Assembly: GCA_018671515.1 (NCBI GenBank)
Contig: JABHHN010000047.1
Span: 1-60,266 of the forward strand
Direction: 5' to 3'
Length of the DNA stretch: 60,266 nt
DNA from: an archaeon
GTDB taxonomy: Archaea; Nanobdellota; Nanobdellia; Woesearchaeales; GW2011-AR15
In this document: positions 1-60,266 of the stretch, piece after piece
Layout: the number at the start of each line of letters is the position of its first letter
Position numbering within the stretch: the first letter of the stretch is position 1
The notes under the pieces: model-generated
Databases searched by the model: none
What the model was told of the DNA's origin: nothing
What the model saw: the letters and a program-made list of their open reading frames with translations, nothing else
Translations under genes and position numbers: made by a program

Positions 1-140
1 AGTATCAAATCTAGACATCATAAAACTCAAAAAGTAGAATTTCTGACAAGAGTAATTGCATTTAATATAGATCGATTGATAAGATTGAACAAAAAAGTTA
101 TTCTGATAATAATCAGAATAACAAGGGTTTCATATTAGCC
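1..140 (+). mobile_element. 3' end of an IS5-like insertion sequence (DDE transposase C-terminus, stop at 136-138, probable right terminal inverted repeat ending ...TTTCATATTAGCC at 140)
   Basis: Frame 1 from base 1 reads SIKSRHHKTQKVEFLTRVIAFNIDRLIRL...RVSY*, resembling the R-x4-Q-x2-E...(Y/F)N C-terminus of IS5-family transposases. The stop lies inside a terminus ending in GCC, as in IS5/IS903-type ends. The left end is outside the window. Confidence 0.6.
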
Positions 141-816
141 AATAAATGAAATAAATTTTAATAGTTTAACTTACCAAGATAAAATAGATTTGCTTATTAA
201 AATTTCAGAAGTACTTGATGAAATGGATAATACAGATTCTAAAATATTAGACCATAATATTTTATTTGAAATATTTGATTTAGATAATGACAATATTAAT
301 AATCAAAAAGAATGTGAATATGGCACAAATCCATTTGAAATATTAATTGAAGTTGAAGATACTCCTATTGAAGTAACTGAACCAATAGACATAGAAACTA
401 TTGTAGAACCACTAAATGAAGCAGAACCTAAAGAGGAAGAAGATAAAATTGTAAATGAACTAAAAGTTGAAATTTTAAATAAACTTGAAATATCTGAAAG
501 TTGTTTCAATTATAATGAAGATTATTTATATAATGAAATTTTTTTACATAAATTTTTAGTTTGGTATATTAATACTCATGAATATCCTGACTATTTAACA
601 GAAATAAATGATTTGCAAATTATTGATGGAACAATGGATATTATTGAACAACTAGAAATAGAATTTAACAAAATTAATTTTCTAATAGGGGAAATTCAAA
701 CTAACGTAAATGAAAATCATTTTTTAAATTTAGATAATGATAAACATACCAATCTTGAAGAATGTACTTGTGCAACTAACCCTTTTGATCCAAATAAATT
801 TTGTGAAACTATATAA
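139..816 (+). pseudogene. 3' part of an acidic hypothetical protein, apparently decapitated by the IS insertion
   Basis: The frame of ORF 190..816 is open back to 139 (PINEINFNSLTYQDKIDLLIK...) with no ATG before the IS end. The product is very Glu/Asp/Asn-rich; no family recognised. Confidence 0.5.
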
Positions 817-880
817 TAAATTTTATTTTTAAAATATTTATATTTTTTCTTAATTTATTATTATTTTAAATCATACAATA

Positions 881-918
881 CGACTCTGTCGCATATGTAC
901 TTGCAAGCATTAGCTTGC
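881..918. repeat. GC-rich double-hairpin intergenic element (copy 1)
   Basis: CGAC-TCT-GTCG (881-891) then GCAAGC-ATTA-GCTTGC (903-918) in otherwise AT-rich DNA; same layout at 10902 and 44951. Confidence 0.55.
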
Positions 919-1053
919 CATATAATTAAAATTAATAATAAAAATTCACCAAATAATTTTTGTACATACTTTAAAATCATTCTCAAAATCAAAAGGTTTA
1001 TATATTCTTATTTTCTGTATTTTATTCATATTATATAATATTTTATCTGCATT

Positions 1054-1080
1054 TTCAGATATTTTTTCTGAATTTCAGAA
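1054..1080. promoter_or_regulatory. Overlapping inverted repeats upstream of the AbrB-family gene (candidate operator)
   Basis: TTCAGA-N7-TCTGAA (1054-1072) overlapping TTCTGAA-T-TTCAGAA (1066-1080), 16 bp before the ATG at 1097. Confidence 0.4.
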
Positions 1081-1096
1081 TTTAAACTAGCCAAAC

Positions 1097-1387
1097 ATGA
1101 AAAAATACCCAAAAGTAATCCAGCCCGATAGTCGTGGACAAATTGTCATTCCAAAAGACATACGCTCTGAGCTTGGAATTGATGAATCCACGGCATTCTG
1201 GATCTATTCTATAACTAACGAAGGTATTTTATTAAAAAAAGTTGATACACCAAATCTATCAAAAAATGATAAGATCATAAAAGAAATTTCTGATAAATCT
1301 AAAAAAATCAAAATTGATAAAAAAAATATCGATAAAACTATCAAACAATATAAGAAAACAAAAGATGGGAATCTGGATTTAATATGA
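1097..1387 (+). CDS. AbrB/MazE/SpoVT-family DNA-binding protein
   Basis: DSRGQIVIPKDIRSELGI...GILLKK swapped-hairpin signature; stop overlaps the next ATG (ATGA). Confidence 0.85.
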   Translation: MKKYPKVIQPDSRGQIVIPKDIRSELGIDESTAFWIYSITNEGILLKKVDTPNLSKNDKIIKEISDKSKKIKIDKKNIDKTIKQYKKTKDGNLDLI

Positions 1388-4300
1388 GATATAAAAAAAT
1401 TATAAGAAATATTGTAGCAACAATCCTTATCATCTCATTATTAGTCTTTGCTGTAAGAGCAGTACAGACACCTGCACTTTGGGGATTACCTACTGAAGTA
1501 AATAGCTCAACACAATATATAGTAGGATATTTCAATGAAACTGGAATGGTCAATGTTTCATTAAGAGGAAATGGTCAAGCAATACCATATTTTGAAGAAA
1601 ACCAAACTACACTACAAAATACAATTAGAGTTGCAACTTGTAGTGTTAAATTAGGAAGTGGAACTGGATTGGAAGGAACAAATGCTGCTCTTTTAGAAAA
1701 TTGTGATGATGCTAATAGTATAACTGCATCAACATTTGTAAAGTTCACAACACATAATAAAACTAATTTCTTTTATTATGATATTACTTCCACTTATGGT
1801 GGGGGGCTTAATGCAGTAAATATTAATATTCAAGACCCACTAGAAGCAGATTTATCTGAAGGAGAATTAGCTCACATATATAATTTAAAATATCCAAGAG
1901 GATTTTTCAATGTAAGTGTATCATTCAACCTAGGTGATTCATATGTGTCTGTATTTGCTGAAAACTCCACAGGAAGCCTTTCAGCAAATGAAGAATTTGG
2001 ACCTATCACCTATTCATCCCCAGTAAGTCTTAGTATTTATGATGATTCAGATTTAGGATCTGCTACTATTGCAAATAATACAATAAGATTCTATGGGAAT
2101 TATTCAAATACAACAGATGGAACAATCATTTCAGGATCAATATGTAATATTACATATTCTGATAATTTATCTGCTTTGATGAGCCAATCGTCAAATCTTT
2201 TCATATATGACAGACAATTTGAAGAAATTGGAACCTACACTTACAATATATCTTGCAATATAAATGATTTATATAATAAATCTGCATCAGGTTCAATTGA
2301 AATTTCAGCATCTCTTGCTCAACCAATTTTAGCAGAAATCCCATCAGTTGTAAATAATGAAAGTTTGAATGTATATGGTTTTGCAAATAGTTCATTAGTG
2401 ACATTTAGAATCTATTCTGGAACCTCTGAATCATCAACAAATGTTGGAAGTTCTACTGAAAACTCTATTGGTTCAAAAGTATATGAAGGAACAACTATTG
2501 GAACTACTACAATAAAACTTCCTCAATCTACAAATGGAAATGTAGCTATTGGAAAAAATCTACAATTCGATGACCACTTAAGAAGCAATGCATTAAGATA
2601 TAATATTACATCAGTATATGATCATCCTTCACAATATTATATTGAAGTAAATGTATCTCCTGCACTTGAACAAGTTATTTCAACTAATGAGAATGTTTTC
2701 ATCTTTGAGGATAATACACCACTTGGATGGTTAAATGCTTCCATTACTTTAGAAAATGAAGGGAATAATTCAATCTCAGGATATAATAATCAGACATCCA
2801 ATGGGCCTGCTACTGATGATCAAATTGTTTTCTTAGATACTACAAATCCAAATATATTAGGAAATACTACAGGTACATCAACAAATAGTTTCACTTTTAC
2901 CTACTATGCGTCAGACAATTATAACATAAATATTTCAAAATCATATGTGAATATATCAGGAACAATAAGTAATATGTCTGATGACTGTTCAAAAATTTCA
3001 GAAATATATATCTGTTCAAGACCTATAAATTTTGCAGATGGGACATATTCCGTTTTTTATAATATAATAGATTTTGTAAATAATACATTTACTGCAACAA
3101 CTACACTTATTGTTGATACATCTGCAACAAATATCACTGAAATAAATGATACAGGAGACATTATAACATCTAAATTTTTAAATGCAACTTGGACACCTTA
3201 TACTGATCCAGAAACAAGTCTTAATTATTATGAATATTATGTAGGAACTGCACAATATCCAAATATTGGATGGAATGCAACATATGGACCAATACAAACA
3301 ACTTATACAAATGCATCTGCAGGACCTTTGAATTTAATTCATGCAAATGTATATTATTTTAATGTCAGAGCTTATACAGATATTGAATCATACACAGGAT
3401 TCACAACAAGTGATGGTATTGTATATGTTGATGAAACAGCTCCAACTTTACCAACAATCAGCGATAATGGTGCTTATACCTATTCAAATTCACAACTATA
3501 TGCATCTTGGAATAGTACTGATAATGAAAGTGGAATTTCAAACTATGATATCTCCATTGGTACTGCACAATATCCAAATACTGGATGGAATGATTTATTA
3601 AATGAGAGTGTTGGACAAATAAGTTCTAAAACATTTTCTGTAACTCTAATCCAAAATGAAACATATTATTTCACAGTCAGAGCACAAAATAGTTGGGGAG
3701 CAGTCTCACAACGTACTTCATCAAATGGAATCAAAGTTGATACAACAGCACCAATTGATGGATCAATCAACTATACATTAGGAGATGCAACCTCAAATAA
3801 TGTAACTATATACATAAATGAAGGAGTAGATCCTGAAAGTGGAATCAAGAAGTCACAAATATATCTTGCAAAACTTGCATATCTGAGCGGTGAATGTTCA
3901 GGATTATACATATATGATGAATTCCTTGCAACTGTAACAGGATTAGAAACCTTAAATACAACAATAGATAATGGTTATTGTTATAAATTCAAATTGATAG
4001 TAGAAAATAATGCTGGTTTGAACAGTGAATATTATTATTATGATGATATTTTCAATCAAACATTAAATGTAGATATTTCTCCTCCTGAAGATTTTATCGT
4101 ACTAGATGATGGTGCAGTCACATATGATGGAACTATGCTTCATGCAGATTGGAATGAAACAAATGACAACGAATCAGGAATTGCAAATTATAAATATAGG
4201 ATTCAATATTCATTAAATAATGGTCCTCAACAGACATTAATAGATTGGACTAATAATGGAATAATAAGTGAATTTACTGAATATTTTTCATTAAATCATA

Positions 4301-7104
4301 CTAATATTTCACATCAATATAAATATTATTTTGAAGTCACTGCAACAAATGGTGTTGGATTAAATACAACTGCAACAAGTGATGGTATTATTTATCTTGA
4401 CATATATCCTCCATCTACAAATTTAATTAGTGTCGAAGATGATACAATTGCACCTTATAATGTAGTAACACTTGGAAATATATTAATAAATGTAAGTGGT
4501 GAAGAAAACATGAATTGTGTTTATTCACCCTACGATATAGATTATTCTGATAGCCAACCTAGTTGTATTACAATTGGCAATATTACTTCATGTAATTTGA
4601 ATGTGACACATGGAACCAATACATTTTATGTAATCTGTGAAGATTCTAATGGAAATGGACAAGACTATGATGAAAATATAAAAATTACATTCACTGCTTT
4701 TGTTCTTGAAGAAATTAATCAAATTGTTAATATTGATTCTATTGAACCATTAACAATAACATATCTAAATTCAACTGGAAATCAATTTGCTCAATATTCA
4801 TCAAATACCCAATTCAATGCAAGTGTTTTCACACCATATCTTTATTATGTATTAATTGAAAGTCAAAATGGATCTTTTTCCGGAACAGTGCTTGACACAA
4901 ATCTAAGTGTAACTCCTGAACTAAATATTAGTGCAACATATATTAATATTTCAGAAATATCTAATAATAACACAGAAGTTGGAAATTCAAGTTTCAGATA
5001 TGTTGTTAGAGATGCATATGGTATGCAAATCAATAGTACACACACTGGAAATTATCAAATTACATTTAATTATACAGGTGTAAGTGTTACAAATGAAAAT
5101 GCGCTTGAAATATTTGAATATGAATATGATTTTAATACAAATCAAATAGATTATACAAAATACACACATCATTCTAGTCCAACAAGAAATACAAATGCTA
5201 ATCTAGTTACTTCTACAACTAATGATTTTTCTGTCTTTGTCCTTGTCGAAGATTCACAAGAACAAGAAATTTGTGATGATAATATAGACAATGATGGTGA
5301 TGGTAGTACTGATGAAGGATGTACAGTAGTAAGTACTAGTAATTCAGGAGGAGGAGGAAGCAGTAATGATGATGATGATGACACACCATCAAGACGTGGA
5401 GGTGGATCAGGAGGTCCAGTAATTTCATTAAAACCTACATGTACAGACAAAAAAATGAACCAAGATGAATCAGATATTGATTGTGGAGGAACAAATTGTG
5501 ATGCATGTAATTTATCAAAATCATGTTCTACACACACTGATTGTTCAAGTGGTTATTGTAATGTTGAAACACTTATCTGTGAAGAAGCTACTTGTTTTGA
5601 TAATGTATTAAATCAAGATGAAGAAGAAATTGATTGTGGTGGAGAAACTTGTGAACAATGTATGCGTTGTGATGATGGTATAAAAAATTATGGAGAATTA
5701 GAAATTGATTGTGGTGGACCATGTAGATCTTGTGCTACTTGTTTTGATAATGTAAAAAATCAAGGTGAAATAGACACAGATTGTGGTGGACCCTGTAAAG
5801 TATGTGGCACATGTTATGATTTTAAGAAAAATAATGATGAAGAAGATATTGATTGTGGTGGAAGTTGTGATCCTTGTACCCCTATTAGTGAAGAAAGTCC
5901 AAAAGATACTCAATTCCCAATAATATCAATGATTGCTGCATTCTTAATAATAGGTGGACTTGCAATTATATATGCAATGAAATCTATGCACAAACATGAA
6001 GAAATTGTTCCTCAAGTGCTTATTCAAGAACCAATCATAGAACCTAAATTTGCACCAATAATCCACATACCTGAAATAATTGAAGTCACTGATGACACAA
6101 TACTTAAATTGCAAAGATATGTAAATTATTCCCTTGCAATGGAAAAAACAAAAGGTGAAATATTTGATTATCTTAAAAATCTATCATGGGATGAAGAAGT
6201 AATTGATAACCTAATAAAAGATGCAGGAGATCCAACAATCATAAAAGATATGTTGAATATGGAAAATTATATTGCTAATCTATATATGATGCACGTCACA
6301 TCTGAAAAAATTAAAAGAGAACTTTTAAAAAACGGATGGGACAAAATATTGATAGATGCATCAATGGCAAATATTGGACTTGTCTCTGACAAAGAAAAAT
6401 TAGATTCTTTTGTACATGAAGAATTAAAATCTGGAAAAGATAGTGAAGAAATCATAGAATTTTTAAAATCAATTGGTTGGCCAAAAAAAATTTTAACAAA
6501 ATCAATAATAGATTCACAAAATAGATTTAAAAAAGACAAAAATGAAATAGATAAGACAATAAAAAGAATGGTTGAAAAAGGAAAATCTATTGAAAAAATA
6601 AAAGAAAAATTAGAGGAGATGGGTTTTGAAGAAGATTTTATCAATCATCTTTTACAAAATTATAGTATTGAAAGAAATATTGAAGTAATAAAAGCATATG
6701 TTAATAATGAATTAAAAAAAGGAATATTAATTGGAGACATCAAAGACAGCTTAATAAAAAAAGGATGGGCTATAGATGTGATAAATAGTGTTATAGAATC
6801 TGAATTTTTGATGAAAGACATGTCTAAATTATTAGAACTTGAAAAATATATGGATGCTAAATTTGAGAAAGGAGAAACTAAAGAAGAAGTAACAAAAGAT
6901 CTTCTAAAAAAGAAATGGGCCGATGAATACATAGACATAGTCATGTTAAAAGTTCACATTATTGATGATAAGACTGACAAAATAAAACAATACGTAAATA
7001 TTAGATTGAAAAAAGGAGATGCAAAGAAAAAAATTGAAGATATTCTTGTATCAATTGGTTGGTCAAGAAGATTAATAAAAGACATATTAGAAAATAAAAT
7101 CTAA
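1384..7104 (+). CDS. Giant membrane-anchored cell-surface protein (signal peptide, Ig/FN3-like repeats, Cys-rich repeats, one TM helix, cytoplasmic helical repeats)
   Basis: N-terminal hydrophobic signal; many N-x-S/T sequons; three or more D(T/E)TAP...ESGI...YYFxVxA...SDGI modules; EICDDNIDNDGDGSTDEGC motif; Gly/Ser/Asp linker; five DCGG repeats; TM ISMIAAFLIIGGLAIIYAM; seven ...L..xGW...I repeats. Confidence 0.85.
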   Translation: MRYKKIIRNIVATILIISLLVFAVRAVQTPALWGLPTEVNSSTQYIVGYFNETGMVNVSLRGNGQAIPYFEENQTTLQNTIRVATCSVKLGSGTGLEGTNAALLENCDDANSITASTFVKFTTHNKTNFFYYDITSTYGGGLNAVNINIQDPLEADLSEGELAHIYNLKYPRGFFNVSVSFNLGDSYVSVFAENSTGSLSANEEFGPITYSSPVSLSIYDDSDLGSATIANNTIRFYGNYSNTTDGTIISGSICNITYSDNLSALMSQSSNLFIYDRQFEEIGTYTYNISCNINDLYNKSASGSIEISASLAQPILAEIPSVVNNESLNVYGFANSSLVTFRIYSGTSESSTNVGSSTENSIGSKVYEGTTIGTTTIKLPQSTNGNVAIGKNLQFDDHLRSNALRYNITSVYDHPSQYYIEVNVSPALEQVISTNENVFIFEDNTPLGWLNASITLENEGNNSISGYNNQTSNGPATDDQIVFLDTTNPNILGNTTGTSTNSFTFTYYASDNYNINISKSYVNISGTISNMSDDCSKISEIYICSRPINFADGTYSVFYNIIDFVNNTFTATTTLIVDTSATNITEINDTGDIITSKFLNATWTPYTDPETSLNYYEYYVGTAQYPNIGWNATYGPIQTTYTNASAGPLNLIHANVYYFNVRAYTDIESYTGFTTSDGIVYVDETAPTLPTISDNGAYTYSNSQLYASWNSTDNESGISNYDISIGTAQYPNTGWNDLLNESVGQISSKTFSVTLIQNETYYFTVRAQNSWGAVSQRTSSNGIKVDTTAPIDGSINYTLGDATSNNVTIYINEGVDPESGIKKSQIYLAKLAYLSGECSGLYIYDEFLATVTGLETLNTTIDNGYCYKFKLIVENNAGLNSEYYYYDDIFNQTLNVDISPPEDFIVLDDGAVTYDGTMLHADWNETNDNESGIANYKYRIQYSLNNGPQQTLIDWTNNGIISEFTEYFSLNHTNISHQYKYYFEVTATNGVGLNTTATSDGIIYLDIYPPSTNLISVEDDTIAPYNVVTLGNILINVSGEENMNCVYSPYDIDYSDSQPSCITIGNITSCNLNVTHGTNTFYVICEDSNGNGQDYDENIKITFTAFVLEEINQIVNIDSIEPLTITYLNSTGNQFAQYSSNTQFNASVFTPYLYYVLIESQNGSFSGTVLDTNLSVTPELNISATYINISEISNNNTEVGNSSFRYVVRDAYGMQINSTHTGNYQITFNYTGVSVTNENALEIFEYEYDFNTNQIDYTKYTHHSSPTRNTNANLVTSTTNDFSVFVLVEDSQEQEICDDNIDNDGDGSTDEGCTVVSTSNSGGGGSSNDDDDDTPSRRGGGSGGPVISLKPTCTDKKMNQDESDIDCGGTNCDACNLSKSCSTHTDCSSGYCNVETLICEEATCFDNVLNQDEEEIDCGGETCEQCMRCDDGIKNYGELEIDCGGPCRSCATCFDNVKNQGEIDTDCGGPCKVCGTCYDFKKNNDEEDIDCGGSCDPCTPISEESPKDTQFPIISMIAAFLIIGGLAIIYAMKSMHKHEEIVPQVLIQEPIIEPKFAPIIHIPEIIEVTDDTILKLQRYVNYSLAMEKTKGEIFDYLKNLSWDEEVIDNLIKDAGDPTIIKDMLNMENYIANLYMMHVTSEKIKRELLKNGWDKILIDASMANIGLVSDKEKLDSFVHEELKSGKDSEEIIEFLKSIGWPKKILTKSIIDSQNRFKKDKNEIDKTIKRMVEKGKSIEKIKEKLEEMGFEEDFINHLLQNYSIERNIEVIKAYVNNELKKGILIGDIKDSLIKKGWAIDVINSVIESEFLMKDMSKLLELEKYMDAKFEKGETKEEVTKDLLKKKWADEYIDIVMLKVHIIDDKTDKIKQYVNIRLKKGDAKKKIEDILVSIGWSRRLIKDILENKI
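5479..5862 (+). repeat. Five coding N-x-x-E-x-x-x-D-C-G-G-x(1-2)-C-x-x-C repeats
   Basis: DCGG codons start at 5479, 5632, 5707, 5779 and 5851 (spacing 153, 75, 72, 72 nt). Confidence 0.9.
6115..7089 (+). repeat. Seven ~34-aa helical repeats (Y/F-x...G-x-x-x-E-x-I...L-x-x-x-G-W...I) in the cytoplasmic tail
   Basis: RYVNY..LSWDEEVI, NYIAN..NGWDKILI, SFVHE..IGWPKKIL, KTIKR..MGFEEDFI, AYVNN..KGWAIDVI, KYMDA..KKWADEYI, QYVNI..IGWSRRLI. Confidence 0.85.
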
Positions 7105-7109
7105 AAAAA

Positions 7110-7640
7110 TTATATTAATACAGGTCTCATCCCATATGCTGGTTTTGGTTGCTCATGCCTAGGATGAAAAGTTGGTTTTAACTCTTTTAATCTTTCAGTT
7201 AATTCTTTATATCCCCATTTAAATGCATCTTTTGCATGAACATAATGATGAGTCATAGTCATTGTAGGAAAAAGATCTGTTATTCCTAAAGGCGCAATTT
7301 CTTCAACTGCTCCTATTGTTTTTATTATTTTTTTCTCTACAAAATTTAATTCTTCACCATATAATTTTTCTATTTGTCTATTCTGATATACTGCAAAACC
7401 TAAATCTGCTATAACTTCAGCAGCTACCATTTCAGGTCCTAGAAGATATAATGCTCCTGTTGCTGCACCTAAGCCATCTACATATAACGCTTTTGCAAAT
7501 CTTGGATCATTATAAGTATCATGACGATTTTTATCTACTGTTTCCCCATATACTTGAATTGCAGTAGCTATTCTTGGAAACTTCTCTTTTGTTTTTTCGT
7601 ATAATTTTTCTGTGATTTTAGTTAAGCCCATTTGTCTCAC
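7110..7640 (-). CDS. Hypothetical protein
   Basis: 176-aa ORF filling the gap, protein-like composition with a short hydrophobic segment; no family recognised. Confidence 0.6.
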   Translation of the reverse strand: MRQMGLTKITEKLYEKTKEKFPRIATAIQVYGETVDKNRHDTYNDPRFAKALYVDGLGAATGALYLLGPEMVAAEVIADLGFAVYQNRQIEKLYGEELNFVEKKIIKTIGAVEEIAPLGITDLFPTMTMTHHYVHAKDAFKWGYKELTERLKELKPTFHPRHEQPKPAYGMRPVLI

Positions 7641-7753
7641 CTTTTATTAATTATAATATATATAAAGACACCACAATATTAGAAAGTTTGTTACTAATTT
7701 TTATGATATTCAATAATTTTATATATTAATTATTAATATTTAATAAATATAAA

Positions 7754-8788
7754 ATGAATAATTACGGATTATTAGGAAGAATAGACGAGAATTTAGTAGA
7801 AAAAAGAAAAAAACTTGATATCAAAGATAAAAAAATATTATGTTATCTTTCTGAAGACTGTAGAATTCCTTTAACACATCTAAAAAAAGAGATTCAATTG
7901 TCCCGTGATGGAATTAATTATAGAATAAAAAATATGCTTAAACAAAAACTGATAATTCAATTTATACCAAGAATAAATTTTAGAAGTTTGAACTATTATG
8001 ATTTTCATGTCTTTTTTAACATACATGAAAAAAATATTGATGAAAAAAAAGAATTCATAAACTATCTTAAATCTAAAAATTACGTAAGAAAAATAATGGA
8101 ATATAGTGGTAGATATTCCATTGAGATTGTAATATTAGCACAAAATATAGTTGAATTTGACAAATATATTTCAGATTTAAGCGATAATAGTATAATTGCA
8201 CAAAAAGAAAAAATGCAGATAATAAAAGGGTATATTTCTAGTCACCTACCAAAACAAATTTTTAATGATGTAAAATTAAGACAAATTAGAAAATACAAAC
8301 CTTTTGAAATTCAAAAAATTGATTCAAAAGATATGAAAATATTAAAAATATTGTCATATGATGCAAGAATTCCCTATTATAATATTGCACAAAAAATCAA
8401 CTTAAGCGGAGAAGCAACAAAATACAGAATTGAAAAATTAAAAAAAAATACAATAAGAAAATTTTCATGTCTTGTAAATTTAAGTATGATGAATTACCAT
8501 TGGTTTACAGTTTTAATTAAAACAAAAAAATTCAATTCAGATTATGAAAAAAAATTACGAAAAATAATTGAATATAATCCAAATATACTAAAAGTTGTAA
8601 AAACATTAGGAAGTTGGGATTTTATATTATATATTGTAGCAAATAATCATAGACATTTTCATGAGACAATGAAAGAAATCATTCATGAATTATCTGAGAC
8701 TATATCAAACTATGAAACATTACTTGCTTACAAAGAACACATGTATAATCCAATGCCACAAATAATAAGTAAAGTATTTAATAAATGA
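7754..8788 (+). CDS. Tandem (two-unit) Lrp/AsnC-family transcriptional regulator
   Basis: Two LD.KD.KIL..L..D.RIP...I...I.LS.E...YRI HTH units, each followed by a RAM-like domain. Confidence 0.85.
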   Translation: MNNYGLLGRIDENLVEKRKKLDIKDKKILCYLSEDCRIPLTHLKKEIQLSRDGINYRIKNMLKQKLIIQFIPRINFRSLNYYDFHVFFNIHEKNIDEKKEFINYLKSKNYVRKIMEYSGRYSIEIVILAQNIVEFDKYISDLSDNSIIAQKEKMQIIKGYISSHLPKQIFNDVKLRQIRKYKPFEIQKIDSKDMKILKILSYDARIPYYNIAQKINLSGEATKYRIEKLKKNTIRKFSCLVNLSMMNYHWFTVLIKTKKFNSDYEKKLRKIIEYNPNILKVVKTLGSWDFILYIVANNHRHFHETMKEIIHELSETISNYETLLAYKEHMYNPMPQIISKVFNK

Positions 8789-8806
8789 TAAATTAAAATA
8801 TATAAA

Positions 8807-9538
8807 ATGAAAATCCTATATACAAAAAATAAAAAAAACAAGAAATATCTAATAAAAGATACAGAAAAAGATTATCATAGTCAATATGGACTTATCAAAT
8901 CTGAAGACATAAAAAAATCAAACCCAGGTGATATCCTAACAAGTAATATTAATGAAAAATTCACCATCCTTGATGCGGGATTTCTCGATAAATATTTTAA
9001 AATTAAAAGAGGACCACAAATTATCCCATTAAAAGATATTGGATCAATTATTACAATGACTGGAATAAATAAAAATTCAATTGTCCTTGAAGCAGGTGGA
9101 GGAAGCGGTGGATTGACATGTATTCTTGGTCACCTCTGCAAAAAAGTATACTCTTATGACATAAGAGATGATTTTCAAGAAATTGTCAAAAAAAATATAG
9201 AATTTCTTGGATTAAAAAACGTAAAAATTAAAAAAGGGAGCATCTATGAAAATATTAAAGAAAGAGAAATTGATATGATTTCTCTTGATTGTCCAGAACC
9301 TTGGAAAGCCATAAATACAGTCAATGATGCATTGAAAATTGGAGGATATATTGTATCTTATTCACCAACAATAATACAAACTGCTGATATGGTCAATAAT
9401 ATGATTGATAATTTTTTACACTTAAAAACAATTGAAATTATAGAAAGAGAATGGGAAGTAATTGATAGAAAAGTAAGACCTAAATCTGTTGGAATTGGTC
9501 ATAGTGGATTCCTATCATTTTTTAGAAAATTGTCCTAA
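8807..9538 (+). CDS. trmI: tRNA (adenine-N1)-methyltransferase, TrmI/GCD14 family
   Basis: KRGPQIIPLKD, VLEAGGGSGGLT, YDIRDDF, ISLDCPEPW, YSPTIIQ, REWEV...RP...GHSGFL. Confidence 0.9.
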   Translation: MKILYTKNKKNKKYLIKDTEKDYHSQYGLIKSEDIKKSNPGDILTSNINEKFTILDAGFLDKYFKIKRGPQIIPLKDIGSIITMTGINKNSIVLEAGGGSGGLTCILGHLCKKVYSYDIRDDFQEIVKKNIEFLGLKNVKIKKGSIYENIKEREIDMISLDCPEPWKAINTVNDALKIGGYIVSYSPTIIQTADMVNNMIDNFLHLKTIEIIEREWEVIDRKVRPKSVGIGHSGFLSFFRKLS

Positions 9539-9548
9539 AAAAAATAAA

Positions 9549-9737
9549 ATGACAAAAGACATAATTGAAGATAAACTTCAAAAAGATTTAACAAAAATGG
9601 AGAATAAAAAAGGCTCTCTAATAGAACATTTTACAGATTCATTTCTTAATACTTTCCTTGATAAAACTTTCTTTAGAATATTCTTTGTATTAGTTGCAAT
9701 ATTTTTATTATTGATATTTATATTATTGTTAAAATAA
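9549..9737 (+). CDS. Small membrane protein (C-terminal TM helix)
   Basis: ATG at 9549 just after trmI; charged N-terminus and hydrophobic C-terminus FFRIFFVLVAIFLLLIFILLL. Confidence 0.55.
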   Translation: MTKDIIEDKLQKDLTKMENKKGSLIEHFTDSFLNTFLDKTFFRIFFVLVAIFLLLIFILLLK

Positions 9738-10385
9738 GTTCTTTTTATTTTTCATATTTCCAATAATTAGACCTAATATTATCAAAATTGTCGAAATAAG
9801 AAATATTCTAAAAATAATAAAAAAAGCCATATCTGAAAAGTAACCTTGTGGAAAAAGATTGATCATATTTGAAGTTCTAACATCAAATAACCAATTATCA
9901 ACAAAAAAAGCTCTATGAAATTTATCAAAAATAAATTCAAAACCAATTATAGAATTAAATAAAATCAATAAAACAAATATTAAAAAAATAAATGACCCTG
10001 AAATAATCATTATTGATGGAAACAATAATTTAAACTCTTTTTTTTTTAACAATATAAAAATTATATAAATTAAAACAATTAGATTAATTAAAAATAAAAA
10101 TTTAATTTTTAAAAGTAATATTTTGACATCTTTTAGATGTGAAATTTCACTCTCATTAAAAAATCCTGAATCTAATTCTCCTTTTGAATGAAAATAATCA
10201 AAAATAGATTTAACTTTCATTTTTGCAAACCCAGTTTCAAATTTATTATAAACTACATACTTATCATACGATTTTTCATATAGTTCTAAATTTTCTATAT
10301 TTGTCAAAATTATTCCTAAAACTAATGATAAAATTAAAATTATTACACTTAATATAATGAAATATTGTCTCTTTTTATTCTTCAT
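9729..10385 (-). CDS. DUF1461/TIGR01906-type membrane protein (Lit lipoprotein intramolecular transacylase-like)
   Basis: E.SHLKDVK.L and F..IFDKFHRAFF..NWLFD...MINLFPQGYF motifs with both conserved His; four TM segments. Confidence 0.75.
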   Translation of the reverse strand: MKNKKRQYFIILSVIILILSLVLGIILTNIENLELYEKSYDKYVVYNKFETGFAKMKVKSIFDYFHSKGELDSGFFNESEISHLKDVKILLLKIKFLFLINLIVLIYIIFILLKKKEFKLLFPSIMIISGSFIFLIFVLLILFNSIIGFEFIFDKFHRAFFVDNWLFDVRTSNMINLFPQGYFSDMAFFIIFRIFLISTILIILGLIIGNMKNKKNLF

Positions 10386-10433
10386 AAAATGTTAGGATAA
10401 GCTTTAAATATTAAAAAATTAACCCTCTGTTTT

Positions 10434-10832
10434 ATGGGGGGCATCAAAACTTTGGTTTATTTTATGTTATTTGTGTTTATTTCTAATCCTGTTTTTGGTA
10501 TGAAAGTAAATTATATTGATTATTATGATTATCAACTTGGACCTGATTATGGATATAGACCATATTTTGAATATGATCTTGATGATGATAATGATGACAC
10601 ATATCTTGGTTATAGAGTTAAAGAAGAACCTATAGAATATTATTATTGCAAAACAAAAGATGGAGATGAAATTGGTTTTTGGCAGGAATGTACAAATCCG
10701 TTCTATACAGAAGGAATAAGATTATCAGAAACAAAAAAAACAAAAGGTTATAATGTAAATCCAGGAAAAAAATGGGATTATCTTGATAGCCTTAATCAAC
10801 CAGTAAAATCAATTAAAGTTTTGTTTAGATAA
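10434..10832 (+). CDS. Hypothetical secreted Tyr/Asp-rich protein
   Basis: Signal-peptide-like N-terminus, acidic/aromatic mature part. Confidence 0.6.
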   Translation: MGGIKTLVYFMLFVFISNPVFGMKVNYIDYYDYQLGPDYGYRPYFEYDLDDDNDDTYLGYRVKEEPIEYYYCKTKDGDEIGFWQECTNPFYTEGIRLSETKKTKGYNVNPGKKWDYLDSLNQPVKSIKVLFR

Positions 10833-10901
10833 TTTAAATTTTAGAATTATATCTAAATATTTTCTTCATAATTTTTTTATCATTAATCTAAATTTGTCAG
10901 A

Positions 10902-10950
10902 GCAAGGCATCCTGCCTCGCAAATTTCCTGCAGAATGCGAAGCAGACTGC
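10902..10950. repeat. GC-rich double-hairpin intergenic element (copy 2)
   Basis: GC-A-AGGCA-TCC-TGCCT-C-GC then GCAG-AA-TGC-GAA-GCA-GA-CTGC (contains GCGAAGC at 10937-10943), followed by TATGT. Confidence 0.55.
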
Positions 10951-11047
10951 TATGTTTAAAAAATAATGATAAATTAAGATTTAAAAAACCATTAATAAAT
11001 CTTGAAAAACAAAAACATTAAAAGCACATTTATTCTAAATATCATTT

Positions 11048-11233
11048 ATGCACAATAAAGATGAAGTTTTAAAGAAACATATTTCTAGAAAAATCAAAAA
11101 TATACATAAAAAACATCACATTGTAAAAAAGCATCATAAAAAACATCATTACATAAGAACTCTTTTTACAATTTTAATTACTTTACTTCCCATCATAACA
11201 ATAATATATGTACTAATAAAATATCACGCATGA
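11048..11233 (+). CDS. Small His/Lys-rich membrane protein
   Basis: KKHISRKIKNIHKKHHIVKKHHKKHHY followed by one TM helix. Confidence 0.55.
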   Translation: MHNKDEVLKKHISRKIKNIHKKHHIVKKHHKKHHYIRTLFTILITLLPIITIIYVLIKYHA

Positions 11234-11264
11234 TTTATAAATTATAATCTCTTTCTAAAAAAAC

Positions 11265-12476
11265 ATGGACTTGTGGGCATTAAAATACGCACCTTCTAAA
11301 TCTAGTGAGATAAAAGGTAGAGGAGAAAACACATTAAATATCCTAATTGATTTTGTAAAAAATTATAAAAAACAAAAAAAAAAAGCAATGATTTTATATG
11401 GTCCAGCAGGAACTGGAAAGACTTCTTCTGTTGTTGCAATTGCAAAAGAACTTGATTTAGAACTAATTGAAATAAATGCAAGTGACCAAAGAAATAAAGA
11501 TCAAATTACATCAAGAATTGGTTCAGCAATTAATCAAATGTCTTTATTTTCAAAAGGAAAAATAATTTTAATTGATGAAGTTGATGGTGTTGCTGGAAAT
11601 TCAGATAGAGGTGGAATAAGTGCCCTATCAGCTGTAATCAAGAAAAGTTCATTTCCAATAATTATGACTGCAAATGATCCTTTTCATAAAAAATTCTCTA
11701 GTTTAAGAAAATCATCACAGATGATTGAATTTTCAACATTGCCTTATACAGTAATCAAATCAATTTTGATGGAAATATGCAAAAAAGAAGAAATTGAATA
11801 TGATGAAACTGCACTTACAATGCTTGCACGTTATGCAAATGGTGATTTACGAGCAGGTATTACTGATCTACAAGCATTATGTGAATCTACAAAAAAACTA
11901 GAAAAAAAAGATTTAGAAGATGTGTTTGATCGAGAAAAAACTGAAACTATGATTGATGCTTTGATGAGAATTTTCAAATCTACGAAAGCTAGTGTGATTT
12001 TGCCTGCACTTGATAATGTAGATGAAGATATGGATCAATTCTTTTTCTGGATTGACGAAAATCTTCCAAAAGAATATACCAAAATAAAAGATCTTGCTGC
12101 TGCATATGATAATATAAGTTTAGCAGATGTGTTCAAAGGAAGAATAAGAAAATGGCAATATTGGAGATATCTTGTCTATGTGAAATTATTGCTAACTGCT
12201 GGAGTTGGCCTTGCAAAAGAAGAAAAATATCCCGGATTCAATAAGTATACAAAAACTACAAGAATTCTAAAGATGTGGCAAGCTAATATGAAAAATATGA
12301 AAAAAAAATCCATATCTGAAAAAATTTCAGATGTATCTCACACTTCTACAAAAAGAGCAATGCACGATATTTATCCGTATTTGAAATTGATCTTTCAAAA
12401 TAGCAAAGAAATGGCAATAACAATAGCTGATGATTTGGAATTAGATGATGGTGAAATTGCATATTTGAAAAGATGA
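11265..12476 (+). CDS. rfcL: Replication factor C large subunit
   Basis: W..KYAP, GPAGTGKT, IEINASDQR, IDEVDG, GDLRAGITDLQ, W..WRY motifs of archaeal RFC-L. Confidence 0.9.
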   Translation: MDLWALKYAPSKSSEIKGRGENTLNILIDFVKNYKKQKKKAMILYGPAGTGKTSSVVAIAKELDLELIEINASDQRNKDQITSRIGSAINQMSLFSKGKIILIDEVDGVAGNSDRGGISALSAVIKKSSFPIIMTANDPFHKKFSSLRKSSQMIEFSTLPYTVIKSILMEICKKEEIEYDETALTMLARYANGDLRAGITDLQALCESTKKLEKKDLEDVFDREKTETMIDALMRIFKSTKASVILPALDNVDEDMDQFFFWIDENLPKEYTKIKDLAAAYDNISLADVFKGRIRKWQYWRYLVYVKLLLTAGVGLAKEEKYPGFNKYTKTTRILKMWQANMKNMKKKSISEKISDVSHTSTKRAMHDIYPYLKLIFQNSKEMAITIADDLELDDGEIAYLKR

Positions 12477-12502
12477 AATCTATAAAATGAAAAATTCCTT
12501 CT

Positions 12503-13273
12503 TTAAGTTCTTTGAAACCAAATATCTATATTATTAAATACTTTTGACCTATATCCCTCATTAAGTTGAATTTCATAAGGTATGCGAACATTTTCTATTT
12601 TTATATAACCTGAAGCCAATAATTTTGCATTTTTAACCAATAATTTTTCTTTAATAAGTTTAAATCTTGTTGGAGCTGCAGTAGTACCTATAAGATAATT
12701 TTCTCCTGGTCTAATATCCATATATCTTCTAAAATCAGTTCGGCACAAGTTTATATCATCACGTTCTTCTTCATTTATTCTAAAAGATAAAATAAAATGT
12801 ATTTCAGAATTATTTGTTATTTTATCTCCATTGCTATGAATTAATAGATTATAATTACATGAACCATCAGGATTAAAGGTCAAGTCAATTATTGAAAAAT
12901 CAGGATCATATGAATTAGGTACAGAAATATTATGAATTTGTTCATTTATTTCATAAATAACTCCTGCTATTGGAAAAGAATATGCACCTATAATATTTAT
13001 CAATAAAGAAACTCTCATTACTGTTTTCACATCTAATTTTGATGTTTTAAATAATTTACTAAAAAAATTAAAAAGAATCCTTGTAATAAACAATCCAATT
13101 TTCCACAAAAAAAAAGATACAAATAAATAATAAAATCCTATTACCATCATATCACGACCTGAAAAAAATACAATTCTCATAGGTAATAATCCAATAAAAA
13201 ATAATGAAAGACAAGATAAAATAACCAAAAGAATAATTCCTGATCTATTTTTAAGGTATTCAAATAATTCCAT
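12503..13273 (-). CDS. Hypothetical membrane protein (N-terminal TMs, C-terminal soluble domain)
   Basis: About three hydrophobic segments then a polar beta-rich region. Confidence 0.6.
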   Translation of the reverse strand: MELFEYLKNRSGIILLVILSCLSLFFIGLLPMRIVFFSGRDMMVIGFYYLFVSFFLWKIGLFITRILFNFFSKLFKTSKLDVKTVMRVSLLINIIGAYSFPIAGVIYEINEQIHNISVPNSYDPDFSIIDLTFNPDGSCNYNLLIHSNGDKITNNSEIHFILSFRINEEERDDINLCRTDFRRYMDIRPGENYLIGTTAAPTRFKLIKEKLLVKNAKLLASGYIKIENVRIPYEIQLNEGYRSKVFNNIDIWFQRT

Positions 13274-13513
13274 GTATAAAATTAATTATAAATATAATTT
13301 ATAAATTTTATTCAAAATTAATTATTAATTCTGAAATGAAACTGAAATTTTCAATTAATTATAATATTAACACACATACTACTGAATATTATGAAAAAAT
13401 ATACACAATTCTCATTCCTATTAGGAAATGCCTGTTGGATTGTAAACTAAATAATTAACAATAAACATTTTATATTATATTTGTTTTCAGATTAAACTAT
13501 ACAGGTGAATAAT

Positions 13514-15010
13514 ATGACAATTACTATTGAAGATATATCAACATTTTGTAAAAAAAAAGGATTCGTGTTCCAAAGCGCAGAAATTTATGGTGGATCATCA
13601 GGATTTTTTGACTATGGCCCATTAGGAGTAGAATTAAAAAATAATATCAAGAATCATTGGTGGAAACGTTTCGTTCAATCAAGACCAGATGTTGTTGGAA
13701 TAGATGGGTCCCTAATTTCAAATGAAAAAATTTGGGAAGCTTCAGGACATCTAACAGGTTTCTCAGACTTATTAGTTGAATGTGTAAAATGCGGAAAGAA
13801 TCATAGAGCTGACCATTTAGTAGAAGATGCAATTAAAAAACCAATGGACGGAATTGAAGCAGAAGAAATAAATAATCTAATCAAAAAACATCAGATTAAA
13901 TGTCCAAATTGCAAAGGTGACTTTAAAGAATCAAAATCATTCAACCTAATGTTTCCTGTTCAGGTTGGAGCTGACAAAACAAAAGATTCAACATATTATC
14001 TTAGAGGAGAGACTGCACAAATGATTTTTAGTATTTACAAAAATATAATAGACACTGCTAGAGTTAAATTACCATTTGGTATTGCACAAATTGGAAAAGC
14101 ATTTAGAAATGAAATTTCACCTAGAGATTTTATATTTAGAGTCAGAGAATTTGAACAAATGGAAATTGAATTTTTTATTAAACCTGAAGAAACCAAATGT
14201 CAATTCTTAGAAAGTAAACATAAAAACTTCAAATTTAATTTTTTATCTGAAAGTAATCAAAATCAAAATGTTGAAGAAAAAGAAGTAAAAATGTCAGATT
14301 TGATATCTGATAAATTACTTGGAGAGTGGCATGCTTATTGGTTAACTGAAAGTTTCCAATGGTTTTTAGATATTGGTATAAAAAAAGAAAATCTTAGAAT
14401 TAGACAACATATGGCTGATGAATTATCTCATTACTCATCTGTAACATTTGATATTGAATATCATTATCCATTTGGATGGAAAGAAATTCATGGAAATGCA
14501 AACAGAGGTCAGTTTGATTTGAAACAACATATGGAACATTCTAAAAAATCTATGGAAATCCATGACCAGGAAACAAATACTAAAATGATTCCTAGAGTAA
14601 TAGAACCTTCATGGGGAGTTGAGAGAACTTTCTTAACTGCAATAATTGATTCATATGTTGATGATGAAAAAAGAGGAAATATTGTTTTAAAACTAAATCC
14701 AAAAATTGCACCTATCAAATTAGCAGTATTTCCACTTGTCAATAAATTAAATGATAATGCAAAAGAAGTATATGATTTATTAAAAGAGGATTTTGTCTCC
14801 ACATTTGATAAAGGCGGAAGTGTAGGACGTAGATATGCAAGAGCAGATGAACAAGGAATTCCTTATTGTATAACATTTGATTTTGATTCTTTGGAAGATA
14901 AATCAGTAACTATTAGAGATAGAGATACAACAGAACAGATAAGAGTCAAAATTGAAGATTTAACAATAAAAATTAGTAATTTGTTAAAAGGCACTGAAAA
15001 ATTTGAATAA
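13514..15010 (+). CDS. glyS: Glycine--tRNA ligase, homodimeric (archaeal/eukaryotic) type
   Basis: FDYGPLGVELK, YLRGETAQ, QIGKAFRNEISPR, RVREFEQMEIE, IEPSWGVER, anticodon domain GSVGRRYARADEQG. GGTGA SD at 13504-13508 favours ATG 13514 over GTG 13505. Confidence 0.95.
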   Translation: MTITIEDISTFCKKKGFVFQSAEIYGGSSGFFDYGPLGVELKNNIKNHWWKRFVQSRPDVVGIDGSLISNEKIWEASGHLTGFSDLLVECVKCGKNHRADHLVEDAIKKPMDGIEAEEINNLIKKHQIKCPNCKGDFKESKSFNLMFPVQVGADKTKDSTYYLRGETAQMIFSIYKNIIDTARVKLPFGIAQIGKAFRNEISPRDFIFRVREFEQMEIEFFIKPEETKCQFLESKHKNFKFNFLSESNQNQNVEEKEVKMSDLISDKLLGEWHAYWLTESFQWFLDIGIKKENLRIRQHMADELSHYSSVTFDIEYHYPFGWKEIHGNANRGQFDLKQHMEHSKKSMEIHDQETNTKMIPRVIEPSWGVERTFLTAIIDSYVDDEKRGNIVLKLNPKIAPIKLAVFPLVNKLNDNAKEVYDLLKEDFVSTFDKGGSVGRRYARADEQGIPYCITFDFDSLEDKSVTIRDRDTTEQIRVKIEDLTIKISNLLKGTEKFE

Positions 15011-15036
15011 ATAAATTTTATTTTTTTATTTGTTTT

Positions 15037-15876
15037 CTAATTATTAAAGAAATTCACAATATGATTTGATAATCTATTTCCTTGTGTAAATGCAAAGTCG
15101 TGCTGACCATTAGAAAATATTGCATATTCTGCATTTGGTAGAATATTTTTTGCAAGAATTTTACAATTTTCTGGAACAATTAAATTGTCTTTTTCTCCGG
15201 CTACAACCAATGTTTTATTTTGTATGGTTTTAAATTCATCATCAAAATCTGAATTTAATAAATCATAGACTAATTCCATCATTGATCTGTTATCCATATA
15301 AGATATTTCTTTATACATTTTTTCTACTATATTATTATCAACGGTTCTTAATTTTGGATATCTAATATATTTATAATATGTTAAAATAGCCCTGTTTTTC
15401 AACAAATCCAAAAACCAAGGATTTGTTTTATTTTTAGATATAAATGAAAAAAGTTTTCTCCTATATTTCCTTCTTATTCCTTTATTTTCATAATCTGAAT
15501 TGAAATAAGCTGGAGACATTACCATAATTTTATCTATTTTTTGTGGATATACTTTAGCATATTTTAATGATAATAACCCACCCATTGAATGACCAAGAAG
15601 ATTTGTTTTTTCAATATTCATTGCTTTAACAAATTCATCTATAAATTTAACATAAAATTCTATCGAATGCTCTTTACTTGAACTATCAGTTTTCCCTGCA
15701 AAACCAGGTAAATCAAGACAATAAACAGAATTTGTCTTTGAAAGAATAGGTTCAATGTAATGCCACATTGTAAGTGAAAAAGGAAGTCCTGGAATTGCTA
15801 AAACTGGAAAACCAACTCCAGATTTAGTATATCTTGTTTTTATCCCTTGTATTTGAATATATTTCTCTTCCATCAA
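15037..15876 (-). CDS. Alpha/beta hydrolase
   Basis: LDLPGF, nucleophile elbow GHSMGG, acid AGEKD, His in NGQH. Confidence 0.85.
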   Translation of the reverse strand: MMEEKYIQIQGIKTRYTKSGVGFPVLAIPGLPFSLTMWHYIEPILSKTNSVYCLDLPGFAGKTDSSSKEHSIEFYVKFIDEFVKAMNIEKTNLLGHSMGGLLSLKYAKVYPQKIDKIMVMSPAYFNSDYENKGIRRKYRRKLFSFISKNKTNPWFLDLLKNRAILTYYKYIRYPKLRTVDNNIVEKMYKEISYMDNRSMMELVYDLLNSDFDDEFKTIQNKTLVVAGEKDNLIVPENCKILAKNILPNAEYAIFSNGQHDFAFTQGNRLSNHIVNFFNN

Positions 15877-15959
15877 AAGATTCTAATTTAGATTTAATTA
15901 ATAAATTTAATTATGGATTCCAATAAACTTTAATAATAAACATTTCTTCCAAAAAGAAC

Positions 15960-17159
15960 ATGTTTATAGGATTATGTGGTAAACCATCCGCTGGAAAAAG
16001 TACTTTTTTCAAAGCATCTACTCTAATGGACGTAGCAACAGCTAATTATCCATTCACAACAATAAAACCTAACGAAGGTGTGACTCATATTAGAGTTGAG
16101 AGAATTGATAAGTTTTTCAATGTTGAAAGTACACCAAGAGTAGGTTTTAAAAAAGGTAATTATAGATTTGTCCCTGTAAAACTTCTTGATGTTGCAGGTT
16201 TAGTTCCTGGTGCACATGAAGGAAAAGGTATGGGCAATCAATTTCTTGATGATTTGCGTCAAGCAGATGTATTAATTCATGTAATAGACGTCTCTGGAAG
16301 TCTTAATGAAAATGGTGAACCTATTGAAGTCGGAAGCTATGACCCAATAAAAGATGTAAAATTTTTAGAAAATGAACTGGATATGTGGTATTATAATATT
16401 TTTCAGAGAGTATGGCCAAAATTTTCAAATACTGTAAACCAAGCTAAAGAAAATGTAGTGAAAGCAATAGCTACACAATTTTCAGGACTTAAAGTTGATG
16501 AAGATATGGTTAAAAATAAAGTCCATAAATTAGACTTATCTGACAAAATAATCATCAAATGGACAGATGAAGATATAAAAAATCTTGCAATTGAATTCAG
16601 AAAAGAAACAAAACCAATTATAATTGCAGCAAATAAAGTTGATATGCCTGGTGCACATGAAAAATTTGAAGATCTAAAAAAAGAATTCCCTAATCTTTTA
16701 GTAATTCCTTGTTCAGCTGAATCTGAACTTGCTCTAAAAGAAGCAGATAAACATGAGCTAATAGACTATACTCCTGGTGAAAATGACTTTAAGATGTTAC
16801 AAGCTGAAAAACTAAGTGATAAACAAAAAAAAGCATTAGAATTCATAAAAGTAAACATTCTTGATAAATATGGAAGTACAGGTGTGCAACAAGTCCTAGA
16901 TTATGCAGTTTTCAATTTATTAAAATATATAGCATTATTTCCTGGTGGAGTTGGTAACCTAACTGATAGCGAAGGAAGAGTAATCCCTGATTGTTTCTTA
17001 CTTCCACCAAAAACCACTGCACTTGATTTTGCATTCCATTTACATACTGATCTTGGTACAAATTTTATTAGAGCAATCAATGTCAAGACAAAAATGGGAA
17101 TGAAAAAAGACCAAGAATTAACTCATAGAGATATAATTGAAATAGTGCATAATAAATAA
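15960..17159 (+). CDS. ychF: YchF/OLA1-family (Obg-related) ATPase/GTPase, archaeal type, with C-terminal TGS domain
   Basis: GKPSAGKST, ANYPFTT, DVAGLVPGAHEGKGMGNQFLDDLR, ANKVD, TALDFAFHLHTDLG. Confidence 0.9.
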   Translation: MFIGLCGKPSAGKSTFFKASTLMDVATANYPFTTIKPNEGVTHIRVERIDKFFNVESTPRVGFKKGNYRFVPVKLLDVAGLVPGAHEGKGMGNQFLDDLRQADVLIHVIDVSGSLNENGEPIEVGSYDPIKDVKFLENELDMWYYNIFQRVWPKFSNTVNQAKENVVKAIATQFSGLKVDEDMVKNKVHKLDLSDKIIIKWTDEDIKNLAIEFRKETKPIIIAANKVDMPGAHEKFEDLKKEFPNLLVIPCSAESELALKEADKHELIDYTPGENDFKMLQAEKLSDKQKKALEFIKVNILDKYGSTGVQQVLDYAVFNLLKYIALFPGGVGNLTDSEGRVIPDCFLLPPKTTALDFAFHLHTDLGTNFIRAINVKTKMGMKKDQELTHRDIIEIVHNK

Positions 17160-17310
17160 TTCTAAGTTTTTTAGATATGTTTTTAATGTGTTTTATTTTA
17201 TTCTTGTCCAACATATAATAAATTTCAATCATTAATTTTTAGCACTTTGTGCTAAAATATATATATTGAGCCTTTGGCTCAAAAATAACAAAAATAAAGA
17301 AAAAAACAAA

Positions 17311-17850
17311 ATGATATTAGATGATTTAAAAGAATTAGAAAAAAAATCAATTACAGTTGGTATTCCTATTATTGGTCCTAATAAAGGTAAATGGTTATAT
17401 GATAAAATTGTAGAATTAAAACCAAAAAATATTCTTGAAATTGGAACTGCAACAGGTTATAGTGGAATAATTCTTGGACATCTAGGTGCAAATTTGACTA
17501 CAATTGACCAGGATAAAAAGGCTCAAGCTGAAGCTAAGAAAAATTTTGATGAATTTAAAATAAATTCAGAAATCATTAATGGTAATGGTGTAGAAGAAGT
17601 AAAAAAATTATCTAAAGAAAAATCAAATGTTTTTGATTTGATTTTTATTGATTTTGCAAAAAAAAGATATATTGATGTTTTAGAATATTGTATTGATTTA
17701 GTCAAAGTTAATGGATATATCATTGCTGATAATATTGATCTTGATGGATGTCAGAATTTCAAGACGGCAGTAATGAATCATCCTAAGTTAAATACTGAAA
17801 TAATTGATATTGAAGATGAATTGAGTTGTAGTGAAAAAATAAAAGATTGA
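17311..17850 (+). CDS. SAM-dependent O-methyltransferase (TrmR/caffeoyl-CoA OMT-like family)
   Basis: IPIIG, ILEIGTATGYSG, FDLIFIDFAK, GYIIADN. ATG at 17311 preferred to the TTG at 17266. Confidence 0.8.
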   Translation: MILDDLKELEKKSITVGIPIIGPNKGKWLYDKIVELKPKNILEIGTATGYSGIILGHLGANLTTIDQDKKAQAEAKKNFDEFKINSEIINGNGVEEVKKLSKEKSNVFDLIFIDFAKKRYIDVLEYCIDLVKVNGYIIADNIDLDGCQNFKTAVMNHPKLNTEIIDIEDELSCSEKIKD

Positions 17851-17899
17851 CAATTATAAGTTAACAATATAAAATATTAGTCAATTCCTTTTTATTAAA

Positions 17900-18556
17900 A
17901 TGATACATGCAGTTATATTTGATATGGATGGAGTTATAGTTCTATCTGAAAGCATCTACACAAAAATATTTGTAGATATGATAAATAGAGATCTTGGCTT
18001 AAAAATTAAAAGTACAGATTTTGAAAAATACAATGGAATAAGATTTGAAAAAAGAATAGAAAATATCTGCTCTGATAATGGAATAAATCTTGAAGATGAA
18101 AAATACATTGAAATGGCAAATAAAGGACGTCATGAATATGCAACAAATTCTATGCAATCATTAAAATTAAACATAGGAATTTTAGATTTCCTAAAAGAAT
18201 TAAAATCAAGAGGAATGCATATAGGTGTTGGATCAAATGGTTCAAAAAAAATTGTAGAAGAATTATTAGTTTCTTTAGGTATCAGAGATTATTTTGAAAG
18301 TGTAATTGCTTTTGAAGATGTTGATCATCCAAAACCTCAACCAGATATTTATTTAGAAAATGCAAACAACCTTTTTGTTGATACACAAGATTGTCTTGTA
18401 TTTGAAGATTCTATAAGTGGAATAACAGCAGCAAAAAGAGCAGGTATGAAATGTGTTGCATTAACTACTACAATGGACCGAATGCAACTAATTGATGCTG
18501 ATCTAATCATTGATAATTTTACAGAAATAGATGTAGATAAACTTGATGAAATTTAA
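17900..18556 (+). CDS. HAD-superfamily phosphatase (beta-PGM-like, subfamily IA)
   Basis: AVIFDMDGV, VGSN, KPQPDIY, VFEDSISGITAA. Confidence 0.9.
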   Translation: MIHAVIFDMDGVIVLSESIYTKIFVDMINRDLGLKIKSTDFEKYNGIRFEKRIENICSDNGINLEDEKYIEMANKGRHEYATNSMQSLKLNIGILDFLKELKSRGMHIGVGSNGSKKIVEELLVSLGIRDYFESVIAFEDVDHPKPQPDIYLENANNLFVDTQDCLVFEDSISGITAAKRAGMKCVALTTTMDRMQLIDADLIIDNFTEIDVDKLDEI

Positions 18557-18626
18557 ATTCTAATATGATAAAATAAGTTATAAATCATAGATAAATATTT
18601 ATATTAAAATTATAATTTATAATAAA

Positions 18627-19949
18627 ATGAAAAAAAGAATAATACTATTTTTTATGATTTTAATTACAATAATTTCTGCTTGTGCTCCTAAAGCTAAAAG
18701 CCCTGAAGCTGCACAAGAAAATGATGGAAAAGAAGAAGCCGCCTTAGGTGTTGGTGAATCTGCACAAGTGACAACAGGTATTAATGATGATGAAATTGAT
18801 CCTGAATTAAAGACTTGTTATGATAAAAGTAAACAAGAACTAAATGAAAAATTAATTAATTTAGATATTACACCAAATGTTGATTTTCAAAGTATGAAAA
18901 TAAACACTTTAATGTCTATGCATAATTGTTATTTAGAGAGCTGTAATAAAATTGAAAATGAAATTAAAAAATTAGATTGCATATCTTCCAATAAAGAATG
19001 GTGTGAAAATATTTTGTGTAATGAACAAGGAGATATTTGCAAATATAGATGCCTTTTATGTAATGGAAAATTTCAATATTTAGCACAAAAATTACCTAAA
19101 ATATGTAACTTTGATAATTTAAATTTTGATATGACTCTTGAAAAAGAATTTTATATCAAAGTAGATGATTTAAAATTATATGATATTTATGATGATTTAA
19201 ACGCTGTTCTAAATAGAAATTTACAATCTGAAGCACTAGCTTATGTAGCAAATTTATTACAACTTAATTATGGTTCTCAGTTTGCGTATCAAAATACATT
19301 AGATTTACTTCAAAAAATAAATCTGGTATATACTTTATTTTCATATAGTGGTGGTGATACTAGTTCTGATGGCGAAGTAATTGTAACAAATTTTGGTGAT
19401 GATGTCGATAAAATAAATGAATTTTTAGATGCTACTGCTAGTGACACGGATTTAAAAACTATACTTGATGTAGGTGTTGGTGGTGCATTTTCACAACCTC
19501 ATGAAAACGAATTAATATTTGGTATTGATCCAATTATTGACTCAGAAATAGAATTACAACGATATTTTGAAGGAACTAATATAGGTTCAAATAAAATTTC
19601 TGAAGGAAATGTGTTACCTGTCATTTTATTTTCTGTTCCTGTAGAAAATATTGAAGATGGAACATTATTTGATACCGTACGAGTTATAAATCCAAAGCCT
19701 ACAGATGTTAAATTAGAAGATTTAATAACAATATCATATAATCTTGCAGGTGATGAATTATTAATTATTTTAGCAGGAGATAATGATCCTAGTTATTATA
19801 CTGATATATTAGATATAAAAGATGAAAATATTGTAAGAAAAACTGCTGAAAATGTATTTAAAGAATATGGTATAAGAAGTTATCATCCTTTAATACCCTG
19901 TTCAGATTCTCAAGTAGGTTGTTTTGATATAATTACGATTAAAAAATAA
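18627..19949 (+). CDS. Putative lipoprotein with Cys-rich N-terminal domain
   Basis: MKKR + hydrophobic core + ISA-C lipobox; about nine further Cys in the following ~140 aa; acidic C-terminal domain. Confidence 0.65.
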   Translation: MKKRIILFFMILITIISACAPKAKSPEAAQENDGKEEAALGVGESAQVTTGINDDEIDPELKTCYDKSKQELNEKLINLDITPNVDFQSMKINTLMSMHNCYLESCNKIENEIKKLDCISSNKEWCENILCNEQGDICKYRCLLCNGKFQYLAQKLPKICNFDNLNFDMTLEKEFYIKVDDLKLYDIYDDLNAVLNRNLQSEALAYVANLLQLNYGSQFAYQNTLDLLQKINLVYTLFSYSGGDTSSDGEVIVTNFGDDVDKINEFLDATASDTDLKTILDVGVGGAFSQPHENELIFGIDPIIDSEIELQRYFEGTNIGSNKISEGNVLPVILFSVPVENIEDGTLFDTVRVINPKPTDVKLEDLITISYNLAGDELLIILAGDNDPSYYTDILDIKDENIVRKTAENVFKEYGIRSYHPLIPCSDSQVGCFDIITIKK

Positions 19950-19987
19950 AACATACTTTTTTTAATATTATTATATTTTGATGAATT

Positions 19988-20052
19988 ATGATTAAAGGAA
20001 TTATTTTTGATAACAGAGCGAAGCGTGTTTTCAAATATCTGGAGTTTTATCT
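19988..20052 (+). repeat. 65-nt hairpin unit / 22-codon upstream ORF copying the start of the HAD gene at 20053
   Basis: ATG ATT AAA GGA ATT ATT TTT GAT (MIKGIIFD) + AACAGAGCGAAGCGTGTT + inverted copy TTCAAATATC-TGGAG-TTTTATC-T. Mini-ORF 19988..20056 stops in ATGA with the gene start. Confidence 0.85.
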
Positions 20053-20697
20053 ATGATAAAAGGAGTGATATTTGATATGGATGGTGTTATTATTGATTCT
20101 GCTAATCTTCATTTAAAAGCATGGCAAATATTTCTAAAAAAACATGGAAAAGAGCATACCAAAGAAGAATTTCAAAAATATTTTGGTATGGCTAATAAAG
20201 AATTATTTCAAATACTACTCCCTGAAGCAAAAAAAGAAGATTATAGAAAACTTGATGATGAAAAAGAAGCAATATATAGAGATTTAGCAAATATTGAATT
20301 AAATGAACTTTCTGGTGCAAAAAAATTAATAAAAAAATTATATGATAATGGATTTAAATTAATTGTAGGTTCTTCTGGTCATCCCGAAAATATAGAATTT
20401 AATTTAAATAAACTAAATTTATCAAAATATTTCCAAGGATATGTCAGTAATCATGAAGTTGAAAAAGGAAAACCAGCACCTGATATATTTTTAAAATGTG
20501 CACAAAAATTAAAATTAAATCCTAATGAATGTATTGTAATTGAAGATGCACATCATGGAATTGATGCGGCTAATAATGCTGAAATGAAATGTATCGCAAT
20601 AACTTCTACACATGATAAAGAAAAATTAAAAGATGCAGACTTAATTGTTGATACACTAAATGAAATCACAATACAAAAAATAAAAGAACTAGAATGA
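20053..20697 (+). CDS. HAD-superfamily phosphatase (beta-PGM-like)
   Basis: GVIFDMDGV, VGSSG, GKPAPDIF, VIEDAHHG. Confidence 0.9.
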   Translation: MIKGVIFDMDGVIIDSANLHLKAWQIFLKKHGKEHTKEEFQKYFGMANKELFQILLPEAKKEDYRKLDDEKEAIYRDLANIELNELSGAKKLIKKLYDNGFKLIVGSSGHPENIEFNLNKLNLSKYFQGYVSNHEVEKGKPAPDIFLKCAQKLKLNPNECIVIEDAHHGIDAANNAEMKCIAITSTHDKEKLKDADLIVDTLNEITIQKIKELE

Positions 20698-20823
20698 TAA
20701 TAAGAATAATATTTGATACCGTAATGAAGTTCGTTTTCAAAAATCAAGGTGAGAATCTTTGATTCGAGGCGTTATTTTCGATAACAGAGCGAAGCGAGTT
20801 TTCAAATATCAGGAGTTTTATCT
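20694..20823 (+). repeat. Two tandem 65-nt units (one degenerate, one conserved) upstream of the HAD gene at 20824
   Basis: 20694-20758 encodes MIIRIIFDTVMKFVFKNQGENL*; 20759-20823 (TTG start) encodes (M)IRGVIFDNRAKRVFKYQEFYL*. 20009-20099 and 20780-20870 are identical except for 4 of 91 nt. Confidence 0.85.
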
Positions 20824-21501
20824 ATGATAAAAGGAGTGATATTTGATATGGATGGAGTAATTATTGATTCAAATCATATCATTTTTGAAAACTGGAGTGT
20901 TATTTTTAAAAAAAAGTTCAATAAAATAATTGATAAAAAAGAATTTGCAATGCACTTGGGAGAAAGTGCAAAACATTTTTTGGAATTTTTTGTTGAAAAA
21001 TTTGAACTAAATGTTTCAAATGAAAATTTATTATTAGAATTAAAAAATAATTATAGGCAAAATTTGGAACATAAAATAATCTTAAAAAAAAGTGTCATAA
21101 AAACACTAAAAATGTTAAAAGAAAATAACTATAAAACTGCTCTTGCAACTGGAGCAAATAAAGATACTGCATTAAGAGTTATAAAAAAATTTGAAATTGA
21201 AAAATATTTTGATTATATAATTGGTGGAGATGAAGTAAAAAGAGCTAAACCAAATCCTGAAATTTTCCTAAAGGCAGCACAAGGTCTAAAATTAAAACCT
21301 AATGAATGTATAGTAATCGAAGATGCAAAAAAAGGAATAATTGCTGCAAACTCTGCAAATATCAAAGTTATTTCAATTCCTGATGATATAACAAAATATC
21401 AAGATCATAGTATTGCAGATTTCCATCTAAAATCTATGAATGAATTAAATTTTGAATTTATAATGAGTATAATTCAACACAAAAAGAGTAAAAATTCATG
21501 A
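20824..21501 (+). CDS. HAD-superfamily phosphatase (beta-PGM-like)
   Basis: GVIFDMDGV, LATGA, AKPNPEIF, VIEDAKKG. Confidence 0.9.
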   Translation: MIKGVIFDMDGVIIDSNHIIFENWSVIFKKKFNKIIDKKEFAMHLGESAKHFLEFFVEKFELNVSNENLLLELKNNYRQNLEHKIILKKSVIKTLKMLKENNYKTALATGANKDTALRVIKKFEIEKYFDYIIGGDEVKRAKPNPEIFLKAAQGLKLKPNECIVIEDAKKGIIAANSANIKVISIPDDITKYQDHSIADFHLKSMNELNFEFIMSIIQHKKSKNS

Positions 21502-21546
21502 TTTTTAGTACAATAATTTAATAAATAAGAACATATTTATGTATAC

Positions 21547-22224
21547 ATGACCATTGAAAATAAACAAATTCTAAAATATCAAAGACAAATAATTAAAACT
21601 GATGATTCCTATACCCATAAAATACCTTGCTTTTCAAAAACATATGAATTTAAACACCAATCAATATTAAGTAAAGATGATGAATTTAATGACATTTTTA
21701 CTACTTGTTCAAATTATTTATTAGATTCAGAACATTCAATAAGAGTCAGTGTCTTAATTGAAAAATTTTCCGAATTATTAAATCTCCCAAATAACTTATG
21801 TTTGGATTTTAAAAAATTCTCACTTATCCACGATGTTGGAAAATTATTAATTAACCCAGACATATTAAATAAACCAGGTAAATTATCTGAAGAAGAATAT
21901 GAAATTGTTAAAAAACACTCAGAATTAGGCGCTGAAATAATTGGAGATGATCCTTTTTTCAAAACAGGTAAAGATATTTCTCTTTATCACCATGAAAGAT
22001 ATGATGGACAAGGTTATCCAAGAAAAATAAATGGAAATAGTATTCCAATTTCTGCTAGAATTTTATCTATTATTGATGTATATGATGGACTTACTTCTGA
22101 TAGAGTTTATAGAAAAGCTTTACCATTATCAGAAGCAATTAACATAATGAAAGAAATGACTGGAAAGTTTGACCCTATATTTTTTAAAATATTTTTAACA
22201 AATATTCAAAATTTAATAGAATGA
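21547..22224 (+). CDS. Stand-alone HD-GYP domain phosphodiesterase
   Basis: EHSIRV, IHDVGK, LNKPGKL, KKHSELG, HHERYDGQGYP, IPISARILSIIDVYDGLTSDRVYRKA: all metal ligands present. Confidence 0.9.
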   Translation: MTIENKQILKYQRQIIKTDDSYTHKIPCFSKTYEFKHQSILSKDDEFNDIFTTCSNYLLDSEHSIRVSVLIEKFSELLNLPNNLCLDFKKFSLIHDVGKLLINPDILNKPGKLSEEEYEIVKKHSELGAEIIGDDPFFKTGKDISLYHHERYDGQGYPRKINGNSIPISARILSIIDVYDGLTSDRVYRKALPLSEAINIMKEMTGKFDPIFFKIFLTNIQNLIE

Positions 22225-22748
22225 AAAAGAAACAAAAACAAAAAAAATTACGTTTATATTTATTAGTGCTAATAAGCATAATATCACTTTTAATTGCTCT
22301 AAAACATCTTGATTCAATTTTAATAATTTTAATTTGTATTTTAGTGACAGGAATTAATACTTTTCTTGCTTTTTTGAGTTCAAAAATAAGAGGTCTTAAT
22401 CTTGAAGTTTTTGGACTTTCTTGTGCTTTAATTTTATTTACAAACAAAACAATCAAACTTATTTTTCTTGTTAAATTATTAATCTCATATGTTGTTTTTC
22501 AAGGATTTGACATATGGGCTTTCCCATACCTATTTGGTACTATTTTAACATATATTTTATTTTCATTCATAAGTCTACCATTTACTCTTAATATATTAAT
22601 AATTATTATTATAGTAAATAATCTTATTACCTATCTTTTTTTTGCATTGATTCATGGAAACCCACTAAGACCTATAAAAGATACAGTTATTTCAACGTTC
22701 CTTAATTTTATTGTAATGCAAATTGTCACTCTTTTATTATTTTTTTAA
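22221..22748 (+). CDS. Integral membrane protein (5-6 TM), distant paralogue of 29023..29535
   Basis: Highly hydrophobic; IRGLNLEVF matches IRNVGIELA at the same relative position in 29023..29535; ATGA-coupled to HD-GYP. Confidence 0.6.
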   Translation: MKKKQKQKKLRLYLLVLISIISLLIALKHLDSILIILICILVTGINTFLAFLSSKIRGLNLEVFGLSCALILFTNKTIKLIFLVKLLISYVVFQGFDIWAFPYLFGTILTYILFSFISLPFTLNILIIIIIVNNLITYLFFALIHGNPLRPIKDTVISTFLNFIVMQIVTLLLFF

Positions 22749-23061
22749 TTTTATTTTTTAATGTAGGAATTTTCTCTTTTACAACTTCCCACACTCTTTT
22801 TATATCCATTTCAGAATAAGCGTGAATTAAAATATCTCTTAGTCCACAAATTTTTTTCCATTCTATTTCATTATTTTCAATTTTTATAAATTCAGGTAAA
22901 TTTTTTGATGCTTCCCCTATTATCTCTAAATTTCTTATAACTCCATCTTTAACTAAGTCATTTTCAAGAAAGTTACTTTCACCCATATTTTTGGTATATT
23001 TTTCTATTTTTTTTATACATTCTAAAATATCATTTAGATATACTCTATAATCCTTTGACAT
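22726..23061 (-). CDS. HEPN (DUF86/HepT-like) RNase toxin
   Basis: MSKDYRVYLNDIL, AVIRNLEIIGEA-like segment (GVIRNLEIIGEA), W..I.GLRDILIHAY (R-x4-H-x-Y). Confidence 0.9.
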   Translation of the reverse strand: MSKDYRVYLNDILECIKKIEKYTKNMGESNFLENDLVKDGVIRNLEIIGEASKNLPEFIKIENNEIEWKKICGLRDILIHAYSEMDIKRVWEVVKEKIPTLKNKIKKIIKE

Positions 23062-23497
23062 ATTTTGCTTCCTCTTTCACATATTCAACTCCTTTTTTTA
23101 ATGCCTTAATTTCAACAAGATCTACTCTCTTTTTTAATAAATCCTCTAAATAAAATTTAGTTTCCATATAAAAATCAAATTTTGAACTATTAAGTTCAAC
23201 TAATAAATCAATATCACTATCTTTTTTTTGCTCTCCTCTAAGATATGAACCAAAAAGACCTATTTTTTTTATACCTAATTTTTGTAATTTTATTTTGTTT
23301 TTTTGTAATTTTTTTAAAATTTTTTCAGCTGTTAAATCATTTTTCAAATGATCATATAGTGATTTTTTTTCTAATTCAATATATTTTTCAACAATAAATT
23401 CTATTGTTTCCCCTTTATCATTAAAATCATTTATAGCTTTAATTACATTAAGTATTTTATTTGTTCTTAGATTTAATTTTATTAGTGCGTTGACCAT
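23045..23497 (-). CDS. MNT nucleotidyltransferase antitoxin with an extra N-terminal DUF2683-like domain
   Basis: GLFGSYLRGEQKKDSDIDLLV (GS-x10-DxD), KRVDLV. The first ~45 aa align with the antitoxin at 54831. Confidence 0.85.
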   Translation of the reverse strand: MVNALIKLNLRTNKILNVIKAINDFNDKGETIEFIVEKYIELEKKSLYDHLKNDLTAEKILKKLQKNKIKLQKLGIKKIGLFGSYLRGEQKKDSDIDLLVELNSSKFDFYMETKFYLEDLLKKRVDLVEIKALKKGVEYVKEEAKYVKGL

Positions 23498-23508
23498 TGT
23501 TTTTTATT

Positions 23509-23527
23509 AACTAAGTTAACCTTAGTT
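23509..23527. promoter_or_regulatory. Inverted repeat AACTAAG-TTAAC-CTTAGTT just upstream of the MNT-HEPN operon
   Basis: Perfect 7-bp arms 12 bp upstream of the ATG at 23497, next to a TATA-like TTATATAA. Confidence 0.45.
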
Positions 23528-23584
23528 TAAATAAGTTATAAGTTATATAAAAATATATTGAAAATAGAAATAAATATTAAGAAA

Positions 23585-24010
23585 TTAAATCTCTTCTTTC
23601 AGATTTATTGTTCCAACCATTGTATGGGTCTCAATTACTGATGGCATGTTTCTTAATTCCAGAACAAAATCATTAAATTCTTCAATTGACTTGAACCTGC
23701 ATTTGAATAGAAGATCGTATTGCCCAGTTACACCAAATACTTCTTTGACATATTGATTTTCAAAAAATGAATTCGGAATGTTTTTAGTTGTCTTTACAAG
23801 TATAAATACTACAAAATTATTTCCTAATTTTTTATTATTAAGATTTATTGTAAATTTGTCAATTACCTCATTTTTGATTAATTTTTGTATTCTTGTGTGA
23901 ACAGTGCTAGGTCTTAATTTAGTTTTTTTAGCAATATCTCTTACAGATTGTCTTGAATTTATTTTTAATTGGTTAATTATTTTTTCATCCTTTTGATCTA
24001 ATTTAGTCAT
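23585..24010 (-). CDS. Lrp/AsnC-family transcriptional regulator (divergent from ahcY)
   Basis: LDQKDEKII..L..NSRQSVRDIAK...STVHTRIQKL, VTGQYDLL. Confidence 0.9.
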   Translation of the reverse strand: MTKLDQKDEKIINQLKINSRQSVRDIAKKTKLRPSTVHTRIQKLIKNEVIDKFTINLNNKKLGNNFVVFILVKTTKNIPNSFFENQYVKEVFGVTGQYDLLFKCRFKSIEEFNDFVLELRNMPSVIETHTMVGTINLKEEI

Positions 24011-24183
24011 AAAAATAGACAAATTCCACTAATATTTATATTTTTTCATAAATTTTGTATAAATAAACCAATATTAATACAATATTTTTAATAATTTCAA
24101 ACATAAATATATAAAATGTCCCATAATTCATTAAAAAATAATTTAATTTTAATAGAATGACAAATGTATTAGGTGAATAAAAA

Positions 24184-25596
24184 ATGGATGTAACAGAAAA
24201 TTATGTTGTTAAAGATATCAGCTTAGCTGAAATGGGTAGAAAAGAAATTGTCCTAGCAGAAAAAGAAATGCCTGGTTTGATGAGCCTTAGAACTAAATAC
24301 GGTGCAGAAAAACCATTTATAGGTGCAAAAATAATGGGAAGTCTTCATATGACTCTGCAGACAGCAGTACTAATTGAAACATTAGTTGAACTTGGAGCAA
24401 CAGTTCGATGGGTTTCATGTAATATTTATTCAACTCACGATCCTGCTGCTGCTGCAATTGCAAAAACTGGCGTTCCTGTATTTGCTTACAAAGGTGAATC
24501 ACTTAAAGAATACTGGCAATTCACTTCAAAAGCTCTTGATTTTGGAAATGGAGCAGGTCCTGATTTAATTGTTGATGATGGTGGAGATGCAACTATGATG
24601 ATCCATAAAGGTCTAGAAGTTGAAAAAGATCCAAGTTTACTACAAAAAGATTATTCTAATGAAGGAGAAGATTTCAGAGAACTTATGATAGAATTAAAAA
24701 AAATCTATGATAAAACACCAACCAGATGGACTACGGTTTCAAAACATGTAAAAGGAGTAAGTGAAGAAACAACAACAGGTGTTCATAGACTATATCAAAT
24801 GATGGAAAAAGGAGAATTATTATTCCCAGCAATAAATGTAAATGACTCAGTTACAAAGTCTAAATTCGACAATTTATATGGTTGCCGTGAATCTTTAGCT
24901 GATGGAATTAAAAGAGGAACAGATGTCATGATTGCAGGAAAAGTTGTAGTTGTATGTGGTTATGGTGATGTTGGAAAAGGCTGTGCCCAATCAATGAATG
25001 GATTTGGTGCAAGAGTAATTGTAACTGAAATAGATCCAATTTGTGCACTACAAGCAGCAATGGAAGGATTCCAAGTCTCAACTCTTGAAGATGTTGTAGA
25101 TCAAGGAGATATTTTTGTAACTACAACAGGTAATAAAGATATCATCAAAATTGAACATATGGAAAAAATGAAAGATCATGCAATTGTCTGCAATATAGGA
25201 CATTTTGATAATGAAATCCAGATGGAGAAATTAGAAAACTATGAAGGAATTAAAGAAATAAATATAAAACCTCAAGTAGATAAATTTGTTTTCCCAGATG
25301 GACATGCACTAATTGTTTTGTCTCGTGGAAGACTAGTTAATTTAGGGAACGCAAAAGGACATCCAAGTTTTGTAATGAGTAATTCATTTACAAATCAAGT
25401 ATTGGCCCAAATGGAACTATGGAAAAAAGATTATGAACTTGGTGTATATATGCTTCCAAAAGAACTTGATGAAGAAGTAGCTAGACTTCATTTAGATCAA
25501 TTAGGAATTAAGTTAACCAAACTTACTGATGAACAAGCAGATTATATCAATGTTCCAGTTAATGGACCATATAAACCAAAATATTATAGATATTAA
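24184..25596 (+). CDS. ahcY: Adenosylhomocysteinase (long form with catalytic-domain insertion)
   Basis: [60 protein letters not shown]; GGTGA SD. Confidence 0.95.
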
Positions 25597-25618
25597 TTTG
25601 TTTTTTTTTATTTTAGTT

Positions 25619-26449
25619 TTAATTAGAATCAAAATTAGTTGTATACTCTAATTCATAATATGGTTTTTTTGTAAACCTATACTGTCCTAAAGGTTCCAAC
25701 TTTAATCTTAAATCTATATTATATATTTTTGATTCTTCAACATCTATTTCATTACATACATAAAAAACATTTATTCTTAAATCACCATTTGTATCAAAAA
25801 ACGGAGTTAAGTTAATTGAATCAGGAAATATTGCATCAATTCTATTTTCAATAACCTGTCCATTTTCATAATAAATATTAGCATCAATGTCATACATAAT
25901 ATCACTTGAATTAATTTTAATACTTAATTCCCCTTTTGAATTACCAATATATTGTGATGGAATCACTATTATGAATGTAGTTTTATAATATTTATAATAT
26001 TGTGGAACTTTTTCAATAATAAAATTTTCAATACGTAATTCTTTGTTAAATTCTATTTCTGTAATTTTTTGTTGTATTTTATATTGATTAAGTTTATTTG
26101 TATACATAACTTTTTTTACTATTTGTGTTGTAACCCCAGCAGTATAAATCAACAATATAATAATTAAAAATGTCAGTGCAATTTTTTTATATTTGTGCCC
26201 TAATATTTTTATTATTTTATTCAAATATATTAATGCAGCAAAATATGGTATTAATGGGATAAGCGAAAATCCAAGAGTAAACCCTGCACCATCTACAAGT
26301 AAAATAGGAAGTGACATATACAAACCATAAAATCCACTTAATATATATGACATACCACCTATAAAAAGATCGAGAAAAACAGGAATAATAATTATCCAAA
26401 ATTTAAATTTGCAATGTTTTTGTTCAATGAATTTATTATTTTTATCCAT
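25619..26449 (-). CDS. Hypothetical membrane protein
   Basis: Three N-terminal TM segments plus a polar C-terminal domain. Confidence 0.6.
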   Translation of the reverse strand: MDKNNKFIEQKHCKFKFWIIIIPVFLDLFIGGMSYILSGFYGLYMSLPILLVDGAGFTLGFSLIPLIPYFAALIYLNKIIKILGHKYKKIALTFLIIILLIYTAGVTTQIVKKVMYTNKLNQYKIQQKITEIEFNKELRIENFIIEKVPQYYKYYKTTFIIVIPSQYIGNSKGELSIKINSSDIMYDIDANIYYENGQVIENRIDAIFPDSINLTPFFDTNGDLRINVFYVCNEIDVEESKIYNIDLRLKLEPLGQYRFTKKPYYELEYTTNFDSN

Positions 26450-26536
26450 GATAATTATATCTATTTTTTATTTAATATGTATAATATAAATATTTATCTA
26501 TCCTAATAAACCAAAATATTATAGATATTTATTTAT

Positions 26537-26929
26537 TTATTTTAGAATATTTTTTATATTACTATTTCCAAAATCATAATCCTTAAATTCTTCTTTTTTT
26601 ATCCATTTATAATTAATAATATTTTCTGTTGCTGGATTATTATTTAAATCAATTTTATTATCATTTGATGTACATAAAAAAGTATTACAAATTATTTTTA
26701 CGCTATCGCTTTTTCTATAAAACCAATAAACACCTATTGGTTTAATTATTTTTATTTCTAACGATACTTCTTCTTTAACTTCTCTATGCAATGCTTCTAT
26801 TTTAGATTCATTGATTTTTATTTTTCCACCAGGTAAATCCCAAATAAAATTATTTCCAATTTTTTGATTTAGAATAAGGTATTTATTATCATAAAAAATT
26901 AAAGATTTAACTGCTCGAAACTCAACCAT
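26537..26929 (-). CDS. NUDIX hydrolase
   Basis: WDLPGGKIKINESKIEALHREVKEEVSL Nudix box. Confidence 0.9.
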   Translation of the reverse strand: MVEFRAVKSLIFYDNKYLILNQKIGNNFIWDLPGGKIKINESKIEALHREVKEEVSLEIKIIKPIGVYWFYRKSDSVKIICNTFLCTSNDNKIDLNNNPATENIINYKWIKKEEFKDYDFGNSNIKNILK

Positions 26930-26966
26930 ATAAAAAATAAAATAAGAAAGATATTAAAAAATTTAT

Positions 26967-28241
26967 TTACTGTCTTGATATTTTTGCAATACCTGCAAAA
27001 ACACCTGTCACTATCAATAATACAACAAGACCAATCAAACCCATTTCTAATGTTCCAGTTAGGTTTTCGACATTTCCCAAAAGACCTTTACTATCTTCTT
27101 CTTTTGGTAATTCACCAATTACATTTGCTGTTAATACTACACTTTGAAGCTCATCTCTTGTTGAGACATCAATAACAAATATCTTTTCTCCAGGTTCTGC
27201 ATCTTTATCTGCAATAAGGTAAAGATATAATGTCACCATCTGTCTTGGTTCAATCATAATTAATGAACCCCCATCAATAAATGCTGTTCCAAATTTTTCA
27301 TAGCCTGAAAGCTTTAATGAATAAGATTTTTTTGTAGGTCCATTATTTGTAATCTGAATTGGATATACTTGACCAGTAGTTCCTTTTATCACATCAACTA
27401 TCCTTGGTAGTGCTAAAGTTGATTGTACATTTCCTACAACACCTCCAGTATTTGAATTTCCATTTCCTTGATATGACCCAGTACATGAAGGGTTATCTAA
27501 AACTTCAATTTCTGTTTCTCTTTCTACATCATCATAATCATCATTAAAATCTAATCTTACTAAAACTTCATACGTTCCAGGTTTTGTACATGTTGGAAGT
27601 CTCAAAAATAAATCTTCAGTAGTAAGTGATTCATCTATTTCTAGAGAATCCACATAGTCACTATCCTCAATTCCTAAATCTGGAATTGATATTTTTACTC
27701 TTATTGAATCTTCTTCTTTTTGTCCATAATTTTTTAATCTTGCTGAAACGATAAGTCCTCTTCCAGCAACTACTTCTTTTGATGGATTAAGCAATATATC
27801 TTTTATAGCAACACTATGCCTATCTGCGTCAAATGTCAAATCATAATCATATCTTCCTGTAGAACCATCTCTATCCATTACTAGAATTCTTAATTTATAA
27901 TCTCCTTCATTATCTTCAAATACTTCTAAATCATATGGTATTTCAAGATCTAAATATTTTCTATATGTTGAGTTTGCTTTCAGATCAAATGTTTCACTTA
28001 TATCTGATATAATTCCATGTTCATATCCAGTAATCATTGCCTTTACCTGAACTGCTTCCATTTCTTCATCAGCTCTTAATTTAACTTTTACTTCTATATC
28101 TCTTCCTTTTTCAAGTGCAAGTCTTATTCCATCTTCAAAGTCAATTTCATCTCCATCTACTTCAACTTCAACATATGTGTCTGCCAGAGCAGAGGTAAGA
28201 CTAATTAAGAATACCATCAATATGAACATTATTTTCTTCAT
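26967..28241 (-). CDS. Acidic membrane-anchored surface (S-layer/CARDB-like Ig-domain) protein
   Basis: Signal peptide; repeated Ig-like units (V.L.N.G.K.E..I.V.I.IP.LGI, PG.Y.V.VRL); C-terminal TM followed by basic residues. Confidence 0.7.
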   Translation of the reverse strand: MKKIMFILMVFLISLTSALADTYVEVEVDGDEIDFEDGIRLALEKGRDIEVKVKLRADEEMEAVQVKAMITGYEHGIISDISETFDLKANSTYRKYLDLEIPYDLEVFEDNEGDYKLRILVMDRDGSTGRYDYDLTFDADRHSVAIKDILLNPSKEVVAGRGLIVSARLKNYGQKEEDSIRVKISIPDLGIEDSDYVDSLEIDESLTTEDLFLRLPTCTKPGTYEVLVRLDFNDDYDDVERETEIEVLDNPSCTGSYQGNGNSNTGGVVGNVQSTLALPRIVDVIKGTTGQVYPIQITNNGPTKKSYSLKLSGYEKFGTAFIDGGSLIMIEPRQMVTLYLYLIADKDAEPGEKIFVIDVSTRDELQSVVLTANVIGELPKEEDSKGLLGNVENLTGTLEMGLIGLVVLLIVTGVFAGIAKISRQ

Positions 28242-28382
28242 TTTAGTTCCTCTTTTACTATTTTTAGTACTGTAAAGTAGTGTTTATTTAAAAACATTGT
28301 TGTATTTTAGTATATTTTATTTATTAATTACTCATTTTTGTTAAACCTAACATTTTTAAGTAATTAATTATTCTTTTTTATT

Positions 28383-29036
28383 ATGGTTAGTGAATTTGAA
28401 TTGCTTCTCAAAATTGCAGACATATCTAAATTCAAAAGAATGAAATTCACTACAATTCAACTTTCAAATCTTCTTGATGTATCTCAACAAACTATATCTC
28501 GTAAGTTAAGATTATTAGAAGATAAAAAATGGATTTCTAGAGATTCAAAATTTGAAGGTATACATATTCAGATCACTCAAGAAGGAAAAACTATCCTACA
28601 TGAAAAATTCAATTTGCTAAAAGAATTATTTACCAAATTAAGATATGAGCTTCATGGAAAAATTTCTTCTGGATTGGGAGAAGGTAAATATTATATGGGT
28701 CTTAAAGGATATCAAGAAAGTATACAAAAAGCTCTTGGATTCGTGCCATATGAAGGAACATTAAATCTAAAAGTTGATGAAAGTCTAATTTCTAGTTTTT
28801 TATTTCATATGACAAAAATTGAAATTCCAGGTTTTTTTGATGGAGAAAGAACATATGGTGGAATAAATGCATATAAAATTATGATTGAAAATAAAATTTT
28901 TGGTGCAATTATAATTCCTGAAAGAACACATCATAGAAAAAATATCATTGAAATCATTTCTGAAAAAAACCTTCGGAATGAATTAGCTCTAAAAGATGAT
29001 GATGAACTTGTTGTGAAACCTGATGAAAAAAATTAA
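28383..29036 (+). CDS. ribK: CTP-dependent riboflavin kinase with N-terminal winged HTH (RbkR-like)
   Basis: SQQTISRKLRLLE HTH; SGLGEGKYY, LGFVPYEGTLNL, PERTHH, EIIS..NLR..L.LKD. Confidence 0.9.
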   Translation: MVSEFELLLKIADISKFKRMKFTTIQLSNLLDVSQQTISRKLRLLEDKKWISRDSKFEGIHIQITQEGKTILHEKFNLLKELFTKLRYELHGKISSGLGEGKYYMGLKGYQESIQKALGFVPYEGTLNLKVDESLISSFLFHMTKIEIPGFFDGERTYGGINAYKIMIENKIFGAIIIPERTHHRKNIIEIISEKNLRNELALKDDDELVVKPDEKN

Positions 29037-29535
29037 TCCTAAGCTAATAATATTATTTGTTCTATTGTTATTATTAATGATTTTATTAAGAGGAGCAATA
29101 ATAATTCCTATCCTTATTATTATAAGTTTTTCTCTTAGTTTTTTAATAAATAATTTTCCTATAAGAAATGTAGGAATAGAACTTGCAACTTTCATTGGAA
29201 TAATAATTGGAAGAATTTACGGGCCGTTATGGGGGTTTATTTCATGTGGTTCATTAATTCTTATCCACATATTGGCAGGGGGTTTTTTTGGAATCTATGC
29301 ATTATGGGTTATTCCCACTTATGCAATTGCAGGAGCATTGAGTGGATTTATCAAAGGAGATATTGTTTCAATTGGAATAGGTCTTTCAGTTTTCATAAAT
29401 GTAGTAGAAGGAATATTTACATCGATTTTTTCACCTGCATTTCTTGTAAAACATATCCCATATGCAATAACTAATGTGATATTTAATGTAATATTATTTA
29501 CTTTGTTTGGAAATGTTGTGTTGTTCTTTATTTAA
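29023..29535 (+). CDS. Membrane protein resembling an ECF-transporter S-component
   Basis: Six hydrophobic segments; IELATFIGIIIGRIYGPLWG resembles the a..l.g...GP..G S-component signature; overlaps ribK. Confidence 0.5.
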   Translation: MKKINPKLIILFVLLLLLMILLRGAIIIPILIIISFSLSFLINNFPIRNVGIELATFIGIIIGRIYGPLWGFISCGSLILIHILAGGFFGIYALWVIPTYAIAGALSGFIKGDIVSIGIGLSVFINVVEGIFTSIFSPAFLVKHIPYAITNVIFNVILFTLFGNVVLFFI

Positions 29536-29550
29536 AAAAAAGTAAAAAAA

Positions 29551-30900
29551 TTAGTTACCATAATTTCCATGGAAAACTTTTATCTTCTCCACAACTTCCC
29601 TTAACTTTTCTTCAGGTGGAAGTATAGTCGTTCTAAAATGATGTGTTCCTTCTTTTTGACCAAAACCACTACCTGGAACAATGCAAATTCCAGTTTCAAC
29701 AAGTAATTTCATACAATAATCAAAATCATTTTTTCCTTGAGGTATTGTAATATTTGGAAATGCATACATTGCTCCAATTATAGGGTTACAAGTTATTCCC
29801 TCAATACTATTTAGCCCATTTGAAAGTATTTTTGCCTTTTTTTTTAAAGAAGATAATATTCCATCTCTTTCTTCTATAAATAATGGAAATGATTCATCTC
29901 CTTCTTTTGGTGGATTGACTAAAAGATATATTACAATTTGTCCTGGATGATTTGAACACAATCCAACAGCCTGCATTTTCAGAAGTTGGTTTATTACATC
30001 ATCAGGTATATTTCTGTATTCAACATAACCACTACGATGTCCACATTCACCTAAATATCCTTTTGAAACACTATGGTATGAAAAAAGTGTTACATCATTT
30101 ATTTCTAAATTATTCAAAACTTTTGCAAAAGAAACAAAATCTTGTTTAATGTATATATTATCCTGGTATACTTCATCAGCCATAATAGCAATGTTTTTTT
30201 CTTTAGCAAATTCAATTATCATCTTGATATTATCATAATCTAAAACTCCACCTGTTGGATTACTTGGATTAATTACTACAATTGCTTTTATATCAATTCC
30301 ATCTGCTACTGCTTTTTTATATGATTTTTCCATATATTCATGAGATAATCCCCAATTATTTCCTTCATCTAATTCATAGAATATTTTTGATCCGCCTAAA
30401 AGTTCAATTGTTGCAGAATATAATGGATATTGAGGTAATGGCAACATGATTCCATCTGTCTCTTTTGATATTAATGCAGTCAATACATTCTGAATTCCTT
30501 TTGATGCTCCATCTGTGAGATGTATCATATTTGGATCTGACTTTATACCATCTCTTTTTTCAATAAATTTTGCAATAGCTTTTCTTACAAATAATAATCC
30601 TGCACTCTGTGTATATGTACCAAGACCATTAGGATCTTCATCTATAATTTTTTTTGCAGTGTTAATTATATCTTGTGGATAACCAATATCTTTAGATATT
30701 AAATCAGGATTTTCTAAAAGCGATAAAACTTGTCTGACAAAAGTCAATGGTTTTTGACCAAGAGATTGTGGATTACCATTATTACAATAAATTATTTCCT
30801 TTCCATTCGCTTCAAGTTCCACTGCCTTTTGAACTATAGGTCCACGAACTGCATAATGTGTATTTATTAGTTTTTTATTTATGTCTTTTATTGTTATCAT
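29551..30900 (-). CDS. Alanine aminotransferase (GPT-like, fold-type I PLP enzyme)
   Basis: HYAVRGP, GNPQSLGQ.P.TF.RQV, TDGAS, PQYPLYSA, INPSNPTG, ADEVYQ, HSVSKGYLGECG.R.GY, VPGSGFGQKEGTHHFRTTILP. Confidence 0.9.
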   Translation of the reverse strand: MITIKDINKKLINTHYAVRGPIVQKAVELEANGKEIIYCNNGNPQSLGQKPLTFVRQVLSLLENPDLISKDIGYPQDIINTAKKIIDEDPNGLGTYTQSAGLLFVRKAIAKFIEKRDGIKSDPNMIHLTDGASKGIQNVLTALISKETDGIMLPLPQYPLYSATIELLGGSKIFYELDEGNNWGLSHEYMEKSYKKAVADGIDIKAIVVINPSNPTGGVLDYDNIKMIIEFAKEKNIAIMADEVYQDNIYIKQDFVSFAKVLNNLEINDVTLFSYHSVSKGYLGECGHRSGYVEYRNIPDDVINQLLKMQAVGLCSNHPGQIVIYLLVNPPKEGDESFPLFIEERDGILSSLKKKAKILSNGLNSIEGITCNPIIGAMYAFPNITIPQGKNDFDYCMKLLVETGICIVPGSGFGQKEGTHHFRTTILPPEEKLREVVEKIKVFHGNYGN

Positions 30901-30972
30901 TTTCCCACCCATTAAAAATGTTAATTCAAATAGATAATAATAATAATAATAATAAATAGTTTATGAAAAAAC

Positions 30973-32724
30973 TCAACTATAATAAAAATTTCCAGAATTT
31001 TTTTGTTCTCTATCTTTTACAGATTCTAATTTATTTATTCTCGGTCTGTGAGTCATTTCATCTCGCCTCAATGTGATTTGAAGCATTCGCAGAAGATCAT
31101 TCATTCCTTTTTCCATTTCAAATGGTCCATTTACAACACCCTGAATTGATGGTTCTCCTGAAAAAACTAAAAGCTTATCTGAAAGATAGTCTAAAAATAA
31201 TAAATCATGATCAACTACTAAAACTGAAATTCCTCTTTGTTCGATTATATCTGAAATTACTTTTGATACAATCAATCTCTGTTCTACATCTAGATATGCT
31301 GAAGGTTCATCTAATAAAACAATGTCTGCCTTTTGTGAAAGTGCAAGACAAATTGCAACTCTTTGTAACTCTCCACCTGATAACTCATTTATTTTTTTTA
31401 ATAAAAGTGGTTTTATATTAAGAGGTCTAATCAATTGTATATCGTAATCTTGTAAAGCATCTTGAAGCAAGACCATGACTAGCTCTTCATTTTCATTATC
31501 TAGATATTGTGGTTTATATGCAACTTTAATCTTCAGGTCAATTTTTTTATCATCTGGTTCAACTACACCTGCAAGTATTTTTGTAAATGTTGTCTTTCCA
31601 ATTCCATTTTCACCAAGGATTCCAATCTTATCTTTAGAAAATATTTCTCCGTTATTTGCTATCAATGAAAAATTACCTAATTTTTTTGAAAACTCTGGCC
31701 ACTGCGTAAGTACATTACTATTATCTGATTTTGTAGGTGGTCTAACATCAAATTTAATTTTATTATTTCTAAATCTTACATTTTCTTCTTTTAGATACCC
31801 TTCCAAAAATGTATTTATTCCATTCTTTACAGGTTTTATTGAAGACACTACACCAAATACACCTTCTTTACCATACATAATATGTATCTGATCTGCCATA
31901 TAATCAAGTGCAATCAAATCGTGCTCTATAACTATTACAGATGTATTTTCATCTGCTAAATTTCTTATAAATTGAGATATTTTTAGTCTTTGCTTTATAT
32001 CAAGATATGAAGTTATTTCATCAAATATGTACAGATTTGCATCTTTTAGAACTGTTGCACAAACTGCAACTCTTTGTAACTCCCCACCTGAAATATCTTT
32101 TACATTTCTATCCAATATTTTTTCTAATTCAAATGTAACTGCATATTCTTCAAGCATATTTTTCTCATCAACTTTAATTAATAATTCTCTTACTTTCCCA
32201 TCAAATTGTCTTGGAATCATATCAACATGCTGTGGTTTATATGCTGTTTTTATTTCTCCTTTTCTTACTTTTTCAAAAAAAAATTGTGCTTCTGTACCTC
32301 TAAAATAATCTATGATATCTTGGTGTGTTGCATCTTCACCAATAATTCCTAAATTTGGTTTTAATATTCCTGCCAAAACTTTTATTGCTGTAGATTTACC
32401 AATTCCATTTACTCCTAAAAGTCCAACAACTTTACCAAATACAGGTGTTGGAAGATTGTATAATGCAAATGCATTTTGGCCATATCTATGGATTGGTTCT
32501 TTATTAAGTGCTTCTGGTAAATTGATTATTTTAATTGCTTCAGGTGCTGTATTTGAACAAATCCCACAACCAATGCATGAAGTCTCATCAATATACAAAC
32601 TTGAACCTTCTAAATACATACATTCTGTCCCTGCTCGATTTATTGGACAAAGTGATTGGATATGTTTTTTCTTTTCCATATCCTTGAGCTTCTCATTGTT
32701 TACTACAGCGATACGTTTAACCAT
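30973..32724 (-). CDS. rli: Ribosome recycling ATPase ABCE1/RLI
   Basis: CIGCGIC, HRYGQNAFALY, two Walker A/signature sets (GIGKST/SGGELQR twice), RDEMTHRPRINK. Confidence 0.95.
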   Translation of the reverse strand: MVKRIAVVNNEKLKDMEKKKHIQSLCPINRAGTECMYLEGSSLYIDETSCIGCGICSNTAPEAIKIINLPEALNKEPIHRYGQNAFALYNLPTPVFGKVVGLLGVNGIGKSTAIKVLAGILKPNLGIIGEDATHQDIIDYFRGTEAQFFFEKVRKGEIKTAYKPQHVDMIPRQFDGKVRELLIKVDEKNMLEEYAVTFELEKILDRNVKDISGGELQRVAVCATVLKDANLYIFDEITSYLDIKQRLKISQFIRNLADENTSVIVIEHDLIALDYMADQIHIMYGKEGVFGVVSSIKPVKNGINTFLEGYLKEENVRFRNNKIKFDVRPPTKSDNSNVLTQWPEFSKKLGNFSLIANNGEIFSKDKIGILGENGIGKTTFTKILAGVVEPDDKKIDLKIKVAYKPQYLDNENEELVMVLLQDALQDYDIQLIRPLNIKPLLLKKINELSGGELQRVAICLALSQKADIVLLDEPSAYLDVEQRLIVSKVISDIIEQRGISVLVVDHDLLFLDYLSDKLLVFSGEPSIQGVVNGPFEMEKGMNDLLRMLQITLRRDEMTHRPRINKLESVKDREQKNSGNFYYS

Positions 32725-32785
32725 GGTCTAAAGAAAAAATGAATATAATATAAATGTTTAGGGATTTAATAGAAATAAAAATTTA

Positions 32786-33973
32786 TTATATTATTGAATC
32801 TGGATACATAATAAAATTAGAAATCATTTCTCCAATATCTTTCACTGTATCTCTTGTTTTTGCATATTTTACTTCACCTTCTTCATGACAATCCATCGCC
32901 ATTACTGAATATACAAATTTACCCTTATTTGTATAAATATATCCCATATCATCATAAATAAAATGATTCCAATCTGAAGGAGAAATAATATTCTTTAAAT
33001 TATTATAAATACCATATAAAAAATTGTGATTTTCACTAGCAACAAAATAACCATATTTACTGAAATACTGTGGTTCTAATAACTCATCAAAAGTCCCGAC
33101 AAACCCATATTCATCTGTCTGTCCCTCCCTATTCATAAATCCCATAATCTTTGTTTTTACTTCTTTGCTTAGTAAAGTTGGAATATCAGATTCTGTCAAC
33201 ACAAGCAAATCATCATACAATCTTGTCAAAAATACACCCATATCTTTTGCAGTGGATATCTGATTACAATCTATGCAAAAATCACAATTTCCTCCTGATT
33301 CAATCCTTGGAGGTTCATATCCTTCATCAGAAGGCAAACCTTTGTCATCAATATAGAAATTCCACAAATTAATTTCCGAATTTTTCATTCCATTTACACG
33401 CATAAATTCATTAAATTTCATCAATACTAAATCACCATAATATTTTTCACCAAGAAATTTAAATATCCTTGTGGCAGCAAAATTATCACTATCTACTATC
33501 ATATTCCTATTTTGTTCTTCATAATATTCCCAGTCATGATCCCCTTCCAAATTAATAGGTTCTATAGTCCCAACTGTCATATAATAAAATGCTGAAAGTA
33601 TTGGTTTATAAGTACTCATTGGATGAAGTTTCCAATCAGGATACACATTTAAATTCAAGGAATTTTGATCATCAAGTGATGTGAAATAAATTGAAATAAG
33701 ACATTCATTAGAAGATATCGCTTCTGAAATTTCAGATCTAAGGCTTGACAATTCATCGGATGAAAACCACTGAACATTAGAAGTAGACGATGCCAAAACA
33801 GGAACTGCCTCTAGAGATATATCATTGATTGTACTTTCAGACAAACTATAATCTGCAGTACATACTTCATTAGAATCAATTTCCGAATGAACTACATTTG
33901 AAGTTCCATCACCTTCACTACAAGAAGTTATCAAAATCAAAAGTACAATAACAATCACTATATTACTACGCAT
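32786..33973 (-). CDS. Lipoprotein with class A beta-lactamase-like (penicillin-recognising serine hydrolase) domain
   Basis: LITS-C lipobox; S120-T-Y-K, S162-D-N, K306-Y-G; STAKDMG..L..LY segment typical of this fold. Confidence 0.75.
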   Translation of the reverse strand: MRSNIVIVIVLLILITSCSEGDGTSNVVHSEIDSNEVCTADYSLSESTINDISLEAVPVLASSTSNVQWFSSDELSSLRSEISEAISSNECLISIYFTSLDDQNSLNLNVYPDWKLHPMSTYKPILSAFYYMTVGTIEPINLEGDHDWEYYEEQNRNMIVDSDNFAATRIFKFLGEKYYGDLVLMKFNEFMRVNGMKNSEINLWNFYIDDKGLPSDEGYEPPRIESGGNCDFCIDCNQISTAKDMGVFLTRLYDDLLVLTESDIPTLLSKEVKTKIMGFMNREGQTDEYGFVGTFDELLEPQYFSKYGYFVASENHNFLYGIYNNLKNIISPSDWNHFIYDDMGYIYTNKGKFVYSVMAMDCHEEGEVKYAKTRDTVKDIGEMISNFIMYPDSII

Positions 33974-34102
33974 CGCTGATGTTATAATTATTTTTTTATT
34001 TTATAAATGTATGCAATATTTGTATGTTTAACTTTACTTATTTTTAAAAATTTAAAAAAATAAAATAGAATCTTTAAATATAAACTCACCTTCACTCACT
34101 CT

Positions 34103-36445
34103 ATGAATGGTTTTATTGTATATCCTACATTTCGAGTAATAGATGGCAAAGCATATGTAAAGCTTTATGGTAAACTAGAAAATGGTGAATCATTTTTGAC
34201 AATAAATGAATTTAAACCATATTTTTTCATAAAAAAAACTGACGTTGAAAAAACAAAAAATGTTGGTGTGATTCAATCTGAAAGATTTGGAAATATTACT
34301 TATGAAATAGAAGATTCTAATTTCAAAAATTTTAATGATGATATTTTATCTAAAGTCATTACTTCCATCCCTGGAACTGTTGCTGAAATAAGAAATGAAT
34401 TTCAAAAATCTGAAATAACAACTTATGAAGCAGATATAAGATTTGTTTATAGATTCCTAATTGACAATGATATCCGTGGTTCAATGAAAATTGATGGAGA
34501 TTATGAAAAAGGTGAATATGTAGATAGAGTATACACTGAACCAAAATTATCATCATCTGAATTTTTTCCAAAATTAAAGACACTTGCATTTGATATTGAA
34601 ACCAATATGAAAGCAGAGGAAATATTTTCTATTTCTATGTATACAGATGATTATGAAGATGTGCTTATTGTAAGTGATAAAAAACTAAAAAACGCAACAT
34701 CATTTCCTGATGAAAAATCAATGCTTATTGCGTTCAAAAAAAAAATACATGAAATTGATCCAGATATAATCACAGGTTGGAATGTTATTGACTTTGATTT
34801 TAATGTAATAGAAAAAGCTTTTAGAAAACATAAAATTGATTTTGTAATTGGACGTGATCAAGACAAAGGGCGAATAAGATTAAATAGTTCATTTTTCAAA
34901 GATTCAACCGCAAATATTGTTGGTCGACAAATACTTGATGGAATTACACTTCTAAAGATTTCATTCATCTCTTTTGAAGATTATAAATTAAATACTGCTG
35001 CTCATCACATCTTAGGAGATGAAAAAGATGATATTTTTGGAACTAATGATAAAGGAGCAGAAATTGAAAGAATCTTCAAGGAAGAACCACAAAAATTAGC
35101 AGATTATAATCTTAAAGATTCTAAATTAGTTTATGATATATTAGAAAAGAAAAAATTAATTCAATTAACAATTCAAAGATCACTTCTGACAGGAATGCAA
35201 CTTGATAGAGTAAAAGGATCTATTGCGTCCCTTGATAATCTATATATTAGAGAAACAAAAAAATTAGGATATGTATGTAACAACTCTTCATTTAGTGATA
35301 GAGAAGAAAGGATAAAAGGTGGATTTGTACAAGATTCAATCCCTGGAATTTATGATTACATAAATGTTCTTGATTTCAAAAGTCTATACCCTTCAATAAT
35401 TCGAACATTTAATATTGATCCAATTTCATTTGCTAAGGCAAAAGGAAAAGATGTTATTATTGCACCAAATGACGCAAAGTTTTCTAAGGTTGAAGGAATC
35501 CTTCCAGGAATCATCCAAGAATTATGGAAACAGAGAGATGATGCAAAAAAAAGAGAAAATATGGAAGAAAGTTTTGCTGTAAAAATTACAATGAACTCCT
35601 TTTTTGGAGTCATGGCAAACCCAATGTGCAGATTCTATTCATTAGATATGGCAAATGCAATAACATCTTTTGCAAGATATATAATACAAGAAACTGCTAG
35701 ATTAATCGAAAAAAAAGGATTCAAAGTTATATATTGTGATACTGATTCAACATTTGTAGTAAGCAATGCTAAAGATTCCAAAGAAGCAAAGAAAAATGGA
35801 GAAATGATTTCAATATATGTTAATAAACATTGGGCAAAATATGCAAAAGAAAAATCAGATAGGAAAAGTTACCTTGAATTACAATTTGAAAAAACATTTG
35901 TCCGATTTTTAATGCCTTATGGGCGTGGCTCTACATCTGGAGCAAAAAAAAGATATGCAGGAACCATAATAAAAGATGGAAAAGAAGAAATAAAATTCAA
36001 AGGTCTTGAATTTGTAAGAAGAGATTGGACAGCTGTGTCAAAAAAATTTCAACTTGAACTCCTTGATCGAATATTCCATAAAAAAGAAGTAGTTGGATAT
36101 GTTAAAAAATTCGTAGATGAAATAAAAAATAGCAAATATGATGATTTACTTGTTTATAGAAAAGCTCTTAGAAAAAATTTAAAAGAATATACAAAAACAA
36201 CGCCACCACATGTAAAAGCTGCAAGAAAATTGAAAGAAGGTGAATTGAAATCAAATATAATTGCTTATTTAATGACAACAGAAGGACCAGAAGCTCTACA
36301 AAAATTAGAACATAATATTGATTATGACCATTATATACAAAAACAAATAAAACCAATTGCTGATTCTGTACTTGTATTTTTTGATACTAACTTTGATGAT
36401 CTTATGGAAGGAAGTAAACAAAAAAGTTTATTTAGTTTCGGATGA
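34103..36445 (+). CDS. polB: Family B DNA polymerase of the bacterial Pol II type
   Basis: Exo FDIET, GWNVIDFD, YNLKDS; pol DFKSLYPSIIRTFNIDP, KITMNSFFG, YCDTDS, KKRYAG, KGLEFVRRDW; C-terminal QKSLFSF. Confidence 0.92.
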   Translation: MNGFIVYPTFRVIDGKAYVKLYGKLENGESFLTINEFKPYFFIKKTDVEKTKNVGVIQSERFGNITYEIEDSNFKNFNDDILSKVITSIPGTVAEIRNEFQKSEITTYEADIRFVYRFLIDNDIRGSMKIDGDYEKGEYVDRVYTEPKLSSSEFFPKLKTLAFDIETNMKAEEIFSISMYTDDYEDVLIVSDKKLKNATSFPDEKSMLIAFKKKIHEIDPDIITGWNVIDFDFNVIEKAFRKHKIDFVIGRDQDKGRIRLNSSFFKDSTANIVGRQILDGITLLKISFISFEDYKLNTAAHHILGDEKDDIFGTNDKGAEIERIFKEEPQKLADYNLKDSKLVYDILEKKKLIQLTIQRSLLTGMQLDRVKGSIASLDNLYIRETKKLGYVCNNSSFSDREERIKGGFVQDSIPGIYDYINVLDFKSLYPSIIRTFNIDPISFAKAKGKDVIIAPNDAKFSKVEGILPGIIQELWKQRDDAKKRENMEESFAVKITMNSFFGVMANPMCRFYSLDMANAITSFARYIIQETARLIEKKGFKVIYCDTDSTFVVSNAKDSKEAKKNGEMISIYVNKHWAKYAKEKSDRKSYLELQFEKTFVRFLMPYGRGSTSGAKKRYAGTIIKDGKEEIKFKGLEFVRRDWTAVSKKFQLELLDRIFHKKEVVGYVKKFVDEIKNSKYDDLLVYRKALRKNLKEYTKTTPPHVKAARKLKEGELKSNIIAYLMTTEGPEALQKLEHNIDYDHYIQKQIKPIADSVLVFFDTNFDDLMEGSKQKSLFSFG

Positions 36446-36452
36446 ATTTAAT

Positions 36453-36701
36453 ATGGAAAAAAAAACTAATGCATTTGATGAAAGTTTTGGATGGTATGGG
36501 ACTATTGCAGTTATGTCTGCATATTTCCTTGTTAGTTTTTATCCTTCATTTGCAAAGAATTTCTGGTTTCAATTATTGAATTTAACAGGTGCATTAGGTA
36601 TTATGTGGATATCTAATAAAAAAAAAGTGTATCAATCTGTTGTGCTTAATGTAATATGGGCAATGATTGCGTTAGTTTCTATTGCTAAAATGTTTTTATA
36701 A
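36453..36701 (+). CDS. Small 3-TM membrane protein (CBU_0592-like)
   Basis: GWYG...AYFL, FQLLNL.GA, YQS..LN..W pattern; ATG at 36453. Confidence 0.65.
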   Translation: MEKKTNAFDESFGWYGTIAVMSAYFLVSFYPSFAKNFWFQLLNLTGALGIMWISNKKKVYQSVVLNVIWAMIALVSIAKMFL

Positions 36702-36770
36702 AAATATAAAATTAATTTCAAAAAGTAAATTTCTTAAAACAAAGTAAAAAATACCTGAATGTTAAATACA

Positions 36771-37208
36771 CTAATATTGACCATGTACAAAACCTCTTGA
36801 TTGTCTTCCAAATAAATTATAATTACTACATGGAACAATTAAATCAGTCTCTAAAATTAAATCATATTCTCTATCTTCTAAATTATATTTCAAGAGTGTT
36901 TCCTCTGAATCTATTTTTTTATTATCTACAAATATTATTAAAGATGAATTATTTAATTCACCAACATTCATTTTAATTCTTATGTTTTGATTGTTCTTAT
37001 TGAAATCATTAATTTGTTTTTCTAATCTTCTCAAATAAATAATATAACTACTATCTTGATATGTGTCTCGTAATATATCTAATTTCTTCAAATTTCTTTT
37101 CAATTCTTCAATATATTTAATGAGATTTTCTTTCTTAACCATAGTTATTCCTTTTATAATTAGTATGACACCACATAATATAAAATATCTCATGAAATTT
37201 TTTATCAA
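36771..37208 (-). CDS. Hypothetical protein
   Basis: 145-aa ORF with coiled-coil-like middle; start uncertain. Confidence 0.5.
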   Translation of the reverse strand: MIKNFMRYFILCGVILIIKGITMVKKENLIKYIEELKRNLKKLDILRDTYQDSSYIIYLRRLEKQINDFNKNNQNIRIKMNVGELNNSSLIIFVDNKKIDSEETLLKYNLEDREYDLILETDLIVPCSNYNLFGRQSRGFVHGQY

Positions 37209-37298
37209 TTAAGATAATTTAAACCTAAAATTTATTATTTATTGTAAAAAATAAAAAATAAAAAAACTATACGCGAAAAATGAGAAATAATAATTAAC

Positions 37299-38396
37299 TT
37301 AAATCATTTCATTCTCAACTTTTATTTCTCCATGCATGTTTTCAAGCATCTTCAATTTTATATTGTCATAACTCAAATTCTGAGCAAGAAGATTTCCAAG
37401 CTTTGTTACCATAGACTCCATACTCATATCATGTGCTGGAATCGCTAAATCATGCTGAGCTAGATATTGACCAGTCTCATTTACTTGAAAACTTGATACT
37501 CCACTTGGAGCCTGAGTTGTTACAATAATTGGTATTTTCTTCTTTTTTAAATACTTAAATGCAGGGAAAAGGTGAGAACTTGGATCCCCAGCACCAAAAG
37601 CTCTGAATATGAATGCTTTTATTCCAACATTCTCAACTAAATTTTGAAATATATCTGCTGACATACCTGGAAATTCAGTTATATTAGCTATGCTTTTTGT
37701 ATCAAAATCCTTTTTAACACTAAGTACTCTTGATTGTATAGCTAGAGGTCTGACTTTAGATAAATATTTTACATGTTCATGCATTGCATTCTCATCTATT
37801 CTAAGAAACCTTCCAATTTGTCCCAAAGCACCAGTCTGGAAACTTCTAAATGGATCATAATCAAAATCAGTACCTTTCTTCACCCTTGTACCTGAAATTA
37901 TTTTACTACCAAATACCGCCATAACCCCTTTTACTTCATGATAACCCCAGACAGCAAGTCTAAGTGCATTCACAAGGTTTGTAGTAGCATCTGTTCCCAA
38001 ATACCCCAAAGGTACTTGTGCTCCAGTTAATATAACTGGTTTATTGATATTCTCAAATGCAAAAGACAAAGCCGCAGCAGTATATCCCATAGTATTTGTT
38101 CCATGTAAGATAATGAATGAATCAAATTCATCATATCTTTTTGCTATTGTCTCCACTAATGTTGTCCAATTTTCAGGCTGCATATTTGAACTATCTATAT
38201 TAAAAAGATCAAGTGTCTTTGCATTTATCTCTGTATTCCAATTAAGCTTCACTATATCAATTGATGCATTCAATATCGATAAAAAACTATTCGGATCTGA
38301 TTTTACATGCTGAGATACTTTACTTTTTGCAACATTACCAGCAACAGTTCCACCTGTAAAAATTACTAATATTCTTTTAGTTGTATACGATGTCAT
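37299..38396 (-). CDS. ansA: Type I L-asparaginase/glutaminase family protein
   Basis: TGGTVAG, DSSNM, HGTNTMGY (canonical HGTDT), PVILTGAQ.P, G.R..K, AFGAGD; no GatD N-terminal domain. Confidence 0.85.
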   Translation of the reverse strand: MTSYTTKRILVIFTGGTVAGNVAKSKVSQHVKSDPNSFLSILNASIDIVKLNWNTEINAKTLDLFNIDSSNMQPENWTTLVETIAKRYDEFDSFIILHGTNTMGYTAAALSFAFENINKPVILTGAQVPLGYLGTDATTNLVNALRLAVWGYHEVKGVMAVFGSKIISGTRVKKGTDFDYDPFRSFQTGALGQIGRFLRIDENAMHEHVKYLSKVRPLAIQSRVLSVKKDFDTKSIANITEFPGMSADIFQNLVENVGIKAFIFRAFGAGDPSSHLFPAFKYLKKKKIPIIVTTQAPSGVSSFQVNETGQYLAQHDLAIPAHDMSMESMVTKLGNLLAQNLSYDNIKLKMLENMHGEIKVENEMI

Positions 38397-38402
38397 TTTT
38401 TT

Positions 38403-39202
38403 TCACCTTATTTTTTTTAAATTTTTTATATTTTTTTGTACCATATTAATTATCAACAAATATATTGTAGCAATGACAAATGAAATAACTGTTCCAATAT
38501 ATATTCCAAATATTGGGTACGTTATTGAAACCCCCATTGAATATAATATAAGTGATCCTATTCCATAAGGGATATTTTGATGATTGAGTGAACATGTTTT
38601 GTTCCATAACTTATTTGGACTATCAACATCAAAGGAAATGTAGTTGTTGGGAATGCTGAAAATAATCCTGCCCATTTAGGACCTACAAAATTAGCCATAC
38701 CAATAACAGATAATATTATTGTAGCTGCAAATACACCTCTTATGAAAATTACAAAAAAATCTAATTTTATTTTTTTCTGAATTTTAGTATTCTTTATGTC
38801 TCTAAATAAATAGATAAATAATATCATTGAGACGAAAGGAATAATCATTGAAACTATTTTACTAAAAGATACTAGATGTAATATCCATATAATTGCAAAA
38901 TATCCCATAAATCCAAAAAATGATGCCCAAACCAAAGTAAGCTTTTTTATGACTGAAGATGATAGATAATAAAAATAGAAAAACATCAACTGTGCAAAAA
39001 GTCCAACCATATTATACACTGCACTATTTGCAGCATATACTTTTCCTTGTTCTAAACCAAAAAAGAAAAGACTAATAGCTGATCCTGTAGGGTAGCCAGC
39101 AAGTATTCCAGCAATCATCGGACTTACTTTTTCAGTGACTATTGATAAGGTCACAACTACCCCAATTGCAATAATCAATTTTATCAACAATATATTTAAC
39201 AT
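38403..39202 (-). pseudogene. Multi-pass membrane protein split by a 1-nt frameshift
   Basis: ORFs 38558..39202 and 38403..38675 join as ...HSIIK-NIPYGIG... if one A is added to the A4 run (plus-strand T at 38575-38578). Internally duplicated AG.PTG / SAFPTT halves. Confidence 0.7.
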
Positions 39203-39322
39203 TTTAATTTATTCACCTTTGTTTTTACTACTGTTCAATAACACAAATCATTATATAAATTATTCCATGAATTTTTTTATCAAATAATAAAATATATATA
39301 GTTGAATACGTATTCAGTAAAT

Positions 39323-40312
39323 ATGAGAAATTCACCAAACATTGACTTAAAAGATAAACGTATTTTAAGAGAGATTTTCTCAAATGGAAGAATGCCATAT
39401 TCTGAAATAGGTAAAAAGGTACGTTTAAGCAAAGAAGTTGTAAGATATAGAATAGAAAAATTAAAAGAAAAAGGACTACTATTAGGTTTTAATACTGTTT
39501 ACAATGTCAGAAAAATAAAATGGCATATTTTTTTAGTATATATCAAATTAAAAGATATAAATAATGAAAAAGAAAATGAAATAATAAAGTACCTCATTGA
39601 CCACCCAAATATTGCATGGTGTGTAAAATGCATTGGAAATTATGATTTTGTTCTAAAAATTTTTGTCAAAGATAGAATCCATTTAGGAAATATACTAAAA
39701 GAAATGGAAAAAAAATACAATAATTTTGATGAATTCATTGTTGACAATACTATCAAAGAAATGCCGATTCCAAACGCTTATCTTTATGAACCATTAAAAC
39801 CAGATAGAATAATTGATATTGATAATAAAACCATAGATGTTGATTATCTTGATATAGAAATCATGAAATTAATATCAATAAATTCAAGAATACAACTCTC
39901 TGAAATGTCTCAAATTCTAAATACACCAAGAGATACTATAAAATATCGTCTTAAAAAATTAGAAAAAGAAAAAGTAATAATTACATATAGACCTAGTGCT
40001 TGGTCAGGTACAAAATCTTTAGGTTTTAGTTGGTATCTAGTATTGCTTAAATTCAAACAACTTGATTCTAAATCAAGATCAACTTTAATGGAATTCTTAA
40101 CCACACACACTAATCTTGCTTATGTGTATGAACTATTAGGAGAACATGATTTAGGATTTGAAATCAGGTTAAAAACTGGAGATCAATTAAATGAAATATT
40201 AATGGAAATAAGAGCCATTTTAGGTTCAGATTTTAAAAGAAATGAATTGTCATTAATATTAAAAGAATACAAATACACCTATTTTCCAGAATGTGTTAAA
40301 GAAATTATTTAA
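39323..40312 (+). CDS. Tandem (two-unit) Lrp/AsnC-family regulator
   Basis: Two HTH + RAM units; divergent from the membrane protein/ansA pair. Confidence 0.85.
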   Translation: MRNSPNIDLKDKRILREIFSNGRMPYSEIGKKVRLSKEVVRYRIEKLKEKGLLLGFNTVYNVRKIKWHIFLVYIKLKDINNEKENEIIKYLIDHPNIAWCVKCIGNYDFVLKIFVKDRIHLGNILKEMEKKYNNFDEFIVDNTIKEMPIPNAYLYEPLKPDRIIDIDNKTIDVDYLDIEIMKLISINSRIQLSEMSQILNTPRDTIKYRLKKLEKEKVIITYRPSAWSGTKSLGFSWYLVLLKFKQLDSKSRSTLMEFLTTHTNLAYVYELLGEHDLGFEIRLKTGDQLNEILMEIRAILGSDFKRNELSLILKEYKYTYFPECVKEII

Positions 40313-40326
40313 AAAATATAAAAAAA

Positions 40327-41904
40327 TTACATTGTTAATTCTTCATCGTGAATCAAGAATCTACCTTCATTTAATTGTTTCCAAACATTTGATGAAGGTG
40401 TAATCCAACTATGCATAGAAACTAATGAGTTATCTTCCTGAATTTTTTCCCAATCTTTATTAGTATAATCATGTATTTCAAATTTCCCTTTTGTTTTTTC
40501 ATATATTTCTCTTGGTTTGCCAATTAATCTACTTTCATGACCAAATACATAAAGAGTTGAATTATCACCTTTTTTTTCTCTTTCTTTTGCATGTGACAAA
40601 GCAATATCTACTTTTACAAGTGTTTCAAAAATTTCTCCTAAAAACCTTGTATCTTCAGTAATAGATCCTTCTTTTTTGCTTGTAGAAACAAAATCAGTAA
40701 AAGAAGACCTTAATTTCAATTCTTGACCAAAAAAATTATATTCAGATTTTTTTACTTCTTCTTTTACTTCTTCAATAAAACCTGCAATGGTTTCTATTGC
40801 ACTTAAATAATCTTGTTTAATATTTTTAAATGGAACAGCTATTATTGTCTCATCTCCACCAACTGTTGCAATATAACTATCTTCTCCATCTTTACCATCT
40901 TCACCAAATTTTTCATTTAATCTTTGTCTTATCATTTGATTATAATTTTCAATATGTTCATCTACATCCCTAAGAAGATTTACTAATAAAGCATTTATAT
41001 TTTTTTTATCTGGTCCTTCATCTTTCTTTTTTCTATATTCATTTGATAATTTAAGCATGGTATCTTCCATACTTATCCTATTCATTATATTCAATCCTAT
41101 CGCATCAAACATCATAAGCATGTAATCTCCTTGTTCTGTTAATTTAAGATTGAAAAAAGGTCTTGTAAGATATCCTTCGTGTTTAGAATCTAACATTGAA
41201 AAATCTAAAACATCTGTTATAAAATCAGGATTTATTTCCATATTTGGATTATCTATATACTTTGTAATAAGGTCTTTTTTTCTCTCAAAATTTTTTTTTG
41301 CTTCTTTTCTTGCAGGACTATTCTGAAATGAATCTAATACATTTAAACCATTGTAATAAAAATCAATTGCATGCCTTGTATTTCTTTTATTATCATTTTC
41401 ATTATTATTAAAACCTAATTTTTTTAATTTTTCATTTGATATTCCTTCTTTTAAAGTATAAATAGAGTTTTCATTTTCTCTATATAATTTCATCAATTTA
41501 GGATTGAATCTAGAAACACCATCTTTATTTATTTCTTCAAATATATTTATTATATCTCCATTATAAATAACTGATATATCTTCTTCAATTATATAATCTC
41601 GAATATTTCTTAATTTTAATATATGATTTTTAAACTTTTTTTCATCAAAACCAACAACAGGTTCATCTAAAAAAGCAGCCATGTTTTTTGCAATAGTTGC
41701 CTTTGCACGATTTAATAAATAAAGATAATCTAAATCTGTAGACTCTGAAAAATCTACTTTTGAAAAACCACCAAATACATATGGATGGACAAGGGAAGCA
41801 ATAGAATCTCCTTCAAGTTTAAAATACCAATCTTGAGATCGAGATTTAGTTATGATCTCATTCATTGTAGATTCTACTACTGTTTCTAAATCAATTTTTC
41901 CCAT
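40327..41904 (-). CDS. Protein with a C-terminal GGDEF-like / nucleotide-cyclase palm domain
   Basis: MLMMFD267AIGLNIMN275, YIATVG349GDET, LVKVDIALSHAKEREKKGDN match the D...N, GGDEF and AD.ALY.AK..GRN elements. N-terminal ~250 aa unrecognised. Confidence 0.55.
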   Translation of the reverse strand: MGKIDLETVVESTMNEIITKSRSQDWYFKLEGDSIASLVHPYVFGGFSKVDFSESTDLDYLYLLNRAKATIAKNMAAFLDEPVVGFDEKKFKNHILKLRNIRDYIIEEDISVIYNGDIINIFEEINKDGVSRFNPKLMKLYRENENSIYTLKEGISNEKLKKLGFNNNENDNKRNTRHAIDFYYNGLNVLDSFQNSPARKEAKKNFERKKDLITKYIDNPNMEINPDFITDVLDFSMLDSKHEGYLTRPFFNLKLTEQGDYMLMMFDAIGLNIMNRISMEDTMLKLSNEYRKKKDEGPDKKNINALLVNLLRDVDEHIENYNQMIRQRLNEKFGEDGKDGEDSYIATVGGDETIIAVPFKNIKQDYLSAIETIAGFIEEVKEEVKKSEYNFFGQELKLRSSFTDFVSTSKKEGSITEDTRFLGEIFETLVKVDIALSHAKEREKKGDNSTLYVFGHESRLIGKPREIYEKTKGKFEIHDYTNKDWEKIQEDNSLVSMHSWITPSSNVWKQLNEGRFLIHDEELTM

Positions 41905-42070
41905 TTTTTAATGTATTTTTACTCTTATAAGTTCTAATCTTTTATAAATATTATGTATATTTACCACTTATTAGTAATTATTAGTGAATATTTACAATTA
42001 ATCTCAAAATTAATGAGATTTTTTGAAATTTTAGAGAATTTATAAAAATGTGCATAAATTCCAAAATTGC

Positions 42071-44002
42071 ATGAAATTCGAGTTATCATCAACATTTAAA
42101 CCAACTGGAGACCAACCACAAGCAATTAAAAAGCTCTCTGCAGGATATGGGAAAAACCCTATGCAGACACTTCTTGGTATTACAGGATCAGGGAAGACTT
42201 TTTCCATGGCAAATATTATTCAGAAAGTTCAAAAGCCTACATTAATTTTATCTCATAACAAAACTCTTGCTGCACAATTATACAGTGAATTCTCATCATT
42301 CTTCCCTAAAAACAGGGTCGAATATTTCGTATCATATTTTGATTATTATCAACCTGAAAGCTACCTTCCAACATCTGACACATACATAGAAAAAGATTCT
42401 AAAGTAAATGAAAAAATTGAAAAATTGAGATTAAGAGCAACTGCATCCCTTATGTCAAGAAAAGATGTGATTATTGTTTCATCTGTCTCTTGCATCTATG
42501 GTATTGGAAGCCCTGATAATTTCAAGAATATGAGTTTTGAAATAAAAAAAGGACTAAATATTGATAGATTATCAATTCTAAAAAAACTTATTTCAATACA
42601 ATATGAAAGAAATGATACTGAATTAAAACCTGGAAATTTCAGAGTAAGAGGAGATATAATTGATGTAATTTTAGGATATGAAGAAGATATCTTGCGTATT
42701 GAATTATTTGGTGATGAAATAGAAACAATCAAAATTCTTGATCCTCTTAATATGAATGAAAAGGAAAACATAGATGAAATCACAATATATCCTGCAAGAC
42801 ATTTCGTAGTCCCACAAAATATAATCCAAGGTGCAGTTGATACTATAACTGATGAACTAGAAGAAACACTTCCAAATCTTGAAATGCTTGAAGCACATAG
42901 ATTGAAACAGAGAACAAATCACGATATAGAAATGATACAAGAACTTGGGTATTGTTCTGGAATTGAGAATTATTCAAGACATTTTGATAGTAGACAGGCA
43001 GGGCAACCACCTTTTACATTACTTGATTTCTTTCCAGATGATTTTTTATTTTTCATTGATGAAAGTCATGTTACAATCCCTCAACTTCATGGAATGTACA
43101 AAGGAGATTATTCAAGGAAAAAAAATCTTATTGACCATGGATTCAGACTTCCAAGTGCATTTGACAATAGACCACTTAAATTTGAAGAATCTAAAAAATA
43201 TTTCAAAAACGCAATATTTGTTTCTGCAACACCTGGAGATTGGGAATTAGGTCAATCCAAAAATAATGTTGTTAAACAAATCATCAGACCAACAGGATTA
43301 CTTGATCCTGAAATTACTGTCAAAAAATCAGAAGGACAAATTGATGATTTAATAAATGAAATACAAAAGACTATTGAAAAAAATAATAGAATTCTTGTAA
43401 CTACACTTACAAAAAAAATGGCTGAATATCTCTCTGATTATTTAGCAAAAGCAGGAATCAAAGTAAGATATCTTCATTCTGAAATTGACACACTTGAGCG
43501 AACAGAAATAATAAGACAATTGCGTCTTGGAGAATTTGATGTACTTGTTGGAATAAATCTATTACGTGAAGGAATTGATATACCTGAAGTTGAACTTGTT
43601 ACAATTCTTGATGCTGATAAAGAAGGATTTTTAAGAAATGATAAAAGTCTGATTCAGACTATTGGACGAGCAGCAAGAAATTCAAAAGGTAGAGTCATAA
43701 TGTATGCAGATAAAATGACTGATTCAATGAAACGAGCAATCAAAATTACTCATGACAGAAGAAAAAAACAGATTGCATATAATGAAAAAAATGGAATCAC
43801 TCCACAGACAATCATAAAATCTGTTCCTGAGAAAAAAATTGATATAAAAACTACAAAACATATCCCTAAATCAGAAATACCTAATCATCTAATTGAACTT
43901 GAAACTCAGATGAAGATAGCAGCTGAAAGTCTGGAATTTGAAAAAGCAATTCAGATAAGAGATGTGATGAATGATTTACGAAAAAAACAAGGTGAAAAAT
44001 AA
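42071..44002 (+). CDS. uvrB: Excinuclease ABC subunit B
   Basis: [69 protein letters not shown] domain. Confidence 0.97.
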
Positions 44003-44003
44003 A

Positions 44004-44894
44004 ATGAAATTACAAATTGGATTCATTGGTCTTGGTACTATGGGAAAAGGTATGGTAAAGAATCTTCTAAAAAATGATTATAAAGTTGTTTGCTATAATC
44101 GTACAAAAGAAAAAGGAAACGATATAACACATGAAAATTTTTCAATGGTAGATAATCCTTCTGAAGTATGTCCTGGTTCAGCAATGATTTTTACTTGTGT
44201 CACAAATGATGAAGCGCTAAATGAAATATTATTTGAAAAAAATGGTATTTTTCAAACTTTAAATTCAGATAATATTTTGGTTGATTCTTCTACAACATCT
44301 ATTGAATTTACTCAAAAAATCTATGAAGAATGTGATAAAAGATATGTATCTTTTTTTGATGCACCAATAACTGGAAGTAAATTAGGAGCAGAAAATGGTA
44401 CATTAATGTTCATGTATGGTGGAGACAAAAATCTATTTGAAAAATGTAAAAAAGTGTTTGTTGCGATGGGACAAAGATTTGTTCATTGTGGTAAAAATAC
44501 ATATGGCCAAAGAGCAAAAATTTCTTTGAATCTTGTTCAATCTCTTATCATGCAATCATATTATGAAAGCGTTATTTTAGCATTAAAAAATGGAGTTCCA
44601 TTGAATGCAATATTAGAAATATTTGATAATTCAGGTGCAAAAAATGTAGTTGCTTCTGTTAAGAATCCAAGTCTTAGAAATAGAGATTTCTCTGTTAACT
44701 TTAAATTAGAATTAATGAGAAAAGATCTTCATTTAGCTGATAATGAAATTAAAAAATTAGATTTGAATCTTCCTTTATCAAAACAAATATCTAAAGTATA
44801 TGATAAAGCTTATGATATGGGCCTAGGACAAGAAGATTTCTTAGCAACAATTAAATTATTAGAAAAAGAAAGTGGTAAGGAGATAAGAGAATAG
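44004..44894 (+). CDS. 3-hydroxyisobutyrate/2-hydroxy-3-oxopropionate dehydrogenase family NAD(P)-dependent oxidoreductase
   Basis: IGFIGLGTMG, YNRT, DAPITGS..GAENGTL, catalytic K in AKISLN, F.LELMRKDL; GGTGA SD before ATG 44004. Confidence 0.9.
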   Translation: MKLQIGFIGLGTMGKGMVKNLLKNDYKVVCYNRTKEKGNDITHENFSMVDNPSEVCPGSAMIFTCVTNDEALNEILFEKNGIFQTLNSDNILVDSSTTSIEFTQKIYEECDKRYVSFFDAPITGSKLGAENGTLMFMYGGDKNLFEKCKKVFVAMGQRFVHCGKNTYGQRAKISLNLVQSLIMQSYYESVILALKNGVPLNAILEIFDNSGAKNVVASVKNPSLRNRDFSVNFKLELMRKDLHLADNEIKKLDLNLPLSKQISKVYDKAYDMGLGQEDFLATIKLLEKESGKEIRE

Positions 44895-44950
44895 TATTTT
44901 TTGTTTTAGACATCGTCTTTCTTTTTCATCATTACTTTAGTATCCCATAT

Positions 44951-44994
44951 CAAGCCTCTGGCTTGCAATTGTGCAAGGCGCTTTTGCGCATTGC
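44951..44994. repeat. GC-rich double-hairpin intergenic element (copy 3)
   Basis: CAAGCC-TCT-GGCTTG then GCAA-G-GCGC-TTTT-GCGC-A-TTGC, followed by TATGT. Confidence 0.55.
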
Positions 44995-45103
44995 TATGTC
45001 AAAAAATAATAATTAAATAAAAAATAATATTGTAAAAAATTTCTAAATTCTGACATAATACCTCCAAAACTAATTTATATCTATTTTTTATCCAAGTATT
45101 CTA

Positions 45104-47251
45104 ATGTCAAATAAATTCAAAGCTCATATTTCAGTTCTTGGTCTAATAAAAGAATCTCAGATAGGACTTGGACGGCAACTCCTAGCAGATGTAATTACTG
45201 GGGATGAATCTGCAAGAATAAAAAAATTAAGATTAGATAAATTAATTCATTTCTCAACACTTCCACTTTATGATAAGAAAGATGTTTTTGAATTACTTGA
45301 TTTGCTTTTATATAAAAAATTCATAGAATATAAACCAATTCCAAATAATAAATTTATAAAAGTTTTATCAGTCACAGCAAAAGGTGAAGAAGAATTAAAA
45401 AATCCAAGTGAAGAATTAAAACTTACAAAATCATTTGAGGGATATTATTCAACATTTGAAAAAATTACAGATGAAGATAAAATTAAATTTGAAAAATTAG
45501 GAAATATTCTAACTGGACTTTCCGATGAGCAAAAAAAGGCAGTAATCCACAGTAATAAAAATATTCTTTGTATAGCTGGTGCTGGAAGTGGTAAGACGAG
45601 AGTTCTTACAAAAAGAGCATGGTATCTAGCACAATACAAATCAATTCCACAAGACAAAATCTTAGCAGTAACATTTACAAGAAAAGCAAGAAAAGAAATG
45701 CAAAATAGATTAGAAGATATGATTCCTGGAAACCTTATTCAGATTGAAACATTCAATTCATTTTGTGAAAAATATCTAAGAAAATATGAAGATCTGATTT
45801 ATAATAAAAAAGTAAACGTGATGAGTTATAGAAAAAGACTAGAGATATTTGTTAAAATTTTAAAAGAATTAAATCTGACAACTGATGCAGTATTAAATAA
45901 ATATTATTCAAAAAATAAAATTTATTCAAATGATAAAAAAACATTATTTTTTGGTCTAATAAATGACATGTTCTCAGTCTTAGATTATCAAAGAAATAAT
46001 GATATCTCTTTTAATGAATTGATGGATCTTATTTCAGGACATTATGATTATCAAATGGCATCAACAATCAAAGATATAATCAGAAAAATTGTCCAAAAAA
46101 AAGATGAAGATTCATTACGTGACTATACTGATCAGATTGTTCATACTATTGAATTTTTCAAAAAAAATCAAGAAATGATTCCTAGATTCGATCATGTATT
46201 AATTGATGAGTATCAAGATGTAAATTCTCTTCAATTTGAATTTATACAATTATTAAAACCAAATAATTTATTTTCTGTTGGTGACCCAAGACAATCAATT
46301 TATGGATGGCGTGGCTCACGTATTGATTATATTTTAGATTTTGAAAAATTATTTCCTGGTTCGTCAATATTGCAATTAAGCACAAATTATAGATCTAATA
46401 AAGAAATTGTTGAATTATGTAATAATGTAATTGGTGACATGAAATTACCTGATTTAAAATCATTTAAAGAAAATGGTGAAAAAACAATTAATTTTGTAAA
46501 ACACAAAAATGATGATATTGAAAATGCTTTTGTTGCACAGAGTATTTTAAGTCAAAATTGTAAAAGAAATGAAATTTTCGTTCTTGCTAGAACCAATAAA
46601 CAAATAGAAAAATTATCTTTAGAACTTAATAAATTAAAAATAAGATATCTAAAAAGAACAATAGAAGAGAAGAAAACAAATCTTGAACCTACACAAGATG
46701 AAATTACACTCTCAACAATACATGCAATAAAAGGACTTGAAGCTTCAGTTGTTTATTTTATTGGTGCAGGTGCAAAGAATCATCCTTGCAAAGCAAATGA
46801 ACATCCAGTTTTAGAGGCAGTAAAAATCAATGATACATATGATAAATATGCAGAAGAATTAAGATTATTCTATGTTGCAATATCACGTCCTCAGGAAAAA
46901 TTAATTATTAGTTATACTGGAACTCTTGCATCATATGTAAAAAAAGAAATTTTTGATAAATTCAATAAAAATTCTAAAATTAAATTTGATAAATCATCTA
47001 AAAAAGAAGTTGTCTATAAAACTAATAATAGTTCTTCAGGATTATATCATGAATTAAAATCATGGAGATTATCTGAATCACAAAGACTTAACTGTCCACC
47101 ATATTATGTTTTTAATGATAGAACCCTTGATGAATTATGTTCTGTATTACCTTCTAACTTTGAAGAACTACAAGAAGTCAGTGGATTCGGTCCTGTGAAA
47201 GTGAAAAGATTCGGGAAGGATATTGTTAGGATTGTAATGGAGAATTGTTAG
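45104..47251 (+). CDS. UvrD/PcrA-like SF1 helicase with N-terminal RQC-like and C-terminal HRDC domains
   Basis: AGAGSGKT, DEYQD, VGDPRQSIYGWRG, NYRS, STIHAIKGLE, LFYVAISR; N-terminal GLGRQLLADVITG...LDKL...LSVTAKG; C-terminal ELKSWR...PPYYVFNDRTL.EL...GFGP.K..RFG. Confidence 0.88.
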   Translation: MSNKFKAHISVLGLIKESQIGLGRQLLADVITGDESARIKKLRLDKLIHFSTLPLYDKKDVFELLDLLLYKKFIEYKPIPNNKFIKVLSVTAKGEEELKNPSEELKLTKSFEGYYSTFEKITDEDKIKFEKLGNILTGLSDEQKKAVIHSNKNILCIAGAGSGKTRVLTKRAWYLAQYKSIPQDKILAVTFTRKARKEMQNRLEDMIPGNLIQIETFNSFCEKYLRKYEDLIYNKKVNVMSYRKRLEIFVKILKELNLTTDAVLNKYYSKNKIYSNDKKTLFFGLINDMFSVLDYQRNNDISFNELMDLISGHYDYQMASTIKDIIRKIVQKKDEDSLRDYTDQIVHTIEFFKKNQEMIPRFDHVLIDEYQDVNSLQFEFIQLLKPNNLFSVGDPRQSIYGWRGSRIDYILDFEKLFPGSSILQLSTNYRSNKEIVELCNNVIGDMKLPDLKSFKENGEKTINFVKHKNDDIENAFVAQSILSQNCKRNEIFVLARTNKQIEKLSLELNKLKIRYLKRTIEEKKTNLEPTQDEITLSTIHAIKGLEASVVYFIGAGAKNHPCKANEHPVLEAVKINDTYDKYAEELRLFYVAISRPQEKLIISYTGTLASYVKKEIFDKFNKNSKIKFDKSSKKEVVYKTNNSSSGLYHELKSWRLSESQRLNCPPYYVFNDRTLDELCSVLPSNFEELQEVSGFGPVKVKRFGKDIVRIVMENC

Positions 47252-48255
47252 ATTAAGAAATTATTCCAATAATTTATTATTAATTCATCTCCTAAAAAAT
47301 GAATTATTTTATAGAATGATTTATTATCCATTTTTGTTAAAGAAATATTATCTCCTTCTGACAATGAAGATAAATAATCTACTCTTTTCTTTTTTCTAAC
47401 TATTATTGGTGGGTAATTATGATTCATTAATATGATATTTACTAACATCCGTCCTGTACGTCCATTTCCATCTGAAAATGGATGAACTTTTTCAAATTTC
47501 TGATGAAAAATAGATGCTAAAACAAATGGATGCAATTCTTTTTTAATTTTTTTATACCAATTTAAAAGTATATCCATATCTGACTTTACATATTTTCCAG
47601 GAGTTGTATTGAATTTTGATCTAAATACTCTTACATCATGAAATCTATATCCAGTTCTATTATCAATATTTTCTAGTAAATTATCGTGAATTTCAATTAT
47701 TGATTTATGATTGATATTTTTCTTTTTTTCTAATAAATTAAAAAAAACTTTTTTAGTGTTTTGAAGATCATATATTTCTCTTAATGTTTTATTTTTTGGT
47801 GTAATATTTTCATTAAGTAATTTTACTGCTTCCTGTAAATTTATAGTATTCCCTTCAATTGATGTGGTATTATATGCAAATTCAATCAAATAGTTATTGT
47901 ATATTTCTCTGATTGTTAATTCATTTTCTTTTAAAAAATAATTATTGAAATGATATTTTACGGATTCAATTTCTTCAAGTAAATTTTTTTCTAAGTAAAC
48001 ATTAGATTTAATTTTTTGTTCCTTTATTTTATTTAATATATATTCAGAAGTTATGAATTTCTTAATATTTCTATATGCTTTTCTAATTTCCTTTTTATAT
48101 ATTTTTTCAATTGATTCTAATTTTTTTTCTATTTTTTGTGGATCATTTCCTAAATATGCAATATCTTTAGTCACAGATTTATTATTTATTTTCTTTGACA
48201 TCCTTAAATAATAATATGGCTTTCCTGAAATGATTTTTTTGTATATGTATACCAT
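47248..48255 (-). CDS. Fic-domain protein with N-terminal extension
   Basis: HPFSDGNGRTGR catalytic motif and TTSIEGN autoinhibitory motif. Confidence 0.9.
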   Translation of the reverse strand: MVYIYKKIISGKPYYYLRMSKKINNKSVTKDIAYLGNDPQKIEKKLESIEKIYKKEIRKAYRNIKKFITSEYILNKIKEQKIKSNVYLEKNLLEEIESVKYHFNNYFLKENELTIREIYNNYLIEFAYNTTSIEGNTINLQEAVKLLNENITPKNKTLREIYDLQNTKKVFFNLLEKKKNINHKSIIEIHDNLLENIDNRTGYRFHDVRVFRSKFNTTPGKYVKSDMDILLNWYKKIKKELHPFVLASIFHQKFEKVHPFSDGNGRTGRMLVNIILMNHNYPPIIVRKKKRVDYLSSLSEGDNISLTKMDNKSFYKIIHFLGDELIINYWNNFLI

Positions 48256-48370
48256 GATAAAATTATATTATGAACATATTTAAATAATTTACCCTTTATT
48301 TTTTGTTTTTGAGAAATAAAGGGTAATTAAATATTAAAAACAACTTATTAATCTATAAATCTCAAAATAC

Positions 48371-49840
48371 TTATCGTTTAATAAAATCTTGATAAATCTG
48401 TTCAAATGAATATTTCTGTAGATTAGAAACACCATTAAATATCCTCTTGGATGTGTTAGGCAATAATCTAATTATTTTATCGCTTATATTTTCACCTTCT
48501 TCAAGTTTTACTGCATATCCACTTGCAATTGCATTATCCATGTTCTTTACTTCATTATACCCACCAGGTTCAACTACAATTGATGGAAGTCCAAATACTG
48601 CACCTACATCTGGTTGTTCCCCAGGCATACAAATCATGACATGAGCATCATCCATCATCCTATATGACTGCATAATTTTTTTCTGTCTATTACCTTTACC
48701 TTCAGGAATATGTACTATTTGGATACCATCCATATTTAGATCATATTCTTCACTCACACTATTTCCTGATACTAAATCCAACATGTAACTTTGAGTTGCA
48801 AATATACTCAAATTAATACGACCATCATCTACATATGGTTGCATCTGACCAATATACTCTTTCATAGCTTCAGGATTCATTCCTGATCCTGATGGCATAA
48901 ATGTAACTTTGATAGGTGTTCCTTTAAATGTTCCAGTCTCATTACTATAATTTTGTATAATTTTTTCTATTTCTTTTTTTCTTCTTTGTCTTGATTCTTG
49001 TATATCAAAAGCATCTGCCAAAAGTGTTTTATTAGGTAAAGGTGTTCCATCATACCTAACCCCTCCTTCTTTAGACAAATAAGTAAAAAGCTCTTCTTTA
49101 TTTACTGGAAATTTTTTAAACCTTTCATTTTTTCCATAATCGTGATTCCCTTCAAAAGTAGATGAGAATATGACAAAATCAAAATTATTTTTCAACCTTA
49201 TTAATCCTGGTTTAGGAATTGTATCAGGTACATAAAGTCCTTTTTTTACTTTTTTATTCTGACCTGTTGAAATCAACATATTTTTTAATGCAATCATAGG
49301 TCTTTCATGAGCACCTAATACAGTTACAGGCAACCCGATTGCAGACATATAAGCTATTTTTGCTGCATAACTTCCTTCAATTAATATTTGCTCACCCATA
49401 TTTTGTATTTCTGACCATAACTTACCATCTTCTGCTCTTCCAGATAAAAATTTCAAGACATCATTTATTGACTTTACTTTTGAATCTTTTGATTTTTTAT
49501 GTGGTCCTCTTATCATCTTTTCTGAAATTGCATCTGTAATTGGATTCTGCCTATCACTAAATTCGGCAAAGACTAAAGTATTTTCATCTCCATTTTCTTC
49601 TAAAACTGCTTCAAGACCATCAGCTAAAGAATAAGCTGATTTAAGGTTTCCCAATCCAGTATCTATTGTTGGTATTGATACTATATTTGGTAATTCATCT
49701 AAATTTTTTTCACCAGAAATATATTTTTCAAGAAGGGAAACAGTCCTTTCTCCAGCATACAATATTCTATCTTCTTCTATTGCAAGCTTGTAATTTTCAA
49801 GGATTTTTTTAGTAAGAATCCTATTTACTAAGTTAGTCAT
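48371..49840 (-). CDS. Divergent GT-B glycosyltransferase (GT28 MurG/UgtP/MGDG-synthase-like)
   Basis: N-terminal DTGLGNLKSAYSL (cf. G.GH..AA.AL); C-terminal HVMICMPG...GLPSIVVEPGGYNEVKN..AIASG.A. Confidence 0.55.
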   Translation of the reverse strand: MTNLVNRILTKKILENYKLAIEEDRILYAGERTVSLLEKYISGEKNLDELPNIVSIPTIDTGLGNLKSAYSLADGLEAVLEENGDENTLVFAEFSDRQNPITDAISEKMIRGPHKKSKDSKVKSINDVLKFLSGRAEDGKLWSEIQNMGEQILIEGSYAAKIAYMSAIGLPVTVLGAHERPMIALKNMLISTGQNKKVKKGLYVPDTIPKPGLIRLKNNFDFVIFSSTFEGNHDYGKNERFKKFPVNKEELFTYLSKEGGVRYDGTPLPNKTLLADAFDIQESRQRRKKEIEKIIQNYSNETGTFKGTPIKVTFMPSGSGMNPEAMKEYIGQMQPYVDDGRINLSIFATQSYMLDLVSGNSVSEEYDLNMDGIQIVHIPEGKGNRQKKIMQSYRMMDDAHVMICMPGEQPDVGAVFGLPSIVVEPGGYNEVKNMDNAIASGYAVKLEEGENISDKIIRLLPNTSKRIFNGVSNLQKYSFEQIYQDFIKR

Positions 49841-49945
49841 ATTTTAAAAAAAGAAGGAGTTATTTATAATTATTACTATTTAGTAGTATATACTGTATTA
49901 TATTATTAAGAGATAACAGTTTTGGATGAGAGATTGTTATAAAAA

Positions 49946-50800
49946 TTATGCTTGTTCTAATTTAGGTTGATACGCATGTGCAATATATGCACCATTTGCT
50001 AAAATTGTTTTTGAAAACCCACCAATTTCTTGCATTTTTTCATTTTTTGTATCTTTTTGAAAATATGTATTAAAATGATCATGTAAATTACCTAATATTG
50101 TATGTTGTCTCCCATCTCCTGCTCCTACATAATCTGCAACTGCTAATGCCATAATATATCTTTCTCTTAATTCGCTTTTCGAACCAAAAAAGTCCTCTAC
50201 ATCCCTTGTATTAAAAAAATCAGGTTTTATTCTATCTTTTAACCAGTCTCTTGAATTTCTTTTCTCTACATATTCTTGTGTAAATATTGCTAATGCTGCT
50301 GCTGTAGCATATCTTGCAATTCTATTTGGTAAGACTTCTCCTTTTTGCCTTTGCCTCATATAACTATTTTTAGGATCTTCTTGTGCAAAATTATCAATAC
50401 AATTGTAAAATTTAGCCATATCATCTACATCAACACCTATAGCTACTCCAAGAGATATTGTTGCTGCCATTAAATCTTCATCATATGAAACTTTATGTGC
50501 ATTTGCATAAGAAGATAGTTTATTTCCATTATCTCTTACATGATTAAATTTTTCATATAAAAAAGTAAATAACTCGTCATCTATTTCTCCAAGTATACCT
50601 GTATTTTGATTAAATTCTGGAAGTACACTTTTAGCAAACATATACCCCATAGCCATTGTTGCTGCAACTTCATCTATACTCTCTACAGGAATTTCATTAT
50701 TTAATAAACCTGCAATTCTTTTTGATTCTTCAAAAAGTTCCAAAACTTTTGGTTCTAATGTTTTTATTTCATCTTCTAAAGGAGATATAGATGTATTCAT
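49946..50800 (-). CDS. Hypothetical all-helical protein
   Basis: 284-aa ATG ORF; no family recognised. Confidence 0.6.
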   Translation of the reverse strand: MNTSISPLEDEIKTLEPKVLELFEESKRIAGLLNNEIPVESIDEVAATMAMGYMFAKSVLPEFNQNTGILGEIDDELFTFLYEKFNHVRDNGNKLSSYANAHKVSYDEDLMAATISLGVAIGVDVDDMAKFYNCIDNFAQEDPKNSYMRQRQKGEVLPNRIARYATAAALAIFTQEYVEKRNSRDWLKDRIKPDFFNTRDVEDFFGSKSELRERYIMALAVADYVGAGDGRQHTILGNLHDHFNTYFQKDTKNEKMQEIGGFSKTILANGAYIAHAYQPKLEQA

Positions 50801-50938
50801 ATGACATAGTAATTTGAACCAATATTTAAATATTTGTTTAATTTAATTTCTAAATAGTAGTTACATACGTATTTTTCATCTCCACTGGACAACCTTACAC
50901 CATATATTTAAAAAAGAAATTTTCTTTCCATATGCTCT

Positions 50939-53749
50939 ATGCAAAATAATATCGTTATTAAAGGTGCTCGTGAACATAATTTAAAGAACATAAATATAAC
51001 TTTACCTAGAAATAAATTCATTGTAATAACTGGATTATCAGGTTCTGGTAAATCATCACTTGCTTTTGACACAATTTATGCAGAAGGTCAGAGAAGATAT
51101 GTTGAATCATTATCAGCTTATGCAAGACAGTTTCTTGAACTTATGGAAAAACCAGATGTTGATTCTATTGAAGGACTTTCCCCTGCAATATCAATTGAGC
51201 AAAAAACAACTTCAAGAAATCCAAGATCAACTGTTGGAACTGTTACAGAAATATATGATTATTTTAGACTTTTATTTGCAAGGATTGGAATTCCTCATTG
51301 TCCTAAATGTGATAAACAAATAAAACCACAGACATCTCAAGATATTGTAAAAAGTATAATTGAAAAGTTTGATGGAGAAAAAATAGTAGTTCTTGCACCA
51401 TTAGTTAGAGCAAAAAAAGGAACTTATGAAAAATTATACGAAGAATACCATAATAAAGGATATGCAAGGATGTGGACTAATGAAAATATTCATGACATAA
51501 AAGAAATTCCAACTCTTGAAAGATATAAAAAACATGATATCTCAGTTGTAATTGATAGATTAAAAGTGTCTGATAAAGAAATCAGCAGATTAACTGAATC
51601 TATTGAAAATGCACTAAAAGAATCCGAAGAAAAACTTGTACAAGTCTTAATAAAAGATACTGATAAAATTTCTATGTATTCTGCATCATATAGTTGTCCA
51701 GATCATCCTGAAATTAATATGGGTAATCTTGAACCAAGAATGTTTTCTTTCAATTCACCACATGGTGCATGTCCTGAATGCCATGGAATTGGTACAAAAA
51801 TGGAAATTGATCCTGATTTAGTAATTCCTGACAAATCTAAATCCATTTTTGAAGGAGCTATTGAAATCTATGGAAAAATGGATTTAACATGGAGATCACA
51901 ACAACTAAAAATAGTTGGGCGACGTCATGGATTTGAACTACACGAAGCTATTGAAGATTTTACAGAAAACCAATTAAATATTGTATTATATGGTTCTGAT
52001 GAACCTCTTCGTGGTGTGTGGAGTAATGGAGCAAATATGAATTTCGAAAATGGTTTTGAAGGTGTCATTCCACAAACTCTAAGATTATACAAACAAACTG
52101 ATTCAGAATATAGACGTCAAGTCATTGAAAAATTCATGAGAGAAAGATCTTGTGAAACTTGTAAAGGACTTAGATTAAAACCAATTACACTCTCTGTAAG
52201 AGTTTATGGGAAAAACATAACTGATGTCACTTCAATGTCAATAAGAAAAGCATTACTTTGGTTTTCTATGTTAAAATTAAATGAAACTGAAACTCAGATT
52301 GCAAGACAGGTTATGAAAGAAATCATTGAAAGATTAAGTTTCTTAAATTCCGTTGGTGTTGAATATCTTACACTTGATAGACGTGCTGGAACATTATCTG
52401 GTGGAGAAGCACAAAGAATAAGACTTGCAACTCAAATTGGATCAAATCTTACAGGAGTATTATATATTTTAGATGAACCATCAATTGGATTACATCAAAG
52501 AGATAATGATAAACTAATTGCAACATTAAAAAGACTAAGAGATCTTGGAAATACAATAATTGTTGTTGAACATGATGAAGAAACCATGGCAAAAGCAGAT
52601 CATATTGTTGATTTAGGTCCTGCTGCAGGTGTTCATGGTGGAGAAATTGTTGCACAAGGTAATATAAAAGATATAATGAAAAGCAAAAAGTCTCTTACAG
52701 GACAATATCTTTCTGGAAAATTAAAAATTGACACTCCAAAAGAAAGAAGAACTTCTGACAAATTCATTAATATTTACGGAGCAGAAGAAAATAATCTTAA
52801 AAATATTGATGTAAAAATACCACAAAATATACTAACATTAATTACAGGAGTATCTGGTTCAGGTAAATCTACTTTGATAAATGATACTTTATTTCAGACA
52901 CTTCACACTAGATTATACAGATCTCGTGAAAAACCAGGAAAATGTAAAGATATAACTTCTGACATCCCAATAGATAATGCAATTATTCTTGACCAGACAC
53001 CTATTGGTAAAACACCAAGAAGTAATCCTGCTACTTACACTAAATTATTTGATCCAATAAGACAACTATTTACCATGACTGAAGATTCAAAACTATTAGG
53101 ATTCAAAGCAGGACGATTTTCATTCAATGTTCCTGGAGGACGATGTGAAAATTGTAAAGGAGATGGATTGATTAAAATTGAAATGAATTTCCTTCCTGAT
53201 GTATATGTAAAATGTGAAGATTGCAAAGGTAAAAGGTATAATGCTCAGACATTAAAAATAAAGTACAAAGGAAAAAATATTGCAGATGTCCTTGATATGT
53301 CAATTGAAGAAGGATCTAAATTCTTTGAAAATATTCCTTCAATTAATAGAAAATTAAAAACACTTAATGATGTTGGATTAGGATATATGAAACTTGGACA
53401 ATCATCAACAACTCTTTCAGGTGGAGAAGCTCAAAGAATAAAAATTACACGTGAATTATCAAAAAAACAAAGTGGGCAGACTGTATATATTCTTGATGAA
53501 CCAACTACAGGTCTTCATTTTGAAGATATCAAAAAACTTCTTAATGTATTAAATAGATTAGTTGATAAAAATAATACAGTAATTCTAATTGAACATAATC
53601 TTGATGTTATAAAATCTGCAGATCATATAATCGATCTTGGACCAGAAGGTGGTGACGGTGGTGGAACAATAATCGCAGAAGGTTCGCCAAGTGATATTGC
53701 AAATGTAAAAGAAAGTTATACTGGGCAATATTTAAAGAAAGTTTTGTAG
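50939..53749 (+). CDS. uvrA: Excinuclease ABC subunit A
   Basis: GAREHNLKN, two GSGKSS/T plus LSGGEAQR sets, Zn-finger CPECHG...CETCKG, CENCKG...CEDCKG. Confidence 0.97.
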   Translation: MQNNIVIKGAREHNLKNINITLPRNKFIVITGLSGSGKSSLAFDTIYAEGQRRYVESLSAYARQFLELMEKPDVDSIEGLSPAISIEQKTTSRNPRSTVGTVTEIYDYFRLLFARIGIPHCPKCDKQIKPQTSQDIVKSIIEKFDGEKIVVLAPLVRAKKGTYEKLYEEYHNKGYARMWTNENIHDIKEIPTLERYKKHDISVVIDRLKVSDKEISRLTESIENALKESEEKLVQVLIKDTDKISMYSASYSCPDHPEINMGNLEPRMFSFNSPHGACPECHGIGTKMEIDPDLVIPDKSKSIFEGAIEIYGKMDLTWRSQQLKIVGRRHGFELHEAIEDFTENQLNIVLYGSDEPLRGVWSNGANMNFENGFEGVIPQTLRLYKQTDSEYRRQVIEKFMRERSCETCKGLRLKPITLSVRVYGKNITDVTSMSIRKALLWFSMLKLNETETQIARQVMKEIIERLSFLNSVGVEYLTLDRRAGTLSGGEAQRIRLATQIGSNLTGVLYILDEPSIGLHQRDNDKLIATLKRLRDLGNTIIVVEHDEETMAKADHIVDLGPAAGVHGGEIVAQGNIKDIMKSKKSLTGQYLSGKLKIDTPKERRTSDKFINIYGAEENNLKNIDVKIPQNILTLITGVSGSGKSTLINDTLFQTLHTRLYRSREKPGKCKDITSDIPIDNAIILDQTPIGKTPRSNPATYTKLFDPIRQLFTMTEDSKLLGFKAGRFSFNVPGGRCENCKGDGLIKIEMNFLPDVYVKCEDCKGKRYNAQTLKIKYKGKNIADVLDMSIEEGSKFFENIPSINRKLKTLNDVGLGYMKLGQSSTTLSGGEAQRIKITRELSKKQSGQTVYILDEPTTGLHFEDIKKLLNVLNRLVDKNNTVILIEHNLDVIKSADHIIDLGPEGGDGGGTIIAEGSPSDIANVKESYTGQYLKKVL

Positions 53750-53788
53750 AAAAAATATATAAACTAAAGTTTATTCCTATAAATTAAA

Positions 53789-54316
53789 ATGAACACACAT
53801 AAACTAAAATTTACATTACTTCAACAAGAAATCATTAATTTATTATCAATTAAAACTGGTACAAAATTAAACCAGAGAAGAATTTCTATCCTTCTAAAAG
53901 TTTCTCCTACTGCTGTATCAAAATCATTAATAAAATTAAAAAATCATAAAATAATTCAATTAGAAAAAGATAAATTTTCCAAAATTCTTTCAATATCTCT
54001 AAATTTTGAGAATCCCAAAGTTCAATATTTAAAAAGAATTGAAAATATAAAAATGATATATGAATCAGAATTAGCAGAATTTTTATATGAATCATTTCCG
54101 GGTTCAAGAATAATACTTTTTGGAAGCTATTCAAGAGGAGAAGACACTATAACTTCAGATGTTGATATTGCTATAGTTAAAAGCAAAGAAAAAAATATAA
54201 ATTTAATAAAATATGAAGAAATGTTAGAAAGAAAAATAAATTTAAATTTTTATAAAGATTTAAACAAACTAGACATAAATCTTAAAGCTAATATTGAAAG
54301 AGGAATTGATTTATGA
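53789..54316 (+). CDS. HTH + MNT-type nucleotidyltransferase (putative antitoxin)
   Basis: N-terminal HTH (NQRRISILLKVSPTAVSK); LFGSYSRGEDTITSDVDIAI. Confidence 0.85.
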   Translation: MNTHKLKFTLLQQEIINLLSIKTGTKLNQRRISILLKVSPTAVSKSLIKLKNHKIIQLEKDKFSKILSISLNFENPKVQYLKRIENIKMIYESELAEFLYESFPGSRIILFGSYSRGEDTITSDVDIAIVKSKEKNINLIKYEEMLERKINLNFYKDLNKLDINLKANIERGIDL

Positions 54317-54753
54317 TTCATATAAAAAAATTTGAAGATTATGTTAATGAAGGTATAATTAGAAAAGTAACATCTGATACTTTTAGATCAAAATCACTTA
54401 TTATTGATTCAAATAAAAGAAAAATATTTTTAGATGAAATAGAAAACAAAATAGGTGTTAAAGATGAAAATTCGAATTATTTTATTGAAAATTGTTATGA
54501 TATAATCATTCAATTATTAAGATCAAAACTTATTTTAAATGGGTATAAAGCATCAGGTCAAGGAGCTCATATTGCAGAAGTATCATATATGAAAAAGATA
54601 GGTTTTTTAGATGAAGATATGTATTTTATGAATGAATTAAGACATTTTAGAAATGGAATTAAATATTATGGCAAAAGATTTGATAAGGAATATGCTAATA
54701 AGACAATTAAATTCATGAAAAAATGTTCCAAATTTCTAGAAAATCAAAAATAA
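54313..54753 (+). CDS. HEPN-like partner protein (putative toxin)
   Basis: ATGA-coupled to the MNT gene; CYD.I..L...GY...GQGAH, ELRHFRNGIKYYG segments typical of archaeal MNT-associated HEPN-like proteins. Confidence 0.6.
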   Translation: MIHIKKFEDYVNEGIIRKVTSDTFRSKSLIIDSNKRKIFLDEIENKIGVKDENSNYFIENCYDIIIQLLRSKLILNGYKASGQGAHIAEVSYMKKIGFLDEDMYFMNELRHFRNGIKYYGKRFDKEYANKTIKFMKKCSKFLENQK

Positions 54754-54780
54754 TTAAACTTTCTAAGAAAAATTTATAAA

Positions 54781-54818
54781 TACACTTAATGTACACTTGA
54801 TATACACATCAAATACAC
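54781..54818 (+). promoter_or_regulatory. Four TACAC direct repeats at exact 11-bp spacing (candidate antitoxin operator)
   Basis: TACAC at 54781, 54792, 54803 and 54814, between a TTTATAAA TATA-like box and the GGTGA SD at 54821. Confidence 0.7.
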
Positions 54819-54830
54819 TAGGTGATAATT

Positions 54831-55082
54831 ATGATAAGTGCAAGAGTTAAATTAAATGATTATACAAACAAAGTACTAAATATGATTAAAATAAAGTATG
54901 ATTTGGACGACAAATCTCAGGCATTAAACAAGTTTGCAGATCTTTATGGTGAAGAAATTGTTGAAAAACAACCTAAAGATGAATATGTAAAAAAAATACT
55001 AAAAATTTGTGATGATGATATGAAAAAATATGGAAATAAAACTATGACTCTAAAAGAACTTGATGAATTATTTGAGGTCTAA
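54831..55082 (+). CDS. DUF2683-like antitoxin
   Basis: MISARVKLNDYTNKVLNMIK.KY.L.DKSQAL; upstream of a RelE-like gene; GGTGA SD favours ATG 54831. Confidence 0.7.
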   Translation: MISARVKLNDYTNKVLNMIKIKYDLDDKSQALNKFADLYGEEIVEKQPKDEYVKKILKICDDDMKKYGNKTMTLKELDELFEV

Positions 55083-55083
55083 A

Positions 55084-55356
55084 ATGTATGATTTTAGGCT
55101 AACCGATGAATTAAAAGTTAAAATTAGAAAATTAATTAAAAAAGACAAAAAAAAAGTTGAAATAATAAACAAAAAAATTAAAGAAATTATTAATAATGAT
55201 TCCATAACAATTAATAGATATAAAAATTTGAAATATGAATTAAAAGATTTAAAAAGAGTCCATATTGACAAACATTTTGTATTGGTTTTCAATGTTGAAA
55301 ATAAAAATAATCTTATAAGATTCATCAATTTTGATCATCATGATAATATTTATTAA
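55084..55356 (+). CDS. RelE/ParE/YafQ-like toxin
   Basis: Basic ~90-aa protein, YKNLKYELKDLKRVHID.HFVLVF...FINFDHHDNIY. Confidence 0.8.
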   Translation: MYDFRLTDELKVKIRKLIKKDKKKVEIINKKIKEIINNDSITINRYKNLKYELKDLKRVHIDKHFVLVFNVENKNNLIRFINFDHHDNIY

Positions 55357-55359
55357 AAA

Positions 55360-55861
55360 CTAATTCTTTAATGGATTCAATAAATCTATATTATCAATTA
55401 CATAAATTGAATTTATTTTGTCAAAATGATTTTTATATTTTATAGTATTTAATTCATCTTCCATTTTAACATCTGGTTTTCTATACCATACTGCATTCAT
55501 TCCTTTATCTGCTGCTGCAAGAACGTATCTTAATCTATCATCTACGTATAATATTTGAGAAGGTTTAAAATCTCTGTAAGGATCCTGATCCCAAAGATGA
55601 CCATCAGCTCTTGCAATTTCACTAGCTGGAAAATCATTGAAAGATTTGTATGCCGTTTTTTTATCACTCATATTTTGCAAGCCAAGTCCTAATTTATCAG
55701 GATCAACTTTTCTCATATATTCTTCTTTCATGAATTCATCTAAAGATAATCTAAGAGAATCAGTCTCCACAAGAACATCATCAATATCAAAATATACAAA
55801 TCTAATTCCTAATTTTTCAAAATCAATAGGAGCTGAAATTTATAGATTTGTATTTATTCAT
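55360..55861 (-). pseudogene. Short HAD-like protein with a 5' frameshift
   Basis: The frame upstream of the GTG at 55770 reads ISAPIDFEKLGIRFVYFDIDDVL (motif I) up to a TAA at 55842. The ATG at 55861 is one base out of frame. Motif IV ILYVDD present. Confidence 0.55.
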
Positions 55862-55995
55862 GCAATATTTTCTAAACCTAATATTTAAATACAAAAAAAG
55901 ATAGTAAATATATCTCTTTTTTTCAAAGAAATATTTAATATTCTCGGTCCATAAAATGAAAAGTTTTATAAACCAAAAACAAAATATGTTTACCT

Positions 55996-58900
55996 ATGAA
56001 ATACAACAAACCAATTCTTGGAATTTTTATGACAATGCTTTTATTAATCTCTGCATGTGGTGGTGATGGAACACCTGAAGAAATAATTGAAGAAAATGCT
56101 GCTAAAATAATTTCTACCTCTAATAAATTAATATCTATTGATGTAGGTACCGGATTTCAATTTCAAAGTCCAAGACCTGATTCAGAACAATATTGTAAAA
56201 ATTTTAGAGATAAATTAGAGATTATAGAAAATGAAAATATTAAAGATAATATGAATACATTCTATAATGATTTAGAAATACTTGATGCTTTTGTTGAAAA
56301 TAGTCCATATAATTCTATTGCTGCAAGATTTGGATCAATGGGTCTATTATCAAACGTCCCATTAGATGATACTGGTTATAAAATCATGCGTGATTTAATA
56401 ACTAATATGAAAAATGTAAATCCAGATTATCTTAAATTACAAGAAAATGGCAAGAGTGTTGGATTAGTTGTATGTGGTGATTCTAGAGTAAATTGTGTTA
56501 ATAATTTTATTCATAATGGTGAACAATGGATAATTTCTGAACAAAGAGCAATAGGTTCTCCAGGTGTTCTTTTCCCAGCTGAAGTAGATATTTCAATTAT
56601 CATGACTCATGGAAATACTTGTGCTGATACAGGTGGTTGTGGTGCACAAACAGCGTATGGTCAATTACGAGATAATGGTGCACAATTTTTAATAGATCAT
56701 GGTGTTCCTGACGTCACAGTAGACTGGCTTAGTGCTAATTTAGTAACTGATAACCCCTTTGATCAATCTGTACATTCAGCTATTATTTCTTCTAATGTAA
56801 ATAGTTTAGTACATGGTGGCGACAAAATTTCATTTTTCACATTTAATGAACATGGTACAAATAATATAATAATAAAAGGTGCTGCTTTTGCCGGAGATTT
56901 TGATAGAACAATACCTGGAGTAAATCAGTTACATCAAAATACAATAGTTGCTATGTTTAATACTGTTATTGATGCTACTGATGATATCAAAGCAATGGAT
57001 GCAATGGATGAATTATTTCGTTTATTAGAATCAGGTGAAGTATTATTAGATGAAGGTAGTAATATTTTAAAAACAAAAGATGGAAGAAAACTTATAAGTT
57101 TTTTAACACCTAAATATGATAGTTCAGTAGCTGGAAAAATGACTATTCATACTGTTGAATCATTAAAATCAGACCAAGCTTTTCTAAATGGAGTAAAACA
57201 ATTTAAAAATTTATTAATTGGTGAAGAAAAAATTGGAAGTATTATTAATTCTTTTAGACTTACACAAATGGGAGAACGTGTAAATTTTTTTAATAATGGA
57301 CTTGCTGTTATAAATAAAATGGCTGTTGCAGGACAAGCACCACTTCAAAACATTATTTATGCTACAAAAACTGGAAGACCTATTGGAGGTTCAGGAGGTA
57401 TTTTTGGTTCATACGCGGGAGAAAGTGGAAATTTTTTTAAAATAAGTATAAATTTAAATGGTTTAATACAATCAAATAGCGAAGGTTCTTATGCTTTGAA
57501 AACTGCTAGAATAGATACTATTAGAGCAGGTATACGTCAAGATCTTTATAACTATCTTAGTGCACATAATAAATGGTCAGATGTAACTTATCTTTTATCA
57601 GAAGATGCTGAAATATTAGGACTTTTAGTTGAAGAACATTTTAGCAATAAAAATATAATTGATTTTATAAATAATAAAGATAATTTTTACACCGTCATCG
57701 GACTTGTAGATGAACAAACTGGATTAATAAAAAACGCAAAAATAGTCCAAGTTATAGCTGATGGAGAAGATGCTCAAAAAATAGCCAAACAAGTTGGTGG
57801 AATTGTAAAAATTATTGAAGGTACTGAATTAGTTGAAAGTGAAATAAAATTAAATGGAATTGCCAAATTATTTGAATATTTCCCTGATGGAACTGTTAAA
57901 GCAATATATAGAATAAGAACATCACCTCTAGGAAAAGGTGTTTCTAACATTTTATCTATAATTTCAAAAAGCAAAATTGGAAATTTTGGAAAAGGTGTTT
58001 TTAATGGTTTTATAAAATTACAACCACTCTGGGATACTATGTTTGCACTACATTTAGATCATATATATACCGAAGGGAAAGATTATATTCATTTATATGA
58101 TGAATCTAAAATTTGGAATGCACAAAATATAAACCTTGAATTAGAAGTAAATAATGAAAATAATAGAAAATTCCCTAAATATTATAGTTCAGATGAATAT
58201 ATGGATATTTTAAAAAATTCTCCAAATGGTGCCCTTGATCCATACATGTATAATGGAAAATTTCATCAAGCAATTTCAAATGACATCTTATTTGAATCAT
58301 ATGTAAATGGTGCTTATAGTTTACTTTCAAGACTTGACTTAACTAATTTTCAAATTACCATAGAGAATTATTGGTCTTGGGTAGGATGTATAGTTCCAAA
58401 TAGTGAATGTTTAAAAATTGAAGGAAATACTTTTGATAGTTGTGTTCAAAGTTGTATGGATACTCTTATTTCTAAAGGACCTACAGTATTATCAAAAGAA
58501 ATTGTATTGAGTTATATTGATGGAAGTATATATAATAAAAATGAAGGTGAAAAACCCTATGAAAGAAGAAAATTTGCAACACCTTTAATTTTTTTACCTA
58601 CTGATTATGAACATAATAAATTCTATGAAATCTCATTACCTAGTGATGATTCTGATTTTATAAATGAAAAACAAAGAGTTAGAAATATATTTGCAAGTGG
58701 TGATGAGGCTGCACCTATGATTGTTTTTAACAAAATGAATGGAGAGTATGTAATGCCTTGTACTGATAGTCAAATGATTGTTCCAATAAGAGCAGTAAAT
58801 CCAGCTATAAACTTTGTTGATAATGAAGGTAAAAAAAATGCAAATGGAGTAATTTATTATATATCTGTTTTTTCTAGTGAAAATGATGACAGAATTCATT

Positions 58901-59670
58901 TTAAATATTTAGATAATCAAGAACTAAAATATGAATTTATTAATGAGAATGTAATCCCATCATATTCTGGATTAACTGATTTTACTCGATATATCCTAAA
59001 TGAAAAAAAATTTGATAACACACCTTTCGATTTATGTTATGATATAGATGATTCTTTTGATTATACTCACATACAAAAAATGACAAATATTGATTATGAT
59101 GAATGGATTATAGATGATTATTATCAAGGTAAAGAAACACCTATTTTAGGAATCGAACCTAAAAAAATAAGATTTAGTGAAATATTAAAAGACGAAACTA
59201 CTGCAATTGAAAACAGTATGAGAATCTATTGGAAAAAAGGAAATAAATTGTATGTTCCAAAAAATTCTAAAAACGGATGTTGTCCTGATATGGGTGGATT
59301 ATGTGAAAAACCAACTAGTTCTCCAAATGAGGATGCTACAGTAGAAACTTTACCTTCTGTACCTACAGCTACACCTGTTTCAGCACCAACAACAGGAGAA
59401 CCATTACCCCCACCATCACCAAACACAGACATAAGTTTTATACCTGAAAAAACATCTGTATGTTATCAAATTGAAGAGGGATATGAATATGGACCTTATA
59501 GTAATTATAATGTATGGGAAAGAAGAGATGTAAATTATTTAATAAATAATAATTTAGGTTCAAATGAATATTGGTACAATAGAAATCATATAACTATGGA
59601 TCAAATGAAAATAGAACTTAATGATCCAGAAAAAGATGCATATATATACGCTTTCTATTATTGCCAATAA
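55996..59670 (+). CDS. 1224-aa lipoprotein with beta-carbonic-anhydrase-like domain(s)
   Basis: ISA-C lipobox; LVVCGDSRV...EQRAIG...MTHGNTCADTGGCGA; later degenerate GQAP...GNFFK...SYAL; Pro/Thr linker near the C-terminus. Confidence 0.7.
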   Translation: MKYNKPILGIFMTMLLLISACGGDGTPEEIIEENAAKIISTSNKLISIDVGTGFQFQSPRPDSEQYCKNFRDKLEIIENENIKDNMNTFYNDLEILDAFVENSPYNSIAARFGSMGLLSNVPLDDTGYKIMRDLITNMKNVNPDYLKLQENGKSVGLVVCGDSRVNCVNNFIHNGEQWIISEQRAIGSPGVLFPAEVDISIIMTHGNTCADTGGCGAQTAYGQLRDNGAQFLIDHGVPDVTVDWLSANLVTDNPFDQSVHSAIISSNVNSLVHGGDKISFFTFNEHGTNNIIIKGAAFAGDFDRTIPGVNQLHQNTIVAMFNTVIDATDDIKAMDAMDELFRLLESGEVLLDEGSNILKTKDGRKLISFLTPKYDSSVAGKMTIHTVESLKSDQAFLNGVKQFKNLLIGEEKIGSIINSFRLTQMGERVNFFNNGLAVINKMAVAGQAPLQNIIYATKTGRPIGGSGGIFGSYAGESGNFFKISINLNGLIQSNSEGSYALKTARIDTIRAGIRQDLYNYLSAHNKWSDVTYLLSEDAEILGLLVEEHFSNKNIIDFINNKDNFYTVIGLVDEQTGLIKNAKIVQVIADGEDAQKIAKQVGGIVKIIEGTELVESEIKLNGIAKLFEYFPDGTVKAIYRIRTSPLGKGVSNILSIISKSKIGNFGKGVFNGFIKLQPLWDTMFALHLDHIYTEGKDYIHLYDESKIWNAQNINLELEVNNENNRKFPKYYSSDEYMDILKNSPNGALDPYMYNGKFHQAISNDILFESYVNGAYSLLSRLDLTNFQITIENYWSWVGCIVPNSECLKIEGNTFDSCVQSCMDTLISKGPTVLSKEIVLSYIDGSIYNKNEGEKPYERRKFATPLIFLPTDYEHNKFYEISLPSDDSDFINEKQRVRNIFASGDEAAPMIVFNKMNGEYVMPCTDSQMIVPIRAVNPAINFVDNEGKKNANGVIYYISVFSSENDDRIHFKYLDNQELKYEFINENVIPSYSGLTDFTRYILNEKKFDNTPFDLCYDIDDSFDYTHIQKMTNIDYDEWIIDDYYQGKETPILGIEPKKIRFSEILKDETTAIENSMRIYWKKGNKLYVPKNSKNGCCPDMGGLCEKPTSSPNEDATVETLPSVPTATPVSAPTTGEPLPPPSPNTDISFIPEKTSVCYQIEEGYEYGPYSNYNVWERRDVNYLINNNLGSNEYWYNRNHITMDQMKIELNDPEKDAYIYAFYYCQ

Positions 59671-59741
59671 ACAATAATTTTTTTCTTTTTATTTTTTTCA
59701 ACCTAACTTATTAATACACCATTCCATTTCTTCTTGTCTAT

Positions 59742-59897
59742 ATGAAATATAATCCGCCTAAAAACCCCGGCGTTTACTTAATAAAAGACAAAGATGAATC
59801 AATCATCTATGTTGGAAAGGCAAAAAATATCAAGAAAAGAAATGCTTTAAATCCTTGTACAATAAGATACTTCAACAACAATTTACAAAATATTTAG
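59742..59897 (+). pseudogene. uvrC: UvrC N-terminal (GIY-YIG) remnant
   Basis: MKYNPPKNPGVYLIKDKDESIIYVGKAKNIKKR, then unrelated sequence and a stop at 59895-59897 (51 aa). Confidence 0.75.
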
Positions 59898-59925
59898 AAC
59901 TAAATTAATCATATTAATTTATATC

Positions 59926-60222
59926 ATGAAATTAACAGCAGATAAAATAATTGGAATAATAAATGAAAACAAAAAATAAAAAAAAAAATTTAATGTAAAA
60001 AAAATTGGTTTATTTGGTTCATATATTAAAAATAAGCAAAAAAAAGACAGTGATCTAGATTTTATTGATACCTTTGAAAAAAATACATTTGATAATTATA
60101 TGGATCTTAAATTTCTTTTAGAAAAATTATTCAATAAAAATGTTGATTTAATAATTGAAAAAAGTTTAAAACCTAGACTTAAATATGTAAAAAAAGAGAC
60201 AATCTATCTCAAGAGATTATAA
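59926..60222 (+). pseudogene. MNT nucleotidyltransferase with premature TAA
   Basis: MKLTADKII...NKK*KKKFNVKKIGLFGSYIKNKQKKDSDLDF...NVDL...KYVKKETIYLKRL*; in-frame stop at 59977-59979. Confidence 0.8.
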
Positions 60223-60266
60223 ATTATATGTTGATGATATTGATTTTATAATAACTGATAATGAAG
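60206..60266 (+). pseudogene. HEPN (DUF86) 5' remnant lacking its start codon; runs to the window end
   Basis: ATC TCA AGA GAT TAT AAA TTA TAT GTT GAT GAT ATT = (I)SRDYKLYVDDI, versus MSKDYRVYLNDI at 23061, with the same overlap geometry with the MNT stop. Confidence 0.6.

Follow-up and report, generated by a model that had tools for sequence, protein, structure and literature searches.

Start-duplicating hairpin cassettes with putative relay mini-ORFs at two unrelated gene families of Woesearchaeota-type archaea

Introduction

Why should the first codons of a gene be found three times, twice in direct and once in inverted orientation, within less than one hundred nucleotides? This question is raised by a locus of a Woesearchaeales archaeon (assembly GCA_018671515.1, contig JABHHN010000047.1, positions 1 to 60,266, the whole stretch analysed here being referred to as the window), in which two genes coding for HAD phosphatases are preceded by one and two short units, respectively. 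In a sequence-only reading of this region, each unit was described as a copy of the gene 5' end, a loop with the heptamer GCGAAGC and an inverted copy of the same 5' end, and it was proposed that the units might represent a self-propagating snap-back insertion regenerating gene starts and/or a translational switch opened by ribosomes on a decoy ORF. The observation itself is confirmed, whereas the interpretation is only partly supported, as detailed below.

Results and Discussion

Structure of the units. The features of the locus are listed in Table 1. The three units (A, B, and C) are each 65 nt long and correspond to ORFs of 22 codons whose TGA overlaps the next start (ATGA, TTGA, and ATGA, respectively); since the stop codon of HAD1 overlaps the ATG of unit B, the chain HAD1-B-C-HAD2 is unbroken. 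In each unit it is possible to recognize a copy of the old start (S), a small stem-loop (L), which is degenerate and lacks GCGAAGC in unit B, and an anti-start segment that folds over the next start codon. As had been described, the anti-start pairs with the real start through 9-10 bp plus 7 bp, with the AUG at the apical loop and GGAG facing GGAG in an internal loop. This is the minimum free energy fold, both for 57 nt (-13.0 kcal/mol, z -2.7) and for unit C plus the HAD2 start (-22.8 kcal/mol, z -3.0).

Table 1. Features of the HAD1/HAD2 locus (positions of the window).
Positions	Strand	Feature	Description
17900..18556	+	Third HAD paralogue	Without a unit; orthologous to the HAD gene that directly precedes the units in genome G002
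19961..19968	+	TATA-like TTTAATAT	20-27 nt upstream of the ATG of unit A; possible archaeal promoter that would give a leaderless mRNA starting at the decoy ATG (inferred from the usual spacing of archaeal promoters, not tested)
19988..20052	+	Unit A	S (old-start copy) 19988-20011; L (AACAGAGCGAAGCGTGTT) 20012-20029; anti-start with SD GGAG 20030-20052
19988..20056	+	Relay mini-ORF A	MIKGIIFDNRAKRVFKYLEFYL; its TGA overlaps the HAD1 ATG
20001..20099	+	Exchange tract	About 96% identical to 20772-20870; runs from the end of S through L, the anti-start and the new start to codon ~16; flanks only 35-50% identical
20031..20075	+	Start-sequestering hairpin of HAD1	TCAAATATC/GATATTTGA plus TTTTATC/GATAAAA, AUG in the apical loop
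20053..20697	+	HAD1	Beta-phosphoglucomutase-family HAD-IA hydrolase
20694..20758	+	Unit B	T-type with a degenerate stem-loop; orthologous to unit 1 of genomes G002 and G011; mini-ORF 20694-20762 starts on the HAD1 stop and ends on the TTG of unit C; carries the SD GGTGA
20759..20823	+	Unit C	S = ancestral HAD2 start (TTG) 20759-20782; L (AACAGAGCGAAGCGAGTT) 20783-20800; anti-start with SD 20801-20823; mini-ORF 20759-20827
20802..20846	+	Start-sequestering hairpin of HAD2	10 bp plus 7 bp
20824..21501	+	HAD2	Beta-phosphoglucomutase-family HAD-IA hydrolase, about 37% identical to HAD1

The possibility that the units are an assembly artefact, which had been indicated beforehand as part of what would disprove the proposal, was examined and rejected, since an independent ENA metagenome scaffold (L048, 912 nt) carries the whole arrangement, from unit A through HAD1, B, and C to the HAD2 start, with a single mismatch. 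Besides, no known RNA family accounts for the units: the comparison with Rfam 15 gave no relevant hit at E<=1 in 17500-22000 and none at gathering score in the whole window. A 14-nt match exists between unit B (20710) and position 19666, inside the upstream ORF; it was not pursued, a match of this length being not unlikely by chance in DNA with 27% G+C.

The heptamer GCGAAGC. d(GCGAAGC) is an extra-stable DNA mini-hairpin, and the sequence-only reading assigned it a special role, which is not supported. It caps L in units A and C, and in the sequences G019 and L145; however, it occurs 24 times in the 1.88-Mb genome, that is, what is predicted from base composition (about 24), and about half of the other copies cap hairpins of an unrelated repeat family of ~70 nt. 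Moreover, homologous units carry GAAA, GCAA, GGA, GAGUA, or UGCAG loops instead, so that the heptamer is one of several stable caps and not the functional core.

Distribution of the units. A genome-wide search for similar arrangements at other genes had been suggested as a check on the proposal, the lack of other instances being named among the conditions for discarding it. By blastn-short, no further full-length copy of the unit was found in this genome, in which analogous start duplications with other inserts do exist. However, 19 homologous units were disclosed in 11 Woesearchaeota-type genomes plus one metagenome contig, belonging to two GTDB families (f1 and f94). They are located in front of HAD phosphatase genes and of an unrelated gene, referred to as FDTGP, and all of them follow a Phe/Leu-Asp codon pair (one Phe-Asn). 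Different types exist, i.e., the N-type (AAC..GCGAAGC..GTT), the T-type (ACTT..AAGT), and others. The units are present or absent among FDTGP orthologues within one genus, and 14 of the 19 FDTGP orthologues found in the family lack them. No solo or intergenic copies were found by blastn, by a covariance model search of 401 genomes, or by pattern scans. Three of four metagenome matches lie in unrelated contexts of higher G+C. A viral origin was rejected as well, since the only viral-contig match to the N-type pattern lies in an unrelated repeat region of higher G+C, and the T-type pattern gave none.

Conservation of the relay architecture and of the hairpin. In all the 18 units that were tabulated, the decoy ORF ends -3 to +10 nt from the next start, 13 of them as ATGA/TTGA, although the length of the units varies (47, 49, 50, 62, 64, and 65 nt, and one of 63); in most units, the other two frames stop within 0-7 codons. 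The anti-start/next-start fold has a mean z of -3.2 over 19 units (15 of them below -2.4), against -1.0 for decoy plus L plus anti-start. In an alignment of 10 units, 78% of the cells are paired, against 36-52% in slid controls, and the outer helix is 90% paired, with three pairs changed on both sides. The complement tracks the downstream S, as in CAAAAAGAATA/TATTCTTTTTG, CAAAAAAGAG/CTCTTTTTTG, and TCGAAAA/TTTTCGA. The L stems also covary and carry GNRA-type loops. Across three genera, S and the anti-start of unit B are each 79-92% identical in nucleotides, against 63-65% for the HAD2 coding sequence.

Polarity of the insertion. The comparison with orthologues, which had been proposed as a further test for those lacking the units, allowed establishing which of the starts is the older one. 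In genome G011, the HAD2-type gene really starts at TTGATACGAGGCATTATTTTCGAT-ATGGACGG, preceded by one 65-nt unit; this start is orthologous to the decoy of unit C, and both the window and genome G002 harbor an extra cassette after that same start. Hence, the decoy of unit C is the ancestral HAD2 start, cut off after codon 8. The differences between decoy and gene had been described as mostly synonymous, and they are better explained by the decoy having been a real coding start until the insertion. Thus, the idea that the units are insertions that leave an old start behind and regenerate the gene start is supported.

Exchange between loci. A tract of ~100 nt (Table 1) has been exchanged between HAD1 and HAD2, whose proteins are only 37% identical; this copy looks like gene conversion between paralogues. 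In genome G014, the FDTGP locus holds a decoy equal to the start of the HAD gene of the same genome, located 413 kb away (23/24). Furthermore, L of unit C is identical (18/18) to L at an FDTGP gene of an organism whose FDTGP protein is only 56% identical to that of this genome. This identity is stronger than a simple hairpin constraint predicts, and it hints at mobility or at an unknown sequence-specific factor. In G019 and L145, the two direct copies of S are identical (24/24) while the anti-start is imperfect, which needs either a very recent insertion or concerted evolution; the three copies evolve in concert, with TTC/G in G019 and TTT/A in L145 in all three segments.

A model for the origin and function of the units. 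On the basis of these data, it is somewhat more likely than not that each unit is the remnant of a 5'-end replacement, spread by recombination and kept as an obligatory translational relay. In this view, a cassette of ~41 nt, holding L and an anti-start with a Shine-Dalgarno sequence, was placed immediately after the eighth codon of the resident gene (the Phe-Asp pair TTYGAY), followed by a fresh copy of the start codon plus seven codons. The resident start, cut off from the gene body, would still be translated, either from a leaderless 5' end or by coupling to the upstream gene, giving a mini-ORF of 16-25 codons that reads through L and the anti-start and stops on or next to the new start. 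Free ribosomes could not initiate at the new start, which is paired with the anti-start, whereas ribosomes translating the mini-ORF would melt the hairpin and reinitiate, so that the real gene would be expressed only through termination-reinitiation and each added unit would be one more, probably attenuating, relay step. The cassette types would have moved between HAD paralogues and between HAD and FDTGP genes, both families beginning with M-x-x-h-h-h-F-D, most likely by gene conversion or template switching at the shared TTYGAY microhomology and at the direct repeats, and not by a dedicated transposase. However, the transfer from HAD to FDTGP has homology on one side only (TTYGAY), so that plain gene conversion is not sufficient. 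The anatomy of the units, their conservation and covariation, the empty and filled orthologous sites, and the exchange tracts come directly from the sequences, while the translation of the mini-ORFs, the coupling enforced by the hairpin, and the way in which the cassettes have spread are inferences, since neither expression nor dependence of the downstream gene on upstream translation was measured, and reads were not mapped for expression or polymorphism. Termination-reinitiation at ATGA overlaps is established in archaea (PMC6728339, PMC10666635).

Comparison with known translational systems. The units share with the coupled ORFs of archaea and bacteria (ATGA, TGATG; PMC6728339, PMC10666635) the co-directional arrangement with 4-nt or 1-nt overlaps, the SD in front of the downstream start, and the chains of ORFs. 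What differs is that the upstream partner is a 16-25-codon ORF made from a duplicated copy of the first eight codons of the downstream gene, whose start is buried in a hairpin formed by an inverted copy of it; the cassette types, which recur at two unrelated gene families in several genera, do not appear to have been described before. A start sequestered in a hairpin that is opened by ribosomes translating an upstream ORF is found in MS2 coat/replicase, in ribosomal-protein operons, and in ermC/cat leaders, and leaderless short ORFs act as attenuators in mycobacteria (bioRxiv 10.1101/834739). Here, instead, there is no sign of a sensed signal, the sequestering strand is a reverse copy of the coding start, the element recurs as a cassette at unrelated genes, and the host is archaeal.

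The latter systems suggest that the units might be signal-responsive attenuators, in which the stalling or the speed of ribosomes on the leader peptide would select between decoy:anti-start and anti-start:start pairings and so tune HAD/FDTGP expression. The layout S, anti-S, S allows mutually exclusive hairpins, and the leader peptides are conserved within types, i.e., FDN.(A/V)KRVF(K/E)K and FDT..K.K..N.(G/E)E.L. The alternative pairing of the anti-start with the upstream decoy, pointed out in the sequence-only reading, is possible but weak and not significant (mean z -1.0; unit A alone -8.0 kcal/mol, z +0.2), and it does not allow choosing for or against a competing hairpin of comparable stability; its use as a switch is not supported. 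Signal-dependent stalling was not assayed. In addition, the mini-ORF reads through the whole anti-start, so any translating ribosome would open the hairpin regardless of signal, there is no codon bias pointing to a sensed metabolite, the same cassette serves two functionally unrelated gene families, and many orthologues lack it. This explanation is regarded as unlikely.

A programmed translational bypass, with ribosomes taking off at the Asp codon in front of the stem-loop and landing on the matching Asp codon 47-65 nt downstream to produce the full enzyme, was also considered. The take-off and landing codons do match (GAY/GAY), a stable hairpin directly follows the former, and an SD-like GGAG lies in the gap, a layout resembling that of T4 gene 60 and of byp elements, with a gap of roughly 50-65 nt and an association of the hop element with a mobile element (bioRxiv 10.1101/2022.08.31.505936). 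However, no stop codon follows the take-off codon, the frame stays open to the next start, a canonical SD plus ATG/TTG precedes every landing region, so that reinitiation suffices, and the SD lies about 30 nt, and not about 6 nt, before the landing codon. This possibility is very unlikely.

Are the units neutral scars? The arrangement S/rc(S)/S is that of template-switch (quasipalindrome) mutagenesis and of inverted triplications (DUP-TRP/INV-DUP). The units might be by-products of replication template switching (forward-reverse-forward) at the gene 5' end, tolerated because the gene start is regenerated and without a role of their own. In N- and T-type units, the segment between L and the new start is nearly a full-length reverse complement of S, apart from the SD pentamer, which is the pattern that template switching gives; moreover, the stem-loop of unit B has decayed and many FDTGP orthologues lack units. 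On the other hand, the SD pentamer is not inverted, the arrangement is conserved across genera, the stop is maintained at the next start in 18/18 units across length classes, and nucleotide conservation exceeds that of the coding sequence. The L stem-loop sits at one turn, its stems covary, and its sequences are shared between loci and organisms, so L is not created anew at each site. Neutrality of the units appears improbable.

Are the units mobile elements? A further possibility is that of a genuinely mobile, enzyme-inserted miniature element, whose anti-start would act as a guide complementary to the target (..TTTYGA..) and whose insertion would cause a 21-27-nt duplication of the target, running from the transcript 5' end to the insertion point. 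Besides the identity of L at different gene families of distant organisms and the presence or absence of units within one genus, other data might be in agreement with this idea. Perfect direct repeats of 23-27 nt flank hairpin inserts at three other genes of this genome (C26:95169, C67:12171, and C45:45729), and 6 of 14 tRNAs called by ARAGORN have their 3' end duplicated 96-122 nt downstream. These target-end duplications suggest a more general, possibly enzymatic, insertion process, although their link with the units is speculative. In four independent protein-gene cases, the duplication begins exactly at the ATG. The C26 insert shares a 12-nt loop motif (TCACTAACGTTC/GAACGTTAGTGA) with the tRNA-linked inserts, but this is a general hairpin-loop motif of the order, occurring in many unrelated contexts.

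An enzyme responsible for the insertion, the search for which had been recommended by the sequence-only reading, was not found, and the self-propagating nature of the units is unproven. A search for reverse transcriptase (PF00078) gave no match in this genome (G000), which is 90% complete, so that retro-insertion was rejected. The IS200/IS605 type (target TTGAT-like, ssDNA hairpins) was rejected because Y1 transposase (PF01797) does not track the units, being absent from five unit-bearing genomes (G000, G014, G018, G019, and G006) and abundant in unit-free ones (present in G009, G003, and G013). Only three tyrosine recombinases are present, and an att scar of a site-specific integrase was rejected because the targets differ in sequence and the duplications vary in length (19 to 47 nt), which is also unlike a transposase ruler. 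The HAD1/HAD2 exchange extends 23 nt beyond S into the gene, as in homologous conversion. A CRISPR-like array, or off-target Cas1 integration, does not fit either, since the putative spacers (L plus anti-start) of units A, B, and C are homologous to each other (repeat families D3 and D8); cas1 and cas2 were not checked genome-wide. A bulge-helix-bulge intron was excluded by inspection, without computation, both for the units and for the tRNA-linked inserts: the T-loop junction cannot form the 4-bp central helix, and excising 65 or 130 nt would not fuse HAD1 to HAD2. On the whole, a mobile element is a doubtful explanation.

The units can also be compared with small palindromic insertions tolerated in or near genes, such as Rickettsia palindromic elements, IS200/IS605-derived PATEs, and MITEs (PMC11602168). 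As in these elements, the units are tens of nucleotides long, form hairpins, occur in multiple insertions, and preserve gene function. Unlike the Rickettsia elements, they are not in-frame inserts read as part of the host protein, their lengths, except for the one of 63 nt, not being a multiple of 3 and each providing a new start instead. They have no terminal inverted repeats of fixed sequence, are not dispersed in intergenic DNA, being found only at HAD and FDTGP gene starts, are flanked by a 21-24-nt duplication of the gene start, and show no link to Y1 transposase.

It is possible, even though doubtful, that the units are one face of a previously unrecognized insertion process of Woesearchaeota-type DPANN archaea, in which tiny hairpin cassettes would be placed, guided by a target-complementary segment, near the ends of transcription units (mRNA 5' ends and tRNA 3' ends), each insertion duplicating 19-47 nt of the target, so that the gene end is regenerated. 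At protein genes, the survivors would be those that build a relay mini-ORF. If so, this would be a new class of miniature mobile element, with a new enzyme or repair pathway behind it.

Conclusions

For the annotation of these genomes, the finding warns that the 5' ends of HAD and FDTGP genes in these MAGs can be mis-called and that assemblies break at these repeats. If the relay reading holds, the units are a compact natural device for obligatory translational coupling, in which the first codons of a gene are reused three times, as decoy, as anti-start, and as real start, and they provide a directly testable case of hairpin-enforced termination-reinitiation in archaea, where very few cis-regulatory leaders are known. 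They would also show how small archaeal genomes tolerate, and perhaps exploit, insertions at gene starts. The spread of identical stem-loops across loci, together with the many gene-end duplications at tRNAs and other genes of the same genome, points to an uncharacterized mechanism of small-scale genome change in DPANN archaea.

The HAD locus

The region reads exactly as the sequence-only reading described it. Three 65-nt units (A, B and C) are present, each of which begins with a copy of the first eight codons of a HAD gene. In units A and C, this copy (S) is followed by AAC-AGAGCGAAGCG(T/A)-GTT and then by a segment (the anti-start) that is the reverse complement of the real gene start, apart from a GGAG pentamer. 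Each unit opens a 22-codon ORF whose TGA overlaps the next start, and the stop of HAD1 overlaps the ATG of unit B, resulting in an unbroken chain HAD1 -> B -> C -> HAD2. RNA folding places the real AUG in the apical loop of a hairpin of 9-10 bp plus 7 bp; the 57-nt fold has -13.0 kcal/mol (z -2.7), and unit C plus the HAD2 start has -22.8 kcal/mol (z -3.0). The pairing of the anti-start with the upstream decoy, proposed as an alternative fold in the same reading, is weak (-8.0 kcal/mol, z +0.2).

An assembly artefact had been put forward in advance as one of the conditions that together would refute the reading; however, an independently assembled metagenome scaffold (L048) carries the same A-HAD1-B-C-HAD2 arrangement with one mismatch, and the units are therefore not an artefact of this kind. 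The genome under study (G000), that of a Woesearchaeota-type DPANN archaeon, is 1.88 Mb long, with 27% G+C, and is split into 120 contigs. The heptamer GCGAAGC, to which a special role as an extra-stable mini-hairpin had been attributed, occurs 24 times in it, which is what composition predicts. About half of these heptamers cap a stem (aGAGCGAAGCUCu, uGAGCGAAGCUCa) inside a repeat family of about 70 nt with multiple hairpins, whose ends look like ..CAUAGCA ... UGCUAUG and which has no Rfam match in the window. The genome-wide search for further copies, which had been suggested as a check, disclosed no other full-length unit in the genome, and Rfam has no match at the HAD locus. An exact 14-nt match (TATTTGATACCGTA) exists between unit B and the interior of the upstream ORF, possibly by chance in DNA of 27% G+C. 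The coordinates of all these features are reported in the following table.

Coordinates of the units and of the other features described in the text (contigs belong to G000 unless otherwise stated)
Feature	Sequence	Coordinates	Strand
Unit A	window	19988-20052	
Unit B	window	20694-20758	
Unit C	window	20759-20823	
Tract shared by HAD1 and HAD2	window	20001-20099 against 20772-20870	
HAD cluster compared with G002:C12 and G011:C6	window	17900-21501	
440-aa ORF upstream of HAD1	window	18627-19949	
14-nt match, in unit B and in the upstream ORF	window	20710-20723 and 19666-19679	
Duplicated start, PduO-type cobalamin adenosyltransferase	C26	95169-95266	
Duplicated start, GAPDH-like	C67	12171-12290	minus
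Duplicated start, 4Fe-4S protein	C45	45729-45880	
tRNA genes with duplicated 3' ends	G000 contigs	C20:23960-24143, C69:23468-23649, C28:2169-2330, C86:44215-44370, C53:22658-22960, C53:20483-20751, C2:13777-13989, C49:3307-3440, C27:7727-7900	
Repeat family of about 70 nt with GCGAAGC caps	window and G000 contigs	window 10897-10984; C99:1788, C26:95102, C51:8437, C119:47887, C69:27817, C67:9175, C100:3245, C117:42214, C40:3321, C72:23340, C36:24111, C17:2708	
Identical 66-nt tandem repeats at contig ends	C17 and C41	1-130 and 72-270	
Viral short-repeat cluster	L148 (IMGVR_UViG_3300011892_000036)	1700-2130	

Conservation of the units at HAD genes

Tandem HAD genes are common in the family. In G002 (a genome of another genus), the stop of a HAD gene overlaps the ATG of a 65-nt unit whose ends are nearly identical to those of unit B, but whose centre is a perfect hairpin, ACTTACC-GAGTA-GGTAAGT; a second, 49-nt unit follows, and then the HAD2-type gene. 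In the genome G011 there is one such unit, and the real HAD2-type gene starts TTGATACGAGGCATTATTTTCGAT-ATGGACGG. This start is orthologous to the 'decoy' of unit C (TTGATTCGAGGCGTTATTTTCGAT) and to that of the second unit of G002. Hence, the comparison with orthologues, which had also been suggested as a check, revealed that in the window and, independently, in G002, the ancestral HAD2 start was cut off after codon 8, i.e., between FD and MDG, the inserted material being a stem-loop, an anti-start with a Shine-Dalgarno sequence (SD), and a new start plus 7 codons. Across the three genera, the S and anti-start parts of unit B are 79-92% identical in nucleotides, while the HAD2 coding sequence is only 63-65% identical (48-53% in protein). 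The gene order around the HAD cluster differs between genera: the window has HAD(a), then a 440-aa ORF with no Pfam match, then HAD1 and then HAD2; G002 has HAD(a) and then HAD2; G011 has HAD2 and then HAD1.

Units at a second gene family

The same cassette types are located in front of an unrelated, uncharacterised gene (FDTGP), whose N-terminus is M(V)KALVFDTGPLI, which has no Pfam, NCBIfam or PDB match, and which is normally coupled to an upstream partner gene. Units occur there in the genomes G014 (two), G019, G018, G006 and G004, whereas fourteen other family members have the empty site, including two genomes of the same genus (G011, G016) and this genome's own copy.

In order to search for further units, a covariance model was built from ten units and run on 401 genomes of the order. 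Further units were found only in families f1 and f94, at HAD genes of the FDFWGTL type and at FDTGP genes (G202, G409 and G348 in f94, and G006 in f1); since the model includes the S segment, it is biased towards HAD-like and FDTGP-like starts. A pattern scan of metagenomes found an FDTGP gene (L145) whose unit has a stem-loop identical, 18/18, to that of unit C, even though the FDTGP protein of that organism is only 56% identical to that of this genome.

Common anatomy of the units

All of the 19 units follow a Phe/Leu-Asp codon pair (one degenerate unit has Phe-Asn), and their lengths are 47-65 nt. In all 18 tabulated units the decoy ORF ends -3 to +10 nt from the next start, 13 of them as ATGA/TTGA, and in most units the other two frames stop within 0-7 codons. 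The stem-loop (L) has covarying stems (AAC..GTT, ACTT..AAGT, TCTTTCC..GGAAAGG and GTTTGTC..GACAAGC) and stable caps (GCGAAGC, GAAA, GCAA, GGA, GAGUA and UGCAG). The GCGAAGC cap is therefore one option, not the core.

The anti-start is complementary over 7-12 nt, often perfectly, to the downstream S and not to the upstream decoy, and it covaries with the former. The anti-start/next-start fold has a mean z of -3.2 (15 of 19 units below -2.4), while the decoy-containing unit alone has a mean z of -1.0. A signal-responsive switch is not favoured, because the competing decoy pairing is weak and any translating ribosome would open the hairpin. In the ten-unit alignment 78% of cells are paired, against 36-52% in slid controls, and the outer helix is 90% paired, with three pairs changed on both sides; the sample is small and the sequences are related, so this is supporting evidence and not decisive. 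The sample of units as a whole is likewise small and phylogenetically clustered.

Evidence of movement

HAD1 and HAD2 are 37% identical as proteins; nevertheless, they share a tract of about 100 nt that is 96% identical, running from the end of S through L, the anti-start and the new start to about codon 16, with flanks only 35-50% identical. That is a gene-conversion or recombination tract between paralogues. In G014, the middle decoy at the FDTGP locus (ATGATACGAGGAGTGATTTTTGAC) equals the start of that genome's HAD gene 413 kb away (23/24). Both the N-type and the T-type stem-loops (AAC..GTT and ACTT..AAGT, respectively) occur at both gene families. G019 and L145 carry orthologous N-type units, in which the Phe codon is TTC in both S copies with G in the anti-start in one, and TTT with A in the other; all three segments change together.

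The sequence-only reading proposed a self-propagating insertion and recommended a search for an HUH nuclease or a reverse transcriptase, but no driving enzyme was found. No reverse transcriptase was detected in this genome, which has three tyrosine recombinases, and the IS200-type Y1 transposase is absent from five unit-bearing genomes and abundant in unit-free ones. No solo or intergenic cassette turned up in the searches of this genome, of the genomes of the order and of metagenomes. One viral-contig match appears to be an unrelated repeat; the viral contig L148 has a cluster of GCGAAGCG-containing short repeats (acggagcgaagcgagttttcgaag and similar) in a non-coding stretch, which appears unrelated to the archaeal units. 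The simplest mechanism for the spread is recombination or template switching at the shared TTYGAY microhomology and at the direct repeats, although this is an inference.

Other gene-end duplications in the same genome

A scan for duplicated gene starts disclosed three more protein genes with perfect 23-27-nt duplications of their start region, separated by 27-75-nt hairpin inserts. In the PduO-type adenosyltransferase gene of C26, the repeat is 27 nt long with a period of 71, the insert contains an inverted copy of the target, and the decoy ORF stops 2 nt before the real ATG. The C45 locus consists of three tandem 50-nt units, each a 17-codon ORF ending in ATGA. In the GAPDH-like gene of C67, the repeat is 23 nt long with a period of 98, the decoy ORF stops about 35 nt upstream, and the real start has its own SD.

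Moreover, 6 of 14 ARAGORN-called tRNAs, and several more found by repeat scanning, have their 3' end duplicated 96-125 nt downstream, from mid T-loop to just past the oligo-T (19-47 nt). The duplicates flank a conserved insert, which holds a hairpin with a covarying stem and a conserved 12-nt loop, GAACGTTAGTGA, plus a segment complementary to the T-loop that covaries with the target (TTCGAAT against TTCAAAT); at tRNA-Ser the unit is tandem. The C26 insert has that loop in reverse complement. We came to no decision as to whether these duplications share a mechanism with the HAD units, and they are the main reason for keeping an enzyme-driven insertion process as the leading rival explanation. 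The loop motif, A(G/T)GAAC-NNN-AGTGA(C/A), is a general hairpin-loop motif of the order, recurrent in Woesearchaeales genomes (49 of 401), multi-copy in this genome, in G039 (14 copies, many at contig ends) and in G241 (6 copies), and found, among others, in G061 and G024. In G039 it lies in a multi-copy element of about 200 nt that also carries the motif in inverted orientation, and no Rfam family matches it. The identical 66-nt tandem repeats at the ends of C17 and C41 are in reverse-complement orientation to each other and are probably one repeat array that broke the assembly.

Interpretation

The interpretation given in the sequence-only reading, i.e., a self-propagating snap-back insertion that regenerates gene starts and/or a translational switch opened by ribosomes on the decoy ORF, is supported only in part. 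The arrangement of the units and their recurrence were observed directly in the sequences, whereas the mechanism of their origin and spread is inferred from sequence patterns only. That the relay is under selection is argued by the stop always being at the next start across length classes, by a nucleotide conservation higher than that of the enzyme gene, and by a hairpin that is significant and covaries. No expression data were obtained. Whether the relay also regulates expression is open, the possibilities being attenuation per unit or balancing of the FDTGP gene against its partner; a translational bypass is formally possible but unnecessary.

The best-supported reading is that of a 5'-end replacement cassette whose survivors are those that keep the gene expressed. 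In this view, the old start still captures ribosomes: at unit A it lies 20-27 nt downstream of a TATA-like TTTAATAT, which would fit a leaderless mRNA (inferred), while elsewhere it sits on the stop of the upstream gene. The mini-ORF would carry ribosomes through the anti-start, melting the hairpin that hides the new start, and they would then reinitiate at the ATGA overlap, a mechanism that is established in archaea (PMC6728339, PMC10666635).

Follow-up and report, generated by a model that had tools for sequence, protein, structure and literature searches.

ABCE1, the essential ribosome-splitting ATPase, ranks among the best-conserved proteins of archaea and eukaryotes, and its two [4Fe-4S] clusters are a major argument for the indispensability of Fe-S biogenesis. 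What these clusters do has, to our knowledge, never been settled; a scaffold, a sensor of redox state or ROS, and other roles are all candidates. In a different protein family, one of two clusters has been given up: monocluster [4Fe-4S] ferredoxins arose from the 2x[4Fe-4S] fold, with one site replaced by a helix, while the CxxCxxC...CP site stays. Both clusters of ABCE1 are presented in reviews as essential and conserved, and single substitutions of these cysteines in yeast are reported, as cited in these reviews, to be lethal. A 2026 review gives the ligand sets of human ABCE1 as C16-C21-C25-C65 and C29(38)-C55-C58-C61. We found no report of an ABCE1 that naturally has one cluster or none, and none on the Fe-S domains of DPANN ABCE1, in a literature that included subscription papers incompletely, so that a prior mention is possible.

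Here we describe an ABCE1/RLI gene from the window (the whole 60,266-nucleotide stretch of DNA that was analyzed), which belongs to a metagenome-assembled genome of 1.88 Mb in 120 contigs that is 89.6% complete. All genomes compared with it are metagenome-assembled as well. The gene product is a natural ABCE1 with ligands for one cluster only, a form that is widespread in one DPANN order, the Woesearchaeales. The coordinates of the gene and its features are collected in Table 1.

The open reading frame matches the RLI equivalog model of NCBIfam (NF009945) over residues 3–582 with 767.5 bits, where the cut-off is 469. It is the one match above this cut-off in its own genome, in which the remaining matches are ordinary ABC ATPases. 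The protein matches complete ABCE1 of P. abyssi (3bk7; E = 6e-173, full length, 49% identity), and eukaryotic ABCE1 proteins match with E values of ∼1e-150. A Pfam scan recovered two ABC_tran stretches, and residues 44–57 matched Fer4 weakly, with 17.8 bits against a gathering score of 21.1; the Fer4_13 family (“single cluster domain”) also matches weakly (E = 0.006). The same scan gave no match to PF04068, the N-terminal RLI family of Pfam. The protein is an orthologous ABCE1, and the loss of the eight-cysteine feature leaves this orthology beyond doubt. It shares twin NBDs, a hinge, a docked N-domain, and the Cys4–Cys7 site with canonical ABCE1/Rli1 (3bk7; S. solfataricus/T. celer 6tmf; yeast; human). 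In contrast to the canonical form, it lacks all four ABCE1-specific ligands as well as PF04068 and possesses a predicted lysine-rich helix where the Cys1–Cys3 loop would be.

The HMMER alignment to 3bk7 places C26-P27 on Cys4-Pro and C50/C53/C56 on the CxxCxxC motif (Cys5–Cys7), whereas “TAP” takes the place of the “KCP” of Cys8. The spacing of residues 13/18/22/26 and 50/53/56/60 is identical to that of human C16/C21/C25/C29 and C55/C58/C61/C65, with offsets of −3 and −5, respectively. Alignment and spacing together therefore assign Cys positions 1, 2, 3, and 8 to L13, K18, I22, and A60. The preliminary description had claimed just this pattern, with C26, C50, C53, and C56 kept, and the codons at positions 1–8, which we read by hand on the raw sequence, agree with it. 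Instead of the eight cysteines of the two-[4Fe-4S] N-domain of ABCE1, only Cys4–Cys7 are present, and they form a complete ferredoxin-type motif, in which C50-x2-C53-x2-C56 is complemented by the remote Cys-Pro of C26-P27. One residue is deleted after P61 (AP-EAI compared with the canonical CPFxAI), and the N-domain of this type differs from that of canonical ABCE1 by three one-residue deletions. A minus-strand TAG at 32728–32730, one codon 5′ of the ATG, limits the total open frame to 584 amino acids. Because the frame is closed directly 5′ of the ATG, an N-terminal extension with further cysteines is impossible.

Table 1. Features of the ABCE1 locus in the window
Feature	Position	Strand	Description
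ABCE1/RLI gene	30973..32724	−	583 codons plus stop (30973–30975); sole ABCE1 in the genome
Twin ABC ATPase body and hinge	30976..32514	−	Residues 71–583; Walker A GVNGIGKS and GENGIGKT; two SGGELQR signatures
N-terminal Fe-S domain, A-type	32515..32724	−	Residues 1–70; ligands for one cluster only
Remodelled segment K12–L25	32650..32691	−	KLKDMEKKKHIQSL; lysine-rich; in place of the Cys1-Cys2-Cys3 loop
L13 (CTC)	32686–32688	−	Cys position 1
K18 (AAG)	32671–32673	−	Cys position 2
I22 (ATC)	32659–32661	−	Cys position 3
C26 (TGT)	32647–32649	−	Cys position 4, CP motif; ligand position of the retained ferredoxin-like cluster
C35	32620..32622	−	Ninth cysteine; invariant in A-type; homologous to human C38
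C50-I-G-C53-G-I-C56	32557..32577	−	CxxCxxC, Cys positions 5–7; retained ferredoxin-like site
C50 (TGC)	32575–32577	−	
C53 (TGT)	32566–32568	−	
C56 (TGT)	32557–32559	−	
A60 (GCA)	32545–32547	−	Cys position 8
Spacer to upstream gene	32725..32785	−	61 bp; read directly from the sequence

A homologue search with residues 1–75 returned 245 protein clusters, of which 120 were listed and scored; the named clusters are annotated as RLI of Candidatus Woesearchaeota, Nanoarchaeota, or an “archaeon.” At least 120 protein clusters share a common N-terminal design, KLKDMxKKKHIQSLCP...CIGCGIC..AP, which we term A-type. Among the 120 matches listed, none has a cysteine upstream of Cys4, and position 8 holds alanine in 111, glutamate in 4, and valine, serine, or aspartate in 1 each (2 were unscored, P61 being a serine), with no cysteine in any. 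An alignment of homologous N termini had been proposed in the preliminary description as a check, and it bore the claim out, the lost ligands being absent in 120 of the 120 matches listed.

In an alignment of 95 A-type sequences, C26, P27, C35, C50, C53, and C56 are invariant, as are the Walker A, signature, and Walker B motifs. A further 10 residues are conserved to at least 90% (K12, L13, K14, K19, I22, Q23, S24, L25, A60, and P61), and the lost ligand positions hold L, K/Q/L, I, and A, respectively. Mean pairwise identity amounts to 72.5% for residues 1–70 and 75.2% for the segment of residues 9–27, compared with 62.4% for the ATPase body, indicating that purifying selection acts more strongly on the remodelled segment than on the catalytic part. 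The A-type N-domain is a conserved design, neither decay nor a sequencing error. All of these data come from metagenome-assembled genomes, which might raise the suspicion of an artefact of assembly, binning, or sequencing. However, hundreds of contigs from NCBI, JGI, ENA, Logan, and TARA independently carry the same design, some of them 100 kb to 1.1 Mb long, with intact frames and graded divergence, so that an artefact has practically no chance of being the explanation. As the pattern is conserved across the clade, a possible read error in the sample of the window itself is irrelevant.

A census of 401 genomes from this order, run with the N-terminal 92 amino acids as the query, gave a match in 374. 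A-type domains, called from bimodal E values with three borderline cases checked by eye, were found in 54 of these 374 (14%), distributed over 25 of ∼136 families. Four genera (g4, g136, g167, and g170) contain both A-type and canonical forms. In a sample of 301 genomes of the phylum, all 26 A-type matches fell into the same order. Representatives clustered at 50% identity proved too coarse for such a census; most of their ABCE1 proteins possess the canonical eight cysteines, and one acidic group has no cysteine in the N-domain.

Besides the A-type, the order harbors a mirror image, the B-type, in which Cys 1, 2, 3, and 8 are kept, positions 4–7 are replaced by S, T/S, D, and A, and the equivalent of C35 is an alanine. 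We first noted it in 4 of the first 60 relatives; examples are G050, G038, G053, and G056 as well as P0283–P0402. It comprises 129 protein clusters, with a clean pattern in at least 113 of the 120 matches listed, and the sample of 401 genomes from the order contains ∼27 genomes with it and ∼6 further B-like ones. The B-type shares its overall protein with the A-type and, like it, has lost the four ligands of one cluster together, but it is the opposite cluster. The cysteine-free ABCE1 proteins belong to Nanohaloarchaea (L086–L105, P0144), where 19 genomes show no cysteine within the first 80 residues. These proteins resemble the A-type in that they come from DPANN archaea, keep the scaffold of the N-domain (..DPLNR..KYP..AIKMIQLP), and occur in SufB-positive genomes (6 of 6 tested). 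They differ by an acidic N-domain without any cysteine or cluster and belong to another phylum.

We modeled the A-type protein with AlphaFold2 from the A-type alignment and obtained a pLDDT of 91.2 and a pTM of 0.88, with blocks of the N-domain at 85–92. Twin NBDs and the hinge were found in the arrangement of ABCE1. Foldseek superposition of the model with the complete ABCE1 of P. abyssi (3bk7) yields a TM score of 0.92 and an rmsd of 2.7 Å, whereas ABCE1 structures without the Fe-S domain (1yqt) reach a TM score of 0.82. The prediction thus gives the N-domain the fold and the docking position of canonical ABCE1. Its predicted elements are E4–8, H16–25, H27–30, E36–39, E42–45, H55–59, and E64–68.

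The 10-residue helix 16–25 of the A-type model lies where the Cys1–Cys3 loop had been. When a B-type protein, in which the canonical KCNPEGCGGYLCMRV segment is preserved, was modeled for comparison, the same stretch came out as a loop with a five-residue helix (residues 22–26). Conversely, the lost CxxCxxC region of the B-type is modeled as a nine-residue helix (H54–62), where the A-type has the shorter H55–59. In both variants, the binding loop of the lost cluster is therewith predicted to have become an extended helix. The packing of L13, I22, and A60 probably fills the former cluster site, although AlphaFold2 models no cofactors. A comparable solution is found in the monocluster ferredoxins, in which one of two sites is likewise filled by protein. 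These are free electron carriers, whereas the A-type domain would act mechanically, as a lever on an ABC ATPase. What A-type ABCE1 has lost is, moreover, the non-ferredoxin, ABCE1-specific site.

The second cluster might still be bound if non-cysteine or relocated ligands (C35, H21, D15, and E17) had taken over, and several of these residues are indeed well conserved in the A-type (C35 invariant, D15 to 89%, and H21 to 81%). However, there is one spare cysteine only, the former ligand positions hold L, K/Q/L, I, and A, and the model runs a regular helix through the former Cys2–Cys3 stretch. The preliminary description had named C35 or H21 as possible substitutes, and neither withstood comparison. 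Residue 21 is H, Y, or F in 77, 16, and 2 of the 95 sequences, respectively, and we rejected it as a ligand on account of the 18 sequences with Y or F. We likewise rejected C35 as a substitute ligand for cluster I, because it is homologous to human C38, occurs as well in the canonical relatives examined and in numerous further canonical ABCE1 proteins, and disappears together with cluster II. The replacement of C35 by alanine coincides exactly with the loss of cluster II, which ties this residue to the retained cluster and not to any rebuilding of the lost one. Overall, a rebuilt second cluster has a very slim chance of being correct.

A further alternative holds that the domain carries no Fe-S cluster at all and that its cysteines bind zinc or are purely structural, in analogy to the situation in Nanohaloarchaea, whose 19 genomes without N-domain cysteines imply that the fold can survive without clusters. 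We consider this unlikely: all 95 aligned sequences contain the CP...CIGCGIC pattern unchanged and it matches Fer4 models, SufB is present, and cysteines get replaced where a cluster is dispensable, as in the B-type and in Nanohaloarchaea. The genome of the window encodes SufB (712 bits) next to a gene for a SufD-like protein, and for this reason we rejected a loss of Fe-S biogenesis as the cause of the cluster loss. A stand-alone domain that could supply cluster I in trans was searched for as well, and there was no match to model positions 1–40 elsewhere in the genome. We infer that the gene encodes a functional recycling ATPase ABCE1, the N-domain of which most likely binds one [4Fe-4S] cluster and not two.

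Canonical ABCE1 splits ribosomes together with aRF1 or aPelota and binds the 30S subunit at h44/uS12. How the A-type domain might work can be deduced from the contacts of S. solfataricus ABCE1 in an archaeal post-splitting structure (PMC7196836). There, R2, K15, N17, E19, and K59 contact rRNA, with K15 and N17 lying on h44, P25, R28, and S29 contact uS12, and NBD2 strikes the loop K12-P13-D14 upon closure of the ATP sites. We transferred these positions with an offset of +2, anchored on Cys4-Pro. By this homology mapping, the pushed loop corresponds to K14-D15-M16 of the window protein, and the h44 contacts K15 and N17 correspond to E17 and K19, within the patch K18-K19-K20. Both elements lie in the remodelled stretch. 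Of the uS12 contacts, P25 and R28 have identical counterparts in P27 and R30, and R4 is also conserved, whereas the rRNA contact K59 is not kept, the residue being T59 in the window protein and alanine in most A-types.

We propose that the ferredoxin-like site of C26, C50, C53, and C56, with C35 nearby, would hold one [4Fe-4S] cluster. The ABCE1-specific site (Cys 1, 2, 3, and 8) would have been rebuilt as protein, with L13, I22, and A60 at ligand positions and the Cys1–Cys3 loop converted into the longer lysine-rich helix KLKDMxKKKHIQSL that fills the space of the lost cluster. The loss of four ligands would then be offset by compensating changes. With its fold and its docking to NBD1 kept, the A-type N-domain should still serve ribosome splitting as a rigid wedge and lever that is pressed against the A-site factor and subsequently swings to h44/uS12 of the small subunit. 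The lysine patch plausibly preserves or strengthens contacts to the rRNA backbone.

In a maximum likelihood tree of the ATPase body only, the family of the window is recovered with 100/100 support, and 13 A-types including the window protein form one clade (99/96). The A-type protein of G009 is nested among canonical congeners, and other A-types are scattered among canonical bodies; well-supported branches force at least four state changes. Segment comparisons display the same mosaic. Between G009 and its congeners G013 and G003, identity is 42–57% in the N-domain, 61–64% in alignment columns 130–200, and 74–85% in the body beyond column 200; the A-type G410 and the canonical G349 of the same genus share 54% identity across the N-domain compared with 80% across the body. 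In a tree of the N-domain with the four ligand columns masked, all 29 of 29 A-types fall into one clade with moderate support (UFBoot 71), the stem of which has three times the median branch length. Taken together, the body tree, the segment mosaics, and the N-domain tree suggest that the A-type N-domain arose once within the order and was later exchanged between lineages, where it was joined to locally evolving bodies. This incongruence implies either recombination or module exchange, or old paralogs that persisted with differential loss.

A paralog that has acquired a new function or is decaying, instead of a recycling factor, could also carry an altered N-domain. One genome fits such a scenario: G005 carries a tandem of a canonical ABCE1 and, after it, a strongly diverged A-like copy with a damaged CxxCxxC motif. 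The window protein, in contrast, is the sole ABCE1 of its genome (a missed copy is conceivable at 89.6% completeness), and a single ABCE1 was found in 20 of the 21 A-type genomes examined, as it was in 59 of 61 relatives. It also scores far above the equivalog cut-off, has intact ATPase motifs, sits on a body branch of ordinary length, and possesses an N-domain that is more constrained than the body. A paralog is therefore very unlikely. The preliminary description had argued for a real single-cluster variant as opposed to random decay, and this view gains support from sequence features taken jointly: the single copy, the intact ABC motifs, the confident AlphaFold2 model, the constraint on the segment, the occurrence in at least 120 clusters and 14% of genomes, and SufB. 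Beyond what had been described, the variant is not peculiar to this genome and has mirror-image and cluster-free counterparts, and its N-domain appears to be inherited apart from the body.

If true, nature can dispense with a cofactor that is considered essential. A broader reading, which we regard as evenly poised, would see the ABCE1 clusters as structural props that can be replaced singly, with three interchangeable forms in one order, namely both clusters, the ferredoxin-like one only, and the ABCE1-specific one only, and no cluster in Nanohaloarchaea. Lost loops would become helices, the N-domains would behave as exchangeable modules on ATPase bodies that track the species tree, and repeated selection on cofactor load (e.g. 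by oxygen or iron) would be at work, not a redox or catalytic role. Single-copy ABCE1 proteins without the one, the other, or both clusters provide natural material for the question of whether the clusters do more than hold the fold. The N-domains of the A-type, the B-type, and Nanohaloarchaea open the way to chimeras, complementation, structures of a cluster-free wedge, and comparisons of oxygen tolerance. Likewise, the patchy spread of the A-type, which is incongruent with the phylogeny of the body, would represent an unusual exchange at the level of modules inside a core translation gene.

The spacer upstream of the gene contains a TATA-like, AT-rich box, ATTTATATTATATT (minus strand, 32742–32755), ∼20–30 nucleotides 5′ of the ATG. 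Together with the in-frame TAG, this box supports the annotated start of ABCE1. It may tentatively be regarded as a promoter candidate in this AT-rich genome. The neighborhood of the gene contains no functionally linked gene and no gene for Pelota. The neighbors of ABCE1 encode an aminotransferase, a riboflavin kinase, a β-lactamase-like lipoprotein, and PolB.

A mirror image of the window's A-type ABCE1, which carries only Cys4-7 of the canonical eight, was found by sequence comparison in the same order. This B-type N-domain retains Cys1, -2, -3, and -8, and Cys4-7 are replaced by Ser, Thr/Ser, Asp, and Ala, with an alanine at the position of C35, the spare cysteine of the window protein. It is represented by 129 protein clusters, and among the 401 genomes sampled from the order, ∼27 encode it. 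In the AF2 model of a B-type protein (pLDDT 89.8), the CxxCxxC loop is remodeled into a helix (residues 54-62).

Additional irregular N-domains are present in L028 (genome G046), in protein clusters P0125, P0377, P0397, and P0400, and in genomes G078, G120, G207, G250, G267, and G341. In one of the irregular forms, Cys2 alone is missing and Cys7 and Cys8 lie closer together; a second is without Cys5 only, and "intermediate" forms (VIDACKIDVKKCP) also exist. The Fe-S domain of ABCE1 appears unusually plastic in this order.

Genome G005 encodes a tandem pair, in which a canonical ABCE1 is followed by a strongly diverged A-like copy. The latter (52% identity, long branch) possesses a broken CxxCxxC motif (CAGPLATIC) and no Cys-Pro. 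This copy may be what remains of the duplication from which the variant N-domain arose. The A-type N-domain of G206 (genus g170) nests within those of family f1 in the N-domain tree (UFBoot 83), although the body of this protein shares only 58% identity with that of its congener. In G206, the A-type module is a candidate for having been transferred between families relatively recently.

In Nanohaloarchaea (19 genomes), the N-terminal domain of ABCE1 contains no cysteine at all. SufB is still encoded in all six such genomes tested. A literature search returned no description of a cluster-free ABCE1. A Nanohaloarchaeal-type ABCE1 (L087, JBLGBK010000009.1) was also observed in a MAG labeled Colwellia polaris, and a Woesearchaeal B-type ABCE1 (P0352) in a bin labeled Bacteroidota bacterium; both are probably mis-binned contigs within public MAGs.

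ABCE1 variants and neighboring features
Feature	Sequence (genome)	Location	Strand	Protein clusters
B-type ABCE1, examples	L055 (G050), L060 (G038), L062 (G056), L065 (G053)			P0283-P0402
Cysteine-free ABCE1	L086-L101 and L103-L105 (Nanohaloarchaea MAGs)			P0144, P0188, P0195, P0211
Canonical 8-Cys ABCE1	L022 (G005)	contig C1 21483-23237		
A-like ABCE1 copy	L064 (G005)	contig C1 19201-20880		
395-aa protein directly upstream of ABCE1; lipoprotein-like N terminus		window 32786-33973	-	

The product of the gene preceding ABCE1 in the window matches Beta-lactamase2 (PF13354) weakly (E 1e-6), an odd similarity in an archaeon without peptidoglycan.

Follow-up and report, generated by a model that had tools for sequence, protein, structure and literature searches.

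A divergent GGDEF-type palm in a small, fast-evolving archaeal protein family of putative guanine-dinucleotide cyclases

Does an open reading frame at 40327–41904 (minus strand) of the window, i.e., the whole 60,266-nucleotide stretch of archaeal DNA analyzed here, encode a nucleotide cyclase, and does this cyclase form a synthase/hydrolase pair with an HD-GYP enzyme encoded in the same stretch? An earlier note had raised both possibilities. The ORF of 525 aa was confirmed as real, and each residue that the note had named was found in its place: MMFD at 264–267 (D267), N275, VGGDET at 348–353, VDIALSHAKE at 432–441 and KGDN at 445–448. From its N terminus, the protein consists of a family-specific domain, a divergent GGDEF palm, a remnant linker and a foreign tail of 33 aa. 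In our overall reading, which we consider probable, it belongs to a small and fast-evolving archaeal family with a divergent GGDEF palm, a putative guanine-dinucleotide cyclase; the window copy is a derived deletion-fusion allele with an intact palm, and a pairing with the HD-GYP enzyme is not demonstrable.

Neither the window protein nor any of 11 family members is matched by the Pfam GGDEF model (PF00990) at E-values up to 10, and a six-frame search of the genome gave no match to that model. Searches of the 11 members against Pfam, NCBIfam, PADLOC and PHROGs returned no match even at an E-value of 10, and sequence searches of the PDB with the window protein and the family yielded nothing useful. 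The fold was predicted with AlphaFold2 (AF2) for two proteins, the window protein (pLDDT 73.8, pTM 0.75) and a full-length homolog, P0009 (pLDDT 83.2, pTM 0.85). In the model of the window protein, the palm is found at aa 261–405 as a β-α-(insertion)-β-β-α-β unit. When both models were compared with the PDB using Foldseek, nearly all of the ~30 top matches were GGDEF domains (probability 1.0, E-values of 5×10−5 to 1×10−3, TM-scores of 0.55–0.69 on the target), and phage GGDEF proteins ranked at the top in BFVD. The structure comparison proposed in the earlier note came out as a predicted palm fold with GGDEF domains first and Cas10 weaker, and in these models the predicted palm is far beyond chance.

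Consistently, an hhalign comparison of the family palm with the canonical GGDEF domains of related archaea gave a probability of 94.3% and an E-value of 1×10−7, the GGDEF profile being a thin one of three sequences. The AF2 models and the hhalign alignment both place a family-specific insertion of ~30 aa (aa 281–310; 40975–41064, minus strand) at the junction of palm helices α1 and α2. A helical insertion of ~40 aa had been described here; its helical nature holds, and its size is closer to 30 aa. When the insertion was cut out at four different boundaries, the alignment to the same three-sequence profile spanned the whole core (128 columns) with a probability of 95–96% and E-values of 6×10−9 to 7×10−8, and the failure of the Pfam model is likely due to this insertion. 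All four insertion-deleted alignments keep the same register to PleD: D267 to D327, N275 to N335, D315 to D344, GGDE to GGEE, and K440 to K442. The α0 motif D.K..GYL.R..F is aligned by hhalign with D.LTGL.NRR.F of GGDEF domains. On the grounds of fold, profile homology and residue conservation in 13 sequences, the core at aa 239–448 (40561–41190, minus strand) is a true but very divergent homolog of the GGDEF diguanylate-cyclase palm, and the claim of a GGDEF-type palm with a metal Asp, Asn275, a GGDE hairpin and a terminal “AK” helix is borne out.

The palm fold is shared with the GGDEF cyclases (PF00990; PleD, 1w25/2v0n; WspR, 3bre/3i5b; DosC, 4zvf; GcbC, 5euh), and so is the order of elements: α0, the metal Asp of β1, the Asn of α1, α2 with its putative guanine-reading Asp, the GG(D/E)E hairpin and the terminal helix with its putative phosphate-binding Lys. 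In the window protein these are α0 “DSKHEGYLTRPFF”, β1 with D267, α1 with N272 and N275, the insertion, α2 starting at D315, the hairpin G349-G350-D351-E352, β4 with R399, and the terminal helix VDIALSHAK440. The most conserved positions of the palm are D267, N275, D315, G350-D351-E352 and K440. All 13 sequences, which include a palm-only copy within a giant protein of another family, share N275, D315 and the G350-D351-E352 of the β-hairpin VGGDET (aa 348–353; 40846–40863, minus strand), and 12 of them share D267 and K440. D267, the counterpart of the metal-binding D327 of PleD, lies within strand 261–269 and is replaced by Glu in the one exception; N275 follows it by eight residues, the same spacing as that of PleD N335. 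It had been claimed that the second guanine-binding Asp was not clearly placed and that the product may not be c-di-GMP. However, once the insertion is removed, the invariant D315 aligns with PleD D344, a match that rests on the insertion-deleted alignments and on both AF2 models, where D315 opens the helix preceding the hairpin, within its first turn. With D315 as the probable second Asp, c-di-GMP-like chemistry is not disfavored.

Apart from the insertion and the lack of a Pfam match, the family differs from canonical GGDEF cyclases at several positions of the palm. The position of PleD K332 is occupied by Asn (N272), no Arg stands before the GG of the motif (Arg366 is absent), and the fifth residue of the hairpin motif is T, S, V, I, L or N, but never F. 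The second basic residue of the terminal helix (R446 in PleD) is variable, being K444 in the window protein and S, R, L, I or Q elsewhere. The RxxD I-site is absent five residues before the motif, as the earlier note had observed, and the sequence there reads DSYIATV; the only nearby RxxD is R312–D315, ~35 residues upstream of the motif.

Because D267, N275, D315, GGDE and K440 map onto PleD residues, a GTP-using cyclase appears to be the best reading of the conserved palm residues. What the family uses and makes, and its dependence on dimerization, we infer as follows. D267 and D351/E352 would hold two Mg2+ ions, N275 and D315 would read the guanine base, and K440 would bind the phosphates; the flanking domains would bring two GTP-loaded palms together, and these would condense GTP to c-di-GMP or another, closely related dinucleotide of guanine. 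If, instead, the GGDEF-like domain were without catalysis and served as a scaffold or receptor, for binding and not for synthesis, then the replacement of Lys332 by Asn and the loss of the motif Phe would find an explanation. Many bacterial GGDEF domains are degenerate, and most of the carrier genomes are without a partner phosphodiesterase or receptor. Nevertheless, the residues that remain invariant at 22–33% identity are exactly the metal ligands and the base and phosphate contacts (D267, N275, D315, G350-D351-E352 and K440), which would be expected to be lost first from a noncatalytic domain, and we regard a silent scaffold as unlikely.

The divergent signature had also been likened to the palms of Cas10 and of minimal CRISPR polymerases (mCpol). 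Cas10 Palm2 and mCpol (Panoptes OptS; PMC12657218) belong to the same palm superfamily, and the family studied here is also stand-alone, without cas genes and with a degenerate linear motif; a clean GGDEF motif is likewise missing from mCpol enzymes (PMC12657218). A signaling polymerase of this kind would serve an anti-virus or conflict system, with cyclic oligoadenylates or c-di-AMP-type molecules as its products. Very fast evolution, a patchy distribution, a strain-variable segment with two coexisting alleles, and decay are all traits of conflict genes, and Cmr2/Cas10 and type III-D chains (3w2w, 8s9x, 8s9t) do appear among the weaker Foldseek matches. However, these chains are far outranked by GGDEF domains in both models, so that the resemblance to Cas10 and mCpol is much weaker than that to GGDEF, and elements specific to GGDEF are present, namely the α0 “GYL.R..F”, the terminal “AD.AL..AK” helix and Asn, not Ser, at the base-reading position, where Asn is found for guanine and Ser for adenine (PMC12657218). 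Furthermore, PADLOC gives no match, and none of nine neighborhoods contains a cas, CARF, SAVED or effector gene, in line with the earlier remark that no cas genes are nearby; no effector gene is adjacent. The family has ~550–650 aa in three domains, whereas mCpol is a minimal single palm. A Cas10/mCpol-like polymerase is thus highly improbable, and the GTP-using cyclase remains the preferred reading.

The domains that flank the palm are of no recognized type and are not the REC, PAS or GAF domains that accompany GGDEF elsewhere. The alignment and the AF2 model of the window protein delimit an N-terminal α/β and helical domain of no known type at aa 1–238 (41191–41904, minus strand), predicted with a pLDDT of 75–95 across aa 50–250. 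It carries the strongest motif of the family, YYNxLNxLDTF (Y183, L187, N188, L190, D191), as well as R142, and has no sequence match in Pfam or the PDB. The possibility that it is an internal duplicate of the palm was rejected, as its sequence resembles neither GGDEF nor any other domain of the protein. Full-length members of the family have 550–655 aa and a conserved C-terminal domain of ~110–150 aa. This domain was considered as a second, degenerate half-palm that would form a Cas10-like pseudo-dimer: the order of strands and helices fits, the HMMER register against SiaD is right, and hhalign gives P = 0.008. The hhalign probability is only 4.8%, however, and a PDB search with the domain by itself finds no match; we treat the half-palm as unproven.

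A word-indexed homolog search recovered near-identical fragments only, even with an alignment as query, and an exhaustive representative search was used instead; a search for related loci with one family alignment (A3) recovered genome G006 only. The family comprises ~12 sequence clusters and occurs almost exclusively in a single taxonomic family of a DPANN-type order, where it is carried by 5 of the 20 genomes, with possible remnants containing stop codons in G007 and G014. Identity among members is 22–33%, where the neighboring peptidyl-tRNA hydrolase (PTH2) retains 70–74%. In G006 and four metagenome contigs, the gene occupies the slot just upstream of pth2. The same slot holds a canonical GGDEF gene in G011, which is of the genus of G006, and other divergent GGDEF-like genes in G008 and G012. 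The arrangement raises the possibility of a Thg1/palm-like nucleotidyltransferase that acts on RNA or tRNA and is functionally tied to peptidyl-tRNA hydrolase: in five contexts the gene precedes pth2 by 27–46 nt on the same strand, an MnmC-like methyltransferase (Methyltransf_30) is close by, Thg1 shares the palm ancestry (cited in PMC12657218), and none of the 20 genomes of the taxonomic family has Thg1 itself (PF04446). Yet no Thg1 structure is among the top 50 Foldseek matches of either model, neither the window protein nor the family matches PF04446, a canonical GGDEF protein can fill the slot, and the copy in the window genome is not next to pth2. Moreover, the gene is missing from 15 of the 20 genomes and so is not an essential tRNA-maturation enzyme. 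We reject this idea, on structure and distribution, as having almost no chance of being correct.

The window copy lacks the C-terminal domain, which is kept in 8 of 8 full-length homologs and in ORF2 of the sister allele. After the palm, comparison with the sister allele and the AF2 model leave only the start of the linker toward the C-terminal domain (aa 449–492; 40429–40560, minus strand); DNA similarity to the sister allele ends at 40434, and the AF2 pLDDT is below 50 from aa 456. The last 33 residues and the stop codon (aa 493–525; 40327–40428, minus strand) come from an asparaginase-like gene, namely its 3′ end: the tail matches the C terminus of an asparaginase-family protein, P0013 (BLASTP, E = 2×10−13), and the 14-nt gap to the convergent AsnC-type regulator (39302–40312) is also that of the undeleted arrangement. 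The origin of the tail points to an in-frame deletion of ~3.4 kb, which would have removed the C-terminal domain and ~3.5 downstream genes and fused the last 33 asparaginase-like codons to the truncated gene. The same junction is seen in other assemblies, and the identical protein is found in three of them, i.e., in four assemblies in all. Upstream, the sister allele matches at 100% between 49913 and ~42114, after which identity falls to ~70–78% across the intergenic region and the whole gene, which places the boundary of a strain-variable segment at 41905–42113. A second allele with ~70% DNA identity coexists with that of the window, and the flanks of the two are 100% identical. The truncation by deletion-fusion and the coexistence of the second allele are not mentioned in the earlier note.

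With the window allele truncated and its nearest relative, the sister allele, split by a frameshift in an A7 run, the gene may be decaying in the genus. The palm would then be ancestral, and the 525-aa fusion product inactive or misfolded and heading to loss, as would perhaps the sister allele. The loss of an otherwise conserved C-terminal domain, the predicted disorder of aa 456–525, the patchiness of the family and the possible stop-bearing remnants are as expected under decay. On the other hand, all 525 codons are open, the deletion keeps the frame and borrows the native stop codon of another gene, the protein is identical in the four assemblies, and all catalytic residues are intact. In addition, dN/dS between the two alleles reaches its minimum in the palm, at 0.18, compared with 0.51 for the N-terminal domain, although the palm value mostly reflects history before the deletion. 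We consider decay of the window copy a real possibility, but not the probable one, relative to a derived allele that keeps its palm intact.

The novelty of such a gene in DPANN archaea had been overstated, since, of the 401 genomes of the order, 193 (48%) have canonical GGDEF domains, so a GGDEF-type gene is not exotic here, and archaeal GGDEF proteins with diguanylate cyclase activity have been published, with reporter assays based on the Vc2 riboswitch, rdar and motility (Sidorov et al. 2026, PMC13725321). Those proteins are also archaeal and of GGDEF type, but they are canonical, recognizable by Pfam and fitted with bacterial-like sensor modules, whereas the family described here is far more divergent and lineage-restricted. 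Archaeal use of c-di-GMP-type messengers is only now under test (PMC13725321). Of the genomes sampled from one large DPANN-type order, about half have canonical GGDEF and a quarter have HD-GYP-type genes, and one taxonomic family adds a GGDEF derivative that standard profiles miss, yet that keeps all putative catalytic and base-reading residues; Pfam-based censuses would thus give too low a count of cyclase candidates in archaea. As a compact protein set, the family lends itself to tests of product specificity, and the full-length and truncated alleles in one population constitute a natural experiment on the role of the C-terminal domain. As a more speculative reading, and one that we think rather unlikely to hold, this would be a lineage-specific, three-domain, GGDEF-derived family that makes a guanine-based (cyclic) dinucleotide in DPANN-type archaea under conflict-like diversifying turnover. 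The turnover is suggested by evolution two to three times faster than that of syntenic neighbors, by swaps with canonical or divergent GGDEF genes at the pth2 slot, by two 30%-diverged alleles in otherwise identical genomes and by repeated truncation. If so, nucleotide signaling in these episymbionts would be tied to host or virus interaction and not to housekeeping.

The proposed partner is itself intact. An HD-GYP (HD_5) phosphodiesterase gene at 21547–22224 (plus strand), 18.1 kb from the ORF, was confirmed by its match to PF13487 (E = 1.3×10−34) and by its full HD and GYP motifs (HDVGK and HHERYDGQGYP). As a synthase/hydrolase pair, however, the two genes find no support: they are 18 kb apart, and HD_5 is present in one of the five carriers in the taxonomic family. 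The co-occurrence check suggested in the earlier note gave one of four carriers in the order sample, compared with a base rate of 24% (96 of 401) across the genomes of the order, with or without the family. EAL and PilZ are sporadic, and no receptor, EAL or HD-GYP consistently co-occurs with the family. Caution is due with the window gene, given its truncated allele and the unsupported pairing. The sister allele is adjoined by an HD protein of the generic PF01966 type, not HD-GYP, which is not conserved beside other family members. Across the genomes of the order, HD_5 instead tracks canonical GGDEF, with an odds ratio of 2.6.

The 525-aa ORF (40327-41904, minus strand in the ORF listing of the window), flanked by uvrB (42050-44002, plus strand) and a double AsnC/Lrp regulator (39302-40312, plus strand), encodes a cyclase candidate that is truly of the GGDEF type, though highly divergent, and that belongs to a new archaeal family, small and fast-evolving. 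The window carries a truncated, deletion-fusion allele whose activity is uncertain. Searches of Pfam, NCBIfam, PADLOC, PHROGs and PDB sequences returned no meaningful match for the protein, and none of 11 relatives matched Pfam. Run exhaustively against 1.84 billion representative proteins, phmmer gave 15 matches in all, 10 with E below 1e-10; leaving aside pieces of the same gene, the matching proteins are 550-655 aa long, with 27-34% identity. By whole-genome searches, the family is present in 5 of the 20 genomes of the taxonomic family and in 4 of the 401 genomes that make up the order sample, one of the latter four being a palm-only copy within a 3733-aa open frame in another taxonomic family. 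The palm in this frame (locus L018, G212:C22, ~9960-10460) is of the family's type (MDYKRFATVNA...QGDENF) and is followed by protein-kinase-like GxGxxS...AIK modules.

An earlier note had read a GGDEF palm in the sequence from motifs that we found at the residues it named (MMFD 264-267, N275, VGGDET 348-353, VDIALSHAKE 432-441 and KGDN 445-448). An AlphaFold2 model of the 525-aa protein, built with an 11-sequence alignment (pLDDT 73.8, pTM 0.75), contains at residues 261-444 a beta1-alpha-(two inserted helices)-beta2-beta3-alpha-beta4-alpha unit, and the beta1-to-final-alpha palm unit is also present in the model of the full-length homologue P0009 (pLDDT 83.2, pTM 0.85). When both models were compared with the PDB by Foldseek, the best matches were essentially all GGDEF diguanylate-cyclase domains (prob 1.0; TM 0.55-0.69, normalised on isolated GGDEF domains), and the top matches among viral models were phage GGDEF proteins. 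We considered that the protein could be a Cas10/mCpol-like defence polymerase; in the PDB search, Cmr2/Cas10 and soluble adenylyl cyclase ranked far below the GGDEF domains. In an independent test on sequence, profile comparison by hhalign with three canonical GGDEF domains from related archaeal genomes matched the family palm to the second half of the domain (Prob 94.3%, E 1e-7). With the family-specific insertion (~aa 281-309) cut out at four different boundaries, the match began at beta1 and reached the terminal helix (128 columns; Prob 95-96%, E 6e-9 to 7e-8), and the residue register was constant in all four runs. The structural reading of the earlier note is thus right, as shown by the fold matches, the profile homology and the conserved residues described below.

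In the hhalign register, D267 corresponds to PleD D327, the first metal Asp of that enzyme; N275 and D315 correspond to PleD N335 and D344, its guanine contacts; G349-G350-D351-E352 corresponds to PleD GGEE, its hairpin and second metal site; and K440 corresponds to PleD K442, a phosphate contact. N272 falls at PleD K332, and the helix preceding beta1, D.K..GYL.R..F, corresponds to the GGDEF element D.LTGL.NRR.F. The earlier note had doubted the placement of the second guanine-binding Asp, a doubt that can probably be removed by the alignment of D315 with PleD D344. A silent scaffold was also considered, in which the palm fold would persist without catalysis; when the alignment was enlarged to 13 sequences, N275, D315 and G350-D351-E352 were the same in all of them, and D267 and K440 were each kept in 12 of 13. 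At the base-reading position, Asn is associated with guanine and Ser with adenine (PMC12657218).

In five contexts (genome G006 and four metagenome contigs), the family gene precedes pth2 on its strand by 27-46 nt, and is divergent from a multi-TM gene of ~190 aa and an MnmC-like methyltransferase. Conservation across these contexts is much higher in the neighbours (PTH2 70-74% and membrane protein 39-49% identity) than in the family gene (22-33%). The slot between the multi-TM gene and pth2 is hypervariable among related genomes. It holds a canonical 346-aa GGDEF protein in G011 (L051), which is of the same genus as G006, very divergent GGDEF-like genes in G008 (L052; 355 aa, GSGGDEY) and G012 (L035; 543 aa, IDLNGLKNFND...DGGDEI), and an unrelated gene in G018 (L040), and it is empty in G007, G016 and G019 (L038/L047/L045). 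These varied GGDEF-type occupants support a GGDEF origin of the family, and the slot shows unusually rapid turnover. The window genome has its pth2 on a separate contig, where the gene upstream is a different one. A Thg1-like RNA enzyme was weighed as another identity for the protein. As a side observation, a Thg1 or Thg1-like gene (PF04446) was not detected in any of the 20 genomes of the taxonomic family.

All full-length members consist of three parts: an N-terminal domain of ~240 aa with the motif YYNxLNxLDTF, where conservation within the family is highest, the palm, and a C-terminal domain of ~110-150 aa that has a conserved R-S/G-G hairpin at its end. Neither terminal domain has a known match, and there is a weak, unproven hint that the C-terminal one is a degenerate half-palm. 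The 525-aa protein tracks the family only to ~residue 491; over residues 493-525 it instead resembles the C-terminal end of an asparaginase-family protein (70% identity, E 2e-13), and residues 456-525 are predicted by AlphaFold2 to be disordered. The nearest relative is the sister allele P0001, found on the loci L001 and L002 and on a 117-kb JGI contig, where the undeleted gene order is the family gene (418-aa and 218-aa ORFs), an HD protein, a methyltransferase, a 213-aa gene, a 351-aa asparaginase-like gene and the AsnC regulator. The C-terminal domain absent from the window copy sits in the 218-aa ORF, DNA similarity to L001 stops at window 40434, and the gap from the stop codon to the convergent AsnC gene is 14 nt in both arrangements. 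The simplest reading is that an in-frame deletion of ~3.4 kb produced the window copy. An assembly artefact at the junction was ruled out, since three further assemblies yield a 525-aa protein identical to this one and junction-spanning fragments occur in others.

From 49913 to 42114, the window matches L001 at 100% identity; from ~42113 onwards, over the intergenic stretch and the entire gene, identity falls to 64-78%. This abrupt switch relative to the co-occurring strain, from 100% to ~70-78% (window 42114 / 41917, at the uvrB 5' end), marks the edge of a strain-variable segment. One MAG, GCA_018657865.1, holds both alleles on separate contigs, both breaking at the locus. Decay into a pseudogene was considered. 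Overall dN/dS between the alleles is 0.36, with 0.51 for the N-terminal domain and 0.18 for the palm, so that the palm has been the most constrained part of the gene. In the sister allele, the 418-aa and 218-aa ORFs are separated by a frameshift within an A7 run (L001 ~9203-9215, where L001 and L002 are identical), and one added A would join the two; the frameshift may reflect real slippage, phase variation or an assembly error. Further along the identical segment, a Fic-domain protein (47248-48255, minus strand) adjoins an RQC-UvrD-HRDC helicase (45104-47251, plus strand), both 100% identical in the co-occurring strain.

The earlier note had also paired the protein, as synthase, with an intact HD-GYP hydrolase 18.1 kb away (21547-22224, plus strand; HD_5 E 1e-34; HDVGK, HHERYDGQGYP). 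Co-occurrence lends this pairing nothing beyond the base rate: within the taxonomic family, HD_5 was found only in the window genome and G004, i.e., in one of the five carriers of the family gene, and in the order sample it occurs in one of the four carriers and in 96/401 genomes overall. EAL and PilZ were each found in a single genome of the taxonomic family (G013 and G010, respectively). Canonical GGDEF (PF00990) is present in 193/401 genomes of the order sample, and it accompanies HD_5 more often than expected, in 63 of the 96 genomes with HD_5 and 130 of the 305 others (odds ratio 2.6, Fisher p 1e-4, uncorrected for phylogeny). As these frequencies show, c-di-GMP-type genes are widespread in this DPANN-type order. 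Since GGDEF genes are common there and GGDEF activity from archaea is already in the literature (PMC13725321), what was found here is no system of a new kind. Canonical GGDEF is lacking from 33 of the HD_5 genomes, and one of these is the window genome (89.6% complete). A local pairing may therefore exist, but presence in one genome is all that speaks for it. A 175-aa ORF that matches no family shares 4 nt with the HD-GYP gene at its stop codon, and the two probably form one transcript; a HepT/MNT (nucleotidyltransferase) toxin-antitoxin pair comes next on the opposite strand (window 22221-23497).

What the first reader, a model, noticed from the sequence alone, without database searches (positions are those of the whole stretch)
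45104..47251. Chimeric helicase: RecQ accessory domains (RQC, HRDC) wrapped around a 2B-less UvrD core
The first ~100 aa resemble the RecQ RQC winged helix, which normally follows an SF2 core. Here it precedes an SF1A motor. Only ~35 aa separate VLARTN from STIHAIKGLE, so the regulatory 2B subdomain (normally >150 aa) is missing; 2B removal is known to activate Rep monomers. HRDC caps the C-terminus. It lies between uvrB and uvrA, suggesting a compact, constitutively active NER/fork helicase.
Basis: partly seen in the sequence, partly recalled or inferred. Interest (0 to 1): 0.65.

Follow-up and report, generated by a model that had tools for sequence, protein, structure and literature searches.

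The report
UvrD-type helicase with RecQ accessory domains
This archaeal gene encodes a real, conserved DNA helicase that joins a UvrD-type motor lacking its usual regulatory 2B subdomain to two DNA-binding domains normally found on RecQ helicases; it is an undescribed variant of known helicase types, and its link to UV excision repair is weak.

Summary
ORF 45104-47251 (+, 715 aa) has four parts. There is an N-terminal RQC winged helix, supported by Pfam in 20 of 20 orthologues and by fold matches to RecQ, WRN and BLM RQC domains. There is a complete SF1A UvrD/PcrA motor. Only 41-43 residues separate motif IV from motif V, against 186-223 in canonical relatives, and the AlphaFold model shows a 14-residue loop where 2B should be. 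A C-terminal HRDC completes the protein.

It is not a one-off chimera. It belongs to a monophyletic family found in about 22% of 301 sampled genomes of its phylum (hits named Woesearchaeota/Nanoarchaeota). In this assembly it is the only gene carrying a UvrD, RQC or HRDC domain.

Two of the three features have precedents. E. coli helicase IV also lacks 2B, and mycobacterial UvrD2 is an SF1 motor with an HRDC.

The excision-repair (NER) reading is weak:
- The position between uvrB and uvrA is not conserved in 21 other loci.
- 36 of 67 helicase-bearing genomes lack uvrA.
- No uvrC was found in this assembly.
- Engineered 2B deletions of Rep and UvrD1 gain unwinding but lose their in vivo functions.

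My best reading is a stand-alone, structure-targeted 3'-5' helicase acting as a general RecQ/UvrD stand-in. It is a new variant of a known kind, of moderate interest.

The parts
45104..47251 (+). Whole gene: 715-aa RQC / SF1A(delta-2B) / HRDC helicase
   Evidence: Intact ORF. Orthologues at 40-60% identity share the same Pfam architecture. It is the only PF00580 hit in the 1.88-Mb assembly.
45131..45430 (+). N-terminal RQC-type winged helix (aa 10-109): helices 7-17, 24-32, 37-41 and 58-70, beta-hairpin wing 74-79/82-90, helix 92-99
   Evidence: Pfam RQC at 35.7-39 bits against a cut-off of 23. Fold search gives RecQ, WRN and BLM RQC domains at rmsd 2.3-2.7 A. T91 is nearly invariant and G94 invariant in the conserved LTxKG stretch.
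45431..45505 (+). Linker (aa 110-134) with lower model confidence, ending in a helix that leads into the Q motif
   Evidence: pLDDT is 72-80 in the full model and below 50 for residues 110-118 in the domain model.
45506..46357 (+). SF1A subdomains 1A/1B (aa 135-418): Q motif Q143, Walker A AGAGSGKT 158-165, motif Ia TFTRKA, motif II DEYQD 368-372, motif III VGDPRQSIYGWRG 392-404
   Evidence: Pfam UvrD-helicase 139-418 at E 3.5e-57. These residues are invariant in 62 orthologues. PcrA, UvrD and Rep are the top fold matches.
46358..46939 (+). SF1A subdomain 2A (aa 419-612): motif IV RTN 496-498, motif V HAIKGLE 540-546, motif VI R595
   Evidence: Pfam UvrD_C and alignment to PcrA 555-619. One continuous alignment to the helicase IV profile covers residues 138-612.
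46658..46699 (+). Site of the missing 2B subdomain: a 14-residue loop (aa 519-532, TIEEKKTNLEPTQD) between strands 514-518 and 533-538
   Evidence: AlphaFold secondary structure. Motif IV-V spacing is 41-43 aa in 62 of 62 orthologues, against 186-223 in canonical relatives and 26 in E. coli helicase IV.
46940..47038 (+). Cys-free linker (aa 613-645), predicted disordered over aa 625-643, between the motor and the HRDC
   Evidence: pLDDT is below 50 for residues 625-643. The translation shows no cysteine here, so there is no UvrD2-type tetracysteine module. Linker length (aa 606-645) varies from 21 to 64 aa among orthologues.
47039..47236 (+). C-terminal HRDC domain (aa 646-711)
   Evidence: Pfam HRDC at E 7.6e-18. 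It matches the RecQ profile C-terminus at E 3.5e-20 and RecQ HRDC structures 2ma1 and 1wud. It is the only HRDC in the assembly.
45074..45080 (+). TATA-box-like TTTATAT centred about 27 nt before the ATG; possibly the gene's own promoter for a leaderless mRNA (weak inference in a 26% GC genome)
   Evidence: Read directly from the sequence. A 209-nt gap and a T-run separate the gene from the upstream dehydrogenase gene.
42050..44002 (+). Context only: uvrB, 1.1 kb upstream, with a dehydrogenase gene in between
   Evidence: Pfam UvrB_inter, UvrB and UVR. uvrB is not near the orthologue in 21 other loci.
50939..53749 (+). Context only: uvrA, 3.7 kb downstream, with three minus-strand genes in between
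   Evidence: Pfam UvrA_inter and UvrA_DNA-bind. This linkage is not conserved.

Best explanation
The gene encodes a stand-alone DNA repair and recombination helicase of a DPANN-type archaeon (closest database hits are named Woesearchaeota/Nanoarchaeota).

Shown: it is an SF1A UvrD/PcrA-type ATPase with every catalytic motif intact. It naturally lacks the 2B subdomain. It carries an N-terminal RQC winged helix and a C-terminal HRDC. It belongs to a monophyletic family with no conserved gene neighbour.

Inferred: the motor translocates 3'-5' on single-stranded DNA, as its relatives do. Without 2B it has neither the autoinhibitory gate nor the 2B-mediated dimerisation and partner control of UvrD and Rep, so a monomer should be able to unwind. 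Instead of 2B, the flexibly tethered RQC winged helix, with its beta-hairpin wing, and the HRDC bind duplex, junction and single-stranded DNA. These domains would direct the motor to forks, D-loops, G-quadruplexes or gapped DNA, as they do in RecQ.

Canonical RecQ is almost absent from this phylum, and this is the only UvrD-family gene in the genome. The protein therefore probably serves as a general RecQ/UvrD stand-in for recombination-intermediate and stalled-fork processing. It may also help excision repair where UvrAB(C) is present, but it is not dedicated to that pathway.
For: Architecture.

Absence of 2B is rigidly conserved at 41-43 aa in 62 of 62 orthologues, against 186-223 aa in canonical relatives.

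The catalytic motifs are invariant.

The family is monophyletic (SH-aLRT 100) and separate from UvrD/Rep, from helicase IV, and from the 2B-bearing UvrD-likes of the same phylum.

It is the only UvrD, RQC or HRDC gene in the assembly. The RecQ zinc-binding domain occurs in only 6 of 301 phylum genomes, none of which carries this helicase.

The orthologue is present in 67 of 301 genomes, and more than half of those lack uvrA.

No gene neighbour is conserved within 8 kb in 22 loci.

The RQC module also sits on other non-RecQ motors, including an XPD/DinG-like protein that also carries HRDC. This shows it is a portable DNA-targeting module.

Published work shows that 2B deletion unmasks helicase activity in Rep and UvrD1 (PMC6158625, PMC13646824).
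Against: There are no biochemical or expression data. Polarity, monomer activity and substrate preference are inferred from relatives.

I could not inspect model coordinates or inter-domain confidence, so where the RQC sits relative to the vacated 2B site is unknown.

The mutual exclusion with RecQ rests on only 6 RecQ-bearing genomes and is not significant.

A profile of the N-terminal domain ranks a MarR-type regulator (E 3.7e-5) just ahead of WRN RQC (E 2e-3) in the PDB sequence search. Part of the signal is therefore generic winged-helix similarity.

The HRDC is missing in some orthologues, including a same-family genome, so it is not essential to the family's function.

The positive association with uvrA (odds ratio 6.6) leaves some NER role open.

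Unbridled delta-2B helicases are harmful in bacteria (PMC13646824). This family must therefore be restrained in some unseen way.
Confidence: 0.5

Rival explanations
1. Dedicated excision-repair helicase. It would be the archaeon's UvrD equivalent, acting after UvrABC incision to release the damaged oligonucleotide and turn over UvrC, and would be constitutively active because 2B is gone.
For: It lies between uvrB and uvrA in this window. It is the only UvrD-family gene in the genome. Presence correlates with uvrA across 301 genomes: 31 have both, odds ratio 6.6, p 4e-9. Within the window's own taxonomic family, 3 genomes have both genes and 6 have neither.
Against: The adjacency is unique to this window among 22 loci. 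In relatives the helicase gene and uvrA are 17-92 kb apart or on different contigs. 36 of 67 helicase genomes lack uvrA, and 27 of 58 uvrA genomes lack the helicase; 24 of those 27 gave no UvrD-like match at all (E <= 1e-10). The statistic is not corrected for phylogeny, and the carriers of both genes are the largest genomes (1.8-1.9 Mb against 1.1-1.5 Mb). No full uvrC was found in this assembly. UvrD1-delta2B cannot support NER in vivo (PMC13646824). The Tudor domain seen on the two bacterial UvrD/PcrA proteins scanned is absent. The gene probably has its own promoter and is separated from uvrB by an unrelated dehydrogenase gene.
Confidence: 0.2
2. ATP-driven translocase rather than an unwinding enzyme. 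Like mycobacterial UvrD2, its essential job would be a motor function, such as stripping recombinase filaments or other proteins from DNA, that does not need duplex unwinding. RQC and HRDC would serve only as tethers.
For: UvrD2 is the closest published SF1 + HRDC precedent. It is essential although its helicase activity and its HRDC are dispensable (PMC3378886). UvrD and PcrA relatives are known anti-recombinases (general knowledge). The HRDC is dispensable in some orthologues.
Against: Rep-delta2B is specifically defective in displacing proteins from DNA (PMC6158625), so a 2B-less motor is a poor candidate for a protein remover. RQC domains in RecQ, WRN and BLM engage the duplex end and assist strand separation, and the fold match is to those domains.
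Confidence: 0.15
3. Component of an anti-virus defence island. It would be a Gabija-like (GajB) helicase, or a helicase working with the adjacent Fic-domain gene.
For: PADLOC GajB models hit the motor (best E 3e-59). The convergent neighbour at 47248-48255 matches the defence candidates PDC-S04 (E 1e-38) and SoFic (E 6e-27). A Fic gene also neighbours the orthologue in one other genome (L117).
Against: The GajB hits cover only the generic SF1A motor regions. No other neighbour tested gave a PADLOC hit, so no GajA was seen. A Fic neighbour occurs in only 2 of 22 loci, and no neighbour is conserved. GajB retains a 2B domain (PMC10781630). No viral contig carries the full architecture.
Confidence: 0.05
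4. Helicase IV / HelD-type factor that acts on RNA polymerase (recycling of stalled complexes).
For: Like E. coli helicase IV it lacks 2B, with motif IV-V spacing of 26 aa in helicase IV. The helicase IV profile aligns in one continuous stretch.
Against: It scores 169 bits against the curated cut-off of 543 for helicase IV. The HelR match is only E 6e-5. The N-terminal domain is an RQC winged helix, not a HelD-type N-terminal domain. In the tree the family does not group with E. coli HelD.
Confidence: 0.03

Closest known systems
PcrA / UvrD / Rep (bacterial SF1A 3'-5' helicases)
   Same: These are the best sequence and fold matches for the motor: PcrA 1pjr at phmmer E 3e-46 and Foldseek E 8e-29. 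All motifs from Q to VI are present, as are subdomains 1A, 1B and 2A.
   Different: There is no 2B subdomain: 43 aa where UvrD has 204 and Rep 207. There is no C-terminal Tudor domain. The protein has an added N-terminal RQC and C-terminal HRDC. It falls far below the NCBIfam equivalog cut-offs: 238 against 911 for PcrA and 204 against 1144 for UvrD. It forms a separate clade.
Mycobacterial UvrD2 (SF1 ATPase + tetracysteine module + HRDC)
   Same: It is the only published SF1 UvrD-like motor with a C-terminal HRDC. In UvrD2 the HRDC is dispensable (PMC3378886), and some orthologues of the present family lack it.
   Different: UvrD2 is defined by a CxxC-(14)-CxxC module and is described as restricted to Actinomycetales (PMC3378886). 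Here the linker has no cysteine. This protein also has an N-terminal RQC and lacks 2B. I did not obtain a UvrD2 sequence, so its 2B status was not compared.
E. coli helicase IV (HelD)
   Same: It is a naturally 2B-less UvrD-family motor with motif IV-V spacing of 26 aa. It is 27% identical over 512 aligned columns at E 2e-33. It also carries an N-terminal extension, of about 196 aa.
   Different: The N-terminal extension is unrelated, and helicase IV has no HRDC. The score is below the family cut-off (169 against 543). The two are not sisters in the tree, so the loss of 2B is probably independent.
RecQ family (SF2) helicases: RecQ, WRN, BLM
   Same: They have the same two accessory domains. 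The RQC winged helix matches at rmsd 2.3-2.7 A, and the HRDC matches the C-terminus of the RecQ profile at E 3.5e-20. The likely shared logic is structure-specific targeting of a 3'-5' motor.
   Different: The motor is SF1A, not the SF2 DEAH type, and there is no RecQ zinc-binding domain. The domain order also differs. RQC precedes the motor here, instead of lying between the zinc domain and the HRDC.
Engineered Rep-delta2B and UvrD1-delta2B
   Same: They have the same topology as this natural protein, with 2A closed by a short linker in place of 2B.
   Different: These are laboratory deletions that gain unwinding but lose in vivo function and slow growth (PMC6158625, PMC13646824). The natural family is conserved and carries extra DNA-binding domains that may compensate.

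Membership tests
SF1A UvrD/PcrA/Rep helicases (broad family) | Conserved motifs Q, I, Ia, II, III, IV, V and VI, and the 1A/2A RecA-like folds | tested here: met
   Pfam UvrD-helicase at E 3.5e-57 and UvrD_C at E 6e-23. The motif residues are invariant in 62 orthologues. Foldseek hits PcrA, UvrD and Rep at E 1e-24 to 8e-29.
SF1A UvrD/PcrA/Rep helicases (broad family) | 2B subdomain inserted in 2A (about 150-200 aa) | tested here: not met
   There are 43 aa between motifs IV and V, against 204 in UvrD and 207 in Rep. The AlphaFold model shows only a 14-aa loop.
UvrD / PcrA / Rep orthologues (NCBIfam equivalogs) | Score above the curated equivalog cut-off | tested here: not met
   PcrA 238 against 911, UvrD 204 against 1144, Rep 168 against 951.
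UvrD / PcrA orthologues | C-terminal Tudor domain, the RNA-polymerase and partner interaction module | tested here: not met
   PF21196 is not found in this protein. It is found in the two bacterial relatives scanned.
RecQ family | SF2 DEAH-type helicase core with the RecQ zinc-binding domain | tested here: not met
   The core is SF1A. There is no PF16124 hit anywhere in the assembly. The RecQ profile matches only the C-terminal HRDC region, at 72 bits against a cut-off of 640.
RecQ family | RQC winged helix and HRDC accessory domains | tested here: met
   RQC at 35.7-39 bits, above the cut-off of 23, in 20 of 20 orthologues, with fold matches to RecQ, WRN and BLM. HRDC at E 7.6e-18.
Actinobacterial UvrD2 | CxxC-(14)-CxxC tetracysteine module between the ATPase and the HRDC | tested here: not met
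   The linker aa 606-645 contains no cysteine. The definition is taken from PMC3378886.
Actinobacterial UvrD2 | SF1 UvrD-like ATPase followed by a C-terminal HRDC | tested here: met
Helicase IV / HelD | Score above the curated cut-off, and the HelD-type N-terminal domain | tested here: not met
   169 bits against 543. The N-terminus is RQC. It does not group with E. coli HelD in the tree.
Helicase IV / HelD | UvrD-like motor without a 2B insert | tested here: met
   Spacing is 26 aa in E. coli HelD and 43 aa here.
Gabija GajB | Encoded next to the OLD-family nuclease GajA | tested here: not met
   The neighbours give no PADLOC hit except the Fic gene. No neighbour is conserved in 22 loci.
UvrABC excision-repair system (as its helicase component) | Conserved co-occurrence or linkage with uvrA, uvrB and uvrC | tested here: inconclusive
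   Odds ratio 6.6, but 36 of 67 carriers lack uvrA. The linkage is unique to this window. uvrC was not found in the assembly. Physical interaction cannot be tested here.

The most novel reading that the evidence does not exclude
In this family the N-terminal RQC winged helix has taken over the duplex-engaging and strand-separating role of the lost 2B subdomain. That would create a monomer-active SF1A helicase controlled by targeting rather than by autoinhibition. This protein would then be the functional RecQ of archaea that lack RecQ. In other words, an SF1 motor would have displaced the RecQ motor non-orthologously while the RecQ DNA-recognition modules were kept.
Probability: 0.3. Interest if true: 0.65.

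Novelty: new variant of a known kind. Interest (0 to 1): 0.45.

Why it matters
How UvrD-family helicases are switched on is still an active question: 2B as autoinhibitor, dimerisation, or partner proteins. Recent work shows that engineered 2B deletions are hyperactive in vitro but non-functional or harmful in vivo (PMC6158625, PMC13646824).

This is a conserved natural family that dispenses with 2B and carries RecQ-type DNA-recognition domains. It is a ready-made test of whether targeting domains can replace 2B-based control.

It also shows that RQC and HRDC are portable modules shared between SF1 and SF2 motors. And it identifies the probable main repair and recombination helicase in part of a little-studied, RecQ-poor archaeal phylum with reduced genomes.

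It does not change our understanding of nucleotide excision repair.

Tried and rejected
- The genome-contig scan used the generic Walker A and motif III patterns. It returned almost only bacterial UvrD/PcrA and one Woesearchaeota locus, so it was useless for a taxonomic survey of the architecture. I used the genome search on the phylum instead.
- I could not test distribution outside the phylum. No handle was available for other archaeal phyla. Named database hits are all Woesearchaeota, Nanoarchaeota or Nanobdellota.
- A word-index search restricted to residues 1-135 found only 5 close relatives. The exhaustive representative search was more useful.
- The listing of cluster members timed out once and then gave little taxonomy.
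- The UvrD2 domain paper (PMC2648833) is not held. I took UvrD2 features from PMC3378886 and did not test whether UvrD2 has a 2B subdomain.
- I expected GajB to be a 2B-less precedent, but the Gabija structure paper describes a 2B domain, so I dropped that claim.
- Model coordinates and inter-domain error estimates are not exposed, so I could not test whether the RQC docks at the vacated 2B site.
- The neighbourhood analysis looked for any conserved partner, such as a nuclease, topoisomerase or SSB, and found none.
- The viral contig scan found no copy of the full architecture.
Full report
**What is there**

The ORF at 45104-47251 on the + strand is intact and encodes 715 aa. Pfam finds four domains in this order:
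- RQC, aa 10-108, 35.7 bits against a cut-off of 23, E 8e-9
- UvrD-helicase, aa 139-418, E 3.5e-57
- UvrD_C, best stretch aa 520-605, E 6e-23
- HRDC, aa 646-711, E 7.6e-18

The window has 23-30% GC. Its closest protein relatives come from genomes labelled Woesearchaeota, Nanoarchaeota or Nanobdellota, which are DPANN archaea. The window is a whole contig (C11) of a 1.88-Mb assembly that is 89.6% complete.

**The N-terminal domain is RQC-like**

All 20 orthologous N-termini tested match Pfam RQC, best E 3e-15, and no other family recurs. An AlphaFold model of residues 1-135 (pLDDT 84) is a winged helix with a beta-hairpin wing at 74-79/82-90.

Its best structural matches are RecQ-family RQC domains:
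- C. sakazakii RecQ 4tmu: E 5e-4, rmsd 2.3 A over 94 columns
- E. coli RecQ 1oyw: rmsd 2.4 A
- WRN RQC 3aaf: TM 0.74, rmsd 2.6 A
- BLM RQC

MarR-type regulators also appear in that list, but at rmsd 10-13 A.

One caveat applies. In a profile-versus-PDB sequence search, a MarR-family protein (E 3.7e-5) ranks just above WRN RQC (E 2e-3). Part of the signal is therefore generic winged-helix similarity.

**2B is missing**

PcrA aligns to the query in three blocks: query 135-259 to PcrA 8-135, 320-513 to 171-376, and 530-604 to 555-619. The roughly 178 residues of PcrA 2B therefore correspond to about 17 residues here.

The full-length model (pLDDT 88.6, pTM 0.76) goes from strand 514-518 through a 14-residue loop to strand 533-538. 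PcrA, UvrD and Rep are its best fold matches.

| Protein(s) | Motif IV N498 to motif V H540 (aa) |
|---|---|
| This family, all 62 orthologues | 41-43 |
| E. coli UvrD | 204 |
| E. coli Rep | 207 |
| Two bacterial PcrA/UvrD | 204-223 |
| Eight other UvrD-like genes of the same phylum | 186-204 |
| E. coli helicase IV | 26 |

The catalytic residues are invariant across the 62 orthologues: Q143, GxGKT, DExQD, the VGDPRQ motif, RTN and R595. The motor should therefore be an active ATPase.

**It is a family, not an accident**

Hundreds of proteins share the same Pfam architecture at 40-60% identity. In a sample of 301 genomes of the phylum, 67 (22%) have an orthologue.

In a maximum-likelihood tree the family is one clade (SH-aLRT 100, stem length 0.92). 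It is separate from E. coli UvrD and Rep plus two bacterial PcrA/UvrD, from E. coli helicase IV, and from the 2B-bearing UvrD-likes of the same phylum. Deeper relations are unresolved.

Some orthologues lack the HRDC, including one in the window's own taxonomic family with a 603-aa frame. The constant core of the family is therefore RQC plus the 2B-less motor.

**Genome context**

uvrB (42050-44002, +) is followed by a 3-hydroxyisobutyrate-dehydrogenase-like gene that overlaps its end. A 209-nt gap then contains a T-run and a TATA-like TTTATAT about 27 nt before the helicase ATG.

Downstream lie a convergent Fic-domain gene, then two unannotatable minus-strand genes, then uvrA (50939-53749, +). 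So "between uvrB and uvrA" is literally true, but it is not an operon.

In 21 other loci, covering 8 kb on each side, nothing but the helicase is shared by more than four loci. None of them contains uvrA or uvrB. Where both genes are on one contig in relatives, they are 17, 41 and 92 kb apart.

**Co-occurrence**

| | uvrA present | uvrA absent |
|---|---|---|
| Helicase present | 31 | 36 |
| Helicase absent | 27 | 207 |

This gives an odds ratio of 6.6 and a Fisher p of 4e-9. In the window's own family, the three genomes of 1.8-1.9 Mb have both genes and the six of 1.1-1.5 Mb have neither.

Of the 27 uvrA genomes without the helicase, only 3 have any other UvrD-like gene. UvrA(B) in this phylum therefore often does without a UvrD-type helicase.

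A full uvrC was not found in this assembly. The only hit is a 51-aa GIY-YIG fragment at 59742-59897.

This gene is the only carrier of a UvrD, RQC or HRDC domain in the assembly. The RecQ zinc-binding domain occurs in just 6 of 301 genomes, none of which has this helicase. That pattern is suggestive of complementarity but has too little statistical power to show it.

**Precedents**

- *Natural 2B-less motors exist.* E. coli helicase IV aligns at 27% identity (E 2e-33) and has no spacer at all at the 2B site. Several UvrD-like genes on viral contigs cover query residues 141-602 in only about 432 aa.
- *SF1 plus HRDC exists in mycobacterial UvrD2.* That protein is defined by a tetracysteine module and is described as restricted to Actinomycetales (PMC3378886). 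The linker here has no cysteine.
- *GajB is not a precedent.* It retains 2B (PMC10781630).
- *No paper describes this architecture.* None in the searchable library describes RQC in front of an SF1 motor, or this three-part architecture.
- *RQC sits on several other non-RecQ proteins.* An exhaustive search with the N-terminal domain shows this: an XPD/DinG-like helicase with RQC + HRDC, a DEAD_2 helicase with HTH_40 + RQC, a Ham1-RQC-UvrD fusion, RQC + phosphoribosyltransferase proteins, and RQC + ABC ATPase. RQC and HRDC are therefore mobile DNA-targeting modules.

**Mechanism**

The anatomy is shown. The function is inferred.

Rep-delta2B is hyperactive for unwinding. However, it cannot displace proteins or act as an accessory replicative helicase in vivo (PMC6158625). 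UvrD1-delta2B gains Ku-independent helicase activity, yet it cannot support NER, is dominant-negative, and slows growth (PMC13646824).

By analogy, this natural 2B-less motor should unwind without dimerisation or a 2B-binding partner. The same analogy argues against a UvrD-like role in NER, and against a role as a protein remover.

The most economical reading has the flexibly tethered RQC (linker pLDDT 72-80) and the HRDC (linker pLDDT below 50) supplying duplex and junction recognition. Control would then come from where the motor is loaded, as in RecQ. I put this at about 0.5. The NER-dedicated reading gets 0.2, a non-unwinding translocase 0.15, a defence helicase 0.05, and a HelD-like factor 0.03.

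**Verdict**

This is a new variant of known kinds (SF1A helicase; 2B-less as in helicase IV; HRDC as in UvrD2) with an undescribed N-terminal RQC, and it is conserved as a family. Interest is moderate.

Noticed in passing
window 47248-48255 (-): A Fic/DOC-domain gene lies convergent with the helicase and overlaps its last 4 nt. It matches the PADLOC defence candidates PDC-S04 (E 1e-38) and SoFic (E 6e-27). A Fic gene also neighbours the helicase orthologue in one other genome (L117, 5752-6753).
   Followed up: partly
window 59742-59897 (+): A 51-aa ORF holds only the first part of a GIY-YIG nuclease domain (Pfam E 1e-6; it matches positions 8-37 of the uvrC profile). No full-length uvrC was detected anywhere in the 89.6%-complete assembly, although uvrA and uvrB are present.
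   Followed up: partly
window 43971-44894 (+): A 3-hydroxyisobutyrate/6-phosphogluconate-dehydrogenase-like gene overlaps the end of uvrB by 32 nt. It is probably co-transcribed with uvrB, which is an odd partner for a repair gene.
   Followed up: no
window 55996-59670 (+), 40327-41904 (-), 48371-49840 (-), 49946-50800 (-): Four sizeable ORFs (1224, 525, 489 and 284 aa) have no Pfam hit. The three shorter ones were also scanned with PADLOC and gave no hit.
   Followed up: no
P0166, P0186, P0175, P0159/P0163/P0168, P0154: RQC winged helices closely related to this one sit on other non-RecQ proteins: an XPD/DinG-like helicase with RQC + HRDC, a DEAD_2 helicase with HTH_40 + RQC, a Ham1 (ITPase)-RQC-UvrD fusion, proteins of about 910 aa with RQC + phosphoribosyltransferase, and RQC + ABC ATPase.
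   Followed up: partly
L117 (G229:C12), 816-14146: Three UvrD-family genes lie within 14 kb: the RQC-type orthologue at 7992-10064 and two genes of roughly 920-935 aa, together with a Fic gene. This may be a helicase-rich island.
   Followed up: no
L154, L164, L165, L170 and similar viral contigs: UvrD-like genes on viral contigs cover query residues 141-602 in only about 432 aa. These appear to be naturally 2B-less SF1A motors in viruses.
   Followed up: no
window 53789-54316 (+) and 54313-54753 (+): A nucleotidyltransferase-domain gene (NTP_transf_2 / Polbeta) is followed by an overlapping small ORF just after uvrA. The layout is typical of minimal nucleotidyltransferase toxin-antitoxin pairs.
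   Followed up: no
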